From Alphaproteobacteria bacterium (GTDB lineage Bacteria > Pseudomonadota > Alphaproteobacteria > MPNO01), in assembly GCA_965248835.1 (NCBI GenBank), contig CBDFLJ010000002.1, positions 800,001-864,000 of the forward strand: a DNA stretch of 64,000 nt, in the 5' to 3' direction. Positions 1 to 64,000 of the stretch are shown one piece after another. The position numbers were made by a program, and so were the translations under genes. Within the stretch, counting starts at the first letter, position 1, and each line of letters begins with the position of its first letter. Below the pieces are notes generated by a model. It was not told where the DNA came from. It was given only the letters and a program-made list of their open reading frames with translations, and made no database searches.

Positions 1-2
1 GC

Positions 3-3000
3 GGCACGACCTTCATCGATATCGAGAGCAGCGGTGCGGCCACCACCACCCACACCGTGACCGTCCTGAGCGACGGCACCGGTACCCGCCTGACCAACGG
101 CACCGAATACACGTTCGAGCTGCGGGCGGTGAATCTGTCCGGTGCCGGCGCGGCGTCCCCCGAAACCGCCACGCCGCTCTGGCCCGCGCCGACCGGTCTG
201 GTGGCGGCGCCGGGCGAGGGCCAGGTCATGCTGACGTGGGACAGGGGCGACCCCGGGATCGCCCGTTATAAGGTCAGCACCTACTACACGCCCATCAACT
301 CCGTGGACCCGCTCTTGGAAACGTTTCTCTCGCCCGGCTCGGGGGATCAGACGACCCTGCTCATTCCCGGCTTGACCAATCGCACCGACTACACCTTCAC
401 GGTGCAGGCGGTGGATACGTCCGGGGACGACACCGTGATCACCGGCAGAGCGGGCAGCGTGGACGCCACGCCGGTGCCGGTGCCGGCCGCCCCGGCGAAC
501 CTCGCGGCCATGCCGGCTAACGGGCAGGCTGTGCTGACCTGGGACGATCCGAACGACAGCAGCATCACCAAGTATCAGTACCGGCAGAGGGTGAGCGGCG
601 CCGATTTCGGCGACTGGAGCGACATCGGCGGCAGCAGTGCGACCACCACCACCTACACCGTGACCGGCCTGACTAACGGCAGCCCGTACGGGTTTGAGCT
701 GCGCGCGGTGAACGCTTCCGGTGACGGCAAAGCCTCCAGCGTGGGGACCACACCGATTGCGGTGCCGGACGCCCCGACGATTTCCTCGGCCACGCCGGGT
801 GACGGCCAGGTGGTGCTTGCATGGAACGATCCGAGCGACAGATCGATCACCAAGTACCAGGTCCGCTCGAAGGTGAGGAACAGCGACGACAATACCTACA
901 CTGACTGGGCGAACATCCCCGTAACCGACCCCAATGCGCCCCCCACCGGATACATCGTGACCGGCCTGACCAACGGCACCGAGTACACCTTTGCGGTGCG
1001 CGCGGTAAACGATCCCGGTAACGGCCCGGCATCCACCGTGACCGCCAGGCCGCTTGCGCCGCCGGCCGCCCCGGAGATTTCCTCGGTCGGGCCGGGTTAC
1101 CGCCAGGTCGAGCTTGAGTGGGCCGATCCGAACGACAGCACCATCACCGGCTACCAGGTCAGCATCAACGGTGACGATAACTTCACCGACATCCCCAACA
1201 GCGCCCATCGCCAGACCAATGCCACCGGATACACCGTTCCCGGCCTGAAAAACGGCACCGAGTACACGTTGGCAGTGCGCGCGATGAACGATGCCGGCGA
1301 GGGCGACGCATCCGCCGCGAACGCCACGCCGTTCAACAACCCCCCCACGGGTTCCAGCAAAGAGGTGTCCACGTACGATAACGAATCGTACCGCTTTACG
1401 ATGAAAGACTTCGCCTATTCGGACGACGAAGTGGACACGCTGCACCACGCGAAGATAGCCTCGCCGCCCTTGGATGACGAGGGGAATGACCGGGGGACGC
1501 TGTCGCTTAACGGCGCGGCCATCACCAGCGACACCCTACCCCGGCAGGTGACGCCGGCCGACCTTGAAGCGGGCAACCTCCTCTACACTCCGCCGGAGAA
1601 CGCGCACGGCGATCCTTTCGCGACGTTCGGGTTCAAGGTCAGTGACGGCGAGAGCGACAGCGTGGCGTACGCCATGGCCATTAACGTGGTGCGGGTGTAT
1701 TCGGTGCGCTTCGGCGCCGCGGCCTATGCGGTCGAAGAGGGCGGCGATCCGGTAAGGGTGACGGTGACGCTGAGCAAGCAAGCGGCCGACGCGCTGGAGA
1801 TCCCGATCACGGTGGGCCCGCGGGGCCGGACCGTGGCGGCCGACTATACGGTTACGGTTACGGATCCGGATGTCTTGGATCCTGCGACCGGGACCGTCAC
1901 GCTCAAATTCGAGGAGATGGGCGACACCACCAGGAGCTTCACCATCGAGGCCACGGGACAGGCCAAACAAGACGACAATTTCCATGACGTGAGGGTGGCG
2001 CTGGGCTTCGGTGACCTGCCCACGGACGTGGCGAAAGGCGCGCCGGCCGCGGCCACGCTGACCATCATCGACGCTGAAGGCGCCGTGGTCCAGGCGCGCT
2101 TCGGGCGACTCAACGCCGAGATCCTCTCCAAACACGCGCTGACCATCGCCGATGTCACCAACCGGGCGATCGGCGCGCGCATGGACGATCCGTGCGGCAA
2201 GCGGGCGGCCGCCTACACGCTGGCCGGGGGATCGACGCTGCATGACACGCTGCGATCCAACGCGCCGGCGATCGAGGACGGTACGCTCACCCTCGACGAC
2301 GTGCTGGCTGGCTCGTCCTTCCGGCTGCCGCTCGCGGCGGTGAACGACGGCATGGCACCCGGCGCCGGCGGGCCGGTGGTGTGGGGCCGGGGCGAGCGGC
2401 AGGTGCTGGAGAGCACGGAGTCCGCCTTCGCCTGGGACGGCACGGTGCTGACCGGCCAGTTCGGCATCGACGGCTGCCTGCGCGACGATCTCCTGACCGG
2501 GCTCGCGCTGTCGCGCTCGATCGGCGAATTCGACTATAGCGACGGTACCGGATCGTCGCCGGTGCGCGGCGACTATCAGAGCCGGATGACCAGCGTTCAT
2601 CCCTATCTGGGCTGGACCTCGCCACAGGGTCTCGGTCTCTGGGCGACGGTGGGCTATGGGTGGGGCGATATCGAGATCGAGGACGCGCAGGTGCGCGATG
2701 GCGACCCCGACTACCCGGTAAGGCGCAGCGACACGACGCTCAAGACGGCGGCGGCGGGCGCGAGCGGTCCCTTGATGACCAATGAGTCGCCGATCGCGGG
2801 CGGCACGACGACGCTCATGCTCAAGGGCGAGGCCTCGTGGGCGCAGGTCGAGGTCGAGGGCGAGGGCGACGACGGCCTGATCGCGCAGCAGACGGTGAAC
2901 GCCAACCGTCTGCGGCTGGCGCTGGAGGGCAGCCACGAGCAGGCGCTGGCCTCGGGCTCCTCGCTGACGCCGTCCCTGGAGCTGGGTCTGCGTCATGACG

Positions 3001-3530
3001 GCGGCGACGGGATCACCGGCACCGGCATCGAGATCGGCGGAAGCTTGCGCTATCGCGACCCGGCCACGGGCCTTACGATCGAGGGCAACGGCCGGGTCCT
3101 GACGGGACAAGACGAATTCCGGGAATGGGGTCTTGGCGGCTCGGTCCGCCTCCACCCGGGCGCCGAAGGGCGGGGACTGTCGTTCAGCCTGGTGCCCACC
3201 TGGGGCGAGACATCGAGCGGGGTCGCGCGTCTGTGGGATCAGGACGTCGCCGAACTGGCGAGCGATGATACGGCGGCCAATGACAACGTTCCGCAGATGC
3301 GGCTGGACAGCGAGCTTGGTTATGGCTTCGGCGCGCTCGGCGGGCACGGGCTGCTGACGCCCTATGGCGGGTTCTCGCTGGCGGGCGAAGGGTCACAACG
3401 CTACCGGATCGGCGGCCGCTTCGAGATCGGGTCATCGCTCAACCTCAGCCTCGAGGGCGAGCGCCGTGAGCCGGCCAACGACGCTGCCGCGGAGCACGGC
3501 GTCATGCTGCGCATGCAGGCAAGCTGGTAG
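3..3530 (+). CDS. Large surface protein/autotransporter: at least 5 fibronectin type III repeats, cadherin-like and Calx-beta-like domains, C-terminal beta-barrel (5' end outside window)
   Basis: Repeated FN3 units (W..P...ITKYQ...VTGLTNGTEYTFxVRAVN), VRFGAAAYAVEEG Calx-beta motif, beta-strand-rich C-terminus ending in W; frame open from window start. Confidence 0.9.
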   Translation, partial: GTTFIDIESSGAATTTHTVTVLSDGTGTRLTNGTEYTFELRAVNLSGAGAASPETATPLWPAPTGLVAAPGEGQVMLTWDRGDPGIARYKVSTYYTPINSVDPLLETFLSPGSGDQTTLLIPGLTNRTDYTFTVQAVDTSGDDTVITGRAGSVDATPVPVPAAPANLAAMPANGQAVLTWDDPNDSSITKYQYRQRVSGADFGDWSDIGGSSATTTTYTVTGLTNGSPYGFELRAVNASGDGKASSVGTTPIAVPDAPTISSATPGDGQVVLAWNDPSDRSITKYQVRSKVRNSDDNTYTDWANIPVTDPNAPPTGYIVTGLTNGTEYTFAVRAVNDPGNGPASTVTARPLAPPAAPEISSVGPGYRQVELEWADPNDSTITGYQVSINGDDNFTDIPNSAHRQTNATGYTVPGLKNGTEYTLAVRAMNDAGEGDASAANATPFNNPPTGSSKEVSTYDNESYRFTMKDFAYSDDEVDTLHHAKIASPPLDDEGNDRGTLSLNGAAITSDTLPRQVTPADLEAGNLLYTPPENAHGDPFATFGFKVSDGESDSVAYAMAINVVRVYSVRFGAAAYAVEEGGDPVRVTVTLSKQAADALEIPITVGPRGRTVAADYTVTVTDPDVLDPATGTVTLKFEEMGDTTRSFTIEATGQAKQDDNFHDVRVALGFGDLPTDVAKGAPAAATLTIIDAEGAVVQARFGRLNAEILSKHALTIADVTNRAIGARMDDPCGKRAAAYTLAGGSTLHDTLRSNAPAIEDGTLTLDDVLAGSSFRLPLAAVNDGMAPGAGGPVVWGRGERQVLESTESAFAWDGTVLTGQFGIDGCLRDDLLTGLALSRSIGEFDYSDGTGSSPVRGDYQSRMTSVHPYLGWTSPQGLGLWATVGYGWGDIEIEDAQVRDGDPDYPVRRSDTTLKTAAAGASGPLMTNESPIAGGTTTLMLKGEASWAQVEVEGEGDDGLIAQQTVNANRLRLALEGSHEQALASGSSLTPSLELGLRHDGGDGITGTGIEIGGSLRYRDPATGLTIEGNGRVLTGQDEFREWGLGGSVRLHPGAEGRGLSFSLVPTWGETSSGVARLWDQDVAELASDDTAANDNVPQMRLDSELGYGFGALGGHGLLTPYGGFSLAGEGSQRYRIGGRFEIGSSLNLSLEGERREPANDAAAEHGVMLRMQASW

Positions 3531-3732
3531 GGCCAAGGCTGTCGCCGGTTGCGGTCGCGCGGCGCGGGGCCGGCCGTTGCGGTTCGCGTTTTCCGAACGG
3601 CCGGGCTAGCAGTTTGCAGTACCCCGGCTGCGCCCGGCGCGTGCGTGGAACGGGGTCCGGGCGCCGTTTCCGTCGAGGCGGCGGAAACGGCGGTCAAGGA
3701 CTTTGCAACCCGCTGAAATCAGAGATCATGGC

Positions 3733-4755
3733 TCAGAGCACGCTCAAACGGCGGATCGTGAACCCCTGTGCCTCTAACATGCGCACGAGCCCCTGATGGC
3801 CCGGCAGTTGCAGCGCGCCAACGGCGATAACGATATTGCGCGACGCGCGGGTCCGGTCGAGGATCTTTGCCCGCCATCCGCTATTGCGTCTTGCGATTAG
3901 AAACTCGTGCACCTCGCGAAACAATGTCGCCACCGCCTCGGCGTCGCCGATAAGTGACGCAGCACGACTTCGGGAGATCTCCCACATCACCATGGGCTCC
4001 TCATCAATCCACGTGCCGACGGCCGTCGCGACCAAGTCATCGTCTGCAATACCGCCCGCTGCGAGGGACATTCGCAGCATGTCGAGTTGCTTTTCTTCCG
4101 GGGCATCCACGAAAAAGGCGAGAGCCTGCTCCAAGTCTTCATCCAACATTTCAACCGCGACGCCGGCATTGCGGGCGAGGGCTTCGATGCGCTTGTCGAG
4201 TGGTGTGGCACCGGACGCTCGGGCGGCCAGCTCGCACGGTGGCATCTCCAGCATCGTGGCTACAAACCATGGACGCATCCTGTCGGCCGCCTCAGGCGGT
4301 ATACCGAGTTTGGAAAGTGATTTGCTCAATGCTTCCCACTCCCCCGCCGTCAGGCGGCTTCTCAGACCGGGTCCGTCGAGATAGAGCATGATTGACGGGT
4401 TCGCAGCCAAGTGCTGCTGCAGTCCCTTCTCGCCCTCCTCCGTCGCCTCCATGAGAACCACGTCTGCCGTACGGATGCGGACCGCGATCTCCTCGGGGAC
4501 GGAAACGGCCGGGTCGGAGAAGGCAAGAATGCCGAACAGCGTCAGCCGTACATCGCCGCGCACCGCCTCGAAGGCAACGCCTTCACGGAAGGGAACATCT
4601 GCGATGCTGGCGCGGATCTCCTGCATCGATGCCGCCGGGATGGAATCGCGCTGATCCTTGCCCAGACAAGCGGCAGAAGCGAAAGAGGGGGTGGTGAGAA
4701 AAGCGAGAACGAGGACGGCGAAGCAGCGCATGAGCGGATCCTTTTGTGGAAGCAT
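3733..4755 (-). CDS. TraB/GumN family secreted protein
   Basis: Signal peptide; MRPW, RRN.GW and AVGALQLPGHQGLVRMLEAQGFTIRRL family motifs; start may be 4731; usual His residues appear substituted. Confidence 0.85.
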   Translation of the reverse strand: MLPQKDPLMRCFAVLVLAFLTTPSFASAACLGKDQRDSIPAASMQEIRASIADVPFREGVAFEAVRGDVRLTLFGILAFSDPAVSVPEEIAVRIRTADVVLMEATEEGEKGLQQHLAANPSIMLYLDGPGLRSRLTAGEWEALSKSLSKLGIPPEAADRMRPWFVATMLEMPPCELAARASGATPLDKRIEALARNAGVAVEMLDEDLEQALAFFVDAPEEKQLDMLRMSLAAGGIADDDLVATAVGTWIDEEPMVMWEISRSRAASLIGDAEAVATLFREVHEFLIARRNSGWRAKILDRTRASRNIVIAVGALQLPGHQGLVRMLEAQGFTIRRLSVL

Positions 4756-5224
4756 GACCTGTTCCCGATTTCAGTGACGGTTTCGAGCTTGGCCCATTCC
4801 GGCCTTTCGGTCCTGGTGAGCGGCGAGCGGCTTGCGGCTCTTCAACGGCGACGGCGGATCGCCATGCCGAGGCGCGATCGTCTACGGTGCGGCCGGCCCG
4901 CAGCCGAGCGCGCCGTGCGGCATGATTGTGTGATAATGCCCGTTCCATGATTTTTTCGGCACCCCGGTCTCCGTCGTGGAATGGACGATCTTGCCGAAAC
5001 CGGAAGGGTCGGAAAGTGGGGAAGACCACAAGGATCGCCGATACGCGTGGACGTGGCTTCGGATCGGCATGTCTGCCTCAGCTTAGCATCACGCGGCCCG
5101 CTGGGCGAGGTCAAGCCGGGACGGGAACCGGTGCTCCGCTTGTCTGTCGCCAGCTGCCATGGGACTCTACCGGCGGTCGGAAATCACCAAGCGCGGTGGG
5201 CGCCCACGGTGTATGGGAATCCGG

Positions 5225-6535
5225 ATGAGGACGAAAACGGTCAGTGCCTTCGCCTTGGTGATCTGCCTGCTGGCTCCGCTCGACTCGGCGGACGCGGCCG
5301 ATGCGGCGCAATGGCGAGCGTGCCGGATTTCTCCCGACTACGCCTGCGTGATCTCGCTATCCGCCGCCGCCGCCGATGAGATCACGGAGTCCACTGAGCG
5401 TGCCGAATCTTGGGCTTCGATCGCCGCGGTGCAGGCAAGCGCCGGCGAATTCGACAAAGCGCTCGCCTCTGCTCGGCGATCCGGCTTGGTCTTTACGCAT
5501 TCGTTGGCGCTCCGCGACATCGCAGAGGCGCTTGCGAAGGCGGGGGAGACCCGCAGAGCCCTCGCTGCCGCCGACGGAATCGAGCATGCCAGGATCCGCG
5601 GCATGGCGTTCGTCAGGATTGCATCGGCCCAGGCAGCAGCCGGGGATGTCGACCAAGCGCTTGCTACTGCTCGCGGCATCGAAACGGTCTATCACCGCGC
5701 GCTGGCATTCACCGAGATTGCATCAATTCAGGGCGTCGATGCCGGGCGGGCCAGGGAGGCGATCACTCGGCCGCTCGACATCGTCGAAGCCGTCAAAAGC
5801 GTCAGCGCACGCGCCACGCTATTGACAAAGATCGCCTCGGCCCAGGCGAAGATCGGAAACACCGAGCGCGCAACGGAGACCTTCGCGCGCGCCGTCGCGG
5901 CCATTCGGGGGAAAGGCGGCAGCACGGAGTCCTGGATTCTTTTCGAGGTGGCCTCGGCCCAGGCGGAGGCCGGAGATGTGGCGGGGGCGCTCGTGACGGT
6001 CGGCAAGATCGAAAGAGCGCGCCACCGGGCCCAGGCGCTCGCCGCGATTGCCTCGGTACAAGCGAAGGCTGGAGATCACGTGCGGGCCGGGAAGACGATC
6101 GTCCAGGCCAAAGCTGCGGCCCGGACGATCTCAAACGGCTACTCTCGTGCTGCGGCCTTCGCCGCGATTGCCTCGGTGCAAACCAAGGCAGGAGATCGCG
6201 CGCGGGCCGGGCAGACAATCGCCCAGGCCAAAGCCGCTGCCCGGACGAACTCGATGGCTTCTCACCATGCCGCGGCATTGTTCAAGATCGCATCGGTGCA
6301 AGCGACGACAGGAGATATCGAGGGTGCCGTTTTCACTGCCGGCGAGATCGATCGAGCCGACTTCCGGGTCGGAGCACTTGCCGTGGTCGCCTCGGCGCGA
6401 GCGAAAATCGGAGATAGCGAGCGGGCGAGGGAGACAATCGGTCGGGCTCTCGAAACCGCCGAGGCGATCACGCGGCCCTTTGTCCGCACCCAAGCGCTTC
6501 TCACGATCGCGCGCGCGTTTGTCGAAGCGAAATAG
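5225..6535 (+). CDS. Secreted alpha-helical (TPR-like) repeat protein
   Basis: Signal peptide MRTKTVSAF...; recurring IASAQAxAGD units; 120-bp near-identical tandem at about 6041-6132 and 6161-6252. Confidence 0.8.
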   Translation: MRTKTVSAFALVICLLAPLDSADAADAAQWRACRISPDYACVISLSAAAADEITESTERAESWASIAAVQASAGEFDKALASARRSGLVFTHSLALRDIAEALAKAGETRRALAAADGIEHARIRGMAFVRIASAQAAAGDVDQALATARGIETVYHRALAFTEIASIQGVDAGRAREAITRPLDIVEAVKSVSARATLLTKIASAQAKIGNTERATETFARAVAAIRGKGGSTESWILFEVASAQAEAGDVAGALVTVGKIERARHRAQALAAIASVQAKAGDHVRAGKTIVQAKAAARTISNGYSRAAAFAAIASVQTKAGDRARAGQTIAQAKAAARTNSMASHHAAALFKIASVQATTGDIEGAVFTAGEIDRADFRVGALAVVASARAKIGDSERARETIGRALETAEAITRPFVRTQALLTIARAFVEAK

Positions 6536-6739
6536 CAAGAACCTTCTCGTCTGCATCGCCGCGTCTGAGGTCCATGGTCAACGGGGCGGCGAAGTCGCGC
6601 GTGCCATCGTGCATGGCGGCCGAAAGTCTGCATTGCGCGCGGGGCGCGCCGCCGGGCGCGGGCCGCCGCTTGACGGCCGGCCGCGCCGAAGCACCGGCCC
6701 CCGGTGAGAAATACGGGCCAGCGTCCCTGCCGCGACCGC

Positions 6740-7010
6740 GAAAAGCGTGCGCCCGGCCTCACGATATGCGGTCGGTCGATGGAAGAGGAAGCGCGGCTGA
6801 TCCTGCGCGATGCCGTCGGACGCAGACCGAGTTCCGAAAACTTCGCGCGCATCATCCGCACGCATTTCGGTCCGTCAAACGGTGTGGAACTGGAATTGCC
6901 GCCGCGCGAGGCCGGACGCGAACCGCCCTCCTTCGATTGAGGCGGCGGCGATGATCCTGCTGGATACCAACGTCGTGTCCGAACTAATGCGCAGGTCGAG
7001 ATCGTCGGGC
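6740..7010 (+). pseudogene. Remnant FitA-like antitoxin (5' lost) plus first codons of a VapC toxin
   Basis: GRSMEEEARLILRDAV...GVELELPPR to 6940, then MILLDTNVVSELMR from 6951, cut off at the MFS gene end. Confidence 0.8.
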
Positions 7011-7014
7011 CGCC

Positions 7015-8259
7015 TCAGCGGGCGACGGCCCTGGCGCCGTAGATGCTGACCACGCCTAGGAGAAGGGCCAGCGCCGACACCCAGAGGACCGTCTCCGGCA
7101 TGTCGAACCCGGTTAACCCACGGGAGCCCCAAAGGGCCAGCGCCCCGCCGATCGACCCACCGGTGGTCACGAAGCCGAACACGGCTCCGATCCTGCCCGA
7201 AGGACAGATCTTGAGAACCAGGAGATCGATCGACGGGCTCGCGAGGGCAGCCAGGAGCCCGCCGAGCCCGATCCACACCCAGATGGGCACGGGGAGGATA
7301 TCGAGCGCTCCGATGCCGAGCAGGATCGCGGATGCAACCAGGCAGATCGCGACCAGCTTTTCCCGGTTTTTGACCTTGTCGGCCATCACGCCCCCCGCGA
7401 GTGGGGTCAATATCAGGAAGAGTAAGCCCAATACCAGGGAGAGTAGGTCCAATATCCGCAGGCCCGGCCAGGCGCCGACAAAGATCGCCCGGAGACCGTC
7501 CATTAACTCTTCGGACTCCTTGACGAGCTCATGCCCACCGATGCCGGAAAAACCCAGAAAAGTCATTGCCAGAAGGAACAGCAACACCGGCGAAGACGCG
7601 ATCGCGGCTATCGCCGTCCGGGAATCGATGCGTGTCCTCTCAGGGTTCCGGGGTTCCCATGGCTGGTGGAGGGTGTTATCGCGAAAGGCGTCACGAAAGC
7701 GCATTGCCACCGCCGCGAACATGATCCCGACCAAACCAACGATGGAGAATGCTATTCGCCAATTCGTAAGCAGGAACAATGACAACATTGCCCAAGGGGC
7801 GGCTATCATGCCGACCGAAGCGAACAGGTCTCTTATGCCGAACGCGCGCCCCCGGCGTTCGGCGCCTATACAGGTGGCGAGGACCACATAGCCCGCCGAC
7901 CAAACGGCACCATGGCCCAGCCCGCAGAGCAAACCGAATCCCATCAAGGGCCAGTAGCCGGGAAACACCGGCGTCAGCGTCAGCGCAGCAGCAGGGAGCG
8001 CGACCCCTGCCACGACGACCGGGCCGGCGCCGATCCGGTCCGCCAGGATCCCGGCGGGAAACAGGGCCGCGCCGGCAGCGATCGCATTGACCGTGGCGAA
8101 GACGGCGAGACCGCTCGAGCTTACGCCGAGCTCCATGACGATCGGAATATACGAGAACGCTAACGCAGCCAGGTATAAATGTGCAAAGACGTGGCTGAGC
8201 GCGACCAGTCCGATAGTCTTCAATTCGGCGCGCGGCAGGGCAAAGGCGTCGGCTATCAC
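7015..8259 (-). CDS. MFS transporter
   Basis: About 12 hydrophobic segments; motif A GILADRIG and GVMADKV; RRGRAFG. Confidence 0.9.
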   Translation of the reverse strand: MIADAFALPRAELKTIGLVALSHVFAHLYLAALAFSYIPIVMELGVSSSGLAVFATVNAIAAGAALFPAGILADRIGAGPVVVAGVALPAAALTLTPVFPGYWPLMGFGLLCGLGHGAVWSAGYVVLATCIGAERRGRAFGIRDLFASVGMIAAPWAMLSLFLLTNWRIAFSIVGLVGIMFAAVAMRFRDAFRDNTLHQPWEPRNPERTRIDSRTAIAAIASSPVLLFLLAMTFLGFSGIGGHELVKESEELMDGLRAIFVGAWPGLRILDLLSLVLGLLFLILTPLAGGVMADKVKNREKLVAICLVASAILLGIGALDILPVPIWVWIGLGGLLAALASPSIDLLVLKICPSGRIGAVFGFVTTGGSIGGALALWGSRGLTGFDMPETVLWVSALALLLGVVSIYGARAVAR

Positions 8260-8489
8260 GACGGCGTTCGTTCCGACCTTTTGTCAGCGCGGGCGCCAAG
8301 CCTGCTCGGCCAAAGATCTACTTTGACCCGGGATTTCCCATGTGGCGCCCTTCAGCCAAGTCGAGCGTGGCTCGAAACCGCTCGAAGGGCAAGCCCGATG
8401 GGTTCTGCCACCATGATCATGCCCGACACCGCGAAATCGAGAGTCAAAGGGACATGGCGGCATTCGATATCGCCGGTCGAACGCGCCGA

Positions 8490-9396
8490 CGCACCGGATC
8501 TGCGGAACATCGTCGGCCGCGGCTGGATATTCGTCATTCCGATCTTTCTTCTCGTCTGGACCCTGGTGGTGGAGCACTGGCAGCCCGGCCGTTCGGCGAT
8601 GCTGGCCGTCGGAGCGACCCTGGCGGTGTCGGTCTTCAATCGCTTCACCCGGCCGAGCCTCTACAAGATCTGGGTCGCCGTCAGGGAAACCGGGCAGACG
8701 GTGCTCGAGCTGGTCATCGTCACCGCACTCGCCGGGATGATCATCGGGGCGATCCAGATCTCGACCCTGGGATTCAACTTCTCGCTGCTGCTCACCCAGG
8801 CGGCGGGCGAAAGCGGCCTGCTTCTGCCGCTCATGACGGCGGTGGTCTGCATCATCCTGGGCATGGGCATGCCTTCGGGGGTGATCTATCTGATGCTGGC
8901 CCTGCTGATCGCACCGGCCTTGGTCGAAACCGGGATTCCGAAACTGGCCTCGCATCTGTTCATTTTCTATTTCGGCATGCTGTCGATGATCACCCCGCCG
9001 ATCTGCATCGCCGTGTTCGCCGCCTGTGCGGTTGCCGGCACCAATTTCTGGCAAACCGGATGGGCCGCCGTCCGCCTCGGCATCGCCGCCTATGTGGTGC
9101 CGTTCGTTTTCGTGTACCAGCCGGCGCTGATCTTCGACGGCACGCCCGAGGAGATCGTGATCGTCGGCATCAAGACCGCAATCGGCGTCTGCGTGCTCGC
9201 CGTCGGCATGGCCGGCTACATGTTTGCCCCTCTGTCCGTCCCCGCGCAGGCGGTGACCGCGCTGTGCGGGGCCGCGATCATGGTCTGCCCGTTCGAGCAT
9301 CCGGCCGCATGGCCGGTGATCGGCGGCGCGGCGGCGGTGGTGCTGGCGACCGCCTGGGCGCAGAAACGACGGGGCCGGGAAGTGCAAGCCGGATGA
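8490..9396 (+). pseudogene. C-terminal part of a TRAP fused (4TM/12TM) permease
   Basis: LGMGMP, HLFIFYFGMLSMITPP, YVVPFVFVYQPAL; N-terminal half absent; 5' boundary approximate. Confidence 0.8.
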
Positions 9397-9497
9397 CGGC
9401 ACGCCGGGAAACGGACCGTCCGCCTTGTGGATAGCGGGTGCGACAGCCTGTAGCATGCCGGTCGGGTTCGCGAACCGAGGCGACATTGGAGGCATAG

Positions 9498-10217
9498 ATG
9501 GCGACCTACGTACTGGTTCACGGCGCGTGGCATACCGGCGCGTTGCTGGAGCCGACCGCGGTGCCGATCCGGGCGGCGGGCCATAAGGTTCATACGCCGA
9601 CCCTGGCCGGCAACCGGCCCGGCGACCGCAAGGACACCGGGCTCGAGGAGGCGATCCGATCGCTCGTCGATTACTTCGAAGCCAACGACCTGTCGGATGC
9701 GGTCCTGCTCGGCCACAGCTATGGCGGGATGGTGATCACCGGCGTTGCCGACAGGATACCGCAGCGAATCCGCCGCCTGGTCTATTGGAACGCATTCGTG
9801 CCCAATGACGGCGAGGCGCTGCAGGACATGGTGCCGCCGCACTATGTCGAAATGTTCGCGGCACTGGAGCAGGAAGACGGTTCGGTGACGCTGCCGTTCG
9901 AGATCTGGCGCGAAGCCTTCATCAACGATGCCGATGCGGAACTCGCCCGGGCGGCTTACGACCAGCTCAACCCGCATCCGAACAAGACCTTCGGCGATCC
10001 CATCGCGCTCAAGACGAACCCCGCCGCGATGCAGATCCCGAAATCCTACCTCTACTGCACCGAGGACACGTCGCTGCCGCAAAGCCTGCCCTGGCATCCG
10101 CGGCTGTCGGAAAAGCTCGGGCTGTTCCGCCTCGTGCAGTGTCCGGGCAGCCACGAGCTGTGCTTCACCAATCCCAACCTGCTGGCCGAGAAAATCATGA
10201 AAGCCGGCCGGGACTGA
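9498..10217 (+). CDS. Alpha/beta hydrolase (salicylate/methyl esterase-like)
   Basis: LVHGAWH, GHSYGG nucleophile elbow, GSHE; GGAGG RBS. Confidence 0.9.
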   Translation: MATYVLVHGAWHTGALLEPTAVPIRAAGHKVHTPTLAGNRPGDRKDTGLEEAIRSLVDYFEANDLSDAVLLGHSYGGMVITGVADRIPQRIRRLVYWNAFVPNDGEALQDMVPPHYVEMFAALEQEDGSVTLPFEIWREAFINDADAELARAAYDQLNPHPNKTFGDPIALKTNPAAMQIPKSYLYCTEDTSLPQSLPWHPRLSEKLGLFRLVQCPGSHELCFTNPNLLAEKIMKAGRD

Positions 10218-10254
10218 GGTCGGGCGCGGCGGCCGCGCGCGCCGCCGCCGGACG

Positions 10255-10473
10255 CTATCGCGCGTGCAGCGACACGAAGCCGCGGCGGAACAGGGTCCGC
10301 AGCGCGTCCTCGGCGGCCTCCGGCAGCACGCCCGGCAGCGCGTCGCGGAGCACCGACAGGTTCCTGGCGTCGGTCATCAATTCCTCGATCTCGCGGCCGA
10401 TCATCGCCTCGATCGACGGCTCGGGCGCGGCCGCGCCCTGATCGTCCTGCGGCAGATCGTCGTCATCCGGCAT
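10255..10473 (-). CDS. Small hypothetical protein
   Basis: 72-aa ORF with GAGGA RBS and protein-like composition. Confidence 0.45.
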   Translation of the reverse strand: MPDDDDLPQDDQGAAAPEPSIEAMIGREIEELMTDARNLSVLRDALPGVLPEAAEDALRTLFRRGFVSLHAR

Positions 10474-10522
10474 GTCGTGTCCTCGTCCTGATCTCGTGCG
10501 GCCGCGGCCGGGCGCTTGTGGG

Positions 10523-10711
10523 CTATCGGCGGTCGTCCCCGCGGCGGATCGCCTTGACGCCGCCGAGCTCGCGGACGACCTGTGCGACGGCTCTTTTGGG
10601 CCGGCCGACGCTCTCGGCGGTTTGCGCGATCGACAGCCCCTCGCGGACGCGCTTGCGCACGCGCGCGCGGATCCGGTCGTCGATCGGCGGGTAGCGGTGC
10701 GGGTCAGCCAT
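10523..10711 (-). CDS. Small helix-turn-helix protein
   Basis: REGLSIAQTAESVGRPKRAVAQVVREL HTH pattern. Confidence 0.55.
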   Translation of the reverse strand: MADPHRYPPIDDRIRARVRKRVREGLSIAQTAESVGRPKRAVAQVVRELGGVKAIRRGDDRR

Positions 10712-10899
10712 CGGCGGTCGCAGACATCCTGTGTCGGCTCCTCTGCTGTTCGCGGGAAGGGTCTCGGCGGCGCCGGTCCTGTTGCCGCCGCCGGCTGCGC
10801 AGGATTTCACCGGACGACGAAGCGCCGCTTGCCCACGTGTCGCTTGGGAGCCGCTCGGGGCTGCGCACGGCTCGGGCGATCGTCCTGACGGCAGGCAAT

Positions 10900-10930
10900 C
10901 AAAAACCCGCCGCGGTGATCCCGGGCGGGT
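10900..10930 (-). terminator. Possible intrinsic terminator
   Basis: ACCCGCC/GGCGGGT stem followed by T5 on the minus strand. Confidence 0.4.
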
Positions 10931-11289
10931 CTGATCTGGTCGCACTTGTGGCGCGTCGCGAATCGCCTTACGCCGCATATGAACCGCTTGTCAAGAAGGA
11001 CCGCGCGCAGCGCCGGCCGGCGTCGTGCCGATCCCGGACGATCGCCCCGCGCGCCAGCAGGACGCCCAGCGGGTACTCGGCTCGTTGGTCGCCGATGCCG
11101 CGTGCGTCCCATAGTGGCGCTCGAAACCCGCGCCGGCATTCGGGCGTGCCGCGATCGGGCCTGCGGCGCACCGGCGGGATGCCGCGCGGCCGGAACAGGT
11201 CGATAAAGCCCGAGCGATTTTCCAGCTTCGCTTCATGCTCCGCGCCCGCGCGGCGGTGCGGCGTCGAACGCCGAACGCCGCGAAGAAAT

Positions 11290-11820
11290 CGCCGTCGAAG
11301 CTCTGCGTGTCGCTCTTCTCGCTTGCCGCGTCCCCGCGGTCGCTGGAAGCGGCAAGCGCAGATCCGCGGCGGGCATCGGGACGGCTGATCCCGCGTACCG
11401 CGCCGGCCGGGCGCGATACGCCGATCGAGGCGGTCCGAGGTGAAGCCGGACCGGCTCGCCCTGGTCGATAGCAAGATGGGGCGGAGGCGCGTCCTGCTCG
11501 GTGAACCGGCAAGGACATTGCTCGACCGTCCGTCGGCGCCGGCCTCCGGCGGATGGGTGTTTCCCGGCGCACGCGCCGGCGAGCCGTTAGGCAAGAATGC
11601 GCTCTATCACTTCCGGATCAAGGCGCGTGACCACGCCGGTATCCTCGCCGATCCGCGGCTTCACGATCTGAGGCATTCTCGCGCCTTCCATGCGGTCATG
11701 CAGGGAGAAGGCCTGCACATGACAGGACGCCTGCTCGGGCACCGGCGCGGCACCACCAGTAACCGCTGCACCCATCTCGATGACGCCACGCCAAGCGCCG
11801 CCGAACGAATTGGAAATCCC
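11290..11820 (+). pseudogene. Tyrosine recombinase remnant 1
   Basis: DSKMG, WVFPG, RLHDLRHS, GRLLGHRR; catalytic Tyr replaced (NRCTH); frameshifted; boundaries approximate. Confidence 0.8.
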
Positions 11821-12017
11821 ATCGCGACTGCACCGGGCCAACCGATCGAGTTGTATGGTGAATTGCGGATCAACGCGTAAGCTTCCGTTTCTAAAGGTAC
11901 TCGCGAAATATCCGAGCACGTGTGATCAAAAACGGTCGTATTGGATAGCCGCCATAACTCCGTTCAGAACCACGTCTCGGAGTCCGGCGGTCGCTGCGAA
12001 TCCACCGCCATAAGCTG

Positions 12018-12413
12018 CTAGGCGTCGCCGAGGACCGCGATCCCCTGGATCTCTACCATCATGTCCGGGTGGGCCAATCCGGCGCAGGTAATCAGCGCGC
12101 TGCCCGGATAGTCGCCGCTCGGGAAGAACTCCTTCCGGATGTCGGTGAAGGTCTTGGAATGGCGGGCATCGAGGATGAACACCGTCATCGTGACCATGTC
12201 CTGCAGCGTCGCGCCGGCGCGCGCAAGCGTCGCCTCGAGCATACGGAACGACGCCCGTGTCTGGGCGGCGAAGTCGCCCGCAAGCGAGTCGCCGTTCTCG
12301 TCCACCCATGCGCCGTGACCTGCGGCCCAGACTGTCTGCCCGCCGGAAGTCTTGACGCAAGGTGAGAAGGAGTAGCCCGACTGCCAATCGCCCTTGAAGT
12401 ACTCGCGCGCCAT
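12018..12413 (-). CDS. RidA/YjgF family protein
   Basis: GDFAAQT, LARAGATLQDMV, MVEIQGIAV. Confidence 0.9.
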   Translation of the reverse strand: MAREYFKGDWQSGYSFSPCVKTSGGQTVWAAGHGAWVDENGDSLAGDFAAQTRASFRMLEATLARAGATLQDMVTMTVFILDARHSKTFTDIRKEFFPSGDYPGSALITCAGLAHPDMMVEIQGIAVLGDA

Positions 12414-12654
12414 TTCCGTTCTCCCGGCTCGGTTGTTTTAACGAGGTCGCTTTCAATATTGATTTTCCATGTGCAGCCCGCCGGCCCATCGAGCGTGACA
12501 CGGAGCGGTTCGAGCTGCAACCCATCGGCGTCTGCCGGCCGGCTGCGAGCGGATCCGATTGATCGAGGCCCATGATCCGGGCGCACCGATCCTGTCGGCG
12601 GCGGGGGAGCGAGCTGTCGAGAAGAACCGCGCGCCGGCTTGGACCTGGCCGTCG

Positions 12655-13020
12655 TCAGCAGCCGTCGTGTTCGCCCGCGCCGACATGGCGAGGCATATCC
12701 ATCGAATCATGCAGCAGGCGAAGCACGTCGATCGTGGGCGGATCCGCCGGATCGCCAACCCGGTACAACACCAGGTGCCGGGCTTTTCGTCCTCCGCGCG
12801 CCGCATGCAGAGTCATGAGTCCTTCCGCAATTCCATCGCGTTTCCGCGACCCGGCAACTTGAGGTCCTGCCGCCAGCGCTTCGATGGCGCGCGTCAGGGT
12901 CTGTGCATAGACGCGCGCCTGCGCTTCCCCGAACTGCTCCGACGTCCAGCGGAGAATGTTCCGGAAATCGTCTTCGGCCGCGGCTGCCAGACGGACCCGC
13001 CAACGGCCGCGGCCGGTCAT
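12655..13020 (-). CDS. parE: ParE/RelE family toxin
   Basis: AAEDDFRNILRWTSEQFGEAQARVY, RHLVLYR, LRLLHDSMD. Confidence 0.88.
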   Translation of the reverse strand: MTGRGRWRVRLAAAAEDDFRNILRWTSEQFGEAQARVYAQTLTRAIEALAAGPQVAGSRKRDGIAEGLMTLHAARGGRKARHLVLYRVGDPADPPTIDVLRLLHDSMDMPRHVGAGEHDGC

Positions 13021-13322
13021 TACCCGCTGTCGGGGTTCGACGAGGAATTGCCAAGCGCTTCGGCCGCCAGAGAGGAAAGATGATCCTGTAATGAATCCGC
13101 CGCATCAAACGCGCGGAAACGCCCTGCCGCGATGTCGGCAATGCCCGCTTCCGCGGCCTCGCGCATTATCTTGAGGCGGAATTCGTCCTCCATCTCCTGC
13201 CGCTCGACCAGCCTGAGACCCTCGCGCATCACTTCGCTGGCATTCTGGTAGCGGCCCGATGTCACCAACTTGGCGACCAGGGCGGCCTGATGATCGGTGA
13301 GGACGACGTTGCGCGTCGGCAT
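13020..13322 (-). CDS. parD: ParD family antitoxin
   Basis: MPTRNVVLT...SGRYQNASEVMREGLR; overlaps the toxin start. Confidence 0.9.
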   Translation of the reverse strand: MPTRNVVLTDHQAALVAKLVTSGRYQNASEVMREGLRLVERQEMEDEFRLKIMREAAEAGIADIAAGRFRAFDAADSLQDHLSSLAAEALGNSSSNPDSG

Positions 13323-13348
13323 GATCGAAGCTCCCTGGCAGGCGATCA

Positions 13349-13363
13349 TGGCATATTATGCCA
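13349..13363. promoter_or_regulatory. Palindromic operator upstream of parDE
   Basis: TGGCATA-T-TATGCCA perfect inverted repeat 26 bp before the parD start. Confidence 0.6.
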
Positions 13364-13519
13364 ATGATATGCCCCTTGCAAGCCGACGGACGCCGGGGTC
13401 GGGCGACGCCCGTCAAGGCTCCGGAAATGCGAGCCTGCCATGTTCCCACAAGGCGTGTCGCGGCCATTGTCCGGTGGCGACCGCGCGCAAAGGTCATCGC
13501 CGTTGCGCCCCGCCGCGAC

Positions 13520-13707
13520 AGCGCCACGTTCGCGGACGGGCCGGCCCTGCCGTTCAGCAGACGCGGCGGCGTGCCCCGCTCGCAATGCAGACGGGCCGCC
13601 GTCTCGGTGACGTTCCAGCCGACCTCTTCCATGCTCTCGTGGATCAGTTCGCCCAGATGCGGCGGGTTCGGCATGGCGCCGACACGTTCGCTGCTGCTCT
13701 CGTTCAT
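13520..13707 (-). pseudogene. higA: HigA antitoxin, degenerate and 3' truncated
   Basis: MPNPPHLGELIHESMEEVGWNVTETAARL...RLLNGRAG, then similarity is lost. Confidence 0.8.
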
Positions 13708-13721
13708 GGCTCGGCGCTCCC

Positions 13722-13965
13722 TTACGATCGGTGATCGTCGATCAGGTCCACATCCACGGCCGCGCCGTCCTCGAAGCGGAACACCACGCGTCCGTTGCCC
13801 GATACGCGCACGCCCCACCGGCCCGCCCGGTGTCCCTTCAGCGGATGCGGACGGAAGCCGGGTGCGTCCGCGCTACCCGGATGCGCCGGAGCCGCGCCTG
13901 CCGAGCGGGGCAGCCGGGCGGCGTCGCCGCCGAATCGCGCGCTGGCGCTGCGCGTCGCTCAAACA
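13722..13965 (-). pseudogene. higB: HigB toxin remnant (not in ORF track)
   Basis: Manual translation PGFRPHPLKGHRAGRWGVRVSGNGRVVFRFEDGAAVDVDLIDDH; 5' part scrambled. Confidence 0.8.
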
Positions 13966-13968
13966 TCA

Positions 13969-14170
13969 CGCCGCGAATTCCGGCTTCGGGTGATCAGCGC
14001 GGGTTCGGCCAGGCGGGGCAGGGGGCGCGTGCGCCTCGGCAGGCGCCGAAGCCGATGGTTGCGTGGCCGGCTCGCTCGGCCCTTGCACCGAAGGATATTT
14101 CGTCGCCGTCTTCGAGCCAGATCCGCTCCTCGCCGCCGATGGTGAGCGTGTCGCGCCCCTTCCGCTCGAT
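13969..14170 (-). repeat. Diverged copy of the fahA 3' end and downstream DNA (matches 18028-18229)
   Basis: Collinear 202-bp match at offset 4059. Confidence 0.95.
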
Positions 14171-14283
14171 GCCCCCCCGCAACGCGGCGAGCTCGGCGCC
14201 GCGCGCCGCTGCGACTTCGCAAGCAACCGCGTGGAGCGCGGCCGAGCGATCGCGATCTTCAATCAGGTCCTGTCTCCAGCGGA

Positions 14284-14733
14284 TCATCGCGGCGTATCGG
14301 TCCAGGGGTCGACGAATTCAACGCCCGTGTTGCGGAACTCGCTCACGTTCCGGGTGACGATCGTGAGATGGCGACAAGCCGCCGTCGCCGCGAGAAAAGC
14401 GTCCGGCAGGTGGTCGTCGAGCGGCTCGCCCCGTCGCCGCTTCTGTTCCATGATGCGGGCGCACGCACGGGCATCTGCCAGGGTCCAATCGACGATCCGG
14501 TCCTCGAACAGATCGTCGAGCAGGTCTTGAAACCGCCCCGTCAAGTCATCCCGGCGCCGTCCAGGATCGAGGCGGCCGATGCCGTCGAGAATTTCCCACA
14601 CGGTGACAGCGGCGACACCGATCCCCTCGGCGGCGATCGAATCGAGAAAAGCGGCAACAGGCGGATCCGGGTTGGGCCGCATCATCTCCGAGACGACGTT
14701 CGCATCAAGCAGCCAGGCGATTGGCGCGGTCAC
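14284..14733 (-). CDS. vapC: VapC/FitB PIN toxin
   Basis: LLDANVVSE, VTVWEI, PDAFLAATA, TRNVSEF; GTG overlaps the antitoxin stop. Confidence 0.9.
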   Translation of the reverse strand: MTAPIAWLLDANVVSEMMRPNPDPPVAAFLDSIAAEGIGVAAVTVWEILDGIGRLDPGRRRDDLTGRFQDLLDDLFEDRIVDWTLADARACARIMEQKRRRGEPLDDHLPDAFLAATAACRHLTIVTRNVSEFRNTGVEFVDPWTDTPR

Positions 14734-14987
14734 GTCTCGTTCTCGTCGACGAATTCGACGGGCCTGTAGCCGTAGCGCCCGAGCGGCGGCAGTTCGACAC
14801 CGTGCTCGGGTCCGAAATGCCGCTCGAAGGCCTCCGACGGCTTTGGCCGGCGCTCGGTCTTGACCCGCTTCTCGCGAATGAGGCGACGGACGAACTCTTC
14901 CATCGAAACGCCGACGTGACGCGCCTCGCGCTTGAGCCACGACTTGTCTGCGGGATCGATATCGCGGACGGTGATGGTCGAGCTCAT
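14730..14987 (-). CDS. FitA-like ribbon-helix-helix antitoxin
   Basis: TITVRDID...GVSMEEFVRRLI...HFGPEHGVELP. Confidence 0.88.
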   Translation of the reverse strand: MSSTITVRDIDPADKSWLKREARHVGVSMEEFVRRLIREKRVKTERRPKPSEAFERHFGPEHGVELPPLGRYGYRPVEFVDENET

Positions 14988-15037
14988 CGCGGCAGCCTCC
15001 TTGTCGGGCGGTGTGTCGATCGACCGGCCTGCCGCAA

Positions 15038-15057
15038 GCTAGCAAAACATGCTAGCA
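15038..15057. promoter_or_regulatory. Probable FitA-type operator
   Basis: GCTAGCA-aaaca-TGCTAGCA, similar to the TGCTATCA half-sites bound by Neisseria FitAB. Confidence 0.5.
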
Positions 15058-15085
15058 AATACAAGGTAAGGAAAACCGTTCATGT

Positions 15086-15260
15086 CGGCGCGGATGCCTT
15101 GGCCCGGGCGCGCCGCGGCTGGCGGCGTTTCGGCAAGGGCAATCATCCCGTGGGGTTGAGCTTCGGCGACGGCTTCGCCTATGCGCTCGCCGACACGATG
15201 GGCGTGCCGCTGCTGTTCAAGGGCGGGGACTTCGCCCGCACCGATATCGCGGCGGGATGA
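15086..15260 (+). pseudogene. Internally deleted copy of the vapBC pair at 25114-25768
   Basis: 15086-15108 matches vapB 25245-25267, joined to 15108-15260 matching vapC 25616-25768. Confidence 0.9.
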
Positions 15261-15633
15261 GCGGGCGCATGCGCCGGCAAGGCGCGGCTTTACGGACCTC
15301 CGGTGCCGTCACCTCCTGCTAAATAACCGGCTCGCCCGCCAGCACCTGTATGCGGGCCAAGCACGGGATAAGCACACCGGAGGGTCACTGTCTCAGTAGT
15401 CGCTTGGCCGATTGAGTTCGCCAACCAAAGTTTCGATCGGCAGTATTTTTGATCGGCGGTCGAGCGCGGTCTGCAGCCGCTTCAAGCTGACGTCAACGAA
15501 CTCCTCGAGAGTCTTCAACCACCTATCGGATCCGATCGTATCGTAGTCGTCGCGATCGTCACCACTCCGAAAGTTCATGGCGTCAAACTGGTATCGCAGG
15601 TCGACGGGCGCGACAGAGCACTTGTTCAGCGCC

Positions 15634-15951
15634 TCAGAGAAGCGTGCTTCGAGCGCGACGCCCCGGAATGCCGGGTCGGGTCGGCAGATGGCGGATTGCC
15701 GCGCCGGTTTCCCTATCGGCCCGGACCAGGTCGTACTGAGCCTGAAGGTTGAGCCAGAACAGGGGCTCGACGCTGAACCAATGGCCGAAGCGCAGCGCCG
15801 TGTCGCCGGTGACCGAACGCTTGCCGGCGATGATCTGGCTCACGCGGTTCGGGGGCACGGCGATCTGGCGCGCGAATTCCGTCGGGGTGATCCCCAACTC
15901 TTCCAGTTCGCCCTTCAAGGCCTCGCCGGGATGCACGGCTCTCATGAACAT
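15634..15951 (-). CDS. higA: HigA antitoxin
   Basis: VHPGE, NRVSQIIAGKRSVTGDTALR, FWLNLQAQYDL. Confidence 0.9.
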   Translation of the reverse strand: MFMRAVHPGEALKGELEELGITPTEFARQIAVPPNRVSQIIAGKRSVTGDTALRFGHWFSVEPLFWLNLQAQYDLVRADRETGAAIRHLPTRPGIPGRRARSTLL

Positions 15952-15966
15952 GTGGGTCTCCCCTCT

Positions 15967-16230
15967 TCATCCGTGGTCGTCCACAATCTCGACATTGTCC
16001 GGTCCCGCCTGCCCCTCCGGCCACTCGAAACACAGCCTCCATTGCCGATTGATGCGAATGGAGTACTGGCCCGCCCTGTCGCCCGTTAGCGCTTCGAGAC
16101 GGTTTCCCGGCAAGGACCGCAGGGTATCGAGCGAAGGCGCGGCGTTCAGGATCGCCAGCCGCCGCGCGGCCTGGCTCTCGAAGCCCCGGAACGGCCTGAC
16201 GGATCGTCCTTCCGCGAACGCTCGTGAATG
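15967..16230 (-). pseudogene. higB: HigB toxin with damaged 5' end
   Basis: LPGNRLEALTGDRAGQYSIRINRQWRLCFEW...VEIVDDH; no recognisable N-terminus. Confidence 0.8.
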
Positions 16231-16444
16231 CCGGGCATGACGATGTACGTCAAGGATACATTCTCTATGCCCTCCGTGTCCGTTTGAGCGCCTCGGCCGG
16301 TCAAATCTTGACCGGGCCGCACGCCCTGTCGGGTCTGTCCGTCGACACGGGCTGTGTCGAGCCGCCCGACGCCGTCGCGGCGGGTTTGCCGGCCAGCCGA
16401 CCGAAGACGCCACCCCGGACAGGCTTGCTTGGACCGGACAATGC

Positions 16445-16780
16445 GGGCCGTGCGATGACCGCTGCCACCTGCGCGGCGGCATCCCGCAAGGCGGCATCGT
16501 CGAGATGGGCATAGATCGCGGTGGTGGCGCGGCGCCGGTGTCCGAGCAGCCGCCCGACGGTGGCCAGCCCGACACCGTTCATCATGCCCTGAGCGGCGAA
16601 GCTGTGCCGCAGGTCATGAATACACATGCCGTTGAGGCCGGCTTCGGTCCGCAACCGTGCCCAGAGAGTATAGAGCCGCGATGACGTAAGGTCGCCGGGG
16701 AACACCCGGTCGTCCTCCTCGCGCCTGGGTAGCGACGCGAGGCAGCCCTCGACGGCCGCGCCGGCTTTCCAAGCTCGTCC
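16445..16780 (-). pseudogene. Tyrosine recombinase remnant 2
   Basis: IHDLRHSFA...GRLLGHRRRATTAIYAHL; N-terminal domains absent. Confidence 0.85.
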
Positions 16781-16830
16781 GCTTCGCTTAACCTGACGTT
16801 CACTCTGGGAAGCATTGGAGGATTCGGCCG

Positions 16831-17565
16831 ATGTCGTGGAGATGTGGTGTGAAGATTTTCGCGGGCGCGCTCGCGCTCTGCCTCGCGGTCCCGGTGGGGG
16901 CGCAGGCGGGGGAGCCGGGCAACGGCTGGTACGTCTCGGGTAATGTCGGCGCGGCATTTGCCGGGGCGTGGGATCACGAGTCCACGGTCGAGACGTTCGT
17001 TCGCCCACCGGACGAATACCGACGCTCGCTGGAGAAGGGTAAGCTCAAGACCGATAACGGTTTTGGGCTGAGCGCGGCTGTGGGCTACGGCCGGAAGAAC
17101 GTCCGGATCGAGGGCGAACTATCCTGGCTGCGGCTTGGCGTTGATTCGCTCGATTTCGACGGCACGGACGATTCGGATGAGGATACCGTCGACGAATGGG
17201 GTGGACGTGCGTCGATCCTCGGCCTGATGGCCAATGGTTACTACGATATCGATACGGGCACCAAGTGGGTTCCGTATATCGGCGGCGGCTTGGGGGCGGC
17301 GCGGTCGAATCTGAAGCTTAGCTTCACGTCGCGGGATCTGGCGACGGAGACCATGGAGACCGGCAGCGACAAAGATGCGGATTGGGTGCTGGCCTATCAA
17401 ATCGGCGCGGGCGTCGCCTACCCGGTGAGTGATTCCGTGATGGTGCAGCTTGGCTACCGGTTCTTCGGCACGAGCAAGGCGAAGTTCAAGTGGGAAGATG
17501 ACTTCATCACGAAGACCAAGTTGCAGTCCCACAAGATCGAGATCGGCGTTCGCTACCGGTTCTAG
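16831..17565 (+). CDS. Outer-membrane beta-barrel protein (opacity/OmpA-like surface antigen)
   Basis: Signal peptide, GWYVSG, RIEGELS, MANGYYD, PYIGGGLG, terminal GVRYRF. Confidence 0.9.
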   Translation: MSWRCGVKIFAGALALCLAVPVGAQAGEPGNGWYVSGNVGAAFAGAWDHESTVETFVRPPDEYRRSLEKGKLKTDNGFGLSAAVGYGRKNVRIEGELSWLRLGVDSLDFDGTDDSDEDTVDEWGGRASILGLMANGYYDIDTGTKWVPYIGGGLGAARSNLKLSFTSRDLATETMETGSDKDADWVLAYQIGAGVAYPVSDSVMVQLGYRFFGTSKAKFKWEDDFITKTKLQSHKIEIGVRYRF

Positions 17566-17744
17566 CCGCCGGCTTCGGACCCGTCTATAGGCCGGCGTCC
17601 CGTCTCGATTGCGGCGCCGGCCGCCTCAGCGCCCCGAGGGCTCCGGCAAAACGACGACGCTAGGTGACAACGGGGCGCCGGCTCATCACGAGCGCGGTTG
17701 AATTCAGCCCGGTGTCGCCGTTTTGTTCCATCGCGTGAGCGATG

Positions 17745-17915
17745 AGGTACCCGATTTTCCGCCGCCTCGACGAGGTGCACGTCTGCAATGTGCGCGTACC
17801 CCGCCGTGCAGCGGTGGCGCCGGTGTCCGAGCAGCTTGCCGACCAGGGGCAAATTTTCGCCCGACATCACGGCCTGGCTCGCATCGGTGCGGCGGAGGTC
17901 ATGCGGGTGCAGCCT
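17745..17915 (-). pseudogene. Tyrosine recombinase remnant 3
   Basis: PHDLRRTDASQAVMSGENLPLVGKLLGHRRHRCTAGYAHIAD. Confidence 0.8.
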
Positions 17916-18052
17916 GCCGCGCTTCACCTCGCGCAGCATCGCTTCCATGTAGGCCGGCGTTACCGCGCGTGCCGAGCGGGACAGCGGGTCGATCGTCCCG
18001 GCGGCGATGTCGCGCCGGCACCCGGATCGCCGCGAACTTCGGCTTCGGGTGA

Positions 18053-19360
18053 TCAGCGCGGGTCCGGCCAGGCGGGGCAGGGGGCGAGTGCGCCTTGGCA
18101 GGCGCCGAAGCCGATGGTTGCGTGGCCGGACCGCTCGGCCCTTGCAGCGAAGGATATTTCGTCGCCGTCTTCGAGCCAGATCCGCTCCTCGCCGCCGATG
18201 GTGAGCGTGTCGCGGCCTTTCCGGTTGATCTCCGCAAGACAGGCGCGCGCGTCCTCGGACGCGCCCGAGACGGTGCCGCTGCCCAACAGATCGCCGGGCC
18301 GGAGCGCGCAGCCGTTGCTCGCGTGATGGCAGAGCATCTGCGCCGGCGTCCAGTAGCTGTCGCGGAAATTCGTCTTCACCACGGCCTGCGCCGGGACGTT
18401 CCGGCGGCGCATCGCCGCGGTCGACCAGTCGGCGAACATCGCGATATCGAGACCGCCGCCCGCCTGATCCGCGGCGCCGGTCAGATGCTCCGGCGGCGCC
18501 TTTCCGGCGGCGCGTTCGCGGGCCGGCGCGGCGAACGGAGCGAGCGCCTCGGCGGTCACCACCCAGGGCGAGATCGAGGTCATCAGGCTCTTGCCGAGGA
18601 ACGGGCCGAGCGGCTGGGATTCGAAGAACTGGATGCCGCGCGCCGACCAGTCGTTCAACAGGCAGTAGCCGAACACGTGCGCGCGCGCCGCGCCGATCGC
18701 GATCGGTGCGCCGATCGGGTTTCCCGGCCCGACGAAGATGCCGAGCTCCAGTTCGAAATCCTGCGCCGGCTCCGGGCCGAAGACGACCGCGCCGTCTGGG
18801 CCGGTGAATTGACCGCGCGGGCGGATGACAGGCGTGCCGCTGACCCGGACCGTCGTTGCGCGGCTGTGATAGGCGATCGGCACATGATCGAACGCCGGCG
18901 GCGGTTCGCCGGTCGGCGACATGCGCAGCATGTGATCGTGCGAGGTCAGGAAGTCGGTGAAGCTGCCGATTTCCGCCGGCAGCGCCATCGCCGCGCCGGC
19001 CATCGCGACTAGGCAGGGCTCGGCGTCGGCGCGGGCGGGATGGCCTTCGCTCAGGATCGCGCACGCCGCCGCCCGAAGGGTGGACGCGGCCTCGTTGCCG
19101 AGCGCCATGATCGGGTTGAGCGCCGGGCCCATCGCGGCGCGCGCGGCGTCTTGCGCATCGCCGCGGAACAGGCCGGCGCCGACGGCGGCGGCGAGGTCGA
19201 GGATCCGGTCGCCGATCGCGATCCCGCCGCGCGCCCCGCCGCGCGCGTCCGCGAAGACGCCGAGCGGCAGGTTCTGGATCGGGAAATCGTTGCCCTTCCG
19301 GTTGGCCGATGCCACCCAGCTCTTGCGGCCGGGGTCGTGGGTATCGTTGAGCGTCACCAT
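18053..19360 (-). CDS. fahA: Fumarylacetoacetase
   Basis: DFPIQNLPLG, DFELELG, LLNDWSARGIQ, PLGPFLGKS, GDLLGSGTVSG. Confidence 0.93.
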   Translation of the reverse strand: MVTLNDTHDPGRKSWVASANRKGNDFPIQNLPLGVFADARGGARGGIAIGDRILDLAAAVGAGLFRGDAQDAARAAMGPALNPIMALGNEAASTLRAAACAILSEGHPARADAEPCLVAMAGAAMALPAEIGSFTDFLTSHDHMLRMSPTGEPPPAFDHVPIAYHSRATTVRVSGTPVIRPRGQFTGPDGAVVFGPEPAQDFELELGIFVGPGNPIGAPIAIGAARAHVFGYCLLNDWSARGIQFFESQPLGPFLGKSLMTSISPWVVTAEALAPFAAPARERAAGKAPPEHLTGAADQAGGGLDIAMFADWSTAAMRRRNVPAQAVVKTNFRDSYWTPAQMLCHHASNGCALRPGDLLGSGTVSGASEDARACLAEINRKGRDTLTIGGEERIWLEDGDEISFAARAERSGHATIGFGACQGALAPCPAWPDPR

Positions 19361-19370
19361 GATGCCTCCC

Positions 19371-20085
19371 TAAAGCCGGCCTTCGCGCCGGTCGAAGAAA
19401 TAGCGGCCGGCCGCGCCGATGACCTCGATCCGGTCGAATTCGCCGGTCTCGCCGGCGAATTCGCAATAGCATGAAAACACGTTCGTCACGATGCGCTCGC
19501 GGTCGATTCAATCGGCGAAAGCGCCGAGGTCGATGTCGCGGCCCGCCGCCTCCCAGCCCATGCCGGCATCGTAGCGCTTGCGGGACTCGGTCTCGACGAA
19601 CAGGAGATAGTCCTTGAGGCCGCGGATCCCCCGCTTGTCGGTTATCGGGCCGTGGCCGGGGACCACGATATCCACATCCCAGCCCAGCATCAGGTCGCAG
19701 GCGTCGATCCAGTTGCCGATCGGTCCGCTCCAGATCACCGGGTGGCCGCCGATGAACACGATGTCGCCCGCGAAGACGACCCTGTCGTCGGGCACATGAA
19801 CGACGACGTCGCCTTTGGTGTGGGCCGGGCCGACCTCGATGAAACGCACTTCCTTCGCGCCCACATGGATGGTCTGTTCGCCGGAGAAGGTCCGACTCGG
19901 CAGTGTCTGGATGAAGCCCTCGGCGGAGAACCTTGTCCACATGACCTCGTTGAAGAACCGGCCGGCGTCGCCGAAATTCCGCCAGTCGAAGCGGATATGC
20001 CCGCGCGGGTCCTTCGGCCCGTCGGCGAATTCCCGCATCTCCTGGAGGCACGCGTCGGACGAGACGATCACCGCGCCGTCTCCGG
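19371..20085 (-). pseudogene. MBL-fold hydrolase/cyclase, 5' deleted with internal stop
   Basis: GPAHTKGD, FAGDI, VVPGHG; TGA at 19508-19510 where Trp is expected, frame continues ERIVTNV. Confidence 0.8.
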
Positions 20086-20515
20086 GTCGGTGTAGGCGCC
20101 GAGGACGGCCATCGGTGTCGGCAGGCTGACCTGGAAGCGGACATGGTCCGGCAGATAGCCCGCTTTCTTCGCGTCCAGGAAATCGAGATAGGACGCCCGC
20201 GCCTCAGCCATCGAGGAATTCGGCGAACTTGGGAAAGCGTATGTCCTGCGGCGCCGCACCGTCGGCCAGCGTGAGCCGGGCGAAGCCGGTCTCGACCGGC
20301 GAAGTCCGGTCCTCGGCGAGCGCAAGGAAGGTGCAGCTGCGCAGCAGCGGGTATTGCCAGCTGATCCACAGCCGGCGTCCGCCCGGCTCGCCGTCGGGGA
20401 CGCGCTCGAGATACGGCCCCAACAACGCCCCCGCCGTCGCCAGCACCTCTTCCGCCGTGTCCAGCCCGACGCTGCCCACCAGGTGCACATGCGTCACATT
20501 CGGTTTGCCGGCCAT
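20086..20515 (-). pseudogene. N-terminal remnant of a MetE-like protein (homolog of 54207-55235)
   Basis: VHLVGSVGL, RVPDGEPGGRRLWISWQ, frameshift, VRFQVSLPTP. Confidence 0.85.
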
Positions 20516-20695
20516 GGCATTCGCTCCGTTCACTCACGCCGTCGCGCCGCAAGCGGCCATGGTTGTCAACGCCGGCGCGCGCTCGGCCCGCGCGCTCGGC
20601 CCTGCCCGGACCGGGACGCCGGCTTGACACGCACGCGCCGCCGCCGGAGATTGGCGGTGACGGAGCTCGATCGCGGTGGGCGCAGGTCCGCCGTC

Positions 20696-20753
20696 CGGCC
20701 TGTGTCCCGGCCTGTGTCCCGGCGGCGTCACGGCCTGTGTCCCGGTGGCGTCC
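20696..20753. repeat. Short direct repeats upstream of the Cys-rich gene
   Basis: CGGCCTGTGTCC at 20696, 20708 and 20731. Confidence 0.8.
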
Positions 20754-20778
20754 CGACACGGAACAGGAGGATCCGAGA

Positions 20779-21411
20779 ATGAAGCGGCATGCAGCATATG
20801 CGGTCTCGGCGGCGGTCGTGCTCGCGTTGGCGACGGCGCTGGTCGGCCAGGCCCATGCCGCCTGCGGCAGCGGCCAGAGAGTAAGCCACCGGGATGCGGA
20901 ATGCCTGCGCGCCAAGTGGGACAACAACACATTGCCGACCCCGAACACCGTCGAAGCCCAGAACCTGTGCTCGGACTACGGGACGGTCGTCGCGAAGATC
21001 GACTCGAAGGGTCGTCCGGATGACACATGGTCTTTGACCGACGGCGAGACGAGAAAAAGCGCACGCCTTTACAGGACCGATTGGGTCTACTGCTGCAGGG
21101 ATCTGAGCGACCTCTGCAACAAGTCGGACATCGTCAACGCCGATTCGTGCCTTGACCAGTTCCTGGCCAGCCCCGCGAGTGAAACATGCAGCAGAACACA
21201 TGCCCGCGTCGCCGGCAGCGATGAGTGCATGATCGTGACGGAGTGCAAGCCCTTCAAGCCCATCGCGGGGGCCCCACCGCCGGAAAGCATAATAACAAGC
21301 ATAACCGCGAGCTGGTCGGACACCGCAAATATCCATAACTGTGGGGGCCTCCTGCGCGTTGGCGCGTGTCTCCGACCCGGAGTTGGCGGCCTGCCGTCGC
21401 TGCCGGACTGA
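20779..21411 (+). CDS. Secreted 12-cysteine protein, paralog 1
   Basis: AGGAGG RBS, signal peptide ending AHA, 12 Cys aligned with 51198-51776. Confidence 0.85.
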   Translation: MKRHAAYAVSAAVVLALATALVGQAHAACGSGQRVSHRDAECLRAKWDNNTLPTPNTVEAQNLCSDYGTVVAKIDSKGRPDDTWSLTDGETRKSARLYRTDWVYCCRDLSDLCNKSDIVNADSCLDQFLASPASETCSRTHARVAGSDECMIVTECKPFKPIAGAPPPESIITSITASWSDTANIHNCGGLLRVGACLRPGVGGLPSLPD

Positions 21412-21562
21412 CGCCCCGCTTCCCCACGAACCCGAGCCGATTCCGGAGAGGGAAAGCGCTCGATCGAAACGGGATATAGCGCGTCAATCGGCGTGAGACA
21501 GCCGGCGGCGATGCCGGCGTCGCTTCGCCTCGCGGGACGCCTTCGCGGCGGCGGTTGCCGGC

Positions 21563-22050
21563 TAGGGCCAATCGACAGTCATGGTTTGGTTGAGCCGTCT
21601 TATGTGATTCACGGGTCTCCGGCGTTTCTGCTGGAGGTTTGATGATGGTCAAGCGCTACGCGCTTTCGGACTTGCAATGGTCCATCATCGCGGCGGGTCT
21701 GCCCGGCAAGCCGGGCGCCCCCGGACGAAGCGGGGCGGACAACCGTCAGTTCGTCAACGGCGTGATGTGCGTTCTGCGCCCGGGCGCGCGCCGGCACCAC
21801 CCGCCCGCGCGCTATGGCATGTGGAAGACGGTGCGCAAGCGCTTCACCCGCCGGGCAAAGGCCGGCGATATCGCATGCTCGACAACGCTGGTGCGTGCAC
21901 CGGGCCGTGTCCCCATAAGGTGATGCCGGTCGGGCTCAAGCGGCTCCGGCGCATCGCAACCCGATACGAAAAGCGCGCCGCCGACGTCCTCGCCATGATC
22001 AAGATCGCAACCGTCAGGATCCGGCTGCGTGCTTATGAGTTCGCGTCCTG
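21563..22050 (+). mobile_element. Internally deleted IS5-family (IS427-like) remnant
   Basis: RYALSDLQW...DNRQFVNGV...RYGMWKTV joined to LKRLRRIATRYEK; ends approximate. Confidence 0.8.
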
Positions 22051-22653
22051 GAACGGTTTGGCGACGATTTCCCGCCCCATCATCCTGGCGAAGGTTTCGC
22101 GCCGCGCCGTATAGGGTTGGAAGCCCGGCATGGCGCGCGCCATCGCTTCGGTCTCGGTGAAGATCTCGTCGTCGGTCTTCGACAGATCGAACGGCTCGAA
22201 AAACGGCTGGTCGACGAACCACGGCGAATCGACGAAAAACTCCACCGTGTTGCCTTCCGGGTCGTGGCCATAGACGCTCCACGAGATGCAATGGTTCCCG
22301 AGCAAAAGCTTGTCTTCGCCGACCTCGTTCTTCAGCCGGTTATACATGATGCGGAGGTCGTCGAGCGCCTCCAGCCTGAACGACACCTGGTTGACCGGCC
22401 CGCCGAAAATCGCCTTGCGCTTGTTCTCGCCGAGCTCGTCCGGCTCGCCGGTGCACAGGACGAGCTGGTGGTGCTCGAGCGGGTCCATGCTCAGGAAGCT
22501 GAGGTTGAGCCCGACGGCCTTGCCCCGGTCGGTGACCGTGAAGCCGATCACCCGCGTATAGAAGTCTTCCATCTTTTCGAGATCGCGGACATTCATGCCG
22601 AAATGGCTGAATTGAATTCTCGGATCCCGCTTGGGCGCTTTGACCTCCGGCAT
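22033..22653 (-). CDS. VOC/glyoxalase family protein
   Basis: FSHFGMNVRDLEKMEDFY, SVYGHDPEGNTVEFF. Confidence 0.88.
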   Translation of the reverse strand: MPEVKAPKRDPRIQFSHFGMNVRDLEKMEDFYTRVIGFTVTDRGKAVGLNLSFLSMDPLEHHQLVLCTGEPDELGENKRKAIFGGPVNQVSFRLEALDDLRIMYNRLKNEVGEDKLLLGNHCISWSVYGHDPEGNTVEFFVDSPWFVDQPFFEPFDLSKTDDEIFTETEAMARAMPGFQPYTARRETFARMMGREIVAKPFQDANS

Positions 22654-22654
22654 G

Positions 22655-22690
22655 ATCGTCCTCCCGATTGTCCTCCCGATCGTCCTCCCG
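22655..22690 (-). repeat. Three 12-bp tandem units, each containing a Shine-Dalgarno sequence
   Basis: CGGGAGGACGAT-CGGGAGGACAAT-CGGGAGGACGAT just before the ATG. Confidence 0.85.
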
Positions 22691-22900
22691 GTGCCGGCTG
22701 CGGCGCCAACGAGGGCGTCGGACGCCGGCAGGGGTTTGTCGGTCCAGGCCGGGATGCCCCATGCGGCGCTTCCCGGCAGCGCGAGCGTGACTCCAAACCG
22801 TCCGAGAGACAAGTCGCCGGACTGTTGCCGGGCCGGGCCCCCATGGCGGCCGGGGCCGCATCCCGCCGCAGGCGGGCAGGGTGCGGGCCTCGAGATCCTC

Positions 22901-22979
22901 GCGCACGGTCTGCGCCCCGCAGGCTTCCGGCGCGTATCAGCGCTCGAAAAGCGGCGGCATCGGATGCCGGCGGCATGGA
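22901..22979 (+). repeat. Interspersed repeat R, copy 1 (5' part only)
   Basis: GCGCACGGTC...CGTATCAGCGCTCGAAAAGC...GCATCGGAT matches copies 2 and 3. Confidence 0.9.
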
Positions 22980-23068
22980 GCGAGAAGAGCGCAAATGGTA
23001 GAAGCGGCGCCCGAGAGCAACGGTAGGGTCGCGTCCCCGCCGCTGCCACCGCCAGTGAGGGCCGACTG

Positions 23069-24574
<1,506 letters not shown>

Positions 24575-24637
24575 CGAGTTCCGCGTGGCGCACGGTGAGC
24601 TCGACTCGGTTGGCAGGGGAAGCTGCCGGCGGCCAAG

Positions 24638-24863
24638 GAGCTGGCGCACGGTCTTGCGCCCCGAAGACTTCCGGCGCGTATCAGCGCTCGAAAAGCAGCG
24701 GCATCGGATGTCGGCGGCATGGACGACGGCGCCGACCGCGGCCCGCAGGCTCGCGGCGCATCGCGCATCGGTTCGCGCGTCACCAGGAAGTCCGCTCGCC
24801 GCCAGGAGCCGGCGAGCCGGGATGCAGGGGAAGGCCGAAGGGCGGCGGGCGCGGGTCGGCGTT
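24638..24863 (+). repeat. Interspersed repeat R, copy 2
   Basis: About 225 bp collinear with 25767-25985. Confidence 0.92.
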
Positions 24864-25077
24864 TCGGGCACGTTGCGGGATGTGGCGTGGGTCGTCAGGC
24901 CGATCGACGCGCGGGCGCCTCAGCCGAACCGACCAATGACCTGCCGCAAGCGGCAGGTTTCAAACTGAGACACGATTCCGGTGCGGGTGTTCTCACCCGG
25001 CATTTCCCGGCCATTGCCGATCGGCGGCCGCAGCCGCAAACGTCATCGCCGTTGCTCCCGGCCGCGACAGCGCTTAG

Positions 25078-25103
25078 GGTAGACATCTCCTGATCCTTCT
25101 ACC
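25078..25103. promoter_or_regulatory. Possible VapB operator
   Basis: GGTAGA-N14-TCTACC just before vapB. Confidence 0.4.
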
Positions 25104-25113
25104 GGAACGCGCG

Positions 25114-25371
25114 ATGGGCCTGAACATCAAGAATGAGGCGACCTGCCGGCTGGCCGGCGAGCTGGCGCGGCTGACCGGCGAGACCATGACCGGCGCGATC
25201 ACCGTCGCGCTGCGCGAACGGCTGGAGCGTGAGAAGCGCCGGCGCGGCGCGGATGCCTTGGCCCGGGAGCTTCACGCCATCGGAGAGCGTTGCGCCAAGC
25301 TTATGGGACCCGGGCCGTCGGCCGTGGAGCACGGCGACATGCTCTACGACGAGCGTGGCTTGCCCAAGTGA
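25114..25371 (+). CDS. vapB: VapB antitoxin (Rv0623-like)
   Basis: MGLNIKN...LARLTGETMTGAI...LYDERGLPK. Confidence 0.92.
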   Translation: MGLNIKNEATCRLAGELARLTGETMTGAITVALRERLEREKRRRGADALARELHAIGERCAKLMGPGPSAVEHGDMLYDERGLPK

Positions 25372-25381
25372 TCGTCGACAC

Positions 25382-25768
25382 GTGATTATCGATACGTCGG
25401 CCGTCCTGGCCATCCTGCTCGGCGAGCCCGACGCGGGGCGTTATGAAGACGCGATAGCGGCGGCTTGGCCCCGCCGCATGTCGGCGGTCGGGCTGCTCGA
25501 GGCGGCGATGGTTGTCGAAAGCCGGGGCGGCGCCGCGGCGGGACATGAGCTCGATGTGCTGTTGGAGAAGGCGGCGGTCGAACTGGTGCCGGTCACCTCC
25601 GAACAGGCCATCGCCGCGCGCCGCGCCTGGCGGCGTTTCGGCAAGGGCAATCATCCGGCGGGGTTGAACTTCGGCGACTGCTTCGCCTATGCGCTCGCCG
25701 ACACGATGGGCGAGCCGCTGCTGTTCAAGGGCGGGGACTTCACTCGCACCGATATCGCGGCGGCCTGA
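25382..25768 (+). CDS. vapC: VapC PIN toxin
   Basis: IIDTSAVLAIL, RFGKGNHPAGLNFGDCFAYALA, LLFKGGDF. Confidence 0.92.
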   Translation: MIIDTSAVLAILLGEPDAGRYEDAIAAAWPRRMSAVGLLEAAMVVESRGGAAAGHELDVLLEKAAVELVPVTSEQAIAARRAWRRFGKGNHPAGLNFGDCFAYALADTMGEPLLFKGGDFTRTDIAAA

Positions 25769-25985
25769 GCTGGCGCACGGTCTTGCGCCCCGAAGGCTTC
25801 CGGTGCGTATCAGCGCTCGAAAAGCAGCGGCATCGGATATCGGCGGCATCGACAACGGCGCCGACCGGCAGCAAGCCGGCGGGCGGCGCATCGCGCATCC
25901 GTTCGCGCGTCACCAGAATGTCCGCTCGCCGCCGGGAGCCGGGATGCAGGGTAAGGCCGAAGGGCGGCGGGCGCGGGTCGGCGTT
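25767..25985 (+). repeat. Interspersed repeat R, copy 3
   Basis: Collinear with copy 2; begins in the vapC stop codon. Confidence 0.92.
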
Positions 25986-26010
25986 GCCTGGGGCGTTGTT
26001 TTGCATTAGT

Positions 26011-26029
26011 GTGATGCGATTGACATCAC
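26011..26029. promoter_or_regulatory. Palindromic operator upstream of the RHH antitoxin
   Basis: GTGATG-N7-CATCAC. Confidence 0.55.
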
Positions 26030-26046
26030 CAGACATCGGCATTGCC

Positions 26047-26268
26047 ATGAGCCAGATCACCGCGCGCTTGCCCGATTCGGTCGTCGCCGCGCTGGATGCG
26101 GCCGCGCGCCGGCTGAAGCGCAGCCGGGCGGAGATCGTCCGCCAGGCGGTCGAGCGTTACCTCGAAGATTTCGACGATCTGTCGGTGGCGGTCGAGCGGC
26201 TGCGCGATCCGAACGATCCGGTGCTGGACTGGGATCAGGTCAGGCGTGAGCTTCTCGATACGGATTAA
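26047..26268 (+). CDS. CopG/ribbon-helix-helix antitoxin
   Basis: MSQITARLPD...SRAEIVRQAVERYLED...LDWDQVRREL. Confidence 0.88.
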   Translation: MSQITARLPDSVVAALDAAARRLKRSRAEIVRQAVERYLEDFDDLSVAVERLRDPNDPVLDWDQVRRELLDTD

Positions 26269-26512
26269 GGGCAGCGCGGCCAAGGAGCTGGGGCGTATCG
26301 CGAAGCCGGACCGGGTGCGGATCGTCGCGGCGATCGACCGGCTGGCGGCGAACCCCTTTGCGGGCAGTGCGTTGAAGGGCGAACAGCGGGGCCTGCGGCG
26401 GCTGCGCGTCGGCGATTACCGGATACTGCACGAAGTCCAAGACGACTTGCTGGTCGTTCTGGTCGTTCGTGTCGCCCATCGCCGGGAGGCGTATCGCGGC
26501 CGGGCGGTATGA
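26246..26512 (+). CDS. relE: RelE/StbE family toxin
   Basis: LKG...RRLRVGDYRI, VVRVAHRREAYR. Confidence 0.92.
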   Translation: MSFSIRIKGSAAKELGRIAKPDRVRIVAAIDRLAANPFAGSALKGEQRGLRRLRVGDYRILHEVQDDLLVVLVVRVAHRREAYRGRAV

Positions 26513-26740
26513 CCGTTCGCGCGTAACACTCTTCCATTCGAGCCCTGGCAGCGAATCGTCCGGTGGAACCGGTGGTTTCGGAAATCTGGATATCGGGATT
26601 TGCGCTGCTATGTTGGTGGGGAAGAGTCGTAAGCACCCAGGCGGCGGTGAAAGGAGCGGCGAGAGGCCCCGATAGCAGGGGTGAGCGGTCTTCGAATATG
26701 AAACGCCCGCGGGACCGCGAGGCGAGAGGGGGCACGAACG

Positions 26741-27988
26741 GTGAAACGTGCGAACAACATCAACCCCGCCATTCTGGTGTGGGCGCGCGAGACGGCCGGC
26801 CTGGAACTGGAAGAGGCCGCGGACCGCCTCGACTTCATCAAGCCGAAGGCCGCGGAAAGCGCGGCCGAGCGCCTGCTGGCTTTCGAGCGCGGAGAGCGCG
26901 TGCCAACCCGCAATCAGCTCGTGACATTCGCGTCGGTCTACCGGCGCCCGCTGCTGGCCTTCTACATGAAGCAACCGCCGGCGAAAGGGGATCGGGGCGA
27001 GGACTTTCGCCAGACCGCCGGCAGGGTCTCGCGGCGCGATAACGCGCTTCTGGACGCGCTTCTGCGCGACATCCGCGCGCGGCAGGAAATGCTCAGAAGC
27101 CTGCTCGAGGATGACGAGGAGACCGGCGAGCTAGCGTTCGTCGGTTCGGCGGCTATCGATCAGGAAGCAGAGGCCGTTGCCGCATCGATCGCGGCGACGC
27201 TCGCGTTCGATCACCAGAAGCGCGCGGCGCGGCGCGGCGACGCCGATGCGCTGTTCAGGACCCTCCGGGGCCAAGTCGAGGCGGCCGGTGTCTTCGTCCT
27301 TCTCATCGGCGATCTGGGCTCCCACCACACCGCGCTCGGCGCCGAGGTGTTCCGCGGCTTTGCGATCTCGGACCGCATTGCGCCCTTCGTGGTGATCAAT
27401 GACCAGGACGCTCGGCCTGCGCGGTCCTTCACACTCGTGCACGAGCTGGCCCATATCTGGCTCGACAGGTCCGGCGTGAGCGGCGGACCGTCCCCGGATA
27501 CCCCGCGATCGGATGAGGATCGGATCGAGCGGTTCTGCAACGATGTCGCCGGCGCATTCCTGCTGCCCGCCAGCGCACTGCGCACACGGCCGGCCGGGCT
27601 GGAGGCCGGGGACAAGGAGAGTGCTGCCGCCGCGATCAGCGCCCTGGCAGACGACTGGTCGGTCAGTGAACCGATGGCGGCCTACCGGCTGAGCCGTACC
27701 GGTTGGATCGAGACCGCGGTCTATCGAGAGCTGATGGCGGACTACGCCGCACGATGGCAGCGCCAGCGCGAGCAGAACCGTGACAGCGAGGGCGCTCCCA
27801 ACCCCCATGTCGTCAGACGCAGCAAGCTCGGAAATGCGCTTCTCGATGTCGTGCGGCGCACCCTGCGAGACAATGCGCTCACCCACACCAAGGCCGCCAA
27901 GCTTCTCGGCGTAAAGCCCGGCGCAGTCGAACCGCTGCTCCGCGGCTACGAACCAAACCGGGGCTCGATGATCCAGGGCGCAGGGTAG
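26741..27988 (+). CDS. XRE-HTH plus ImmA/IrrE (peptidase M78) protein
   Basis: LVWARETAGL HTH; FTLVHELAHIW zinc motif; ERFCNDVAG. Confidence 0.92.
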   Translation: MKRANNINPAILVWARETAGLELEEAADRLDFIKPKAAESAAERLLAFERGERVPTRNQLVTFASVYRRPLLAFYMKQPPAKGDRGEDFRQTAGRVSRRDNALLDALLRDIRARQEMLRSLLEDDEETGELAFVGSAAIDQEAEAVAASIAATLAFDHQKRAARRGDADALFRTLRGQVEAAGVFVLLIGDLGSHHTALGAEVFRGFAISDRIAPFVVINDQDARPARSFTLVHELAHIWLDRSGVSGGPSPDTPRSDEDRIERFCNDVAGAFLLPASALRTRPAGLEAGDKESAAAAISALADDWSVSEPMAAYRLSRTGWIETAVYRELMADYAARWQRQREQNRDSEGAPNPHVVRRSKLGNALLDVVRRTLRDNALTHTKAAKLLGVKPGAVEPLLRGYEPNRGSMIQGAG

Positions 27989-27997
27989 AGCCCTGGC

Positions 27998-28097
27998 GTG
28001 CTTTATCTGGTCGACGCCAACGTCCTGATTCGCGCGCACGAAGACTATTACCCGCTCGATTGCGTCCCACAGTTCTGGGAGTGGCTGAAGCAGCAAG
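27998..28097 (+). pseudogene. DUF4411-type PIN protein, N-terminal piece
   Basis: MLYLVDANVLIRAHEDYYPLDCVPQFWEWL, then abrupt switch to transposase sequence. Confidence 0.85.
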
Positions 28098-28469
28098 CCC
28101 TGGCGCGAAAGTCTACACGGATGAGCACAGCGGCTACCAAGGGCTCCCGAACCATGAGACGGTCAAGCATAGCGTGGGGGAGTACGTGGACGGCATGGCT
28201 CACACCAACGGCATTACCGGCCGCCGGCCCCGGAATCCTTTTGGAGCATGCTCAAGCGCGGGTACAGAGGTACGTACCACCGCATGAGTGCCAAGCACCT
28301 TCAGCGGTACGTCAACGAGTTTGCAGGGCGGTACAATGTCCGTTCAATGGACACCCTGGACCAGATGGCGGACGTAGCGCGCGGGTTTGTCGGAAAGCGG
28401 CTGCGTTACGCTGACCTGATAGCCGCTCGGGACGTCGTCGTGCCGCAGGCTGGCAGCGACGTATTCTGA
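28098..28469 (+). mobile_element. IS1595-family transposase 3' remnant
   Basis: VYTDE...GEYVDGMAHTNGI / ESFWSMLKRGYRGTYHRMSAKHLQRYVNEFAGR; small insertion shifts the frame. Confidence 0.88.
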
Positions 28470-28507
28470 TGCGAGCCGATGGATTAGAGAATAATATACG
28501 GCCCAAC

Positions 28508-28535
28508 TTGACACACAAGCAGCGTTGGGTATAAT
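28508..28535 (+). promoter_or_regulatory. Sigma70 promoter, copy 1
   Basis: TTGACA-N16-TATAAT. Confidence 0.8.
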
Positions 28536-28801
28536 GACCTTACATCAAAACAGGTTGTGAATGGTATGGGCTATTCCCCACACTTTCAAGGATAAGGCCC
28601 TGTTATCTCAAAGAGATTTCGATTCGTCCCGAAACATCGGCTATCACTCCTGGACCAGATGGCGGACGTAGCGCGCGGGTTTGTCGGAAAGCGGCTGCGT
28701 TACGCTGACCTGATAGCCGTTCGGGGCGTCGTCGTGCCGCAGGCTGGCAGCGACGTATTCTGATGCGAGCCGATGGATTAGAGAATAATATACGGCCCAA
28801 C

Positions 28802-28829
28802 TTGACACACAAGCAGCGTTGGGTATAAT
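28802..28829 (+). promoter_or_regulatory. Sigma70 promoter, copy 2, upstream of fic
   Basis: TTGACA-N16-TATAAT. Confidence 0.85.
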
Positions 28830-28854
28830 GACCTTACATCAAAACAGGTTGTGA

Positions 28855-30024
28855 ATGGTATGGGCTATTCCCCACACTCTCAAGGATAAGGCCGTGTTAT
28901 CTCAAAGAGATTTCGATTCGTCCCGAAACATCGGCTATCACTATGGGGCGTTTCCCCCGAAGGATCTCGACTACAGCGGCATTGTTACGCCGCTAACCGA
29001 GGCTGCAGCGGCAGTCGCCCGTTATGAGCAGATGCTCAAGGGCATACACAATACCCGCCTTTTCCTGACGCCCCTCGAACGCCAGGAGGCAATATCGTCT
29101 TCACGTATGGAGGGTACGATCTCCACGCTTGATGAACTGCTAATGTACGAGGCCAATCTTGAGGAAGATGAAACCCATCCCTCTGCCCGGCAGGACACCC
29201 TTGAAGTACACGCTTATCGACTAGCAGTGAGCCGTGCCGAACGCATGATAAATGACGGTGCTGAGTTATCTCCAGACCTACTACGTGCGTGCCACAAAGC
29301 ACTTCTCGGATTTACGCGCGGACGTGAGAAGTCTCCAGGAAACTTCAAAACGGATCAGAACTACTTAGTGGATATGCTTAGTCGGAAGATTTTATTCACT
29401 CCAATTTCTCCTGCTCATTTGGAATACGGGCTTGATGATTTGTTCTCATTTATTAGAGACAGCGATGTGCACCCACTGATTAAGACCGCGATAGCTCATG
29501 TAGAATTCGAATCTCTGCACCCCTTTAACGATGGAAATGGACGAATTGGTCGTATTTTTATAACGTTGATGCTTTGGAAGTTAGGACAAATTTCGCACCC
29601 GTATTTCTATATCAGTGGGTATTTGGAAAAAAGGAAAAACGACTATATAGACTGTATGCGTGCTGTATCTGCCAAACAAGACTGGACGTCATGGTGTATT
29701 TTCTTTCTTGAAGCAGTGCGCGGTCAAGCGGAAATGAACCTTATAAAGTCGGAAGAGATAAGAGAGTTGTACGAAGATATGAAAGAAATATTTCGAGTCA
29801 ATTTGTCGTCTCAGTGGTCCATTAACGCCCTAGATTTCATTTTTGCGAACCCTGTGTTTCGTAACAACGGGTTCACCAGCCGTAGTGGCATTCCCAAGCA
29901 AACCGCCAACCGCTTTACCCGGGTTCTTCTGGAAGCTGAACTACTTACTACCATCCGACCGCCGTCTGGCCGCCGTCCCGGTCTCTACGCTTTTGAACCG
30001 CTTCTCCAGATTGTTCGCGTGTAA
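28855..30024 (+). CDS. Fic family protein
   Basis: HPFNDGNGRIGR; SSRMEGT inhibitory-helix-like motif; visibly AT-richer than flanks; start uncertain. Confidence 0.93.
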   Translation: MVWAIPHTLKDKAVLSQRDFDSSRNIGYHYGAFPPKDLDYSGIVTPLTEAAAAVARYEQMLKGIHNTRLFLTPLERQEAISSSRMEGTISTLDELLMYEANLEEDETHPSARQDTLEVHAYRLAVSRAERMINDGAELSPDLLRACHKALLGFTRGREKSPGNFKTDQNYLVDMLSRKILFTPISPAHLEYGLDDLFSFIRDSDVHPLIKTAIAHVEFESLHPFNDGNGRIGRIFITLMLWKLGQISHPYFYISGYLEKRKNDYIDCMRAVSAKQDWTSWCIFFLEAVRGQAEMNLIKSEEIRELYEDMKEIFRVNLSSQWSINALDFIFANPVFRNNGFTSRSGIPKQTANRFTRVLLEAELLTTIRPPSGRRPGLYAFEPLLQIVRV

Positions 30025-30046
30025 TTTTTTTCTGTCGTTGGTTCAC

Positions 30047-30358
30047 ATGAGCCGGGAAATCAAGCAGGCGCTGATCCTCGAAGAAGAAGCGGACACCGAT
30101 GTGGTCGATCGGGTGCTGAGGGAGGGCTACGGCGAAAACCTGACCGACAGCGAACTGGAACAGATCGGGCAGGATGCATTCCTGATCGCCTATGCGCTCG
30201 CGGCAGAGGACCGGGTGGTGGTGACCAAGGAGACCCGCAGGCCGCGCGCGCAGCGGGCCAACCGGAAAATCCCTGATGTGTGCGATACCTCGGCAGTGCA
30301 CCCGATGTCAGACTTCGAACTCTACCGGACATTGAGATTTACGACAGCGGACCGGTGA
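30047..30358 (+). pseudogene. DUF4411-type PIN protein, C-terminal piece
   Basis: GQDAFLIAYA...VVVTKE...NRKIPDVC. Confidence 0.85.
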
Positions 30359-30699
30359 TGCGGCTCTGGATCGGAGACAGCGCCTTGGTTGCCCGCTGTT
30401 CGAATGGGACGAAGCCAGGACCGGGAAGCGCCGGAACGCGCTGCCGAACGGGGGCGAACGGTGCGGGAAGCGGGCAACCGGGATCGCGAAGCCGGCGCCG
30501 ACGCGCTACAGGCCCGATCGGGACGGGGCGGTATGCGTGATGGAGGGCGACCGCGTCCCTGTCGAGCCCGCCGCGCCGGTGCGGCCCGGGAACCTTCAGC
30601 CGCCCTCCGCCCGGCCCTCGCCGTGCCTGCCGGTGGTGCGGCGGTGGGTTGTGTCCTGCCTTGATGCCGGGCCGTTCGGCTTGCGCCTTGGTGTCCTCC

Positions 30700-30875
30700 G
30701 GGGCCGCCGCCGCGTTCATCAACTCGTCGATCCTGTCCGCGGCGCGCCCGATATCGACATCATACCGGTGAATGCCGCTCGGACGGCCCGTCACGCTGGT
30801 GCGGGACGGGAACACCCAGCCGTCCGGGTCGCCGCCGGCCGCCCGGCGGCGCTGGAAGATCCCGGCCGGTTGCCG
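30700..30875 (-). pseudogene. Possible integrase remnant 4
   Basis: DGWVFPSRTSVTGR joined to IGRAADRIDELM; catalytic part missing. Confidence 0.4.
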
Positions 30876-30961
30876 CGTGATGGGTCGCTCCAGGCTGCGC
30901 CATTGCCGCCCCCTCGACTGCGGGTTAATGTGACCACACTGGTTCTTTTCCGGAGGTCGTC

Positions 30962-31204
30962 ATGCGAAAGGTCCCGCTGCGCGATGCCAAGGCCACGCTC
31001 TCGTCCCTGGTCGAAGCGGCCGCGCATGGCGAGGCGGCGGTTATCACCCGCCATGGCAAGCCGAGGGCGGTTATCCTCGGGATCGAAGAGTGGAACCGGC
31101 TTCGTGATGTGCCGTCCTTTGGCCGGTTGCTGCTTTGCGCGCCGCTTGCGGACGAAGATCTGCCGCCGCGGGATCCGAGCCCGTTGCGGGATGCCGGGCT
31201 ATAG
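30962..31204 (+). CDS. Phd/YefM antitoxin
   Basis: DAKATLSSLVE...VITRHGKPRAV. Confidence 0.9.
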   Translation: MRKVPLRDAKATLSSLVEAAAHGEAAVITRHGKPRAVILGIEEWNRLRDVPSFGRLLLCAPLADEDLPPRDPSPLRDAGL

Positions 31205-31213
31205 GAAATCCGC

Positions 31214-31648
31214 GTGTATCTGGTGGACACGAATGTGCTGTCGGAGGGGAGTCCCGGCCGACCCCGACGATTTTCTGCTCTGATCGATTGGATGGACGCG
31301 CATTCGGACGAAGTCTTTCTGTCGGCGGTCACCGTCGCCGAGATCTGCGACGGGATCGCCAAGGCGCAAAGGACGGGGCGGCGTTCCAAGGCCGGCGGCC
31401 TCGCGGAATGGCTCGAAGTCGTGTTGCATCTCTACGCTGCGCGCGTGCTGCCGTTCGACGTTCCCGCGGCGCGTATGGCGGGGGCGCTCATGGACCAGGC
31501 GCGCGCGGCCGGTCGATCGCCCGGCTTCGCCGATGTCGCGATCGCGGCGACGGCCGGCAGCCGGGGCCTCACGGTTCTGACGCGCAATCTGCGTCACTTC
31601 GCGCCTCTGGGCGTCGACGCCATCGACCCCTTCGAGGCGCTGCCATGA
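31214..31648 (+). CDS. vapC: VapC PIN toxin
   Basis: YLVDTNVLSE, TVAEI, DVAIAATA, TRNLRHF. Confidence 0.92.
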   Translation: MYLVDTNVLSEGSPGRPRRFSALIDWMDAHSDEVFLSAVTVAEICDGIAKAQRTGRRSKAGGLAEWLEVVLHLYAARVLPFDVPAARMAGALMDQARAAGRSPGFADVAIAATAGSRGLTVLTRNLRHFAPLGVDAIDPFEALP

Positions 31649-31832
31649 GCGCGCCGGGCGTCGAGATCCGCACCGCCCGGCGGTCGATGCCGAAGGGGGT
31701 TCGGTCGCGGGGCTCGCTTGCGCGGTAGGCAGGATTGCTTATGAGCCGGGTGGCTTCATGCTAAAGTGCCGCTGAACAACGCCCGGCCTCAGATCGGCGA
31801 TCGGTTGAGCGCGGCTGGCAAAGTTGGTCGTC

Positions 31833-32966
31833 ATGGCGGTTATCAAACAGATCGGCATCCTGGTTCTGCTCGCCGGCCTCGCGGCAGGCGGTTACCTCGG
31901 CTGGCAGCAATTCTTCGGCAATCGGGCCGACGCGCGGCAGGATGCCGGCGCAGCGCCCAAGAAGCGCTCGGTCATCGTCGAAACCGAAGCGGCGGAATTC
32001 CGCGACCTCGAGACGCTGGTGGAAGCCATCGGCTCGGCCCGGGCGCGCCGCGCCGTGGAAATCACGCCGTTGGTCGAGGGGCGCGTGGTCGCGATCAATT
32101 TCCGCGCCGGCAAATCGGTCGAAGCCGGCGAGGTCCTGCTGCGCCTCGACGACGACATTCAGCGCGCCGACCTCGCCGAAGCCCGCGCACGCGTCACCGC
32201 GGCGGCGAAGGCGCTCGACCGGGCGCGGGCTTTGCGGAAAAGGAGCGCCGTCGCCGCCGCCACGGTCGACAAGCTGGTCGCGGAGCTGGCCATCGCCCAG
32301 GCCGATAGAGACCGCGCGGCGCGCCGGCTGCGCGACCGGACGGTGGTTGCCCCGTTCGCCGGCATCGTCGGTTTCTCGAATGTCGAGCTGGGCGCACGGA
32401 TCGAGGAGGGCGACACCGTAACCACGCTCGACGATCTGTCGCTGCTCGAGGTCGAGCTGTCGTTGCCGGAAGGCCTGTTCGGCCGGATCGCGCGGGGGCA
32501 GCGCATCATCGCCAATGCCGCGGCCTATCCCGGCCGGACGTTCGAAGGCACGATCGAAACCATCAGCAGCCGGGTCGATCCGCAATCGCGCTCCTTCAAG
32601 GTCCGCGCCCTGGTGGCCAACGCCGACCGCGTATTGCCCGCCGGCATGTTCATGCACCTGTCGGTCGTGCTGGGCGCGCAGCGCGCGCTGGTGGTTCCCG
32701 AAGAGGCCCTGGTCGTCGACGGCAGCACGGCGTTCGTCTTCGCCGTCGTCAAGCACGGCAAAGCCGAACGCGCCGAGCGCCGAACCGTCACCATCGGCAG
32801 GCGAGCGTTCGGCGTGGTCCAGATCGTCTCCGGTATCGAACCGGGCATGGAGGTGGTGACGCGCGGCGTGCAAAAGCTGCGCGACGGTTCGCCGGTGCGC
32901 CGCGCCGCGCCGGCGGCAAAGTCGCCGGCGGCAAAGTCGTCTTCGCAAGGCGGCGCGGCGGGATGA
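31833..32966 (+). CDS. RND efflux membrane fusion protein
   Basis: N-terminal TM, VEGRVV, APFAGIVG, SRVDPQSRSF, LPAGMF. Confidence 0.93.
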   Translation: MAVIKQIGILVLLAGLAAGGYLGWQQFFGNRADARQDAGAAPKKRSVIVETEAAEFRDLETLVEAIGSARARRAVEITPLVEGRVVAINFRAGKSVEAGEVLLRLDDDIQRADLAEARARVTAAAKALDRARALRKRSAVAAATVDKLVAELAIAQADRDRAARRLRDRTVVAPFAGIVGFSNVELGARIEEGDTVTTLDDLSLLEVELSLPEGLFGRIARGQRIIANAAAYPGRTFEGTIETISSRVDPQSRSFKVRALVANADRVLPAGMFMHLSVVLGAQRALVVPEEALVVDGSTAFVFAVVKHGKAERAERRTVTIGRRAFGVVQIVSGIEPGMEVVTRGVQKLRDGSPVRRAAPAAKSPAAKSSSQGGAAG

Positions 32967-33024
32967 GCACGGCGGCGATCGGCCGGCCGCCACGCAGGAT
33001 CGCCGACGCTCGGGCGGTCCTGAG

Positions 33025-36000
33025 ATGACCCTGTCGGATCTGTCGATTCGGCGCCCGGTCCTGGCGATCGTCGCCAGCCTGCTGATCGTCGTTTTCGGCA
33101 TCGCGTCGCTGTTTTCGATCCCGGTGCGTGAACTGCCCGACGTCGACGCCGCGGTCGTGACCGTGTCGACCGTCTACACCGGCGCATCGCCGCAAATCGT
33201 CGACACCGACATTACCGAGATCGTCGAAAGCGCGATCGCCGGCGTGGCCGGCGTCAAGGTCATCGGCTCGCAAAGCCGCCGCGGCCGCAGCCGGACCGTC
33301 ATCGAATTCGAGATCGGTCGCAATATCGACGAGGCGGCGAACGACGTGCGCGACGCGATCGGGCGCATTCGCGCCAACCTGCCGGACGGCGCCGACGAGC
33401 CGCGGGTCATCAAGAACGACAGCGACGCCGACCCGGTGATGCGGATCGCGGTGACCTCCGACCGCCAGTCGCCGGAGGAGATTACCGACTTCGTCGAGCG
33501 TAACCTGGTCGACAAATTGTCGACGCTCGATGGCGTGGCCAGCGTCAATATCCGCGGCGAACGCCGCTACGCCATCCGCATCTGGATCGACCGCCGCGCC
33601 TTGGCCGCACACAACCTGACGGTCGGCGACATCGAAGCGGCGATCAAGCGAAACAACGTCGAACTGCCGGCCGGCGAGATTACCTCGAGCCAGCGCATGC
33701 TCGATATTCGCCTCGACAGCCGTCTGGCGAGCGTCGAGGAATTCCGCGATATCGTGCTCGACAACGTTGCCGGCCATCCGGTCCGGCTCGCTGACGTCGC
33801 CCAGGTCGAGCGCGGTGTCGCCGACGACGAGATCATCGTCCGCGCCAATGGCTCGCCGGCCGTCGGGCTGCGGGTCCTGCGCCAGAGCCAGGCCAACGCG
33901 ATGGCGATCTCGCGGGCCGTGCGGGCCGAAATTCGCACCCTGGAGCCGACCCTGCCCGCCGGCATGAAAATCATCGTCGGCTCCGACGATGCGCTTTTCA
34001 TCGCCTCGTCGATCCGCGAGGTGCTCATCGCGCTGGGCATTTCGATGGCCCTGGTGATCCTCGTCATCCTGGCGTTCCTCGGGTCGCTTCGCACCACGAT
34101 GGTGCCGGCGGTGACCATTCCGGTCGCGCTCATCGGCAGCATCGCGCTGATTGCCGCGTTCGGGTTTTCCATCAACGTGCTGACATTGCTGGCCCTGCTG
34201 CTCGCCATCGGCCTGGTCGTCGACGACGCGATCGTCGTGCTCGAAAATATCAAACGCCGTGTCGATGACGGCGAGACGGCGCTGGTTGCAGCGGTACGCG
34301 GCACCCGCCAGGTGACCTTCGCCGTGCTGGCCACATCGGTGACGCTGATCGCGGTGTTCGTGCCGATCTCGTTCCTCGGCGGCAAGGTCGGCCGGCTGTT
34401 CGGCGAGTTCGGTCTGATCATGGTGGCAGCGGTGGTCATCTCGACGTTCGTCGCCCTCAGCCTGTGTCCGATGATCGCGTCGCGGGTGCTCAAGCATGCC
34501 GCAAGACACCGCCCGCCGGACGCGGTGCCCGACAAGGATTCCGCGGTTGCCCGCTCGGGTTTTGCCCGCGCCTATCGCAGGATCCTCGATCCGGCCCTGA
34601 AAGCGCCGCTCGTGGTCATCGCCCTGTCGCTGTCGTTTGTCGCCGGCGCCGTCGGCCTCTACCTGCAGCTGCCTCGGGAGCTGGCCCCCAAGGAAGACCG
34701 CGGCGTAGCGTTCGTTCCGATCACGGCGCCGCAGGGCGCGACCGTCGCCTACACCGACGCGCAGGCGCGCATCATCGAGCGAACCCTGGCGCCCCAACAG
34801 GCCAACGGCAATATCGACACCCTCTATTCCCTGGTTGGCTGGGGCAACCGCCCCTACCGCGCCTTCGTCGTCCTGCGGCTGGCGCCTTGGGGCGAACGCG
34901 CGGCCAGCCAGGCCGAGATCGTCGCCAAGCTGCAGCCCGCCGTGCGCCGGCTGCCGGGCGCGCGCGCCGCCGTCGCGAGCCCGGCCGGTCTGGGTCTGCG
35001 CGGCAACTCGACGCCGCTGCGCATCGTCGTCGGCGGATCGGATTTCGAACGGGTCAAGCAGTGGGCGGCGCAGCTGCTCGAACATGCCGAGGCGAACGAC
35101 CGGCTGATCAATCCGCAAATGGATTTCGAGCAGAACCAGCCCCAGCTCGGCCTCTCCCTCGACCGCGCGCGCGCCAACGATCTCGGCATCAGCGCGGAAA
35201 CCATCGCCTCGACGCTGCAGGTCCTGTTCGCGTCGCGGGAATTGACGACCTATGTCGACCGCGGCCGTGAATATCCGGTCATCGCCCAGGCCCGGGCCGA
35301 GGACCGGCGAACGCCCAGCGATCTGGCCAACGTGTTCCTGCGCACCGGTGCAAGGGTCGAAGGCGGGTCGTCGCTGATTCCGCTCAGCGCGCTGATCACC
35401 GCTTCGGAGCGCGCGGCGGCGGCGGAGCTCAGGCGCTACGACCGGCTGCCGTCGATCACCATTCGGTCCGGCTTGGCCGACGACTATGCCCTGGGCAGCG
35501 CACTCGCCTACATGGAACAGGGCGCGGCGCGGCTCCTGCCCGATAGTGCGCGCTTGGGCTTCGCCGGCCAATCGGCGACCTTCAAGGACACCTCCGGCGA
35601 CATCGCGGTCATTTTTGCCGTCGCATTGCTGGTTGTCTTCCTGGTGCTCGCCGCCCAGTTCGAAAGCTTCATCCACCCGATCGTGATCATGCTGTCGGTG
35701 CCGCTGGCCGTCGCCGGCGCGGTGTATGCGCTGAGCCTGGCCGGGCTTACGCTCAACGTCTACAGCCAGATCGGCATCATTTTGTTGATCGGCCTGATGG
35801 CCAAAAACGGCATTCTGATCGTCGAGTTCGCCAACCAGCTGCGCGACGCCGGCGCAAGCGTGCGCGATGCCGTCGTCGATGCGGCGGTGCTGCGGCTGCG
35901 GCCGATCGTGATGACGGTGATTTCGACGATCCTCGGTGCGGTGCCGCTGGTCCTCGCCACCGGGGCCGGAGCGGAGAGCCGCATCGCCATCGGATCGGTC

Positions 36001-36147
36001 ATCGTTGGCGGCCTCGGCCTGGCCCTGGTGTTCACCTTGTTCCTGACGCCGGTGCTCTACGCGCTGCTCGCGGGTTTCTCGAAGCCGCGCTCGGCGATCG
36101 AGAAAGCGCTCGAGGCGGAGCTTGCGGGCGCCAGCCTGTCCGAGTGA
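33025..36147 (+). CDS. RND efflux permease (AcrB family)
   Basis: IRRPV, IGLVVDDAIVVLENI, AKNGILIVEF, RLRPIVMT; no outer-membrane factor adjacent. Confidence 0.95.
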   Translation: MTLSDLSIRRPVLAIVASLLIVVFGIASLFSIPVRELPDVDAAVVTVSTVYTGASPQIVDTDITEIVESAIAGVAGVKVIGSQSRRGRSRTVIEFEIGRNIDEAANDVRDAIGRIRANLPDGADEPRVIKNDSDADPVMRIAVTSDRQSPEEITDFVERNLVDKLSTLDGVASVNIRGERRYAIRIWIDRRALAAHNLTVGDIEAAIKRNNVELPAGEITSSQRMLDIRLDSRLASVEEFRDIVLDNVAGHPVRLADVAQVERGVADDEIIVRANGSPAVGLRVLRQSQANAMAISRAVRAEIRTLEPTLPAGMKIIVGSDDALFIASSIREVLIALGISMALVILVILAFLGSLRTTMVPAVTIPVALIGSIALIAAFGFSINVLTLLALLLAIGLVVDDAIVVLENIKRRVDDGETALVAAVRGTRQVTFAVLATSVTLIAVFVPISFLGGKVGRLFGEFGLIMVAAVVISTFVALSLCPMIASRVLKHAARHRPPDAVPDKDSAVARSGFARAYRRILDPALKAPLVVIALSLSFVAGAVGLYLQLPRELAPKEDRGVAFVPITAPQGATVAYTDAQARIIERTLAPQQANGNIDTLYSLVGWGNRPYRAFVVLRLAPWGERAASQAEIVAKLQPAVRRLPGARAAVASPAGLGLRGNSTPLRIVVGGSDFERVKQWAAQLLEHAEANDRLINPQMDFEQNQPQLGLSLDRARANDLGISAETIASTLQVLFASRELTTYVDRGREYPVIAQARAEDRRTPSDLANVFLRTGARVEGGSSLIPLSALITASERAAAAELRRYDRLPSITIRSGLADDYALGSALAYMEQGAARLLPDSARLGFAGQSATFKDTSGDIAVIFAVALLVVFLVLAAQFESFIHPIVIMLSVPLAVAGAVYALSLAGLTLNVYSQIGIILLIGLMAKNGILIVEFANQLRDAGASVRDAVVDAAVLRLRPIVMTVISTILGAVPLVLATGAGAESRIAIGSVIVGGLGLALVFTLFLTPVLYALLAGFSKPRSAIEKALEAELAGASLSE

Positions 36148-36335
36148 GGCAACGCGCCTGAAATCCGCATCGTGGGGACACCCCCGCGGCGGCCGATCTG
36201 CGTCTCGCCCTCGGCAAACGCTGCTGCGGCCGCCCGGGCCCCAGCGTGATCGCCCGGTCCGCCGCGACCATCCGGGCCGCCGTCGTCATCGGTCTTCCCG
36301 GCGGATAACCGGTCCCGGGCTTCGGTATCGCCTAG

Positions 36336-36406
36336 CGTTGGCCGAATGCAGCTTGGCGCGGTGTTCCTTGGGGAAGCTCATGTAGGCGAGGACATCGTGT
36401 TCGGCG
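36336..36406 (-). mobile_element. IS256-family transposase stub
   Basis: AEHDVLAYMSFPKEHRAKLHSAN. Confidence 0.75.
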
Positions 36407-36714
36407 TTCAAGCTCTGCACATCGGCGGCGGGCCGATACGATCGCCGCCGGCGACAGGCGCAGGCCGGACCGTGCGAGCGCGTCGAGCGCGGATTTGACG
36501 CCTTCGGCGATGCCGGGATCGCAATCCTCGAAGTACCACTCGCACAGCCCGACATGGAAGTCGGCGAGATGGGCGGCCGCCAGCCGGCGTGTCCAGGCGA
36601 CGGCGTCCTCCTCGACGCCCGGGTCGATGGCGGCGAAGCCGATCGTCATGTCGGCGACCGAGCGCGCGAGCACGCCCGCCGTGTCGAGCGCCGGGCTCAA
36701 CGGCACGATGCCCT
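36399..36714 (-). repeat. Internally deleted partial copy of the amidase gene
   Basis: Matches 47481-47526 and 48020-48289; 493 bp removed at a shared GATCG. Confidence 0.95.
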
Positions 36715-37504
36715 GATCAATCCGCTGTTCGACGCGTGGGACGGAGAGCCGCTGACCGGCCCGCGCACCGTTGTCACCACGGCGGCGCCGACACCCGCCC
36801 CGCTCCGGCGCAAGCTCGCCGAGATGTTCCCGCAAGCCGATATCCTGGCAGCGGCCGGGCTGAGCGAAAGCCTCAACATGGCGACCCAGAGCCCGGGCGA
36901 GCTGCTCAGCCACCCGGACGGCATCGGCGCGCCGCATATCGATACCCGCGTGCTGATCCTGGACGATGACGACCGCGTCGTCCCGCGGGGACAGCCCGGC
37001 CACATCGCGATGCGCAATTTCAACACCGCGCTCGGCTATCACCGCAACCCGGAAGCCGCAGCGCTCACCCGGCGGCCCCGGCGGGATGACCCGGAGGGGC
37101 TGCACTGGTGTTTCACCGGCGATGTCGGCGTCATGGACGAAGACGGCCGTATCACCATCGTCGACCGGTCGAAGGACATTATCCTGACCGGCGGCGAATC
37201 CGTCCCCTCGGTGGAGGTGGAGACGGTCTATGCCGATCATCCGGGTATTGTCGATTGTGCCGCCGTCGGGGTCGAGGACGAACGCTGGGGCGAAGCAATC
37301 CTGCTGGTTGCGGTGCCGAAAGACCCGGAGGTCCCGGAACGCGACCTCGCGGCGGACCTGTTCCGTTTCGGACGCGACCGGCTGGCCGGTTTCAAGGTGC
37401 CGAAGCGCGTGGCCTTCATCGACGCCCTGCCGCGCAGCCATTTTGGCAAGGTGCTGAAACGGGATTTGCGGGAATACAGGTTCGAAACGGTGTTCGACCG
37501 ATAG
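36715..37504 (+). pseudogene. C-terminal fragment of an acyl-CoA synthetase (AMP-binding)
   Basis: GLSES, FTGDVG, IVDRSKDIILTGGE, LPRSHFGKVLK; A3 motif region absent. Confidence 0.85.
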
Positions 37505-37589
37505 CGCGGCCCCTCTTTCCGACCGTCTGCACGGGTATTCCGTTACTCGTTGCTGTCCGGTTTCCGCTGGGCGGCGGCGCTTGCTGCCG

Positions 37590-37770
37590 CCGACGGTGAG
37601 CGCCCTCGCGAGCGCCGGTCCGACAAATCTAGCGCGGCTATCGGACACCGCCGAGGAGGTGCGCGGCATCGCATCGGCGATCAATGCCGATCTCGGCCGC
37701 GACGTGTTCACCGGCAAGGCGGCCGGACAAGGCCGGGTCAAGAGCATGACTCTCTCGGGCCGGCGGGTCC
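37590..37770 (+). pseudogene. CHAT (caspase-like) domain stub
   Basis: LARLSDTAEEVRGIASAINADLGRDVFTG...VKSMTLSGRRV resembles the segment preceding the CHAT catalytic His. Confidence 0.55.
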
Positions 37771-37789
37771 CTGTGCAACGCTTTGCAGT

Positions 37790-40009
37790 TCAGTCCCTTC
37801 GGAACCGTCGCAACACGTTGTCGAGCATGTGCGAGATGTTGTTCTCGAAGTCGTTGTGGGGGAGGCTTCCACAGAACGTGATCGAGCCGACCGAGAACAC
37901 CGCGCCGCCGTTGGGCGTCTCGAAGAACACGATCTCGGAGCGGATGAGATCTCGGGTCGGGACGCCGGGACGGGTGGCGTGGTGGTTCAGGATCTCCTCC
38001 GGCACCAGCATGAAGGTGTCGTCCTGCTGCTCCGAGCGGGCGAGCACCAGGGCATGGGGTGGAGAGCCGAGGCTTGGGTCCAGCCAGTCGAGTTCGAAGC
38101 CGGCCGCCCCGCCGCCGCTCAGGCCGAAGTCGCCGAGGCGTTGGTCATCGTCGATGCCCTCGAAGATCCAGGCGGCGCGGGGATCGCGGGAGGCGGGCAG
38201 CCGCCGGTAGGCGGTGCCGTGAAAGTCGCCCTGAGCGATGAATCCCACCCCGGCGAGGCGCTGGGGCGCGCGGCCGCTGTTTCTCCACAGCCCGCCGTAG
38301 CCGCCGTCGAAGGCGTTGTAGTACTCCCCCGGCTCGGCCGCCCAGGCGCGGATTCCGGTCTCGCCGCGGCGGATCTCGACCGCGCCGGGCAGCTCCGGGT
38401 TGACCGCGACGCGCCAGTAAAAGCCGTTGCCGCCGAGATACATCAGGCGTCCGCCTCGTTCGGTGTAGTCGGCGAGCGCGTCGAGCGAGCGCGGGGTGTG
38501 GTATTCCGGGTGGGAGGTCGTCATCACCACTTTGTATTGTGCGATCGCGCCGGCGCCGTCCGCATCGAGATCCTCGTCGGTTATGACGTCGAAATCGTGG
38601 CCAAGCGCATCCAGCCAGGCGAGAAGATGGGTGTCGGCGGCGAAGTGGCGCAGGCAGGAGCCGCCCTGCGGATCCGCGTAGGCACAGAACCCGGAACGCT
38701 GGTTGAGAATCGGGCGAAGCCGTGACGAATAGCTGACCCCACTGCCGTCGCGATGGCTGTTATAAGTCGAGATCCCGTATTCGGGATGCTCATCCGGCGT
38801 CCACGGGCGCGCGCCCCAGCGCGCGACTTGCTCGCGGTAGGCGTCGTCGACATTGCCGCGGGCGAAGTTGGCGTAGACGGTATAGGTGAAGACGGGGATG
38901 AGCACGCAGGCGCTCGATTGCGCCCGGCCCGGCGCGGCGCGCACAAAGAAGGGCACCATGTCCTCGTGGCCGCCGCCGCGCAGGCGCACCGCGTACACGC
39001 CGCTCTTGAAGTCCTCCGGCACCTCGAAGCTGAAATCGGTCTCCCAGCCGCAGTCGTAGAGGTCGTCGTCGTGAAAGTGGATCGCGCCGTACTGCGCCGG
39101 AGCGTGGCGCCAGCACATCTCCTCGCCTGTCCAGCGCGCGCCCTTCATCGCGCGCGCCGGCAGATTGACGGTCTCGCCGTGCATCGCGTGAGGGCCGGTG
39201 TCCAGGATGCGCACGGACGACATCTCCCGTGAGAAGTCCCACGCGGCGAGAAGGTCCTCGCCGGATCCCGTGCCGGGGTCTTCCCCCGCGGTGCGGAATG
39301 CCGCGTCCGGGTCGAGAGCGGCCGCCATGATCCGCGGCGCTTCGAGCTTGCCGTTATAGTGGTCGCCGGCAGGCGAGCCCGCCCGCGCCGCGAACACGAG
39401 ATCGCCGCTCCCGGTGCAGCGCCCCTCGAATGCTACCGAGGCGGTGGCGGTGCCCGAATCCTCGACCGTCATCGCAGGCGCCAGGGCCCGCTGGCCGACG
39501 CGGACCTCGCCCACGCCCGCGTCGTAGCTGAGGAAGACCCGGTACCAGGCGCGGGCGCGCAGCGCCTTGCCGGCGTTGAGGACGACCGTCCCGGCGCCGT
39601 CGCTCAGCGTAGCGGCAAGCGCGCCGGCCTCGTCGATCTCGAGGGTGAAGCCGGCTCCGGTGGCGTCATCGACACGTGACACGAGACCCTGCCGGCGGGA
39701 GAGACCAGGCAGGGTAGGCCAGACGGTGGCGGTCACCGTGAAGCTCCTGAGCGTATCCAGGGGTGCGGTGGCGACGACGCGCGCCCAGGAGCCGTTGTGG
39801 ATCGGCTGCACCCGCGACGGGTAGCGGCCGGCAAAGGCGGCCTCGACGGGCTGCTCGCATATGCCGGGGCCGGCCGGATTGGGGTCGCCGCTGATCACGC
39901 GCACCAAGCGCGCCTCGTAATCCTCCGGCGCGGTCGAGGACACCTTGAACGCGATGGATTCGCCGGGCGGCACCGAATAGCGGTCGGCATAGCCGGTGAT
40001 CGGAAGCAT
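37790..40009 (-). CDS. N,N-dimethylformamidase large subunit family protein
   Basis: YGAIHFHDDDL, TYTVYAN, YNSHRDGSGV, HPEY, YLGGNGFYW, AVFSVGSI. Confidence 0.92.
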   Translation of the reverse strand: MLPITGYADRYSVPPGESIAFKVSSTAPEDYEARLVRVISGDPNPAGPGICEQPVEAAFAGRYPSRVQPIHNGSWARVVATAPLDTLRSFTVTATVWPTLPGLSRRQGLVSRVDDATGAGFTLEIDEAGALAATLSDGAGTVVLNAGKALRARAWYRVFLSYDAGVGEVRVGQRALAPAMTVEDSGTATASVAFEGRCTGSGDLVFAARAGSPAGDHYNGKLEAPRIMAAALDPDAAFRTAGEDPGTGSGEDLLAAWDFSREMSSVRILDTGPHAMHGETVNLPARAMKGARWTGEEMCWRHAPAQYGAIHFHDDDLYDCGWETDFSFEVPEDFKSGVYAVRLRGGGHEDMVPFFVRAAPGRAQSSACVLIPVFTYTVYANFARGNVDDAYREQVARWGARPWTPDEHPEYGISTYNSHRDGSGVSYSSRLRPILNQRSGFCAYADPQGGSCLRHFAADTHLLAWLDALGHDFDVITDEDLDADGAGAIAQYKVVMTTSHPEYHTPRSLDALADYTERGGRLMYLGGNGFYWRVAVNPELPGAVEIRRGETGIRAWAAEPGEYYNAFDGGYGGLWRNSGRAPQRLAGVGFIAQGDFHGTAYRRLPASRDPRAAWIFEGIDDDQRLGDFGLSGGGAAGFELDWLDPSLGSPPHALVLARSEQQDDTFMLVPEEILNHHATRPGVPTRDLIRSEIVFFETPNGGAVFSVGSITFCGSLPHNDFENNISHMLDNVLRRFRRD

Positions 40010-40560
40010 CTCGCGTCTCCAAGCTGTCGGGGTCGTGCCGCCGCTCGCGGGCCGATGCGCCGACGGCGAACGCTTCGCCGCACGAGGGAAAGCGCCTCCG
40101 TCGGACGGAAAAGCGTATTGAAATGCCGGTAAGACCGCAAATCCCCAACGCGTTAACCGCAGGATGTCGCAATCGGCGTTCTGGAGCTCTGCGCATCGGC
40201 GGCGGGCCGGGCGCTCGGCGTGTTGACCGCGGTGAGACTATGTATCGGCGCCGCGATCTCGGCACGATCCCGGAAGGGACGGGAAACGGGGCCGAAAAAG
40301 AAAACACCGACACGCCTGCCTCGGGAACAATTTCCTCGGCTGCGGAGCCGAGCCGCAGCATCGCGCGGCGCGCGTCCGCCGTGAGGGTTCCGGAAACGGC
40401 GCACCCGACGCGCCGCCGCAAACCCTCCTCCCATCATGTCCACCGACCGACGGCGGACATCTCGGATCTGTGGACCTTCACCATCGGAAACTGCGGCTTC
40501 ACACAGACCCGCCGCAAGGGCGATCACGCCGGACGCGCACACCGATCGGAATGCTCCGAC

Positions 40561-41793
40561 TCAGTCCCGGCGAACCTGATGATGGCCGCTGGAGTGGTCG
40601 TATCGCTGGTGGTGCTGGCGCAGGAGGTCGGCGCCGTAGTCGCCGCCGTTGGGCGTTCGTACCACCGTGTGGACGTGATGGTGAGACGGCACATGGTTGT
40701 CGAACACAATGCCCGGAAGGTGGTCGAACTCGATCAGCACGACCGGGCTCTGCACCCGATAGTAGAACGGGCCGTCGTCGCCGGTGGGGCCCATCCAGGC
40801 GAACCAGGTTTCATCGAGATGCTTGTTCACTTCCGCCATCTTCACGCCGGCATGGCCGTCGCGCGACCACCCGACATAGGTGCCGATGAGCGACTCCAGA
40901 AGACGGCGCTGCGCGTCGCTCAGCGCGGTGGCGCACACCCCCGCATGGTCGATGCGGGCGTTGTCCTGGTAGGCGCCCGAAACCATGCGGCCATCGAACG
41001 GCTGGGCCAATTCTTCGGGCAGGTCGTCGGGGTGGAGCGACGGGTAGAGGATCGCCTTCGACGCCTGTTCGCCGTGCAGGCTCCGCACCAGGTCCAGCCC
41101 CGCCCGCTGCTCGGTCGCGAAGACGCGAACCCCCGCCAACGGCCCGTGATCGATCGCACACGGCTCCGAGCCCATGAATGCCGGCGTCATGACCATCTGA
41201 TCGCCGATGATCACGCAGTTGACGATCAGGTGGTGACCGTCGATTTGCCAGCCCCAGGGTTCGTCGGCGGACGGATGCCCGAAAATCGACAGGAAGTAAG
41301 GCCATTCGCCGTATTCGCCGGCGCGGTCGGTTATATCCACCAGAAACCCGTTGATGCGCATGATGTCGCGCGTCTGCTGGAAGCCGCGCTCGGAAAGGGT
41401 GGCGCGGAGCAGCGCCAGACCGAGCTCGCGTGTCGCCGGGGGCAGCTCTTCCAGCATGACGCCATGCCGGGACAGGTTGAAATGCATGTTCAGCCAGGTC
41501 CGCCACTCGGGCGCCGCGATCGGAAAGCTCGCCCGTTGGCGCTGCTCGGCAGTCAGCGCATCGAGGAACGCGCATGCCGCATCCAGAATGGGTTGGGTGC
41601 TGACGCCGGTCGCGTGCAGCGGAAACAGTCCCGGCCGGAGGTCGGGGCCGGATTTGATGCCCTCCAGCGGTCTTGCGAGCAATTCCCGCCAAGAATCGAT
41701 CAGCGCTTGAAGCGGCGGCGGCAGCTCGGTGATGCGCTCCCGCGCCGACAAGGGTGGAAGATTGCCAAGTCCGAACTCTGTCCAATCGGTCAT
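40561..41793 (-). CDS. DUF3500 family protein
   Basis: PWGWQIDGHHL, TPAFMGSEP, YYRVQSPVVLIEFDH, HVHTVVRTPNGGDYG; GGAGG RBS. Confidence 0.88.
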   Translation of the reverse strand: MTDWTEFGLGNLPPLSARERITELPPPLQALIDSWRELLARPLEGIKSGPDLRPGLFPLHATGVSTQPILDAACAFLDALTAEQRQRASFPIAAPEWRTWLNMHFNLSRHGVMLEELPPATRELGLALLRATLSERGFQQTRDIMRINGFLVDITDRAGEYGEWPYFLSIFGHPSADEPWGWQIDGHHLIVNCVIIGDQMVMTPAFMGSEPCAIDHGPLAGVRVFATEQRAGLDLVRSLHGEQASKAILYPSLHPDDLPEELAQPFDGRMVSGAYQDNARIDHAGVCATALSDAQRRLLESLIGTYVGWSRDGHAGVKMAEVNKHLDETWFAWMGPTGDDGPFYYRVQSPVVLIEFDHLPGIVFDNHVPSHHHVHTVVRTPNGGDYGADLLRQHHQRYDHSSGHHQVRRD

Positions 41794-41930
41794 AGCCTTA
41801 CCTCCTGGAGGCCGCGGCTGAAAGGGTCGGGCGCCCGATCGCCCGGATGTGCCGCTTCCCGGACTCGCGGACCGGGAATCCCGCAGGGATCGCGTCCCGC
41901 CGATCACCTGAAGCCGCAATCATACCTTAG

Positions 41931-43613
41931 CCCGGATATCCCAGATAGGAGCCGATTTCGCTGCCTACCGAAGCATGATAGTCCAGCCATTGCAGCAGGT
42001 TAGCCATGGAGGAGCGGGGATTTGGCGGTGAACGCGACGGGTGAAGCAGAATCCGTCCCGCTGCGGCTCCAGTTTGACCGCTCGGTGAAGCTGGCGTTCT
42101 GCGGCTCTTCTATCAGTTCCGACGGTGGTCTGCTGCTTCACCGCGAACTCGATGATGCCCTTGGCCTCACCGGCATGGCGGCCGATCTCCTCGCCGATCC
42201 GCGCACCGGGAAGAACGGCCGTCACCATCTAGCGGCACTCCTGCGGCAATCGATCTTCTCTCGCCTGGCGGGATATGAAGACGTCAACGACGCGGATCGT
42301 CTTTGCCGCGATCCGGTGATGCGTCAGCTCGTTGGCGGACGGGCGGTGAAGCACGGTGCGGCCTCGGCGAGCGCCATGGGCCGGTTTGAGACGGAGATAT
42401 TGACCCAGCCTGATAACCTTACTGCTCTCGCCGATCTGCCCGGCCGCTGGATTGATGCGATCCATGACAGGCGACCACCGAAGAGCATCACGCTCGACAT
42501 GGACAGTTCGGAAAGCCCGGTGCACGGTAGTCAGGAGGGCTCCGCCTGGAACGGTCACTTCCAGTCGAAGTGCCTGCATCCGCTGTTCGTGTTCAACCAG
42601 TTCGGTGATCTGGAGCGGTGCTCCTTGCGTCCCGGCAACGTCCACAGCGCCGCCGGCTGGGAAGATGTGCTGCGGCCGGTTCTGGCGCGCTACTCCGCGT
42701 CTGCCCGGCAATCGATCACGCGGCGGCGGTTCCGGGCTGATGCTGCCTTTGCCATCCCGGCGTTGTTCGACCTGCTGGAAGCCGAGGGCTGGGACTACGC
42801 CATCCGAATCAAGGGCAATGCCAAGCTCCACGAGCGCATCGATTGGCTGACGAAGCGCCGGCCTGGCCGGCCGCCGAACCATGTCGTGCGCCTCTACACC
42901 AGCTTCCATTACCGGGCGAAGAGTTGGTCGAAGCCGCGCCGGGTGGTGGCCAAGGTGGAGTTCCATCCAGGCGAGCTGTTTCCGACCGTCGGCTTCATCG
43001 TCACCAACCGAGGCCTGCCCAACGAGCGGGTGCTGGCCTTCTACAACGACCGCGGCACCGCCGAGCAGCACATCAAGGAGGGCAAGTATGCGCTGAAGTG
43101 GACGCGTCTCTCCTGTATGCGCTTCGCGGCAAACGCCGTGCGGCTCCAATTGCATGCGCTCGCCTACAACCTCGCCAACTTCCCGCGGACAGCGGCGACG
43201 TCTGAACTGATCGAGCGCTGGTCCCTCACATCCTTGCGCGAACGGCTGATCAAGACTGGCACGCGGCTCGTGCGCCACGCCCGCTATGCGGTGTTCCAGA
43301 TGGCGGAGGCCGCGCTGCCCCGCTCTGTCTTCGCAGGCATACTCGGCCTCATCAACGGACTGCGGGGGCCGCCAGCCGTGACGGTGCCAGCATGATCAAC
43401 GGTCATCTTCGAGCCGCGATGCGCACGGCCGGAGGCGCGAGAGGTGCGACCTGCGGGAGCCAAAATGGCTTTCCTCGCTGCGCCGAACCGCTACCGGCAC
43501 GCTTTGCAGGCTCGACGTCGGCCGAACGAGGCGAAGCACAGGCATTCGTTGGCTTGATCAGCGACCCCACAAATGGCATCGTCAGTGGGAGTGTTCCATA
43601 TGGGGAATGCCGG
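41931..43613 (+). mobile_element. IS1380-family element
   Basis: Imperfect 16-bp terminal inverted repeats (11/16) around a full-length transposase. Confidence 0.8.
42022..43395 (+). CDS. IS1380-family transposase
   Basis: SSDGGLLL, GYEDVNDA, LDMDSS, RADAAF, YNDRGTAEQHIKEGK. Confidence 0.95.
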   Translation: MAVNATGEAESVPLRLQFDRSVKLAFCGSSISSDGGLLLHRELDDALGLTGMAADLLADPRTGKNGRHHLAALLRQSIFSRLAGYEDVNDADRLCRDPVMRQLVGGRAVKHGAASASAMGRFETEILTQPDNLTALADLPGRWIDAIHDRRPPKSITLDMDSSESPVHGSQEGSAWNGHFQSKCLHPLFVFNQFGDLERCSLRPGNVHSAAGWEDVLRPVLARYSASARQSITRRRFRADAAFAIPALFDLLEAEGWDYAIRIKGNAKLHERIDWLTKRRPGRPPNHVVRLYTSFHYRAKSWSKPRRVVAKVEFHPGELFPTVGFIVTNRGLPNERVLAFYNDRGTAEQHIKEGKYALKWTRLSCMRFAANAVRLQLHALAYNLANFPRTAATSELIERWSLTSLRERLIKTGTRLVRHARYAVFQMAEAALPRSVFAGILGLINGLRGPPAVTVPA

Positions 43614-43616
43614 CTA

Positions 43617-44294
43617 ATGGCCACGGCCAATGGGGCTATCCGACAAGAGGTGATAACCGTTTGCCGTGTGCTGGACGGGTTGGGGTTGGTGGAGGGTTTC
43701 GGCCACGTCAGCGTTCGCCAGCCGGATGGCAACGTACTCATCACCCCTGCCCGAGCGCCAGGGCTCGTACGACCAGACGAATTTCTAACGTTTAACCTGG
43801 AAGGCGAATTGGTCGCCGGAGACGACGGAACAGGGCCCTTGGAACGCTGGATGCACTTCGCCGTATACCGGGCGCGACCCGACATCCGGGCGATTGCTCG
43901 CACCCATTCTCGAATGGCTGCCGCGCTGGGTGTGGCGAATACGCCCATTTTCACCGCGCACGGCTTCGGCGGAATGTTGGGCGCAGTCGTACCTGTTCAC
44001 CCAGAAAACGACCTGATTACGGATGATGCGATGGGTCAGGCCGTAGCGGCGTCCCTGAATGGCAACGCCGGAGTGCTTCTGCGGGGAAATGGAGCGTTGG
44101 TGACAGGGACTACATTACCTCAAGCCTGCGTCCGCGCCATTTATCTAGAAGAGGCCGCTTGGTTGCAGGTAACAGCAGCCGGGGTCGGGGGGGTGGTTCC
44201 ATTCACAGTGGACGAGCTAAACGCGCGGTCACGCTGGCACGAAGCTGAGATGGAGCGCGCCTGGCATTACTACAGCGCCAAATTCGGCGTTTAG
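43617..44294 (+). CDS. Class II aldolase/adducin family protein
   Basis: GHVSVR, ERWMHFAVYRARPD, THS, LLRGNGAL. Confidence 0.88.
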   Translation: MATANGAIRQEVITVCRVLDGLGLVEGFGHVSVRQPDGNVLITPARAPGLVRPDEFLTFNLEGELVAGDDGTGPLERWMHFAVYRARPDIRAIARTHSRMAAALGVANTPIFTAHGFGGMLGAVVPVHPENDLITDDAMGQAVAASLNGNAGVLLRGNGALVTGTTLPQACVRAIYLEEAAWLQVTAAGVGGVVPFTVDELNARSRWHEAEMERAWHYYSAKFGV

Positions 44295-45021
44295 GGGTCG
44301 CGTGTGCGACATAGCTGGGGATCAATAGCTGACATCCTCGCGTCCGCTTGTCATCACACGTCGGACGCTCACGTTGCCTGTCTGCAAATCGAGTGATTGC
44401 GGGCTTAGATCGACCGCCAGGCCGTCCGAAAAGGCCGGGCCGCCTCGATCGGGCCTGGAACCGCAGGAAAAGGGACCCTTCAATGCGTCATGGTCTCCAA
44501 CGCCTTCCGGACGCTCGCCGGTCGGGGAAGCCGCGCCCGGCGAGCGTCCGGTTGCGGGCCCGAAGGTTTGGCATTTCGGGGTCGGGAATTCGCCGAGCGT
44601 AATTGCTTTCATGATGCATCTCCGCGGGTCGTTGCAGGGCGGCAACCGGAGCCGGCAAGAGCGATCAGAAGCAAAATGTCCGATGCGCGGGATCAATCGA
44701 AGCGGATCTTCCGCGGCGCCGGGATCGCGCAGGCGGCGGCGCCCACCTGCTGAAAGCCGACCCACGCGGTCCGGCCGCCAAATTCCGCTCCGGCCTGAAC
44801 GCGGACCTGCTGCGGCCGGGTGCCCCGTGCCGTCGTCCGACGCCGCCGGCCATGGGCTTGCCGGTCGCGGCGCAATCGCCCTACGCTGAAACCGTCCGCA
44901 CGCGCGCACTGAGATCGGCCTCCTTGTCGGCGGCAGGCCGAGTGCTTTCGGGCGCGAAGCGGGCCGATGCGTCGGCAGAGGCCGAGGGATCACCGAACGA
45001 CCGACGGGGCACGGGCGCAGC

Positions 45022-46050
45022 GTGGCAGGCAAGCGCATCGCAATGGTGGGGACCGGTGCGACCGCAGCGGGGTTCGGCGCCGACATGGTGGGCGCGGCGC
45101 TGGATGTCACCTTCATCGATCAGTGGCCGGCCCATGTCGAGGCGATGCGCGCCAACGGCCTGCGCGTCGAACTGCCCGACGAGACGGTGACGACGCCCGT
45201 GTCCGTGCTCCATATGTGCGACGTGGCGACGCTGCGCGCGCCCTTCGACATCGTCCTGCTCGGCGTCAAGGCCTACGACACGCGATGGGCGTGCGAGCTG
45301 ATCAAGCCGCTGGTCGCCCGCGATGGGCTGGTTGTCGGTCTCCAGAACGGCATGACGATGGACGGCGTGGCCTCGATCGTGGGGCCCGCGCGCACGCTTG
45401 GCGCGGTGATTGAAGTCGCGGCCAACATGTTCGAACCCGGCGTGGTCGTGCGGCAGACGCCGCCGGCCGGAACCTGGTTCGCCATCGGCGCGTATGACGA
45501 ATCGACGCGCGGCCGGGAGGCGGAGGTCGCCGACGTCTTGCGGCATGCCGGCGCGGTGGAGATCCGCGACGATATCCGGTCGGCGAAATGGATGAAACTG
45601 GTCGCCAATGCAGCGGAGTTTCTGCCGTCGTCGATCCTCGACCTGCCGCTCGCCGAGGCGGTCGAGCTACCCGGCATTTACGACGTGATGAAAGCGGCCG
45701 GGCGCGAAGCGGTGCGGACCGCGATCGCGCTTGGCCACAAGCTCGTGCCGATTTTCGGCGACAAGCGCATCGACGTGAACGACCCGGACCACTATGCGAC
45801 GGTCCTGTTCGATGCGGTCCTGACCGGGTGGACGCTGCCCGACACGAGGGTTGCGACCCTTCAGGACTGGATCAAGGGCCGGCGGGCCGAGATCGACGAC
45901 ATCAACGGTCTTGTCGTTGGAGAGCAGGCGAGGCTTGGCGGCGAGGCCCCGGTCAACCGGCAACTCGTCGAGATCGCGCATCGGATCGAGCGCGGCGAAC
46001 GCGCGCCCGATCCCTCGAACGCCGATTTGCTGCGGTCGCTGCTCGACTAG
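45022..46050 (+). CDS. Ketopantoate reductase (PanE/ApbA) family protein
   Basis: GTGATA, VKAYDT, LQNG, KWMKLVAN, EIDDING. Confidence 0.88.
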   Translation: MAGKRIAMVGTGATAAGFGADMVGAALDVTFIDQWPAHVEAMRANGLRVELPDETVTTPVSVLHMCDVATLRAPFDIVLLGVKAYDTRWACELIKPLVARDGLVVGLQNGMTMDGVASIVGPARTLGAVIEVAANMFEPGVVVRQTPPAGTWFAIGAYDESTRGREAEVADVLRHAGAVEIRDDIRSAKWMKLVANAAEFLPSSILDLPLAEAVELPGIYDVMKAAGREAVRTAIALGHKLVPIFGDKRIDVNDPDHYATVLFDAVLTGWTLPDTRVATLQDWIKGRRAEIDDINGLVVGEQARLGGEAPVNRQLVEIAHRIERGERAPDPSNADLLRSLLD

Positions 46051-46189
46051 GGCCTGTCGACAATCGACGGAGCCAGACCATGGCGCCGGCGTGGATCGGC
46101 CTGCGGCATGGTCTGGAACCAAGCCGCTCCGAAGGACCACACGCGGAACCGGAAGGAATTTGAATCGACTTTGACGGAGCTGGAACGGG

Positions 46190-46407
46190 AGCGGACGGTC
46201 GATGTCCGCGAAGTCCTGAACGGCAACGTGCAGGACCGCGATGGCGCGGCCGCGCTGCTGCGCCGGACACGCCGGCTGTTTCCGTTCATCGAGGTGATCT
46301 ACGCCGACGGCGGCTACCAGGGACCGAAGACGGCTGCCGTGGTGGCGAAGATCTGCCGTCGCCTTCATCCACCTCGCCATGATCCGCATCATGCTGCGCC
46401 GCTTGAC
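46190..46407 (+). mobile_element. Multiply deleted IS5-family stub related to 52646-53589
   Basis: Three joined pieces: VDVREVLNG / VQDRDGA...YADGGYQG / AFIHLAMIRIMLRRL. Confidence 0.85.
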
Positions 46408-46610
46408 CCGGCCAAGCCGTCCCAGAAATGTTCAAGCCCGAGCTGGCGATCGCGCTCCGCCAGTCCGGGGTCGAGGATCAGTTGCAGGGCGCGAATAAAG
46501 TTGCTTTTGCCGACTTTGTTTTCACCGACGATAACGATGCTGTCGCCGGTCTCAACGTCGACCTCCGAAAAATTGGCGAAATTACTTATCTTTATCCGCG
46601 AGATGCGCAC
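46408..46610 (-). pseudogene. N-terminus of an OLD/GajA-type ATP-dependent nuclease
   Basis: MRISRIKISNF...IVGENKVGKSNFIRALQLILDP, truncated at the IS stub. Confidence 0.75.
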
Positions 46611-46810
46611 GTTATCCCCCTCGCACTAAACGATCTATGTCATTTCCGTTATCTCACGCGCACAAGCTGACAACGAAAGCTGAACGTCCATCTGCGCACG
46701 ATTCAGCGCTGGGCCGATGACACCCAGACCATACCCGGCCCAGTCGCTGCCTTCATGTAAATGCTTGTGAAGCGGCAACCGGCCGTCGGCGCGGAGTCCG
46801 AGCGTTAGGC

Positions 46811-47341
46811 TCATTGGCCCGGCTTGTCGTCGTAGTAAGCGTCGACTATGGCGGTGAGCGCTCTGTCAATTTCGCCTATCTCAAACGTGATGCCGCCGCC
46901 GCGGATGATTGTTTCATAGCTGTACCTCCAGCGTTCAAATGCGTCTTTGTGAGAACACAAAACGTCGCGAAGGGGATGCTTTGTTAGCAACAATGCTGCG
47001 GGTGGGCTCAATTTCCGCATCCTTGCTTCCAGCATCTCTTGGGTGCCCAGTTTCAAACTTTCGAACAATGTCAGCAAGTCATGAGTCTTGCCAGGCTTTT
47101 TCTTGCCTTCTCGGACCTGCCATGCCTTCAGTGCGATCTCTGTCGCCAGTGATAGCAAGATGGGGACAGCCCGGCGTTTTCCCCTGGAAAGAAACGAGTC
47201 CGACTGGGAAGATTCGGATCCGTTCTGTTTCAGTTCCTTCGCAACACGCTGCAATGACTTCGCTTCATCGATCATCTCGTGCGGAAACGCGGTCATCAAC
47301 TCCCGAAAAGAGATCTCCTCGCGCTTTCCCTTTTTTTCCAT
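46811..47341 (-). CDS. HEPN-like domain protein
   Basis: LATEIALKA, KTHDLLTLFESL, FERWRYSYE; start 47341 or 47395. Confidence 0.65.
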   Translation of the reverse strand: MEKKGKREEISFRELMTAFPHEMIDEAKSLQRVAKELKQNGSESSQSDSFLSRGKRRAVPILLSLATEIALKAWQVREGKKKPGKTHDLLTLFESLKLGTQEMLEARMRKLSPPAALLLTKHPLRDVLCSHKDAFERWRYSYETIIRGGGITFEIGEIDRALTAIVDAYYDDKPGQ

Positions 47342-47489
47342 CAATGAATTACCCCTCGCCGTAGTGATCTGATACTGCGCAGTACCTGCTTCCATATGCT
47401 GGCATTCTGCTATCCTTGTCGGATCGCGCACAAAGCGCTTCTCCGGGCGCCGCCGTCGCCGTCGGCGCGCCATCGGTTCGGTTCGGCGT

Positions 47490-48905
47490 TCAAGCTCTGC
47501 ACATCGGCGGCGGGCCGATGCGATCGCGCGCCCGGCCGAGCACGCGCTCGCAGGCGAGCGCGAGGGCGAGTGCGGTTTCTTCGCCGCCGCCGCGCGCGAC
47601 GATGTGCAGCCCGACCGGCATTCCGGCGCTGTCGAGGGCCACCGGCAGCGTGATTGCGCACATGCCGAGCAGGCTCGCGGTGTTGGTGTTGCGCACCAGA
47701 AGCAGGTTCTGCCGGAGATGTTCTTCGGGGCCGGTGATCTCCGCCAAATCGGGCGGGGTCAGCGGCAGCGTCGGCCCGACCAGCGCGTGCAGCCCGTCGA
47801 AGGCGCGATGCGCCTCGCGCGACAGCGCGCCGAGGCGGTGCACGCGCTGCAGATGCTCCGACGCCGGCAAGGCTTCCGTCTGCTCGATACGGATCGCCAC
47901 CGCCGGATCCAGGTCGGCGCGGTAGGCCGCCATCTCGTCGTTGAGGAACCGGGTGAAGTCGCCGACATGCAGCCCGCCCTGGCGAAACAGCGCGGTCGCG
48001 GGCTCGAATTGGGGGATCGTCGCCGGCGACAGGCGCAGGCCGGACCGCGCGAGCGCGTCGAGCGCGGATTTGACGCCTTCGGCGATGCCGGGATCGCAAT
48101 CCTCGAAGTACCACTCGCACAGCCCGACATGGAAGTCGGCGAGATCGGCGGCCGCCAGCCGGCGCGTCCAGGCGACGGCGTCCTCCTCGACGCCCGGGTC
48201 GATGGCGGCGAAGCCGATCGTCATGTCGGCGGCCGAGCGCGCGAGCACGCCCGCCGTGTCGAGCGCCGGGCTCAACGGCACGATGCCCTCGGTCGACCAG
48301 CGGCCCGCCGTCGGACGGATCCCCGCGGTGCCGGTCATCGAGGCCGGGATGCGCACCGATCCGGCGGTGTCGGAGCCGATCGCCAGCACGGCCGATCCCT
48401 CCCACAGGCTGACCCCGGCGCCCGAGCTCGAGCCGCCGGGCGAGCGGTGGGCGGCCGCGTCCCACGGGTTGCGCGGCGCGCCCCAATGGGGGTTGGCGCC
48501 GAGCCCGCCATAGGCGAACTGGACGGTGTGGGTCTTGCCGCTGATCACCGCGAGCTGGCGGCGGAGCGCGCGGACGACCGGCCCTTCGCGGCGCCATTCG
48601 CCCGGCAGCTCGCGCGGGCAGCCGGCAAAAGTAGGATAACCCGCAACCCCGAACAGGTCCTTGATCGACACCGGGATGCCTTGCAACGGGCCGAGATCGT
48701 TGTCGGCGGCGCGCGCCGCGTCGGCGAGCGCGGCCTCCGCGCGCACGCGGTCGGGATCGAAGGTCTTGTATGCGTGGAGCGCTTCGCCGCGGGCCGCATG
48801 GTTGGCGATCGCCCAGTCGGCGATAGCGGCCGCACTCAGCCGGCCATCGCGCAACGCGGCCACGATCGTATCGAGTGCGGCGGTCTCAATGTCCGGATCG
48901 GCCAT
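47490..48905 (-). CDS. Amidase signature family enzyme
   Basis: SIKDLF, PGGSSSG, IGSDTAGSVRIPAS. Confidence 0.95.
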   Translation of the reverse strand: MADPDIETAALDTIVAALRDGRLSAAAIADWAIANHAARGEALHAYKTFDPDRVRAEAALADAARAADNDLGPLQGIPVSIKDLFGVAGYPTFAGCPRELPGEWRREGPVVRALRRQLAVISGKTHTVQFAYGGLGANPHWGAPRNPWDAAAHRSPGGSSSGAGVSLWEGSAVLAIGSDTAGSVRIPASMTGTAGIRPTAGRWSTEGIVPLSPALDTAGVLARSAADMTIGFAAIDPGVEEDAVAWTRRLAAADLADFHVGLCEWYFEDCDPGIAEGVKSALDALARSGLRLSPATIPQFEPATALFRQGGLHVGDFTRFLNDEMAAYRADLDPAVAIRIEQTEALPASEHLQRVHRLGALSREAHRAFDGLHALVGPTLPLTPPDLAEITGPEEHLRQNLLLVRNTNTASLLGMCAITLPVALDSAGMPVGLHIVARGGGEETALALALACERVLGRARDRIGPPPMCRA

Positions 48906-49134
48906 CGCTGCCCCATCGTCTCGAAATTTCCCCGCCTTGTCGGACAGGTTGGCGGCGCGGTCAAGCTGTCGTCCGGCTGCCGGTCACGCCGCCACAATAC
49001 CAGGCGTCGATCCGATCCGGCAGGTCATCCGGGCGCGGCCGCGAACGACGCTGTCGATCGTCGCGACATGGGGCGCGCATGGACTTCCTTCGATCCCGCA
49101 CCTAGGATTTTCTCCGCCAACGGGGAGCAAGGTG

Positions 49135-50238
49135 ATGGCCAGACGCGAAAAACCGCCGTTCCGCGCCGATCACGTCGGCAGCCTGCTGCGCCCTGCCGCG
49201 CTCAAGGCGGCGCGCGAAAAACATGCCGGGGGCGAGCTCGACGCGGCCGGGCTCGAGGCCGTCGAGGACCGCGAGATCGCGCGCGTCATAAGGAAGCAGG
49301 AGGAAATCGGCATCCAGGCCGTGACCGACGGCGAGTTCCGGCGCTCGTGGTGGCACCTCGACTTCCTGTGGGGGCTCGACGGCATCGAGCGGCACGTCAT
49401 GGAAGCCGGCGTCGCCTTCGCCGGAACCACCACGCGCGCCGAGGGGGTGCGGGTCGCGGCGAAAATCGGTTTCTCCGGCCATCCGATGCTGGAGCATTTC
49501 GCGTTCGTCGATGCACGGTCCGACCGGCTGGCGAAAATGACCATCCCGGCGCCGTCGGCGGTCTACGGCCGGCCCGTGAAGGTGCCGATCGATGCGGCCG
49601 CATATAAGGAGCTCGACGCGTTTTTCGACGACCTCGGCCAGGCCTACCGCAAGGCCGTGCGCGCCTTCGCCGACGCCGGCTGCCGCTACCTGCAGCTCGA
49701 CGAGGTGTTCATCGCCATGTTGTGCGACGAGAACTACCGCCGCCGGATGATCGAACGCGGCGACGATCCGGAGAGGCTCGCCGATCTCTACGCCGATCTC
49801 ATCAACACGGCCGTATCGGACATCCCCGCCGACATGACCGTCACCATGCATCTGTGCCGCGGCAACTACAAATCGACCTTCATGGGCACCGGCGGGTACG
49901 AAGCGGTGCAGGAGGTGCTGTTCGGCAAGACCGCCGTCCACGGATACTTCATGGAGTACGACAGCGAACGCGCCGGCGGCTTCGAGCCGCTGCGCCTGCT
50001 GCCGAAGGACAAGACCGTCGTGCTCGGCCTGGTGACCACCAAGCGCGGCGCGCTCGAAACCAGGGACGAGATCATGCGGCGCATCGACGAGGCGGCGAAG
50101 TTCGCCGACATCGACCAGCTCTGCCTGTCCGGCCAGTGCGGCTTCGCCTCGAGCGAGGAAGGCAACACGTTGAGCGAGGACGAGCAGTGGGCCAAGCTCG
50201 CCCGCATCGTCGAAGTCGCCGACGAGGTCTGGTCCTGA
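49135..50238 (+). CDS. Cobalamin-independent methionine synthase II family protein (single barrel)
   Basis: RADHVGSLLRP, TDGEFRR, HLCRGN, EYD, QCGFAS. Confidence 0.92.
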   Translation: MARREKPPFRADHVGSLLRPAALKAAREKHAGGELDAAGLEAVEDREIARVIRKQEEIGIQAVTDGEFRRSWWHLDFLWGLDGIERHVMEAGVAFAGTTTRAEGVRVAAKIGFSGHPMLEHFAFVDARSDRLAKMTIPAPSAVYGRPVKVPIDAAAYKELDAFFDDLGQAYRKAVRAFADAGCRYLQLDEVFIAMLCDENYRRRMIERGDDPERLADLYADLINTAVSDIPADMTVTMHLCRGNYKSTFMGTGGYEAVQEVLFGKTAVHGYFMEYDSERAGGFEPLRLLPKDKTVVLGLVTTKRGALETRDEIMRRIDEAAKFADIDQLCLSGQCGFASSEEGNTLSEDEQWAKLARIVEVADEVWS

Positions 50239-50318
50239 CAGGTTTTCCCCGGCATTTCCCATGTGACGCGAGGACGGTTGCCGGTCTTGCGCACCGGGGC
50301 ACCCACCTGCCGCGCCCG
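50042..50318 (+). repeat. 277-bp direct repeat, left copy (gene 3' end plus downstream DNA)
   Basis: Matches 52132-52408 without gaps, about 17 mismatches. Confidence 0.95.
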
Positions 50319-50386
50319 ATCCAGGGGCCGCCTTCAGCGACAAGCCAAAAGTGAGAAATTTTGGGTCGCCAAAAATGGGAGATTTA

Positions 50387-50966
50387 CTAGTCCCACGGAC
50401 ACTTTCCAACTCTCAGTTTCTTATTACAGTTGTGGAGTCTTGCGGCATCGAGCCAGCTTACGGTCGCTGTTGACTGGTGCTGACCATACGGCCCATTTAT
50501 GCCCCTACAAGTTGCGGAGATCGCGCACTCAGCGTTGCTAGTGGCGGTGGCGGTTTCATCCTTGCACGAATCGTCCGCGGAGCTGGCCTCGAACTGCTCA
50601 AGGCACGAATCGTCGTCGACGACGTCCGCCTCGTTGCAGAGATCGCCCAGATCTTTGCAGCAGTAAACCCCGTTGACCTGGGTGGCGGACTGTTCTGCCG
50701 TGTTGCCGGTGGTCAAATACACTATCGTATCCGCCAGTATCTCTTTGTCGATCTTTGCGACGACCTCCCCGTGGTCCGGGCACAGGTTTTGGATTTCGAC
50801 AGTTTGTCCGCTTGCAACCGTGCTTATCTTGACGCGTAGGCAATCCGCGCTCTGGTGATTGATTCTCTGGCCATGCCGCGCAGCCGGCATGGGCCTGACC
50901 GGCAAGCAGCGCCGCCAATGCGAGCGCGAACACGGCCGAGAGCGCGTGGGCTTTATTCCAGGTCAT
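50387..50966 (-). pseudogene. Secreted 12-cysteine protein, paralog 2 (+1 frameshift after the signal peptide)
   Basis: 580 bp versus 579 bp for paralog 3; extra base near 50870-50880. Confidence 0.85.
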
Positions 50967-51197
50967 TTTCGGACCTTTCCGTTGCGCGCCGATGCGCCGT
51001 TCGTGGGGCCTCATTGCCCTGATGGTGCGTATCGCGCTGCGCTCGAATGTCGGCTTTACGCCGCCTGATTGCGCCCTTCTCCCCGGTCGGCCTGACGTGA
51101 TCGGCACATAACGTCCCTGCCGCGACCGATCCAGGGGGCCGCCTTCAGCGACAAGCCAAAAGTGAGAAATTTTGGGTCGCCAAAAATGGGAGATTTA

Positions 51198-51776
51198 CTA
51201 GTCCCACGGACACTTTCCAACTCTCAGTTTCTTATTACAGTTGTGGAGTCTTGCGGCATCGAGCCAGCTTACGGTCGCTGTTGACTGGTCCTGACTATAC
51301 GACCCATGCATGTCCCTACAAGTTGCGGAGATCGCGCACTCACCGTTGCTAGTGGCGGTGGTGATTTCATCCTTGCACGAATCGGCCGCGGTGCTGCCCT
51401 CGAACTGGTCAAGGCACGAATCGTCGTGGACGATGTCCGACACGTTGCAGAGATCGCCCAGAAGTGTGCAGCAGTAAACCCCGTTGATCTGGGTGGCGGA
51501 GCGTTCTACCGTGCTGCCGTTGGTCAAATACACTGCCAGATTCACCTGTATCTTTCTGTCGATCCTTGCGACGACCCACCCGAGGTCCGGGCACAGGTTT
51601 TGGACTTCGACAGTTTGTCCGCTTGCAGCCGTGCTTATCTGGACGCGTAGGCAATCCGCGCTCTGGTGATTGATTTTCTGGCTGCCGCTGCAGCCGGCAT
51701 GGGCCTGACCGGCAAGCAGCGCCGCCAATGCGAGCGCGAACACGGCCGAGAGCGCGTGGGCTTTATTCCAGGTCAT
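51198..51776 (-). CDS. Secreted 12-cysteine protein, paralog 3
   Basis: Signal peptide ending AHA, 12 Cys, AAAGG RBS. Confidence 0.88.
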   Translation of the reverse strand: MTWNKAHALSAVFALALAALLAGQAHAGCSGSQKINHQSADCLRVQISTAASGQTVEVQNLCPDLGWVVARIDRKIQVNLAVYLTNGSTVERSATQINGVYCCTLLGDLCNVSDIVHDDSCLDQFEGSTAADSCKDEITTATSNGECAISATCRDMHGSYSQDQSTATVSWLDAARLHNCNKKLRVGKCPWD

Positions 51777-52131
51777 TTTCGGACCTTTCCGTTGCGCGCC
51801 GGGGCATCATTGTGCCACCGGCAGGACAGCGTACTCGTCACCTGGCGCCAGAATTATCCGGCAGCGTTGCTGCGCCGTCAATGTCAATTCGTGCCTTGAA
51901 CGGTTCAAGGGCAGCGACGCGGGTGGTTCATGCCGCGATCCAGCCGCCGGCGTCGATGCCATCTATCGGTGCAAGGTCACCGCTTCGTGTGAAAACGGGA
52001 ATGGCGGCCGTCGAAAGGCGAGCGCGACCGTGGCTGGCGCGACGTCAACGATCTCCGCAACTGTGCGGGCCATCTGGAAGTCGGAGCGTGCGACCCTCAG
52101 CCGGATCCAAAGTAGCATTGTCGATAACGAG

Positions 52132-52408
52132 AGCGCGGCGCGCTCGAAACCAGGGACGAGATCATGCGGCGCGTCGATGAGGCGGCGAAGTTCGCCGGCA
52201 TCGACCAGCTCTGCCTGTCCGGCCAGTGCGGCTTCGCCTCGAGCGAGAAAGGCAACACCTCGAGCGAGGACGAGCAGTGGGCCAAGCTCGCCCGCATCGT
52301 CGAAGTGGCCGACGAGGTCTGGTCCTAACACGTTTTCCTCGGCGTTTCCCAGGTGACACGAGGACGGTTGCCCGTCTCCCGCACCGGGGCACCGACCTGC
52401 CGCGCCCG
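52132..52408 (+). repeat. 277-bp direct repeat, right copy
   Basis: Copy of 50042-50318. Confidence 0.95.
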
Positions 52409-52645
52409 GCGTCCCGAACTGGCCTTTCGCGGCGGCAAACCCGACCGCCGCCCCCGTGCCTTCCGAAGCGATGGCCGGGGCCTTTTCCGTTTCAGGACAG
52501 CCACCTGCTGGCGGAGGGCAAGGATTTCTGTATGAAGCGCTGCGCGGCCAAGGACGGTTTCGCGGAAGACGGAGATGAGGACATTGATGATTTTGTGCTT
52601 GCCGGAAAAGGTATCCGGTGGTGATGCGAAATTCCAAGGTTTCTA

Positions 52646-53589
52646 AGAGCCCTTCCGGAAAGTTCTTGAATCGGAAGAATCGTTTGTGATTCTGTGCTGG
52701 GCATCCGGTTTACAGGAGGAAGCCCGATGTGGACTGCGGAACACCGCCGCGCGGCGGAGCGTCGCGGACTTCGCTATCCGAGTGATCTGACCGACGCCGA
52801 GTGGGCGCTGATCGCGCCAATGATCCCGCCTGCCAAGCGCGGCGGGCGCAAGCGCTCAGTCGACGTGCGCGAGGTTCTGAACGGCATCTTCACCGTGCTG
52901 TCCACGGGCTGCCAGTGGAATGCACTGCCCAAGGATCTGCCGCCGAAGTCGACGGTGTACGACTATTTCGATCTATGGGAGTGGGATGGCACGCTGGAGC
53001 GGATCCATCATGAACTCTACGTCGCGGTGCGCGATGAGGAAGGACGCGAAGCCAGCCCGTCGGCCGCGGTCATCGACAGCCAGAGCGCCAAGGCGGCGCA
53101 AAAAGGGGGGCGTCGATCGACGATCAAGGCTTCGATGCGGGCAAGAAGGTCACCGGTCGCAAGCGGCACATCATGGTCGACACGCTCGGCCTGATGCTGG
53201 GCATCGTGGTGCATTCCGGCGACGTTCAGGATCGCGACGGTGCCCACGAGCTCTTGCGCCGCACCCGGCGACGGTTCCCATTCATCGAGGTGATCTACGC
53301 CGACGGCGGCTATCAGGGACCGAAGATGGCCGCGACTGTCGCCAAGACCGGGGGGTGGCGGCTCGAGATCGTCAAGCGCAACGACGTGCCCCGCTTCGAG
53401 GTGCTGCCAAAGCGTTGGATTGTCGAACGCACCTTCGCCTGGATCAGCCGCAACAGGCGCCTCGCTCGCGACTTCGAACGTCACGTTCGATCCGTCGTCG
53501 CCTTCATCCGACTCGCCATGATCCGCATCATGCTGCGCAGACTCGCCGCAACCCACTCACCATAGATTCAAACTTTCCGGATCGGCTCT
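52646..53589 (+). mobile_element. Complete IS5-family element
   Basis: 19-bp inverted repeats (AGAGCCCTTCCGGAAAGTT, 2 mismatches), TA on both flanks. Confidence 0.92.
52727..53565 (+). CDS. IS5-family transposase, two frames joined by a -1 frameshift
   Basis: YPSDLTDAEW, IDSQS, slippery AAAAAGGGGGG near 53100-53110, YADGGY, RWIVERTFAW. Confidence 0.88.
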
Positions 53590-53851
53590 TACAGAACGAC
53601 CGATCTGATGTTCGCAGTGCGGCTGAAACGTTAGTTCCTGGAATCAGGAAGTGGGAGGCCCAGGAACGACAGCACGAGCGGTCCGAGGACCAGCAACGCG
53701 AGCAGCGATTCGAGTGACCGGGCACAGCCGGACACCGCACGGAGCCGCATCAGGAGGCTTGCGCTTCATATTGCGGCAGCGCTGCGCGGCTTTCGGTCGA
53801 TCATGGACACACCTCGCCCGTCGGGTTCCTATCGATGGTTGGTCGCGCTTC

Positions 53852-53997
53852 TCATGCCGGGAGCGGCGACGACCGTGGCCGCAGTTCGGCGATTAACCGC
53901 AGGATGTCGGCAAACAAGTCGCGCGGGATGGCAACCTCCGCCAGCTGGCAAGTGACATACCGGCCGTGGCTCACCACCTTGGCGCCGATCTTGATCA
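53852..53997 (-). mobile_element. IS1380 transposase C-terminal stub
   Basis: Manual translation IKIGAKVVSHGRYVTCQLAEVAIPRDLFADILRLI, homologous to the end of 42022-43395. Confidence 0.8.
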
Positions 53998-54206
53998 CCC
54001 TTGATCGGCTTTGCCGCTCAAGCCCTGGGCGTGGTCAGAGACCAGTGCTAAACCGCCTTCGGTTCGCCGGCTTGAACCGCACACGGCCGATTCGGGACTT
54101 TCCTTTGCCGGCCGCGGTCAGCCCGGGCTGGTATCGTCCGGGGAAAGTCGATTGCTACACTTGAGGCGGCCGGCGGCACGGGCGCAATGAAAACGAGGAG
54201 GCGGAG

Positions 54207-55235
54207 ATGATCCCGACCCAAGTCCATTTCGTCGGATCGATCGGGCTCGATAGCGTAAGGGAAGTCTTCCGGACGTTGGGGCCGCTGCTCGGCAAGCGCC
54301 TGCGCCGCATCCCGGACGGCGAGCCGGGCGGGCGGCGCGCGTGGATCGGATGGCAGCAGGTCGTCCTGCGCCTCAACCCGTTCCTCGCGTTCGATCCGGA
54401 CAGCAGCGCGGCGACCATCCAGACGCCGCTGATGGTCCTCGCCGAGGGCGTGAAGCCGAGCGCGGTGAAATTCGGCGAGCTCGGCTACGCCCACGAGGCG
54501 CGCGCCTCCTATCAACTGTTCCGCGAAGCGCGCAAGGCCGGCGACATTCCCGAGGGCGTGCGGTTCCAGGTTTCGCTGCCGACGCCTTCCGCCGTCATCT
54601 CCACGTTCGTCGCATCGCGCGATTTTCGCGTCGTCGAAAAGCCCTACGAAAAAGCGATGCTGCGGGAGGTCGCGGAGATCTGCCGGGCGGTCCCGCACAG
54701 GGATCTCTGCATTCAATGGGACGTATGCCAGGAGATGCTGACCTGGGACGGCCAGATCGATACCTTCAAACTCCCCTATGACGACCAGGGCGCGGCAATC
54801 CTCGCGCGGCTGAGGCGGTTATGCCAATCCGTCCCGAGCGGCGTCGAGCTCGGCCTCCACCTGTGCTACGGCGATTTCAACGGCCGGCACATCGTCGAGC
54901 CGCGGGATATGACCAGGCTGGTCGCGCTCGCGAATGCCGTCTCGAAACGGGTGCCGCGGCTGATCGACTATGTTCACATGCCGGTGCCGATCGCGCGTCA
55001 TGACGACGCCTATTTCCGGCCGTTGGGCGATCTCGCGCTCGACCCGAGGACGGAGCTCTATCTCGGCCTGGTCCACGCCGACGGCGCCCGGAGCGTCAAG
55101 GCGCGCATTGCCGCGGCGGCCAGATACGCGCCCTCTTTCGGTATCGCGACCGAGTGCGGGATCGCGCGCGCACGCAAGCCCGGCGTCGTCAGGAAACTCA
55201 TCAAGGCGCATGCCGAGGTATCGCAAGACGCATAG
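54207..55235 (+). CDS. MetE/UROD-like zinc barrel protein
   Basis: HFVGSI, IPDGEPG, HLCYGD, ATECG. Confidence 0.85.
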   Translation: MIPTQVHFVGSIGLDSVREVFRTLGPLLGKRLRRIPDGEPGGRRAWIGWQQVVLRLNPFLAFDPDSSAATIQTPLMVLAEGVKPSAVKFGELGYAHEARASYQLFREARKAGDIPEGVRFQVSLPTPSAVISTFVASRDFRVVEKPYEKAMLREVAEICRAVPHRDLCIQWDVCQEMLTWDGQIDTFKLPYDDQGAAILARLRRLCQSVPSGVELGLHLCYGDFNGRHIVEPRDMTRLVALANAVSKRVPRLIDYVHMPVPIARHDDAYFRPLGDLALDPRTELYLGLVHADGARSVKARIAAAARYAPSFGIATECGIARARKPGVVRKLIKAHAEVSQDA

Positions 55236-55555
55236 CGGACGATCGGGCCGCCGCTTGGTTGGCGGCGGCAGCGGCCGGCGGACACCCCGGAACGGCCGAT
55301 TGACCGGGACGCGGAGGGGGCAGCTGCAGGTTGTTCCGGGTCGACGCTGCGGCTCGGCGCGCGGCTTTGAGCCTCGTGAGCGGTTCGAAATCAATCGGTT
55401 GGCGTGCCGATCGGCTGTTCAGCGGTCATAGCGTCTCGCGGGCGGTCGGGAGACACCGACGGGTTGCGCCAATCCGATCACCTACAACCTGTCGGTCTGT
55501 CGGGAAGCAGGTCCAAGCGGTGCGTCCGGATATTTCCGAGACACGCTATTGCACG

Positions 55556-56407
55556 CTATTGCACCGAGGCGATCCATTCCTTTTTCCAGGCTCCGGCGCT
55601 CTTCCCTGTGACCCTCGAGATGCTTCCGCTGGTATCGTCGGCGGAATAGATCTGCATGATTTTTGCAACGCTCGTGTTCTTTAGGAGATAGCCGACATAG
55701 GAGCCGGCAAAGATGTAGAACGTCCGTCGGACGCGCCGATTATGAAATCGCGGAACGCCGTTTTTACCGATGAGATCCAAGGCTTCCAACGCTGTGTGTT
55801 GCCCCTCACGCAGCAGGTCTCGTGTCAATTCGTCAACCGGCGTTCCGAGATTCGGGAACGTCGGAAAGCCACCCAAGCGGTCGTTCAAATGCACCGCCAG
55901 CCCCTCCTTCAGCCACAGTGCGTTCCAATCCCAACCGATAATATGAACCGTCTCGTGAAGATAGGGCGTCCGTTGTCGCTTGGCGAAGGAGAGGAAGACG
56001 ATGGGGTGCAGGTATTTTCGGGGCTGGTAGCCGGTTATCGTGTGCGAGGGCGCGCGCCGGCTATGGACGAAATATTCGATCCTTTTCTGCTTGTAGATAT
56101 TGCTTGGAAACGCGACCCCCAGGAACGTTTCGACTTCGACAATCCCCTTGTCGATCCGGCGATGCAGCCGCCGCGAAACGTCCTCGGAAAGGTAATCCGC
56201 TTCCACCCAGACTATGGAACGTTCCGAGGTAAGCTTGCGGCCACTCTCTTTGATCGACTCGATCATGCGGATATCGCGGCAGTTCCCAGCGATTGGGCCG
56301 TGTGAGCATTCTGCGGCCTGTCCGCCCCCCGGCTGAGCGGTTGCGAGGACGCACGCGAAGGCCAGCACCGAAGGTCTGAAGGCCGAAGTTTTCCATCCGT
56401 GCATCAT
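55556..56407 (-). CDS. Secreted gluzincin-like metallopeptidase
   Basis: Signal peptide; HETVH followed by WLKEGLA. Confidence 0.75.
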   Translation of the reverse strand: MMHGWKTSAFRPSVLAFACVLATAQPGGGQAAECSHGPIAGNCRDIRMIESIKESGRKLTSERSIVWVEADYLSEDVSRRLHRRIDKGIVEVETFLGVAFPSNIYKQKRIEYFVHSRRAPSHTITGYQPRKYLHPIVFLSFAKRQRTPYLHETVHIIGWDWNALWLKEGLAVHLNDRLGGFPTFPNLGTPVDELTRDLLREGQHTALEALDLIGKNGVPRFHNRRVRRTFYIFAGSYVGYLLKNTSVAKIMQIYSADDTSGSISRVTGKSAGAWKKEWIASVQ

Positions 56408-56717
56408 GATCGCCTGCCGCTTGAATGGCCCACGGTCGAGGGATGGTTTCCGTCACCGAACCGTTGAATAGCCCGCTTGGCCAGCCGCCACGAGATTGTC
56501 CCGCTCCTGTGAGCCGGGGTTCCCTCTATCCGGGATTCGCCATGTGGACCCCTCTCAACCGGTTGAGCGTGACTCGAAACCGCTCGACGTGCAATCCGCC
56601 TTCGAATGACGGCCGTCTTCGCGTCGATCCCGATCATTGAGGGCCAGTTGGCAGTGTTGGCGGCGTGGAATGGCGCTCCCGCCGGCATCTCCGGGCGCGG
56701 CCTCACCCTGGCGGGCG

Positions 56718-57150
56718 CTATTTCGTCTGGTGCACGCTTGGACAGATCCTCACACGCTCCGGGGTGAAGGGGACTGTGCGCAGGCGCTTTCCGCTGGCAT
56801 CGAAGACGGCGTTGGCGATGGCGGCTGCGGCGGGCATGGTCGCGATCTCGCCGGCAACCGACGGCGGCTCATCGAGCCTCTGGATGAGCTCGACACGGAT
56901 ATCCGGGACCTCCGTGAAACGCAGGACGGAATAGTCGGCCCAATCGAGCGTCGTGATCCGGGCGGTGTCGTAATGGATCTCCTCCTTCAGCGATCGGCTG
57001 ACCGCGTGAACCACATTGCCCTGCACCTGGTTCAGGACGCCGTCCGGGTTGACCATCAGGCCGCAATCCTGGGCGACGAAGACCTTCGGGACCGTGACGA
57101 GACCCGTCTCCCGGTCGACCGCGACGTCGGCGACCATGGCGATGAAGCTC
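56718..57150 (-). pseudogene. C-terminal fragment of a xanthine dehydrogenase-family molybdopterin subunit
   Basis: AQDCGLMVNPDG, AGE, AIANAVFDASGKRLRTVPFTP. Confidence 0.85.
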
Positions 57151-57389
57151 GGGCTCAGGCTGGATCGCGGATCACCACCGGGGTGACCTCCCGGCGGCGC
57201 GCTCTGCTTCGCACTGCGCGCGGCCGGCTTTCTTCGGCGTATCCACGCCGCGCAACCGGACGCTCAGCCGCGCCAGCTCGGACGGCAGATCGGCCGACGC
57301 GTCGACCGCGACTGTGTCGCCGTCTACCACACGCACCACGGGCCAGCACTAGTCGGCGCCGTGAGCCGGAGCCGGTCGGAAGGCGACCA

Positions 57390-57746
57390 TCAAGAACAGG
57401 ATCGGTAGCAGACAACCACATGCCCTCCCCGGTCCTCCACCTCGTACACGTAACCAAAATCGTTGCATTGGACCTTAAATCCTCGACCCGTGAATAGTGG
57501 TCGAAATGAACTTATGCTGTCGCAACGATAGCCCCGGATTTTGATGAGATTGACGATGGGAGTGATGTTTTCGGAAGCCGATATCCCTTCTGAGATCACC
57601 GCGTCCGGTTCTATAATGTACGCAGCGCCTGCTGGCGCCATCGGCACCGACTTTTTTTGCTCCCTCTCTTCGCGGTCGCCCGTGGACCACGCAATCGTGG
57701 CGATGACCACGACGACGGCTGCAACCACCAGCAAACGATTCCACAC
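57390..57746 (-). CDS. Small membrane-anchored hypothetical protein
   Basis: N-terminal TM; GYRCDSIS...VQCN...YEVEDRGG. Confidence 0.6.
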   Translation of the reverse strand: MWNRLLVVAAVVVVIATIAWSTGDREEREQKKSVPMAPAGAAYIIEPDAVISEGISASENITPIVNLIKIRGYRCDSISSFRPLFTGRGFKVQCNDFGYVYEVEDRGGHVVVCYRSCS

Positions 57747-57810
57747 GGCTCTGCCCCGTCACCATCTGTCCGGCCGCATTTCGGACCCTAAACCAATTTC
57801 GGCCGCCTAC

Positions 57811-58341
57811 CTAGCGATCGACGCCGAGCAGGATGTCCTTGGCGCCGGCGACTGCCGTCCGGGCCCGTGCCGCGAGGTGTTCCGTGGTGGCGCTGCTGAT
57901 CGGATGGTCGATGACGACGAAGGGATAGTCCTGCGCCCCCAGCACCCGGCTCATCAGCTCGGCGGCGGAGACGAATTTCGCGGTCATGATGGCCGCGGAC
58001 GGCAGGCCGAGGCGCTCGCCGATGATCGCGTCATGCAAACTGCACGACGAGCAGCTGCCTCAATCGCCGACACCGGCGACCAGCGCGTTCCAGCGCTGGG
58101 CGTCGTCGAGCAGGCCGGGTTCGGCCGGCGCGCTGTAGTTGGACTTGGTCAGCCGGGCCACTTCGGCGACGCCGTGATTGTCGACCAGCTCGCGCGCGAA
58201 GGCATCGAAGAAGGCGATGGTGCCCCGCTTGCCGTTCGACAGCAGCGCGATCCGCGCGCCCTCGAGCGTGCCCAGGCGCGCCGCCGCCGTGAAGGCGGCG
58301 CTGCTCCCCTCGTGGGTCGGATCGAGTATTTCCAGAGCCAT
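57811..58341 (-). CDS. UGSC-family selenoprotein (176 aa; UGA at 58060-58062 read as Sec)
   Basis: Two track ORFs are in frame: ...AGVGD-U-GSCSSCSLHD...; hairpin follows the UGA. Confidence 0.9.
58029..58049 (-). promoter_or_regulatory. Bacterial SECIS element
   Basis: CGUCGUGCA-GUU-UGCAUGACG 9-bp stem starting 10 nt after the UGA, G first in the loop. Confidence 0.8.
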
Positions 58342-58374
58342 CGACGCTCTCTCCCTGCCTGCTCCCTGCCTGGC

Positions 58375-59427
58375 CTAGACCTCGCAATCCACGCAAGCGC
58401 CGATCGCCACGCTCACCGCATGGCTCTTGCTGCCGAACCAGGGCGGGATCACCGCGCCGAAGCCGCCCGCCGGGCCGCCGGCGGCGATGACCAGCAGATG
58501 GTCGGGATCGGGCAGCGCCGCATACTCCTGGCCGCCCTTGCGGCCGACCACGGCGCCCTTGCCGCACGCGCTCCACTCCGCCCGGCGGATCCTGGCGTGG
58601 GCGTGGACGTAATCGCGGATATCGGCCTTGGACCAGCCGGCGGAATCGAAATGCCCGCGCAGCTGCGGCGGCACGACGATGGCGTAGTTGCCGGGCCAGA
58701 TCGAATAGTGCCGCATGTTGGCGCGGATCTCGGCAACGAAGGTGTCGAGGATCCGTTCGGGCTCGACCGTCCACTCGTTCATCAGCTGGCGCGGGGCGCC
58801 GGCCGCCATCACCGTCACCGCCGAGACGCCGTCCGGCACCCCGCGGTCGGCTGCGACCGGGCGCCAGGGCGAATTGCCCTCGTCCTCGGCGATGCAGTAG
58901 CTGAACTTGCCCGGATGGCCGAGCGTGGAGCGGTCGACGCCGCCCGGCCGCGCGTCCAGCAGGTTGCAGACGATCAGCCGGACCGCCCGGCCGATCACCG
59001 TCGTCGCACGGTCGGAGGAGGCGAGCGCGTTGAAGCCGCCGCTCATCCCCAGCGCGTCGCGGACCGGGCCGTTGACGACGATCAGGATGGCGCAGCCCCC
59101 GGTGCTGGCGGTCGCGCCGTGCAGCATGAACGGCGGCTGCAGCATCGCCGTGAAGGCGGCGACCACCACCGGGAAATGCATCGGCAGACAGCCGGCCATG
59201 ACCGCGTTCACCGCCAGCTTCTCCGCCGTGATCGGCCGCTCGCGCACCGGTTCGATGCCGATCGGATGGTCGGGCACCAGCATCGCCCAATCGAGGCAGT
59301 CCTGGACCGCCTTTTCGGTCGGCGGCACCACGGGCAGGCCGTCGCTCCAACCGCGCGCGTGGTAGAACTCCTGCGCTTCGACCACGTCCTCGACGCTATA
59401 GCGCTTCGAGGTCAGGCCCATGGCCAT
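58375..59427 (-). CDS. Conserved protein co-transcribed with the UGSC protein
   Basis: GWSDGLPVVPPT, LAVNAVMAGC, IVVNGP, TLGHPGK; terminal CVDC. Confidence 0.85.
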   Translation of the reverse strand: MAMGLTSKRYSVEDVVEAQEFYHARGWSDGLPVVPPTEKAVQDCLDWAMLVPDHPIGIEPVRERPITAEKLAVNAVMAGCLPMHFPVVVAAFTAMLQPPFMLHGATASTGGCAILIVVNGPVRDALGMSGGFNALASSDRATTVIGRAVRLIVCNLLDARPGGVDRSTLGHPGKFSYCIAEDEGNSPWRPVAADRGVPDGVSAVTVMAAGAPRQLMNEWTVEPERILDTFVAEIRANMRHYSIWPGNYAIVVPPQLRGHFDSAGWSKADIRDYVHAHARIRRAEWSACGKGAVVGRKGGQEYAALPDPDHLLVIAAGGPAGGFGAVIPPWFGSKSHAVSVAIGACVDCEV

Positions 59428-59630
59428 GCTCCCCTATTCGGCCGCGCGGTCGGCGCGGGCGTGCTGCGCCGCCGAACCGGACCATATTCTGCCCGCCGTG
59501 GACGGAAGCGCAATCGGACTCTTTCCCGCCGTTTTCGCAGCGTTTCGAAACCGCCGCTCCGATGCAGCCTAGTGAACAACGCCAAGATAGCGCAGGAACC
59601 GGCCTTGCGGACCGCAAAACGGCATTCCGG

Positions 59631-60416
59631 TCACAGGATCGTCCTGCCGCCGTCGACCATCAGCGTCGCCCCGGTCACGAAGGACGCCTCGTCGGAGGCC
59701 AGCCACAGGACCGGGTAGGCGACTTCGCGCGGCTCGGCCCAGCGCTTGAGGAGGTTGTCGGTCCGGCCTTCCCGGCGCATGTCCTCCACCGTCCGCCCGC
59801 TCGCCTTCCGGCGCCCGATGGTGAACGGCGTGAGCGTCGCGCTCACCCCGACCGCGTTGGCGCGGATCCCGTTTTCGGCCTCCTCGCAGGCCAGGCTGCG
59901 CGTCAGCGCCAGCAGCCCCGCCTTGGTCGCGTCATAGGCGGACCAGTCGGCCCGCCCGCTGATGCCGTAGACCGAGGAGACGTTGATCACGCTCCCACGG
60001 CCGGAGCGCCGCAGCGCCGGCACGGCCGCCTTGGAGAAATTGACCGCGCCGAGGAGGTTGACCGACACCACCTCCTTCCAGGTGTCGAGATCCACCGTCT
60101 CGATCGATGCGATGTCGCGGATCGCCGCGTTGTTGACCAGCACGTCCAGCCCGCCGAAGCGCTCGGTCGCGCAGGCGACGGCGGCCGCAGCGTCGGCGGG
60201 GCTGGCGACGTCCCCGACGATCGTCGCGAGCTGCGCATCCGCGACCCGGTTCGCGATCCTGGCCGCGACCGCCTCCAGCGCAGCTTGGTTGCGGTCGACC
60301 AGAACGACGCGGCCGCCTTCCTCGCAGAACAGCGCGCCGATGGCCTCCCCCAGGCCGCCGCCGCCGCCCGTGACGACCGCCGCCTTCCCCGCCATGCGTC
60401 CGCTCATCTGCACCAC
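59631..60416 (-). CDS. SDR family oxidoreductase
   Basis: TGGGGGLG, NNAA, YDATK, VDGG. Confidence 0.93.
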   Translation of the reverse strand: MVQMSGRMAGKAAVVTGGGGGLGEAIGALFCEEGGRVVLVDRNQAALEAVAARIANRVADAQLATIVGDVASPADAAAAVACATERFGGLDVLVNNAAIRDIASIETVDLDTWKEVVSVNLLGAVNFSKAAVPALRRSGRGSVINVSSVYGISGRADWSAYDATKAGLLALTRSLACEEAENGIRANAVGVSATLTPFTIGRRKASGRTVEDMRREGRTDNLLKRWAEPREVAYPVLWLASDEASFVTGATLMVDGGRTIL

Positions 60417-60437
60417 CTGCGTCGATTCAAACCCCGG

Positions 60438-61227
60438 GGTAGTGTCTTAGTTTGAAATCCGCCACTTGCGAAAGGTCTTGGGCCGGTTCGGCTTTGCGGC
60501 CCGCGCGTCGATCAGGTCAACGATCTATTCCATGTCCCGCAGCGTATCGGAAACGCCTGCCGCCATCGCCGGCGACATCCGCCGGCTCGTGTGCATCCGG
60601 CAGAAATTGTAGTGCACGAAGTAGAGCGACAGCATATGAAGGAGGTTCTCGATCTTCTTTGAGAACGCATTGGTCAGCCGGGTGAAGCGGTGCATCCCCA
60701 TCCGCATGGTCAGGTTGTGCTGCTCGACATGGGACGTGCTGACCGCGGCACGCTCGGGTTTTCCGGTGATCCGACGCTTACGGGCTCCGACGCACGCCGG
60801 GGGCTGTAGCGAGCTTCGGTCTCCGGCGCGTCGCCGTAGATCTTGATGAGCTGGGCATCGCCCACATCGCCGCCGAAAGCGCCCTCAACGGCTTCCAGAT
60901 ACGCCTTGTGACCGTCCGTGGTCAGTTGAACCCGGTTCGCCAGCCGACCGCGCAGATCGTCCATGAAGGCAAGCGCATACTCGCTGCGCGCGCCCTGCCA
61001 CCCTTCGCACCTAGCGCCTTCGCGGCGGGGTCCTTGCCGTCGTCCTCGGACTCTTCCTCCTCCTCGCCGACAGCGATCCGCATGACCTTGACGGCGTTGC
61101 CGACCACGTCGGCCGGGCGCTTCTGGCCTCGCGGTCCCTTCGGCATGGCTCCTCCGATGCTTCCCGCTAAGCATACGGGATGCCGGGCCGGGCCGCGACA
61201 GGGCGGATTTCAATGTGATGCACTACC
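60438..61227 (-). mobile_element. Internally deleted IS1-family-like element
   Basis: 26-bp inverted ends GGTAGTG-N7-TTGAAATCCGCC; transposase 3' part (QLTTDG, STSHVEQHNLTMR, RFTRLTNAFSKK); small ORF MPKGPRGQKRPADV. Confidence 0.8.
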
Positions 61228-61239
61228 CCGGGGGGGGGG

Positions 61240-61600
61240 TTAGACGGCCGCCGCGATCTCTCCAAGGAAGTCCCGCAGCCATTTGTTGGCGGCATCGTTT
61301 TCGCGGTTGCGATATGCCATTGGAGATGTTCGGACACGACGGGGAAGTCGATGGCGGGCGCGATGACCCCGAGCGCCAGGCGACCCGCGTAGAGCCGGGC
61401 CAGCCGGCCCGGCAAGGTGGCGATGTTGAACGTGCCGGCGACGAACAGGGGCAGCAGGGTAAAGCTCGGCAATATCGCCGTTACGGTCCGCGCGCAGCCC
61501 AGCTCGTTCAGACAGGCGGCATCGAATGCGAGCGTTCGGTCGCCGTCGATGCTCGGCGACAGCACGACGATGTGACAGAGTCCAGGTTTGTGCCCCATCG
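61240..61600 (-). pseudogene. LysR-type substrate-binding domain fragment
   Basis: PSFTLLPLFVAGT..IATLPGRLA...LQWH; no HTH. Confidence 0.7.
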
Positions 61601-61656
61601 AAATCAGGGCCGTTCCGACAGCCTCCGTGGAGGAAGAAAAGGACCGATCTACCCGC

Positions 61657-61715
61657 TCAACGAAATTGTTGACAACAAATCTGTTGAATATGGTATGCTT
61701 CAACGAATTTGTTGA
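61657..61715 (+). promoter_or_regulatory. Promoter with three palindromic operators
   Basis: (T/A)CAAC-N6-GTTGA at 61657, 61672, 61700; TTGACA at 61669; extended -10 TGGTATGCT at 61691. Confidence 0.75.
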
Positions 61716-61732
61716 AAGCGGGTGCGCAAGCA

Positions 61733-62956
61733 ATGCAATCATCCACCGGCCGTTGGGTAAGCGGCGACAACTTCTTCGACCGCGAGTCCGAGCTGCGGCT
61801 GCTGGAATCCCGGGTCTGCGGCGGCAACCATGTGCTGTTGAGCGGGCAACGGCGCATGGGCAAGACCAGCATCGCCCGAGAGCTGGGTCGGCGGCTCGAA
61901 TCCAAGGGATGGACCTCGCTCTTCATCGATGTCGAGGGAGCGACCTGCCCCGAGGATGTGATCGCCGAAATAGCTGAGGCGGTGCACCCGATTCGCTCGA
62001 TCTCGTCACGTTTTGCCCGCACCATGAAGCGTCTGGTCGACGAAAACATCGAAGAAATCAGTGCGTTCGAATTTCGAGTCAGAGTCCGCGCCGGATTGAG
62101 TGGACGCTGGCAGCGTTATGGAACAGAGCTAATCGGCAGTTGCGCCGATCATGACAAGCGGGTCCTGCTCGTCATCGACGAGTTGCCCATATTTCTCCTG
62201 CGAATGCTCCGTGATGATGAAGGCGCAGGACGGGTCGATGAGTTTCTGAGCTGGCTCCGCGGCGTGCTTCAAGGTCTTGGCAGTCGATCTACGGTCCTCA
62301 TCGTATCGGGCAGCATCGGGCTTGCACCCCTTGTGCAGAGGCTCGGGATACCCGACCGCATCAATCACCTCTATCCCTTTCGTTTAGGGCCTTGGAGCCG
62401 TCAAGCCAGCGTCGAGTGCTTCGAACGTCTCGCGGAGAGCCTCGGGCTCCCGATCGAGGACGGGGTGTCAGATGCGGTGTACGAAGCGCTCGGCATCGGC
62501 ATTCCTCACCACGTGCAATCCTACTTCGCACGTCTACAGGATTTCGCCGTGATGACGGGTCGCGATCGCGTAACGGTAGCGGATGTCGCCGAGGTGTATC
62601 GAACGGAGCTTCTCGGGCCTTCCGGCCAAAGCGATCTCGCGCACTATGAGACCCGCCTCCAGAACGCCTTGGACGAACAAAGCCACCGAATCGCCCTGGA
62701 AGTCCTCGCCGAGGCAGCCACTCAAGGCGTGTTCACCTACCGCGCGCGCCACTGCCTCGAACGCCGGTACTCTCCTGTGGCTGAGGACGCGGTCCGTCAT
62801 ATCGGGGAAGTGCTTGATGTCCTGACGCACGACGGCTATCTCGAAGCTGGCGACGACGGCCACCGTATCCCGTTCCGATTGCTGAAGGACTGGTGGTCGG
62901 CGCGCTTCCGAGACCACCACATCCCCCTCGAAAGCCGTGTCTCGGACAAGGACTGA
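61733..62956 (+). CDS. P-loop ATPase (archaeal ATPase/STAND-like)
   Basis: FFDRESEL, GQRRMGKTS, LLVIDE, SGSIG. Confidence 0.9.
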   Translation: MQSSTGRWVSGDNFFDRESELRLLESRVCGGNHVLLSGQRRMGKTSIARELGRRLESKGWTSLFIDVEGATCPEDVIAEIAEAVHPIRSISSRFARTMKRLVDENIEEISAFEFRVRVRAGLSGRWQRYGTELIGSCADHDKRVLLVIDELPIFLLRMLRDDEGAGRVDEFLSWLRGVLQGLGSRSTVLIVSGSIGLAPLVQRLGIPDRINHLYPFRLGPWSRQASVECFERLAESLGLPIEDGVSDAVYEALGIGIPHHVQSYFARLQDFAVMTGRDRVTVADVAEVYRTELLGPSGQSDLAHYETRLQNALDEQSHRIALEVLAEAATQGVFTYRARHCLERRYSPVAEDAVRHIGEVLDVLTHDGYLEAGDDGHRIPFRLLKDWWSARFRDHHIPLESRVSDKD

Positions 62957-62967
62957 AGGCTCCCCCC

Positions 62968-64000
62968 ATGAACGAATTGCTCGAACAGCCGCGACAGATT
63001 CGAAAGTTCAATCCCGGGACGTTCCAGTCCGATGTGGAAGTGATCAGCCAATTCGTGGTCAGGAACCGCGAGCTTGGCGTCGTGCTGGATGTTCTCCGCG
63101 GGAACGCCGGTTCACCGTCCTGCCAACACGTTCTACTCGTCGGACCCCGCGGTCGGGGAAAGACCATGCTGCTGGCCCGCATTGCTGCCGAGCTGCGCAC
63201 CGACGGCGACCTCTCCGATCAGCTCTTGCCGATCCGGTTCACGGAAGAGAGCCATGAGATATTCAACCTTGGCGACTTCTGGCTTGAGTCGCTGTTCTAC
63301 CTCGCCCGAGAGCGTGGGGTGCGCGACCCGGATCTCGCGCGCGAACTGCGAGATGTGCACGCCGCCTTGGCGGCCGAGCGGCACGGCAGAGAACTCGAGG
63401 AGCGTGCTCGCGCGGCTGTGCTGGAGATAGCCGATCGGCTCGGCAAGCGGCTCGTGCTGATGGTCGAAAACCTGCAGGCGCTGTGTCGAGACGTGGACGA
63501 CGACTTCGGCTGGAAGCTTCGCGGAGTGTTGCAGTCGGAACCCCAAATCATTCTGCTTGCCACCGCCACCAGTCGTTTTCGGGAACTGGAGGACGCGGAA
63601 CATGCGTTCTTCGAGCTGTTTCGGATCGTGCGTCTGGAGCCGCTGGATACCGGCGAGTGCCGCCGCCTGTGGCAGATGGTGACGGGTGACGATGTTAGGC
63701 GACGTGAAATCAGGCCGCTGCAGATCTTGACCGGAGGCGACCCTCGCCTCCTGGTCATCATCGGCGGGTTTGCACAGCACCGATCCCTGGGTCAGTTGAT
63801 GGAAGACCTGGTAAGGCTGATCGACGACCACACCGAGTATTTTCGTGCTCACCTCGAAGGCTTCGCAAAGACCGAACGCCGAGTCTATCTCGCGTTGATC
63901 GACCTCTGGCAACCGTCAACCACCGGAGAAATCGCGGCTCGGGCGCGTCTGGACGTTCGAATCGTATCGACCCTGCTCGGAAGGCTCGTCGAGCGGGGCG
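62968..64000 (+). CDS. Second P-loop ATPase with winged HTH, runs off the window (not in ORF track)
   Basis: Manual translation: KFNPG, GPRGRGKT, LVLMVEN, TGGDPR, STTGEIAARARLDVRIVSTLLGRLVERG. Confidence 0.88.
   Translation, partial: MNELLEQPRQIRKFNPGTFQSDVEVISQFVVRNRELGVVLDVLRGNAGSPSCQHVLLVGPRGRGKTMLLARIAAELRTDGDLSDQLLPIRFTEESHEIFNLGDFWLESLFYLARERGVRDPDLARELRDVHAALAAERHGRELEERARAAVLEIADRLGKRLVLMVENLQALCRDVDDDFGWKLRGVLQSEPQIILLATATSRFRELEDAEHAFFELFRIVRLEPLDTGECRRLWQMVTGDDVRRREIRPLQILTGGDPRLLVIIGGFAQHRSLGQLMEDLVRLIDDHTEYFRAHLEGFAKTERRVYLALIDLWQPSTTGEIAARARLDVRIVSTLLGRLVERG

Follow-up and report, generated by a model that had tools for sequence, protein, structure and literature searches.

In animal venoms as well as in the effectors of fungi and oomycetes, molecular arms races are classically marked by diversifying selection acting on secreted proteins rich in cysteine. 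Conotoxin-type families and other invertebrate cysteine-rich families (e.g., the mussel MgCRP-I family, PMC4558851) combine a conserved signal peptide, a hypervariable mature part and an invariant cysteine framework, and their duplicated genes carry an excess of amino-acid changes. Fungi and oomycetes deploy small, cysteine-rich secreted effectors that are disulfide-rich, lineage-specific, tandemly expanded, positively selected, host-associated and devoid of Pfam domains. Among bacteria, the Hcp paralogs of Helicobacter pylori are secreted, cysteine-rich and host-associated, and are reported to evolve adaptively (PMC3608669). The targets of diversity-generating retroelements (DGRs) are secreted or surface proteins with a bounded variable region, in which changes fall mainly on codon positions 1 and 2. 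A bacterial case comparably clean to the one described below was not found in searches of an open-access library.

Several of these features recur at a tandem gene pair in the window, i.e., the whole stretch of 64,000 nucleotides analysed (positions 800,001 to 864,000 of contig CBDFLJ010000002.1 of an uncultured alphaproteobacterium). In contrast to the conotoxin-type and MgCRP-I families, the proteins are bacterial, their mature part of ~165 residues is predicted to form two domains and has no pro-region, they have no sequence or fold relationship to those families, and no toxic or antimicrobial activity is known for them. The likeness is one of evolutionary mode, by analogy only: a conserved signal, a variable mature part, fixed cysteines and an omega (dN/dS) above 1. 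Unlike the fungal and oomycete effectors, these proteins are prokaryotic, carry a signal for Sec export and belong to a family that extends across bacterial phyla; a Foldseek match to Fusarium SIX8 was weak and not significant (probability 0.89, TM 0.24/0.41, E=0.06). Hcp proteins consist of Sel1-like alpha-helical repeats, whereas the present proteins are predicted to be a beta-sandwich plus an alpha/beta domain, with a Sel1 or other Pfam match in 0/76 members. The DGR likeness ends at the variable region: no reverse transcriptase, template repeat or adenine specificity was found in the window.

Sponge symbionts and their eukaryotic-like and adhesion proteins (PMC6506613) provide a further point of comparison. 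'Aphanocapsa feldmannii' 277cV, an intracellular sponge symbiont according to that source, harbors multiple members of the family, and the polymorphic aggregation factors of the sponge host (PMC5400394) are built in part from Calx-beta, the domain found in long family forms. However, the 12-Cys module lies outside the eukaryotic-like repeat classes described so far, and in the main text of PMC6506613 the terms 'cysteine', 'secreted', 'signal peptide' and 'Calx' have 0 occurrences.

Organization of the locus

The pair and its surroundings comprise the following features:

20776..21411, plus strand: paralog 1, intact, 211 aa, 43-44% identical to copy 3
50324..50386, minus strand: 3' flank of copy 2, in common with 51135-51197 downstream of copy 3
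50387..50966, minus strand: copy 2, 580 nt, stop-codon end at 50387
50873..50879, minus strand: extra-base site in copy 2, seven bases in place of two codons, flanked by the first Cys codon and the GQR codons
50880..50991, minus strand: 5' repeat block, 112 nt, 100% identical to 51690-51801
51198..51776, minus strand: copy 3, 579 nt, intact, 192 aa, ATG at 51776
51777..51881, minus strand: promoter-like site and leader of copy 3 (TTGACG, 17 nt, GATAAT at 51881-51853; ~80-nt leader)
51868..52035, plus strand: inverted truncated family relic, from the CC motif to the mid C-domain
52132..52408, plus strand: duplicate of 50042-50318 (94% identity), i.e., the 3' end of the neighboring Meth_synt_2-type gene and downstream sequence
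52694..53565, plus strand: IS4/IS5-family transposase flanking the locus, two overlapping ORFs (Pfam DUF4096, DDE_Tnp_1, DDE_Tnp_1_2)

Both copies are on one strand, copy 2 following copy 3 after 231 nt, of which ~143 nt form a unique spacer. The outer limits originally given for the pair are correct and run from the end of the copy 2 stop codon to the copy 3 ATG. The 5' block consists of 26 nt upstream of the start (with a GGAAAGG ribosome-binding-like motif) and the signal-peptide codons, while at the other end the two copies share the last 29 codons, the stop codon and about 63 nt downstream. The original prediction of near-identical flanks, signal peptide and last ~30 codons is thus borne out. 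Identical blocks of 112 nt (5') and about 170 nt (3') bracket a variable core in which 43/390 nt differ, against 0/285 nt in the flanks (p=3e-11). A hairpin in the 3' flank of copy 2 is of unremarkable stability (fold z-score -1.77), and with no terminator-like site in the scan the flank was rejected as a terminator.

The promoter-like site of copy 3 (10/12 matches in the promoter scan) and the leader belong to a stretch that, in an upstream alignment, is conserved in the paralogs of loci L001, L004 and L010 and partly in paralog 1. A structured leader RNA was considered and discarded, the consensus being unconvincing (-8.7 kcal/mol, covariation term +0.2). The promoter region is overlapped on the opposite strand by the relic (tblastn 33% identity over 55 aa, E=2e-5; HMM positions 116-167, E=3.7e-9). 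The Meth_synt_2-type gene has had its 3' end duplicated here as well (tblastn 92% over 65 aa), which marks the locus as a patchwork built from duplicated segments. Elsewhere in the window, a frameshifted fragment derived from a paralog of the gene at 54207-55235 sits just upstream of paralog 1.

Copy 2 is not an intact gene in the assembly. Its start and signal-peptide codons equal those of copy 3, and one extra base (seen in the sequence and the unit alignment, and as a repeat spacing of 811 vs 810) places the signal peptide and first Cys in a frame different from the other 160 codons, which stay open after the +1 shift. Copy 2 as assembled therefore encodes no secreted 12-Cys protein, and the original statement that all 12 Cys are kept holds across close homologs but, for copy 2, at the DNA level only. 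Upstream of its ATG, copy 2 has just the 26 nt in common with copy 3, without the promoter and leader conserved among paralogs. The comparison of the two copies is thus one of a gene with a probably dead or silent copy, although a decaying copy by itself would yield an omega near 1.

Codon comparison of the two copies

From Q(K/R)INH onward, 160 codons could be aligned, of which 38 differ, and none of these (0/38) is synonymous only. This is what the original prediction had counted by eye, and the variable patches it named (HGE/LGW, KEILADTI/RKIQVNLA, KD/TL, GINGPYGQH/DMHGSYSQD) are present. The 43 base differences are distributed 18/22/3 over codon positions 1/2/3. By Nei-Gojobori counting, 0.5 differences fall on 105.5 synonymous sites and 42.5 on 374.5 nonsynonymous sites (Fisher p=2.3e-5), and pairwise codon maximum likelihood gives an omega without upper bound (LRT against omega=1 of 22.7, p=1.9e-6) with a 95% lower bound of about 7 by profile likelihood. 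The claimed excess of amino-acid changes is thereby upheld as lying far beyond neutral divergence, and relaxed constraint does not account for it.

A base-specific mutation bias was ruled out by simulations preserving the observed base-change spectrum, in which 8.0 synonymous-only codons are expected against the 0 observed (P(0)=1.2e-4), and third-position changes average 13.8, with three or fewer in 0/50,000 runs. A real gene in another reading frame was likewise rejected, as no frame on either strand renders the differences mostly synonymous; 22/43 differences are at second codon positions whether the sequence is read in the sense frame or in the antisense frame that overlaps it exactly, and the signal peptide and Cys pattern fix the reading frame.

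With the paralog of L001 as outgroup, 11/38 changes are placed on the copy 3 lineage and 9 on the copy 2 lineage, while 18/38 sites are three-state among the three sequences, often with an unchanged third base. Both lineages have therefore changed, and the same sites repeatedly. Against L001, a more distant paralog, omega is 2.0 for copy 3 (p=0.017) as well as for copy 2 (p=0.019); the control gene of these two genomes, a class II aminoacyl-tRNA synthetase, has an omega of 0.11. For ordinary selection, the omega of the tandem pair, at a dS close to 0, would be extreme, and the many conservative replacements (K/R, I/V, D/E) are not what a pure arms race would lead one to expect. The identical flanks might stem from gene conversion, in which case dS would be an unreliable clock.

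An independent tandem pair was recovered at L004, in a closely related genome where both copies are intact, each with its own upstream region. Its members consist of the C-domain only, and their upstream flanks differ at 3 of about 205 nt. Here 42 nonsynonymous stand against 2 synonymous-only codons among 136 (omega 4.3, p=0.0025). In other lineages, 27/30 close family pairs have an omega of 0.00-0.56, and the tandem pair of the named sponge symbiont gives 0.44 (ML) or 0.28 (counting). A high dN/dS recurs against L001 (omega ~2) and in the L004 pair (4.3) but not in those 27 pairs; on the sequences compared, diversifying selection is best read as lineage-specific.

Protein fold and position of the variable sites

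The copy 3 protein begins with a Sec-type signal peptide (residues 1-27, ending in AHA), the cleavage site having been assigned by eye from the AxA rule for signal-peptide cleavage. The 12 Cys of the mature part occupy positions 29, 42, 62, 102, 103, 110, 121, 134, 147, 153, 180 and 189. An AlphaFold2 model (pLDDT 88.9, pTM 0.74) predicts an N-terminal beta-sandwich (about 43-103) and a C-terminal alpha/beta domain (about 118-186). Close homologs keep 12/12 Cys positions, and over P0001-P0011 the signal peptide is 75-100% identical to that of copy 3, compared with 31-94% for the mature part.

Novel residue states of the close homologs cluster at the same 38 sites. These homologs are mosaics of copy 2-like and copy 3-like states, and in P0001 and P0004 the state seems to switch close to the boundary between the domains. 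P0004, an intact sequence of the copy 2 type, agrees with copy 2 at the first 26 variable sites (of 38). The variable region covers both domains and spares the C-terminal 29 codons. Variable sites are enriched in predicted coil (20/49 vs 18/82 in strand or helix, p=0.029), and 26/38 are at family-wide polar positions; their depletion at hydrophobic positions was not significant (5/38 vs 33/122, p=0.086), and they did not differ in family-wide column entropy (p=0.22). These proxies of secondary structure and hydrophobicity point weakly to loops and polar positions.

An uncharacterized family in several phyla

The family counts 422 representative clusters in public data, and its description as uncharacterized withstood profile and fold searches. 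The best Pfam match had E=0.1, with 0/76 aligned members matching at E<=0.01; NCBIfam holds no model for the family (best E=0.056), PADLOC and PHROGs gave no family match, and a PDB sequence profile search reached E=0.47 at best. Foldseek against PDB and BFVD returned 0 matches at E<=1e-3, and the FN3/monobody-like, SIX8 and cyanovirin-N-like fold matches were dismissed as insignificant (all E>=0.008). An Atlas look-alike search gave no usable match.

HMM scans of the window and 18 further loci yielded 43 matches, 24 of them near full length, fragments and split copies being common. The 18 loci come from genomes of four phyla, including Cyanobacteriota, Pseudomonadota (alpha- and gammaproteobacteria) and Binatota, and the family tree contains cross-phylum sister pairs (support 100/99 and 99/96). 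Multi-copy members occur in uncultured genomes, the sponge symbiont mentioned above among them. The original prediction had spoken of a "system", a word that does not survive: no partner gene recurs near family members in the window or in the seven loci whose neighbors were examined, and the case is not a multi-gene one. Pfam scans of 39 + 30 neighboring ORFs in these seven loci identified unrelated housekeeping or mobile genes, and a tblastn search with five window neighbors against the 18 loci gave a single weak amidase match, at L017.

Some relatives are longer. The module stands ahead of Calx-beta in 11/19 of those scanned, and also in L005 and L012. The C-terminal region of a long form was modeled as a helix followed by ~19 long beta strands, and this region matched TonB-dependent-receptor and LptD barrels (Foldseek probability 1.0), i.e., it resembles 22-strand-type receptor barrels and not solved autotransporters. 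The classical type Va autotransporter barrel (PF03797/TIGR01414) was found by Pfam in 0/7 long forms and by NCBIfam in 1/6, below the cut-off (P0037, 15.5 vs 16 bits). Neither copy 2 nor copy 3 includes a barrel.

Proposed selection on a binding surface and competing explanations

The tandem pair is real and the family, predicted to comprise Sec-exported, six-disulfide, two-domain proteins of uncultured bacteria, is undescribed. As a whole, we consider the most convincing explanation to be, on a somewhat better than even footing, that of an exported two-domain module whose tandem copies diversified by positive selection, probably on a binding surface. Copy 3 would be the intact, promoter-bearing gene and copy 2 a downstream duplicate that retained ribosome-binding site, start and signal codons; the central 130 codons would have diverged under strong diversifying selection on the mature protein, and the ends would have stayed identical through a recent duplication, through homogenizing gene conversion, or through both. 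Most likely, the module is active outside the cytoplasm, whether in the envelope or as a secreted protein, where it would present a surface for binding or recognition, a role consistent with the signal peptide, the 12 conserved Cys, the confident model and the Calx-beta and barrel fusions of long relatives. Its partner would keep changing, an animal host or a phage being favored. Copies may be born, then diversify and then decay, in line with the relic at the locus, the adjoining IS element and the 24/43 matches near full length. The sequence pattern with its statistics and replication, the size and distribution of the family, the predicted fold and the fusions are observed, whereas export and disulfide formation, surface location, binding role and selective agent are inferred.

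A more specific version would set this module in symbiosis. Unrelated bacterial symbionts of animals might horizontally share a disulfide-locked two-domain scaffold of a kind not seen before that is displayed or secreted to the host and diversifies in conotoxin style in at least one alphaproteobacterial lineage, with tandem copies, some of them silent, swapping cores via the invariant signal-peptide and C-terminal blocks. We regard this version as speculative and unlikely; if true, bacteria would here possess a minimal system for varying a ligand of host recognition.

Among the competing explanations, cassette-type variation fares best, though we think it unlikely. In pilE/pilS and vlsE, a variable core is swapped by gene conversion from silent donors; here, copy 3 would be the expression site, copy 2 (and formerly the relic too) a silent donor, and the identical blocks homology arms. 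Several features fit: the family promoter and leader stand on copy 3 while copy 2, out of frame, shares only 26 nt upstream, the 112-nt and about 170-nt blocks could serve as recombination arms, an inverted truncated relic lies beside the pair, and the mosaic homologs are compatible with transfer, which they do not prove. However, there is a single candidate donor plus one relic, whereas known cassette systems carry many cassettes; copy 2 retains ribosome-binding site, ATG and a full signal peptide, unlike typical silent cassettes; and the L004 replicate consists of two intact copies with upstream regions of their own. Conversion alone gives no nonsynonymous excess, and therefore selection would still be needed.

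A quite improbable alternative is that the proteins are interbacterial weapons, secreted disulfide-rich bacteriocins or toxins diversifying against the receptors or immunity of competitors. Judging from sequence, the proteins may well be secreted, disulfide-stabilized, multi-copy, horizontally spread and under diversifying selection, and animal toxins and antimicrobial peptides likewise pair a conserved signal with a hypervariable mature part. Against this, no immunity-like or export partner recurs in the window or the seven examined loci, PADLOC and PHROGs are without match, and the fusion of long forms to Calx-beta and a membrane barrel suggests a tethered adhesive role, not a diffusible toxin.

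Targeted hypermutation, in which a DGR or another codon-aware mutator rewrites the mature-coding region, is very unlikely. The confinement of changes to a bounded core, their concentration on codon positions 1 and 2 (40/43) and the 18 three-state sites seen when L001 is added are what such a process might leave, but a reverse transcriptase is present in 0/59 window ORFs (Pfam scan) and in 0/30 ORFs of L004 and L010, and the window has no third copy resembling a template repeat. Moreover, 16/43 differences are without adenine in either copy, 87 shared adenines in the core are unmutated (70 at first or second codon positions), and the variable region extends over both domains while sparing the C-terminal 29 codons. 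With reverse transcriptase and template repeat missing from these sequences and without adenine bias, a DGR is largely refuted, and an untargeted mutator would also owe synonymous changes (8 expected, 0 seen).

We give equally little credence to an assembly artefact, i.e., strain alleles of a single-copy gene joined as a false tandem, or an extra base that is a sequencing error. All of the sequences, those of the relatives as well as the window, derive from assemblies of metagenome type, perfectly identical ends favor mis-joins, and a single-base indel is a typical long-read error. Yet the copies differ in context (the about 143 nt of unique spacer, the upstream sequence and the neighbors), an analogous tandem pair exists in L004, and P0002 and P0006 may share one contig in another assembly (both are on 36,170-nt contigs); a false tandem would, in any case, leave the nonsynonymous excess between alleles intact. 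Finally, relaxed constraint, with copy 2 a decaying pseudogene and its differences neutral, is hardly credible, for although copy 2 is frameshifted and promoterless in a family where fragments and split copies are common, neutrality predicts an omega near 1 and ~8 synonymous-only codons (0 seen, p=1.9e-6), the changes lie on both lineages (11 vs 9), the 160-codon frame is still open and P0004 preserves an intact copy 2-type sequence over the first 26/38 variable sites.

Significance

Returning to positive selection on an exported module, the case brings together a family without curated model, a confidently predicted fold without significant solved or viral counterpart, 422 clusters, a spread over several phyla and an omega that is among the highest measurable and has a replicate at another locus. 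Should the partner be a host molecule, the module would offer a testable handle on animal host-symbiont recognition; if it is a phage, a new envelope target would be marked. With either partner, the module merits a family definition and a structure.

Tandem gene pair and state of copy 2

Copies 2 and 3, a tandem pair from the family of 12-Cys secreted proteins, lie in a patchwork neighbourhood with a duplicated gene end and a transposase, and the window holds a third member of the family, paralog 1.

Family genes and neighbouring features in the window
51198-51776, minus strand: copy 3, intact ORF of 192 codons
50387-50966, minus strand: copy 2, homologous unit 231 nt downstream of copy 3
50873-50879, minus strand: extra-base site of copy 2, just past the first Cys codon
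20776-21411, plus strand: paralog 1, third intact member, 43-44% identity
about 51868-52035, plus strand: truncated inverted relic of the family
50042-50318 and 52132-52408: two copies, 94% identical, of the 3' end of a neighbouring Meth_synt_2-type gene
52694-53565: IS4/IS5-family transposase

The repeat blocks common to copies 2 and 3 (112 nt at 100% identity and 300 nt at 95%) are spaced 810 and 811 nt apart, a 1-nt offset that is genuine in the sequence. At 50873-50879 copy 2 carries seven bases in place of the two codons found in copy 3 and all homologs, so that its start, signal-peptide and first Cys codons are out of frame with the other 160, a one-base break that was overlooked when the original prediction read copy 2 as a secreted protein. 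A sigma-70-like promoter match (51881-51853, 10/12) precedes copy 3, whose upstream sequence is shared over about 125 nt with L001, L004 and L010 (family loci in other genomes) and partly with paralog 1; for copy 2 the upstream likeness is limited to the final 26 nt before the ATG, and a scan of its 231-nt upstream spacer found no promoter-like site. As the scan found no terminator-like site either, read-through from copy 3 into copy 2 could occur, its product still being out of frame. Copy 2, promoterless and out of frame, is therefore one of three things: a gene that was disabled not long ago, a silent copy or the product of a one-base assembly error.

A 342-aa gene without a Pfam match (54207-55235, plus strand) is found 2.4 kb from copy 3, and a frameshifted fragment of a paralog of that gene (20056-20494, minus strand; 49-52% identity) is located immediately upstream of paralog 1; this association with family genes was seen in none of the 18 other loci. 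A 100-aa fragment (36440-36739, minus strand) is 89% identical to part of an intact amidase gene (47490-48905, minus strand), which again points to segmental duplication and decaying genes in the window's genome.

Codon differences and their polarity

The original prediction had counted about 38 codon differences between the two copies, none of them purely synonymous, and the alignment agrees: 38 of 160 alignable codons differ, with no synonymous-only change. The 43 base differences (18, 22 and 3 at codon positions 1, 2 and 3) are limited to codons 34-163, i.e., the core (43/390 nt vs 0/285 nt in the identical flanks, p = 3e-11). Nei-Gojobori counts over the 160 codons gave Sd 0.5 for 105.5 sites and Nd 42.5 for 374.5 sites (dS 0.005, dN 0.12; Fisher p = 2.3e-5), and in a pairwise Goldman-Yang-type likelihood analysis omega reached the upper boundary, with omega = 1 rejected (LRT 22.7, p = 1.9e-6) and a profile-likelihood 95% lower bound near 7.

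Neutral decay is rejected by these codon statistics. When the 43 changes were re-dealt over the core with their exact base-to-base spectrum (50,000 runs), the mean was 8.0 synonymous-only codons against the observed none (P(0) = 1.2e-4), and third-position changes averaged 13.8, with three or fewer in 0/50,000 runs; base-specific mutation bias is therefore not the explanation. No alternative frame renders the changes silent, 22 of the 43 falling on the middle base in both the sense and the exactly overlapping antisense frame. A diversity-generating retroelement was also rejected, as reverse transcriptase was found in 0/59 window ORFs and 0/30 ORFs of L004 and L010, and the adenine signature of such elements fails as well (16/43 differences without adenine, 87 shared adenines left in the core).

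L001, an alphaproteobacterial MAG contig with the nearest paralog available as DNA, served as the outgroup. It polarised the 38 sites into 11 derived in copy 3, 9 derived in copy 2 and 18 with three states, at which the third base is frequently the same in all three codons. With changes on both lineages, one-sided decay of copy 2 is ruled out. Compared with L001, both copies gave an omega of 2.0 (p = 0.017 for copy 3, p = 0.019 for copy 2), and a control gene of the same two genomes, encoding a class II aminoacyl-tRNA synthetase, gave 0.11 (among 502 codons, 15 synonymous and 10 nonsynonymous differences). Between the window (22976-24633) and L004 (18755-20413; MAG contig CBDFKL010000006.1) this synthetase gene has 97.8-98.3% DNA identity, with unrelated sequence on both sides. 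Such near-identity shows, at the level of sequence, that the window's organism and the L004 MAG are closely related, the neighbourhoods of the two genomes being heavily rearranged.

Among family proteins from public data, the close homologs P0001-P0006 are enriched in new residue states at the same 38 sites (e.g., P0002, 8/38 vs 9/122 elsewhere) and are mosaics of states as in copy 3 and copy 2: P0001 is copy 3-like at the first 25 variable sites and P0004 copy 2-like at the first 26, the C-domain of both being mixed. The signal peptide of P0004 is in frame, and an intact copy 2-type protein is therefore present elsewhere.

A second pair and the wider family

The L004 locus, which belongs to the same related MAG as L001, contains a tandem pair of its own.

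1197-1568 and 1955-2326 of L004, plus strand: tandem pair, signal peptide and C-domain only

Both of these copies are intact, with 3 differing positions in the upstream 205 nt and 42 nonsynonymous vs 2 synonymous-only differences in 136 codons (ML omega 4.3 over 121 codons, p = 0.0025), and the pair is an independent instance of the copy 2/copy 3 phenomenon. The locus also carries MORN-repeat proteins and an IS1595-type transposase. Across the 30 family pairs that are 55% or more identical and have 60 or more aligned codons, omega exceeded 1 in only three (copy 2/copy 3, the L004 pair and copy 3/L001) and ranged from 0.00 to 0.56 in the remaining 27, from cyanobacterial, Binatia and other genomes. 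An omega of 1 or below in more homologs, named by the original prediction as evidence against itself, is thus what the wider family displays, and not what is seen in the window's lineage; the excess of amino-acid changes is lineage-specific.

Relatives numbered 11 in a word-indexed search and 422 representative proteins in an exhaustive profile search at E<=1e-3 (207 at <=1e-10, 55 at <=1e-30). The genome scan yielded 18 family loci in 9 metagenome-assembled genomes, distributed over 'Aphanocapsa feldmannii' 277cV (8 loci), four Alphaproteobacteria, two Candidatus Binatia and one Gammaproteobacterium. These loci and the window together have 43 HMM matches, only 24 of them near full length, with many split or truncated copies and the densest cluster in L008 (8 matches/20 kb, several split). 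In L008 and L015, both from Candidatus Binatia MAGs, an otherwise syntenic housekeeping block (xanthine-dehydrogenase-type subunits, glyoxalase, amine oxidase, URO-D, Y-family polymerase) is interrupted in several places by family genes. Cross-phylum sister pairs in the tree, i.e., alphaproteobacterial L010 with cyanobacterial L009 (support 100/99) and L005 with L012 (99/96), suggest horizontal transfer of the family, with mis-binning as a caveat. 'Aphanocapsa feldmannii' 277cV is described in PMC6506613 as an intracellular, facultative sponge symbiont, and the main text of that paper makes no mention of this protein family.

Protein features and predicted fold

Read by eye, the N-terminus of copy 3 passes from a positively charged start through a hydrophobic core to an AHA motif, which we take to be a signal peptidase I site; the His at position -3 rules out a lipobox. 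Of the 12 Cys columns in the mature part, six are invariant among 76 aligned members and six are conserved in at least 90% of them. An AlphaFold2 model built with this alignment (pLDDT 88.9, pTM 0.74) predicts a beta-sandwich (strands 43-103) and, C-terminal to it, an alpha/beta domain (118-186), the N- and C-domain of a two-domain module. Foldseek found zero matches at E<=1e-3 in PDB and BFVD, and the best E in a PDB sequence profile search was 0.47; the model is a candidate "new fold" in the sense of having no significant match in PDB and BFVD. The predicted status of an uncharacterised family was likewise upheld, with Pfam matching 0/76 members and nothing significant in NCBIfam, PADLOC or PHROGs.

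The 38 variable sites are placed in the N-domain (24 in 84 positions) and the variable part of the C-domain (14 in 47), with none in the last 29 positions, and they are commoner in coil (20/49) than in strand or helix (18/82, p = 0.029). Family-wide polar positions hold 26/38 and hydrophobic ones 5/38 (V/I, R/K, I/V, I/V, T/A), a depletion that is not significant (p = 0.086); family-wide entropy at variable sites did not differ (p = 0.22).

The C-domain occurs alone in the L004 pair and as 4-6 tandem repeats in P0109, P0112 and P0116, and Calx-beta directly follows the module in 11 of 19 longer relatives scanned, as well as in L005 and L012 ORFs. In a model of one long form, P0037 (pLDDT 66), the module and Calx-beta are followed by a long helix, then a disordered segment and finally about 19 long beta strands; this strand region resembled TonB-dependent receptor and LptD barrels with a Foldseek probability of 1.0 and a TM of only about 0.25-0.3. 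Pfam called no autotransporter domain in the long forms, and the NCBIfam autotransporter match, just below cut-off, was in one long-form protein only. Cysteine-rich passengers are unusual for classical autotransporters. We conclude that the module would act outside the cytoplasm, sometimes tethered to the outer membrane.

Other features of the window

In the 1157-aa protein encoded at 57-3530 (plus strand) Pfam identifies an autotransporter beta-domain together with three fibronectin type III stretches; it is a eukaryotic-like surface protein, a type that has been reported for animal symbionts. A 389-aa ORF (28855-30024, plus strand) with what we take, by eye, to be a Fic-type motif, HPFNDGNGRIGR, lies in a low-GC stretch (28001-30000, GC 0.515 vs about 0.66); this insertion seems to have interrupted a DUF4411/PIN-like gene (27998-28414 and 29843-30358), and a transposase-like fragment (28060-28469) is found beside the ORF. 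Two PIN-domain genes (one of them adjoins a ribbon-helix-helix gene), two partial ORFs of the phage-integrase family and a DDE transposase are also present (25229-26268, 31214-31648, 11440-11880, 16301-17008, 42022-43395), and the window is rich in mobile and toxin-antitoxin-type genes.

Proposed explanation: diversifying selection after duplication

The explanation that fits best is a recent duplication followed by positive diversifying selection on the mature protein. Such a duplication would have yielded tandem copies 2 and 3, selection would then have acted on the mature protein, and the identical ends would have been kept through recency or gene conversion; in duplicated-gene theory, neutral flanks are kept alike by conversion, and selection maintains the divergence of the cores. 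An attractive refinement is that an expressed and a silent copy would exchange sequence in a cassette-like manner, which fits the locus architecture and the mosaic homologs, although there is a single donor only and the L004 pair replicates the pattern without that architecture. It is unlikely that the tandem pair arose as an assembly artefact, given the unique spacer, the different contexts of the two copies and the comparable pair in L004. Against a bacteriocin or a toxin with immunity stands the lack of a recurrent neighbour gene in the window and in the 7 loci whose surroundings were inspected. The codon pattern reported by the original prediction is confirmed and its interpretation partly supported, in that diversification holds and the secreted recognition/effector "system" and function are putative.

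Conotoxin-type and other invertebrate cysteine-rich peptide families and the effectors of filamentous pathogens likewise combine a conserved signal, a hypervariable mature part, a fixed Cys frame and omega >1, but are unrelated to the present proteins by sequence or fold. No paper on this bacterial family was found in the open-access literature and preprints. We rate it as a new protein family and fold candidate with an evolutionary mode that is known from eukaryotes and unusual in bacteria.
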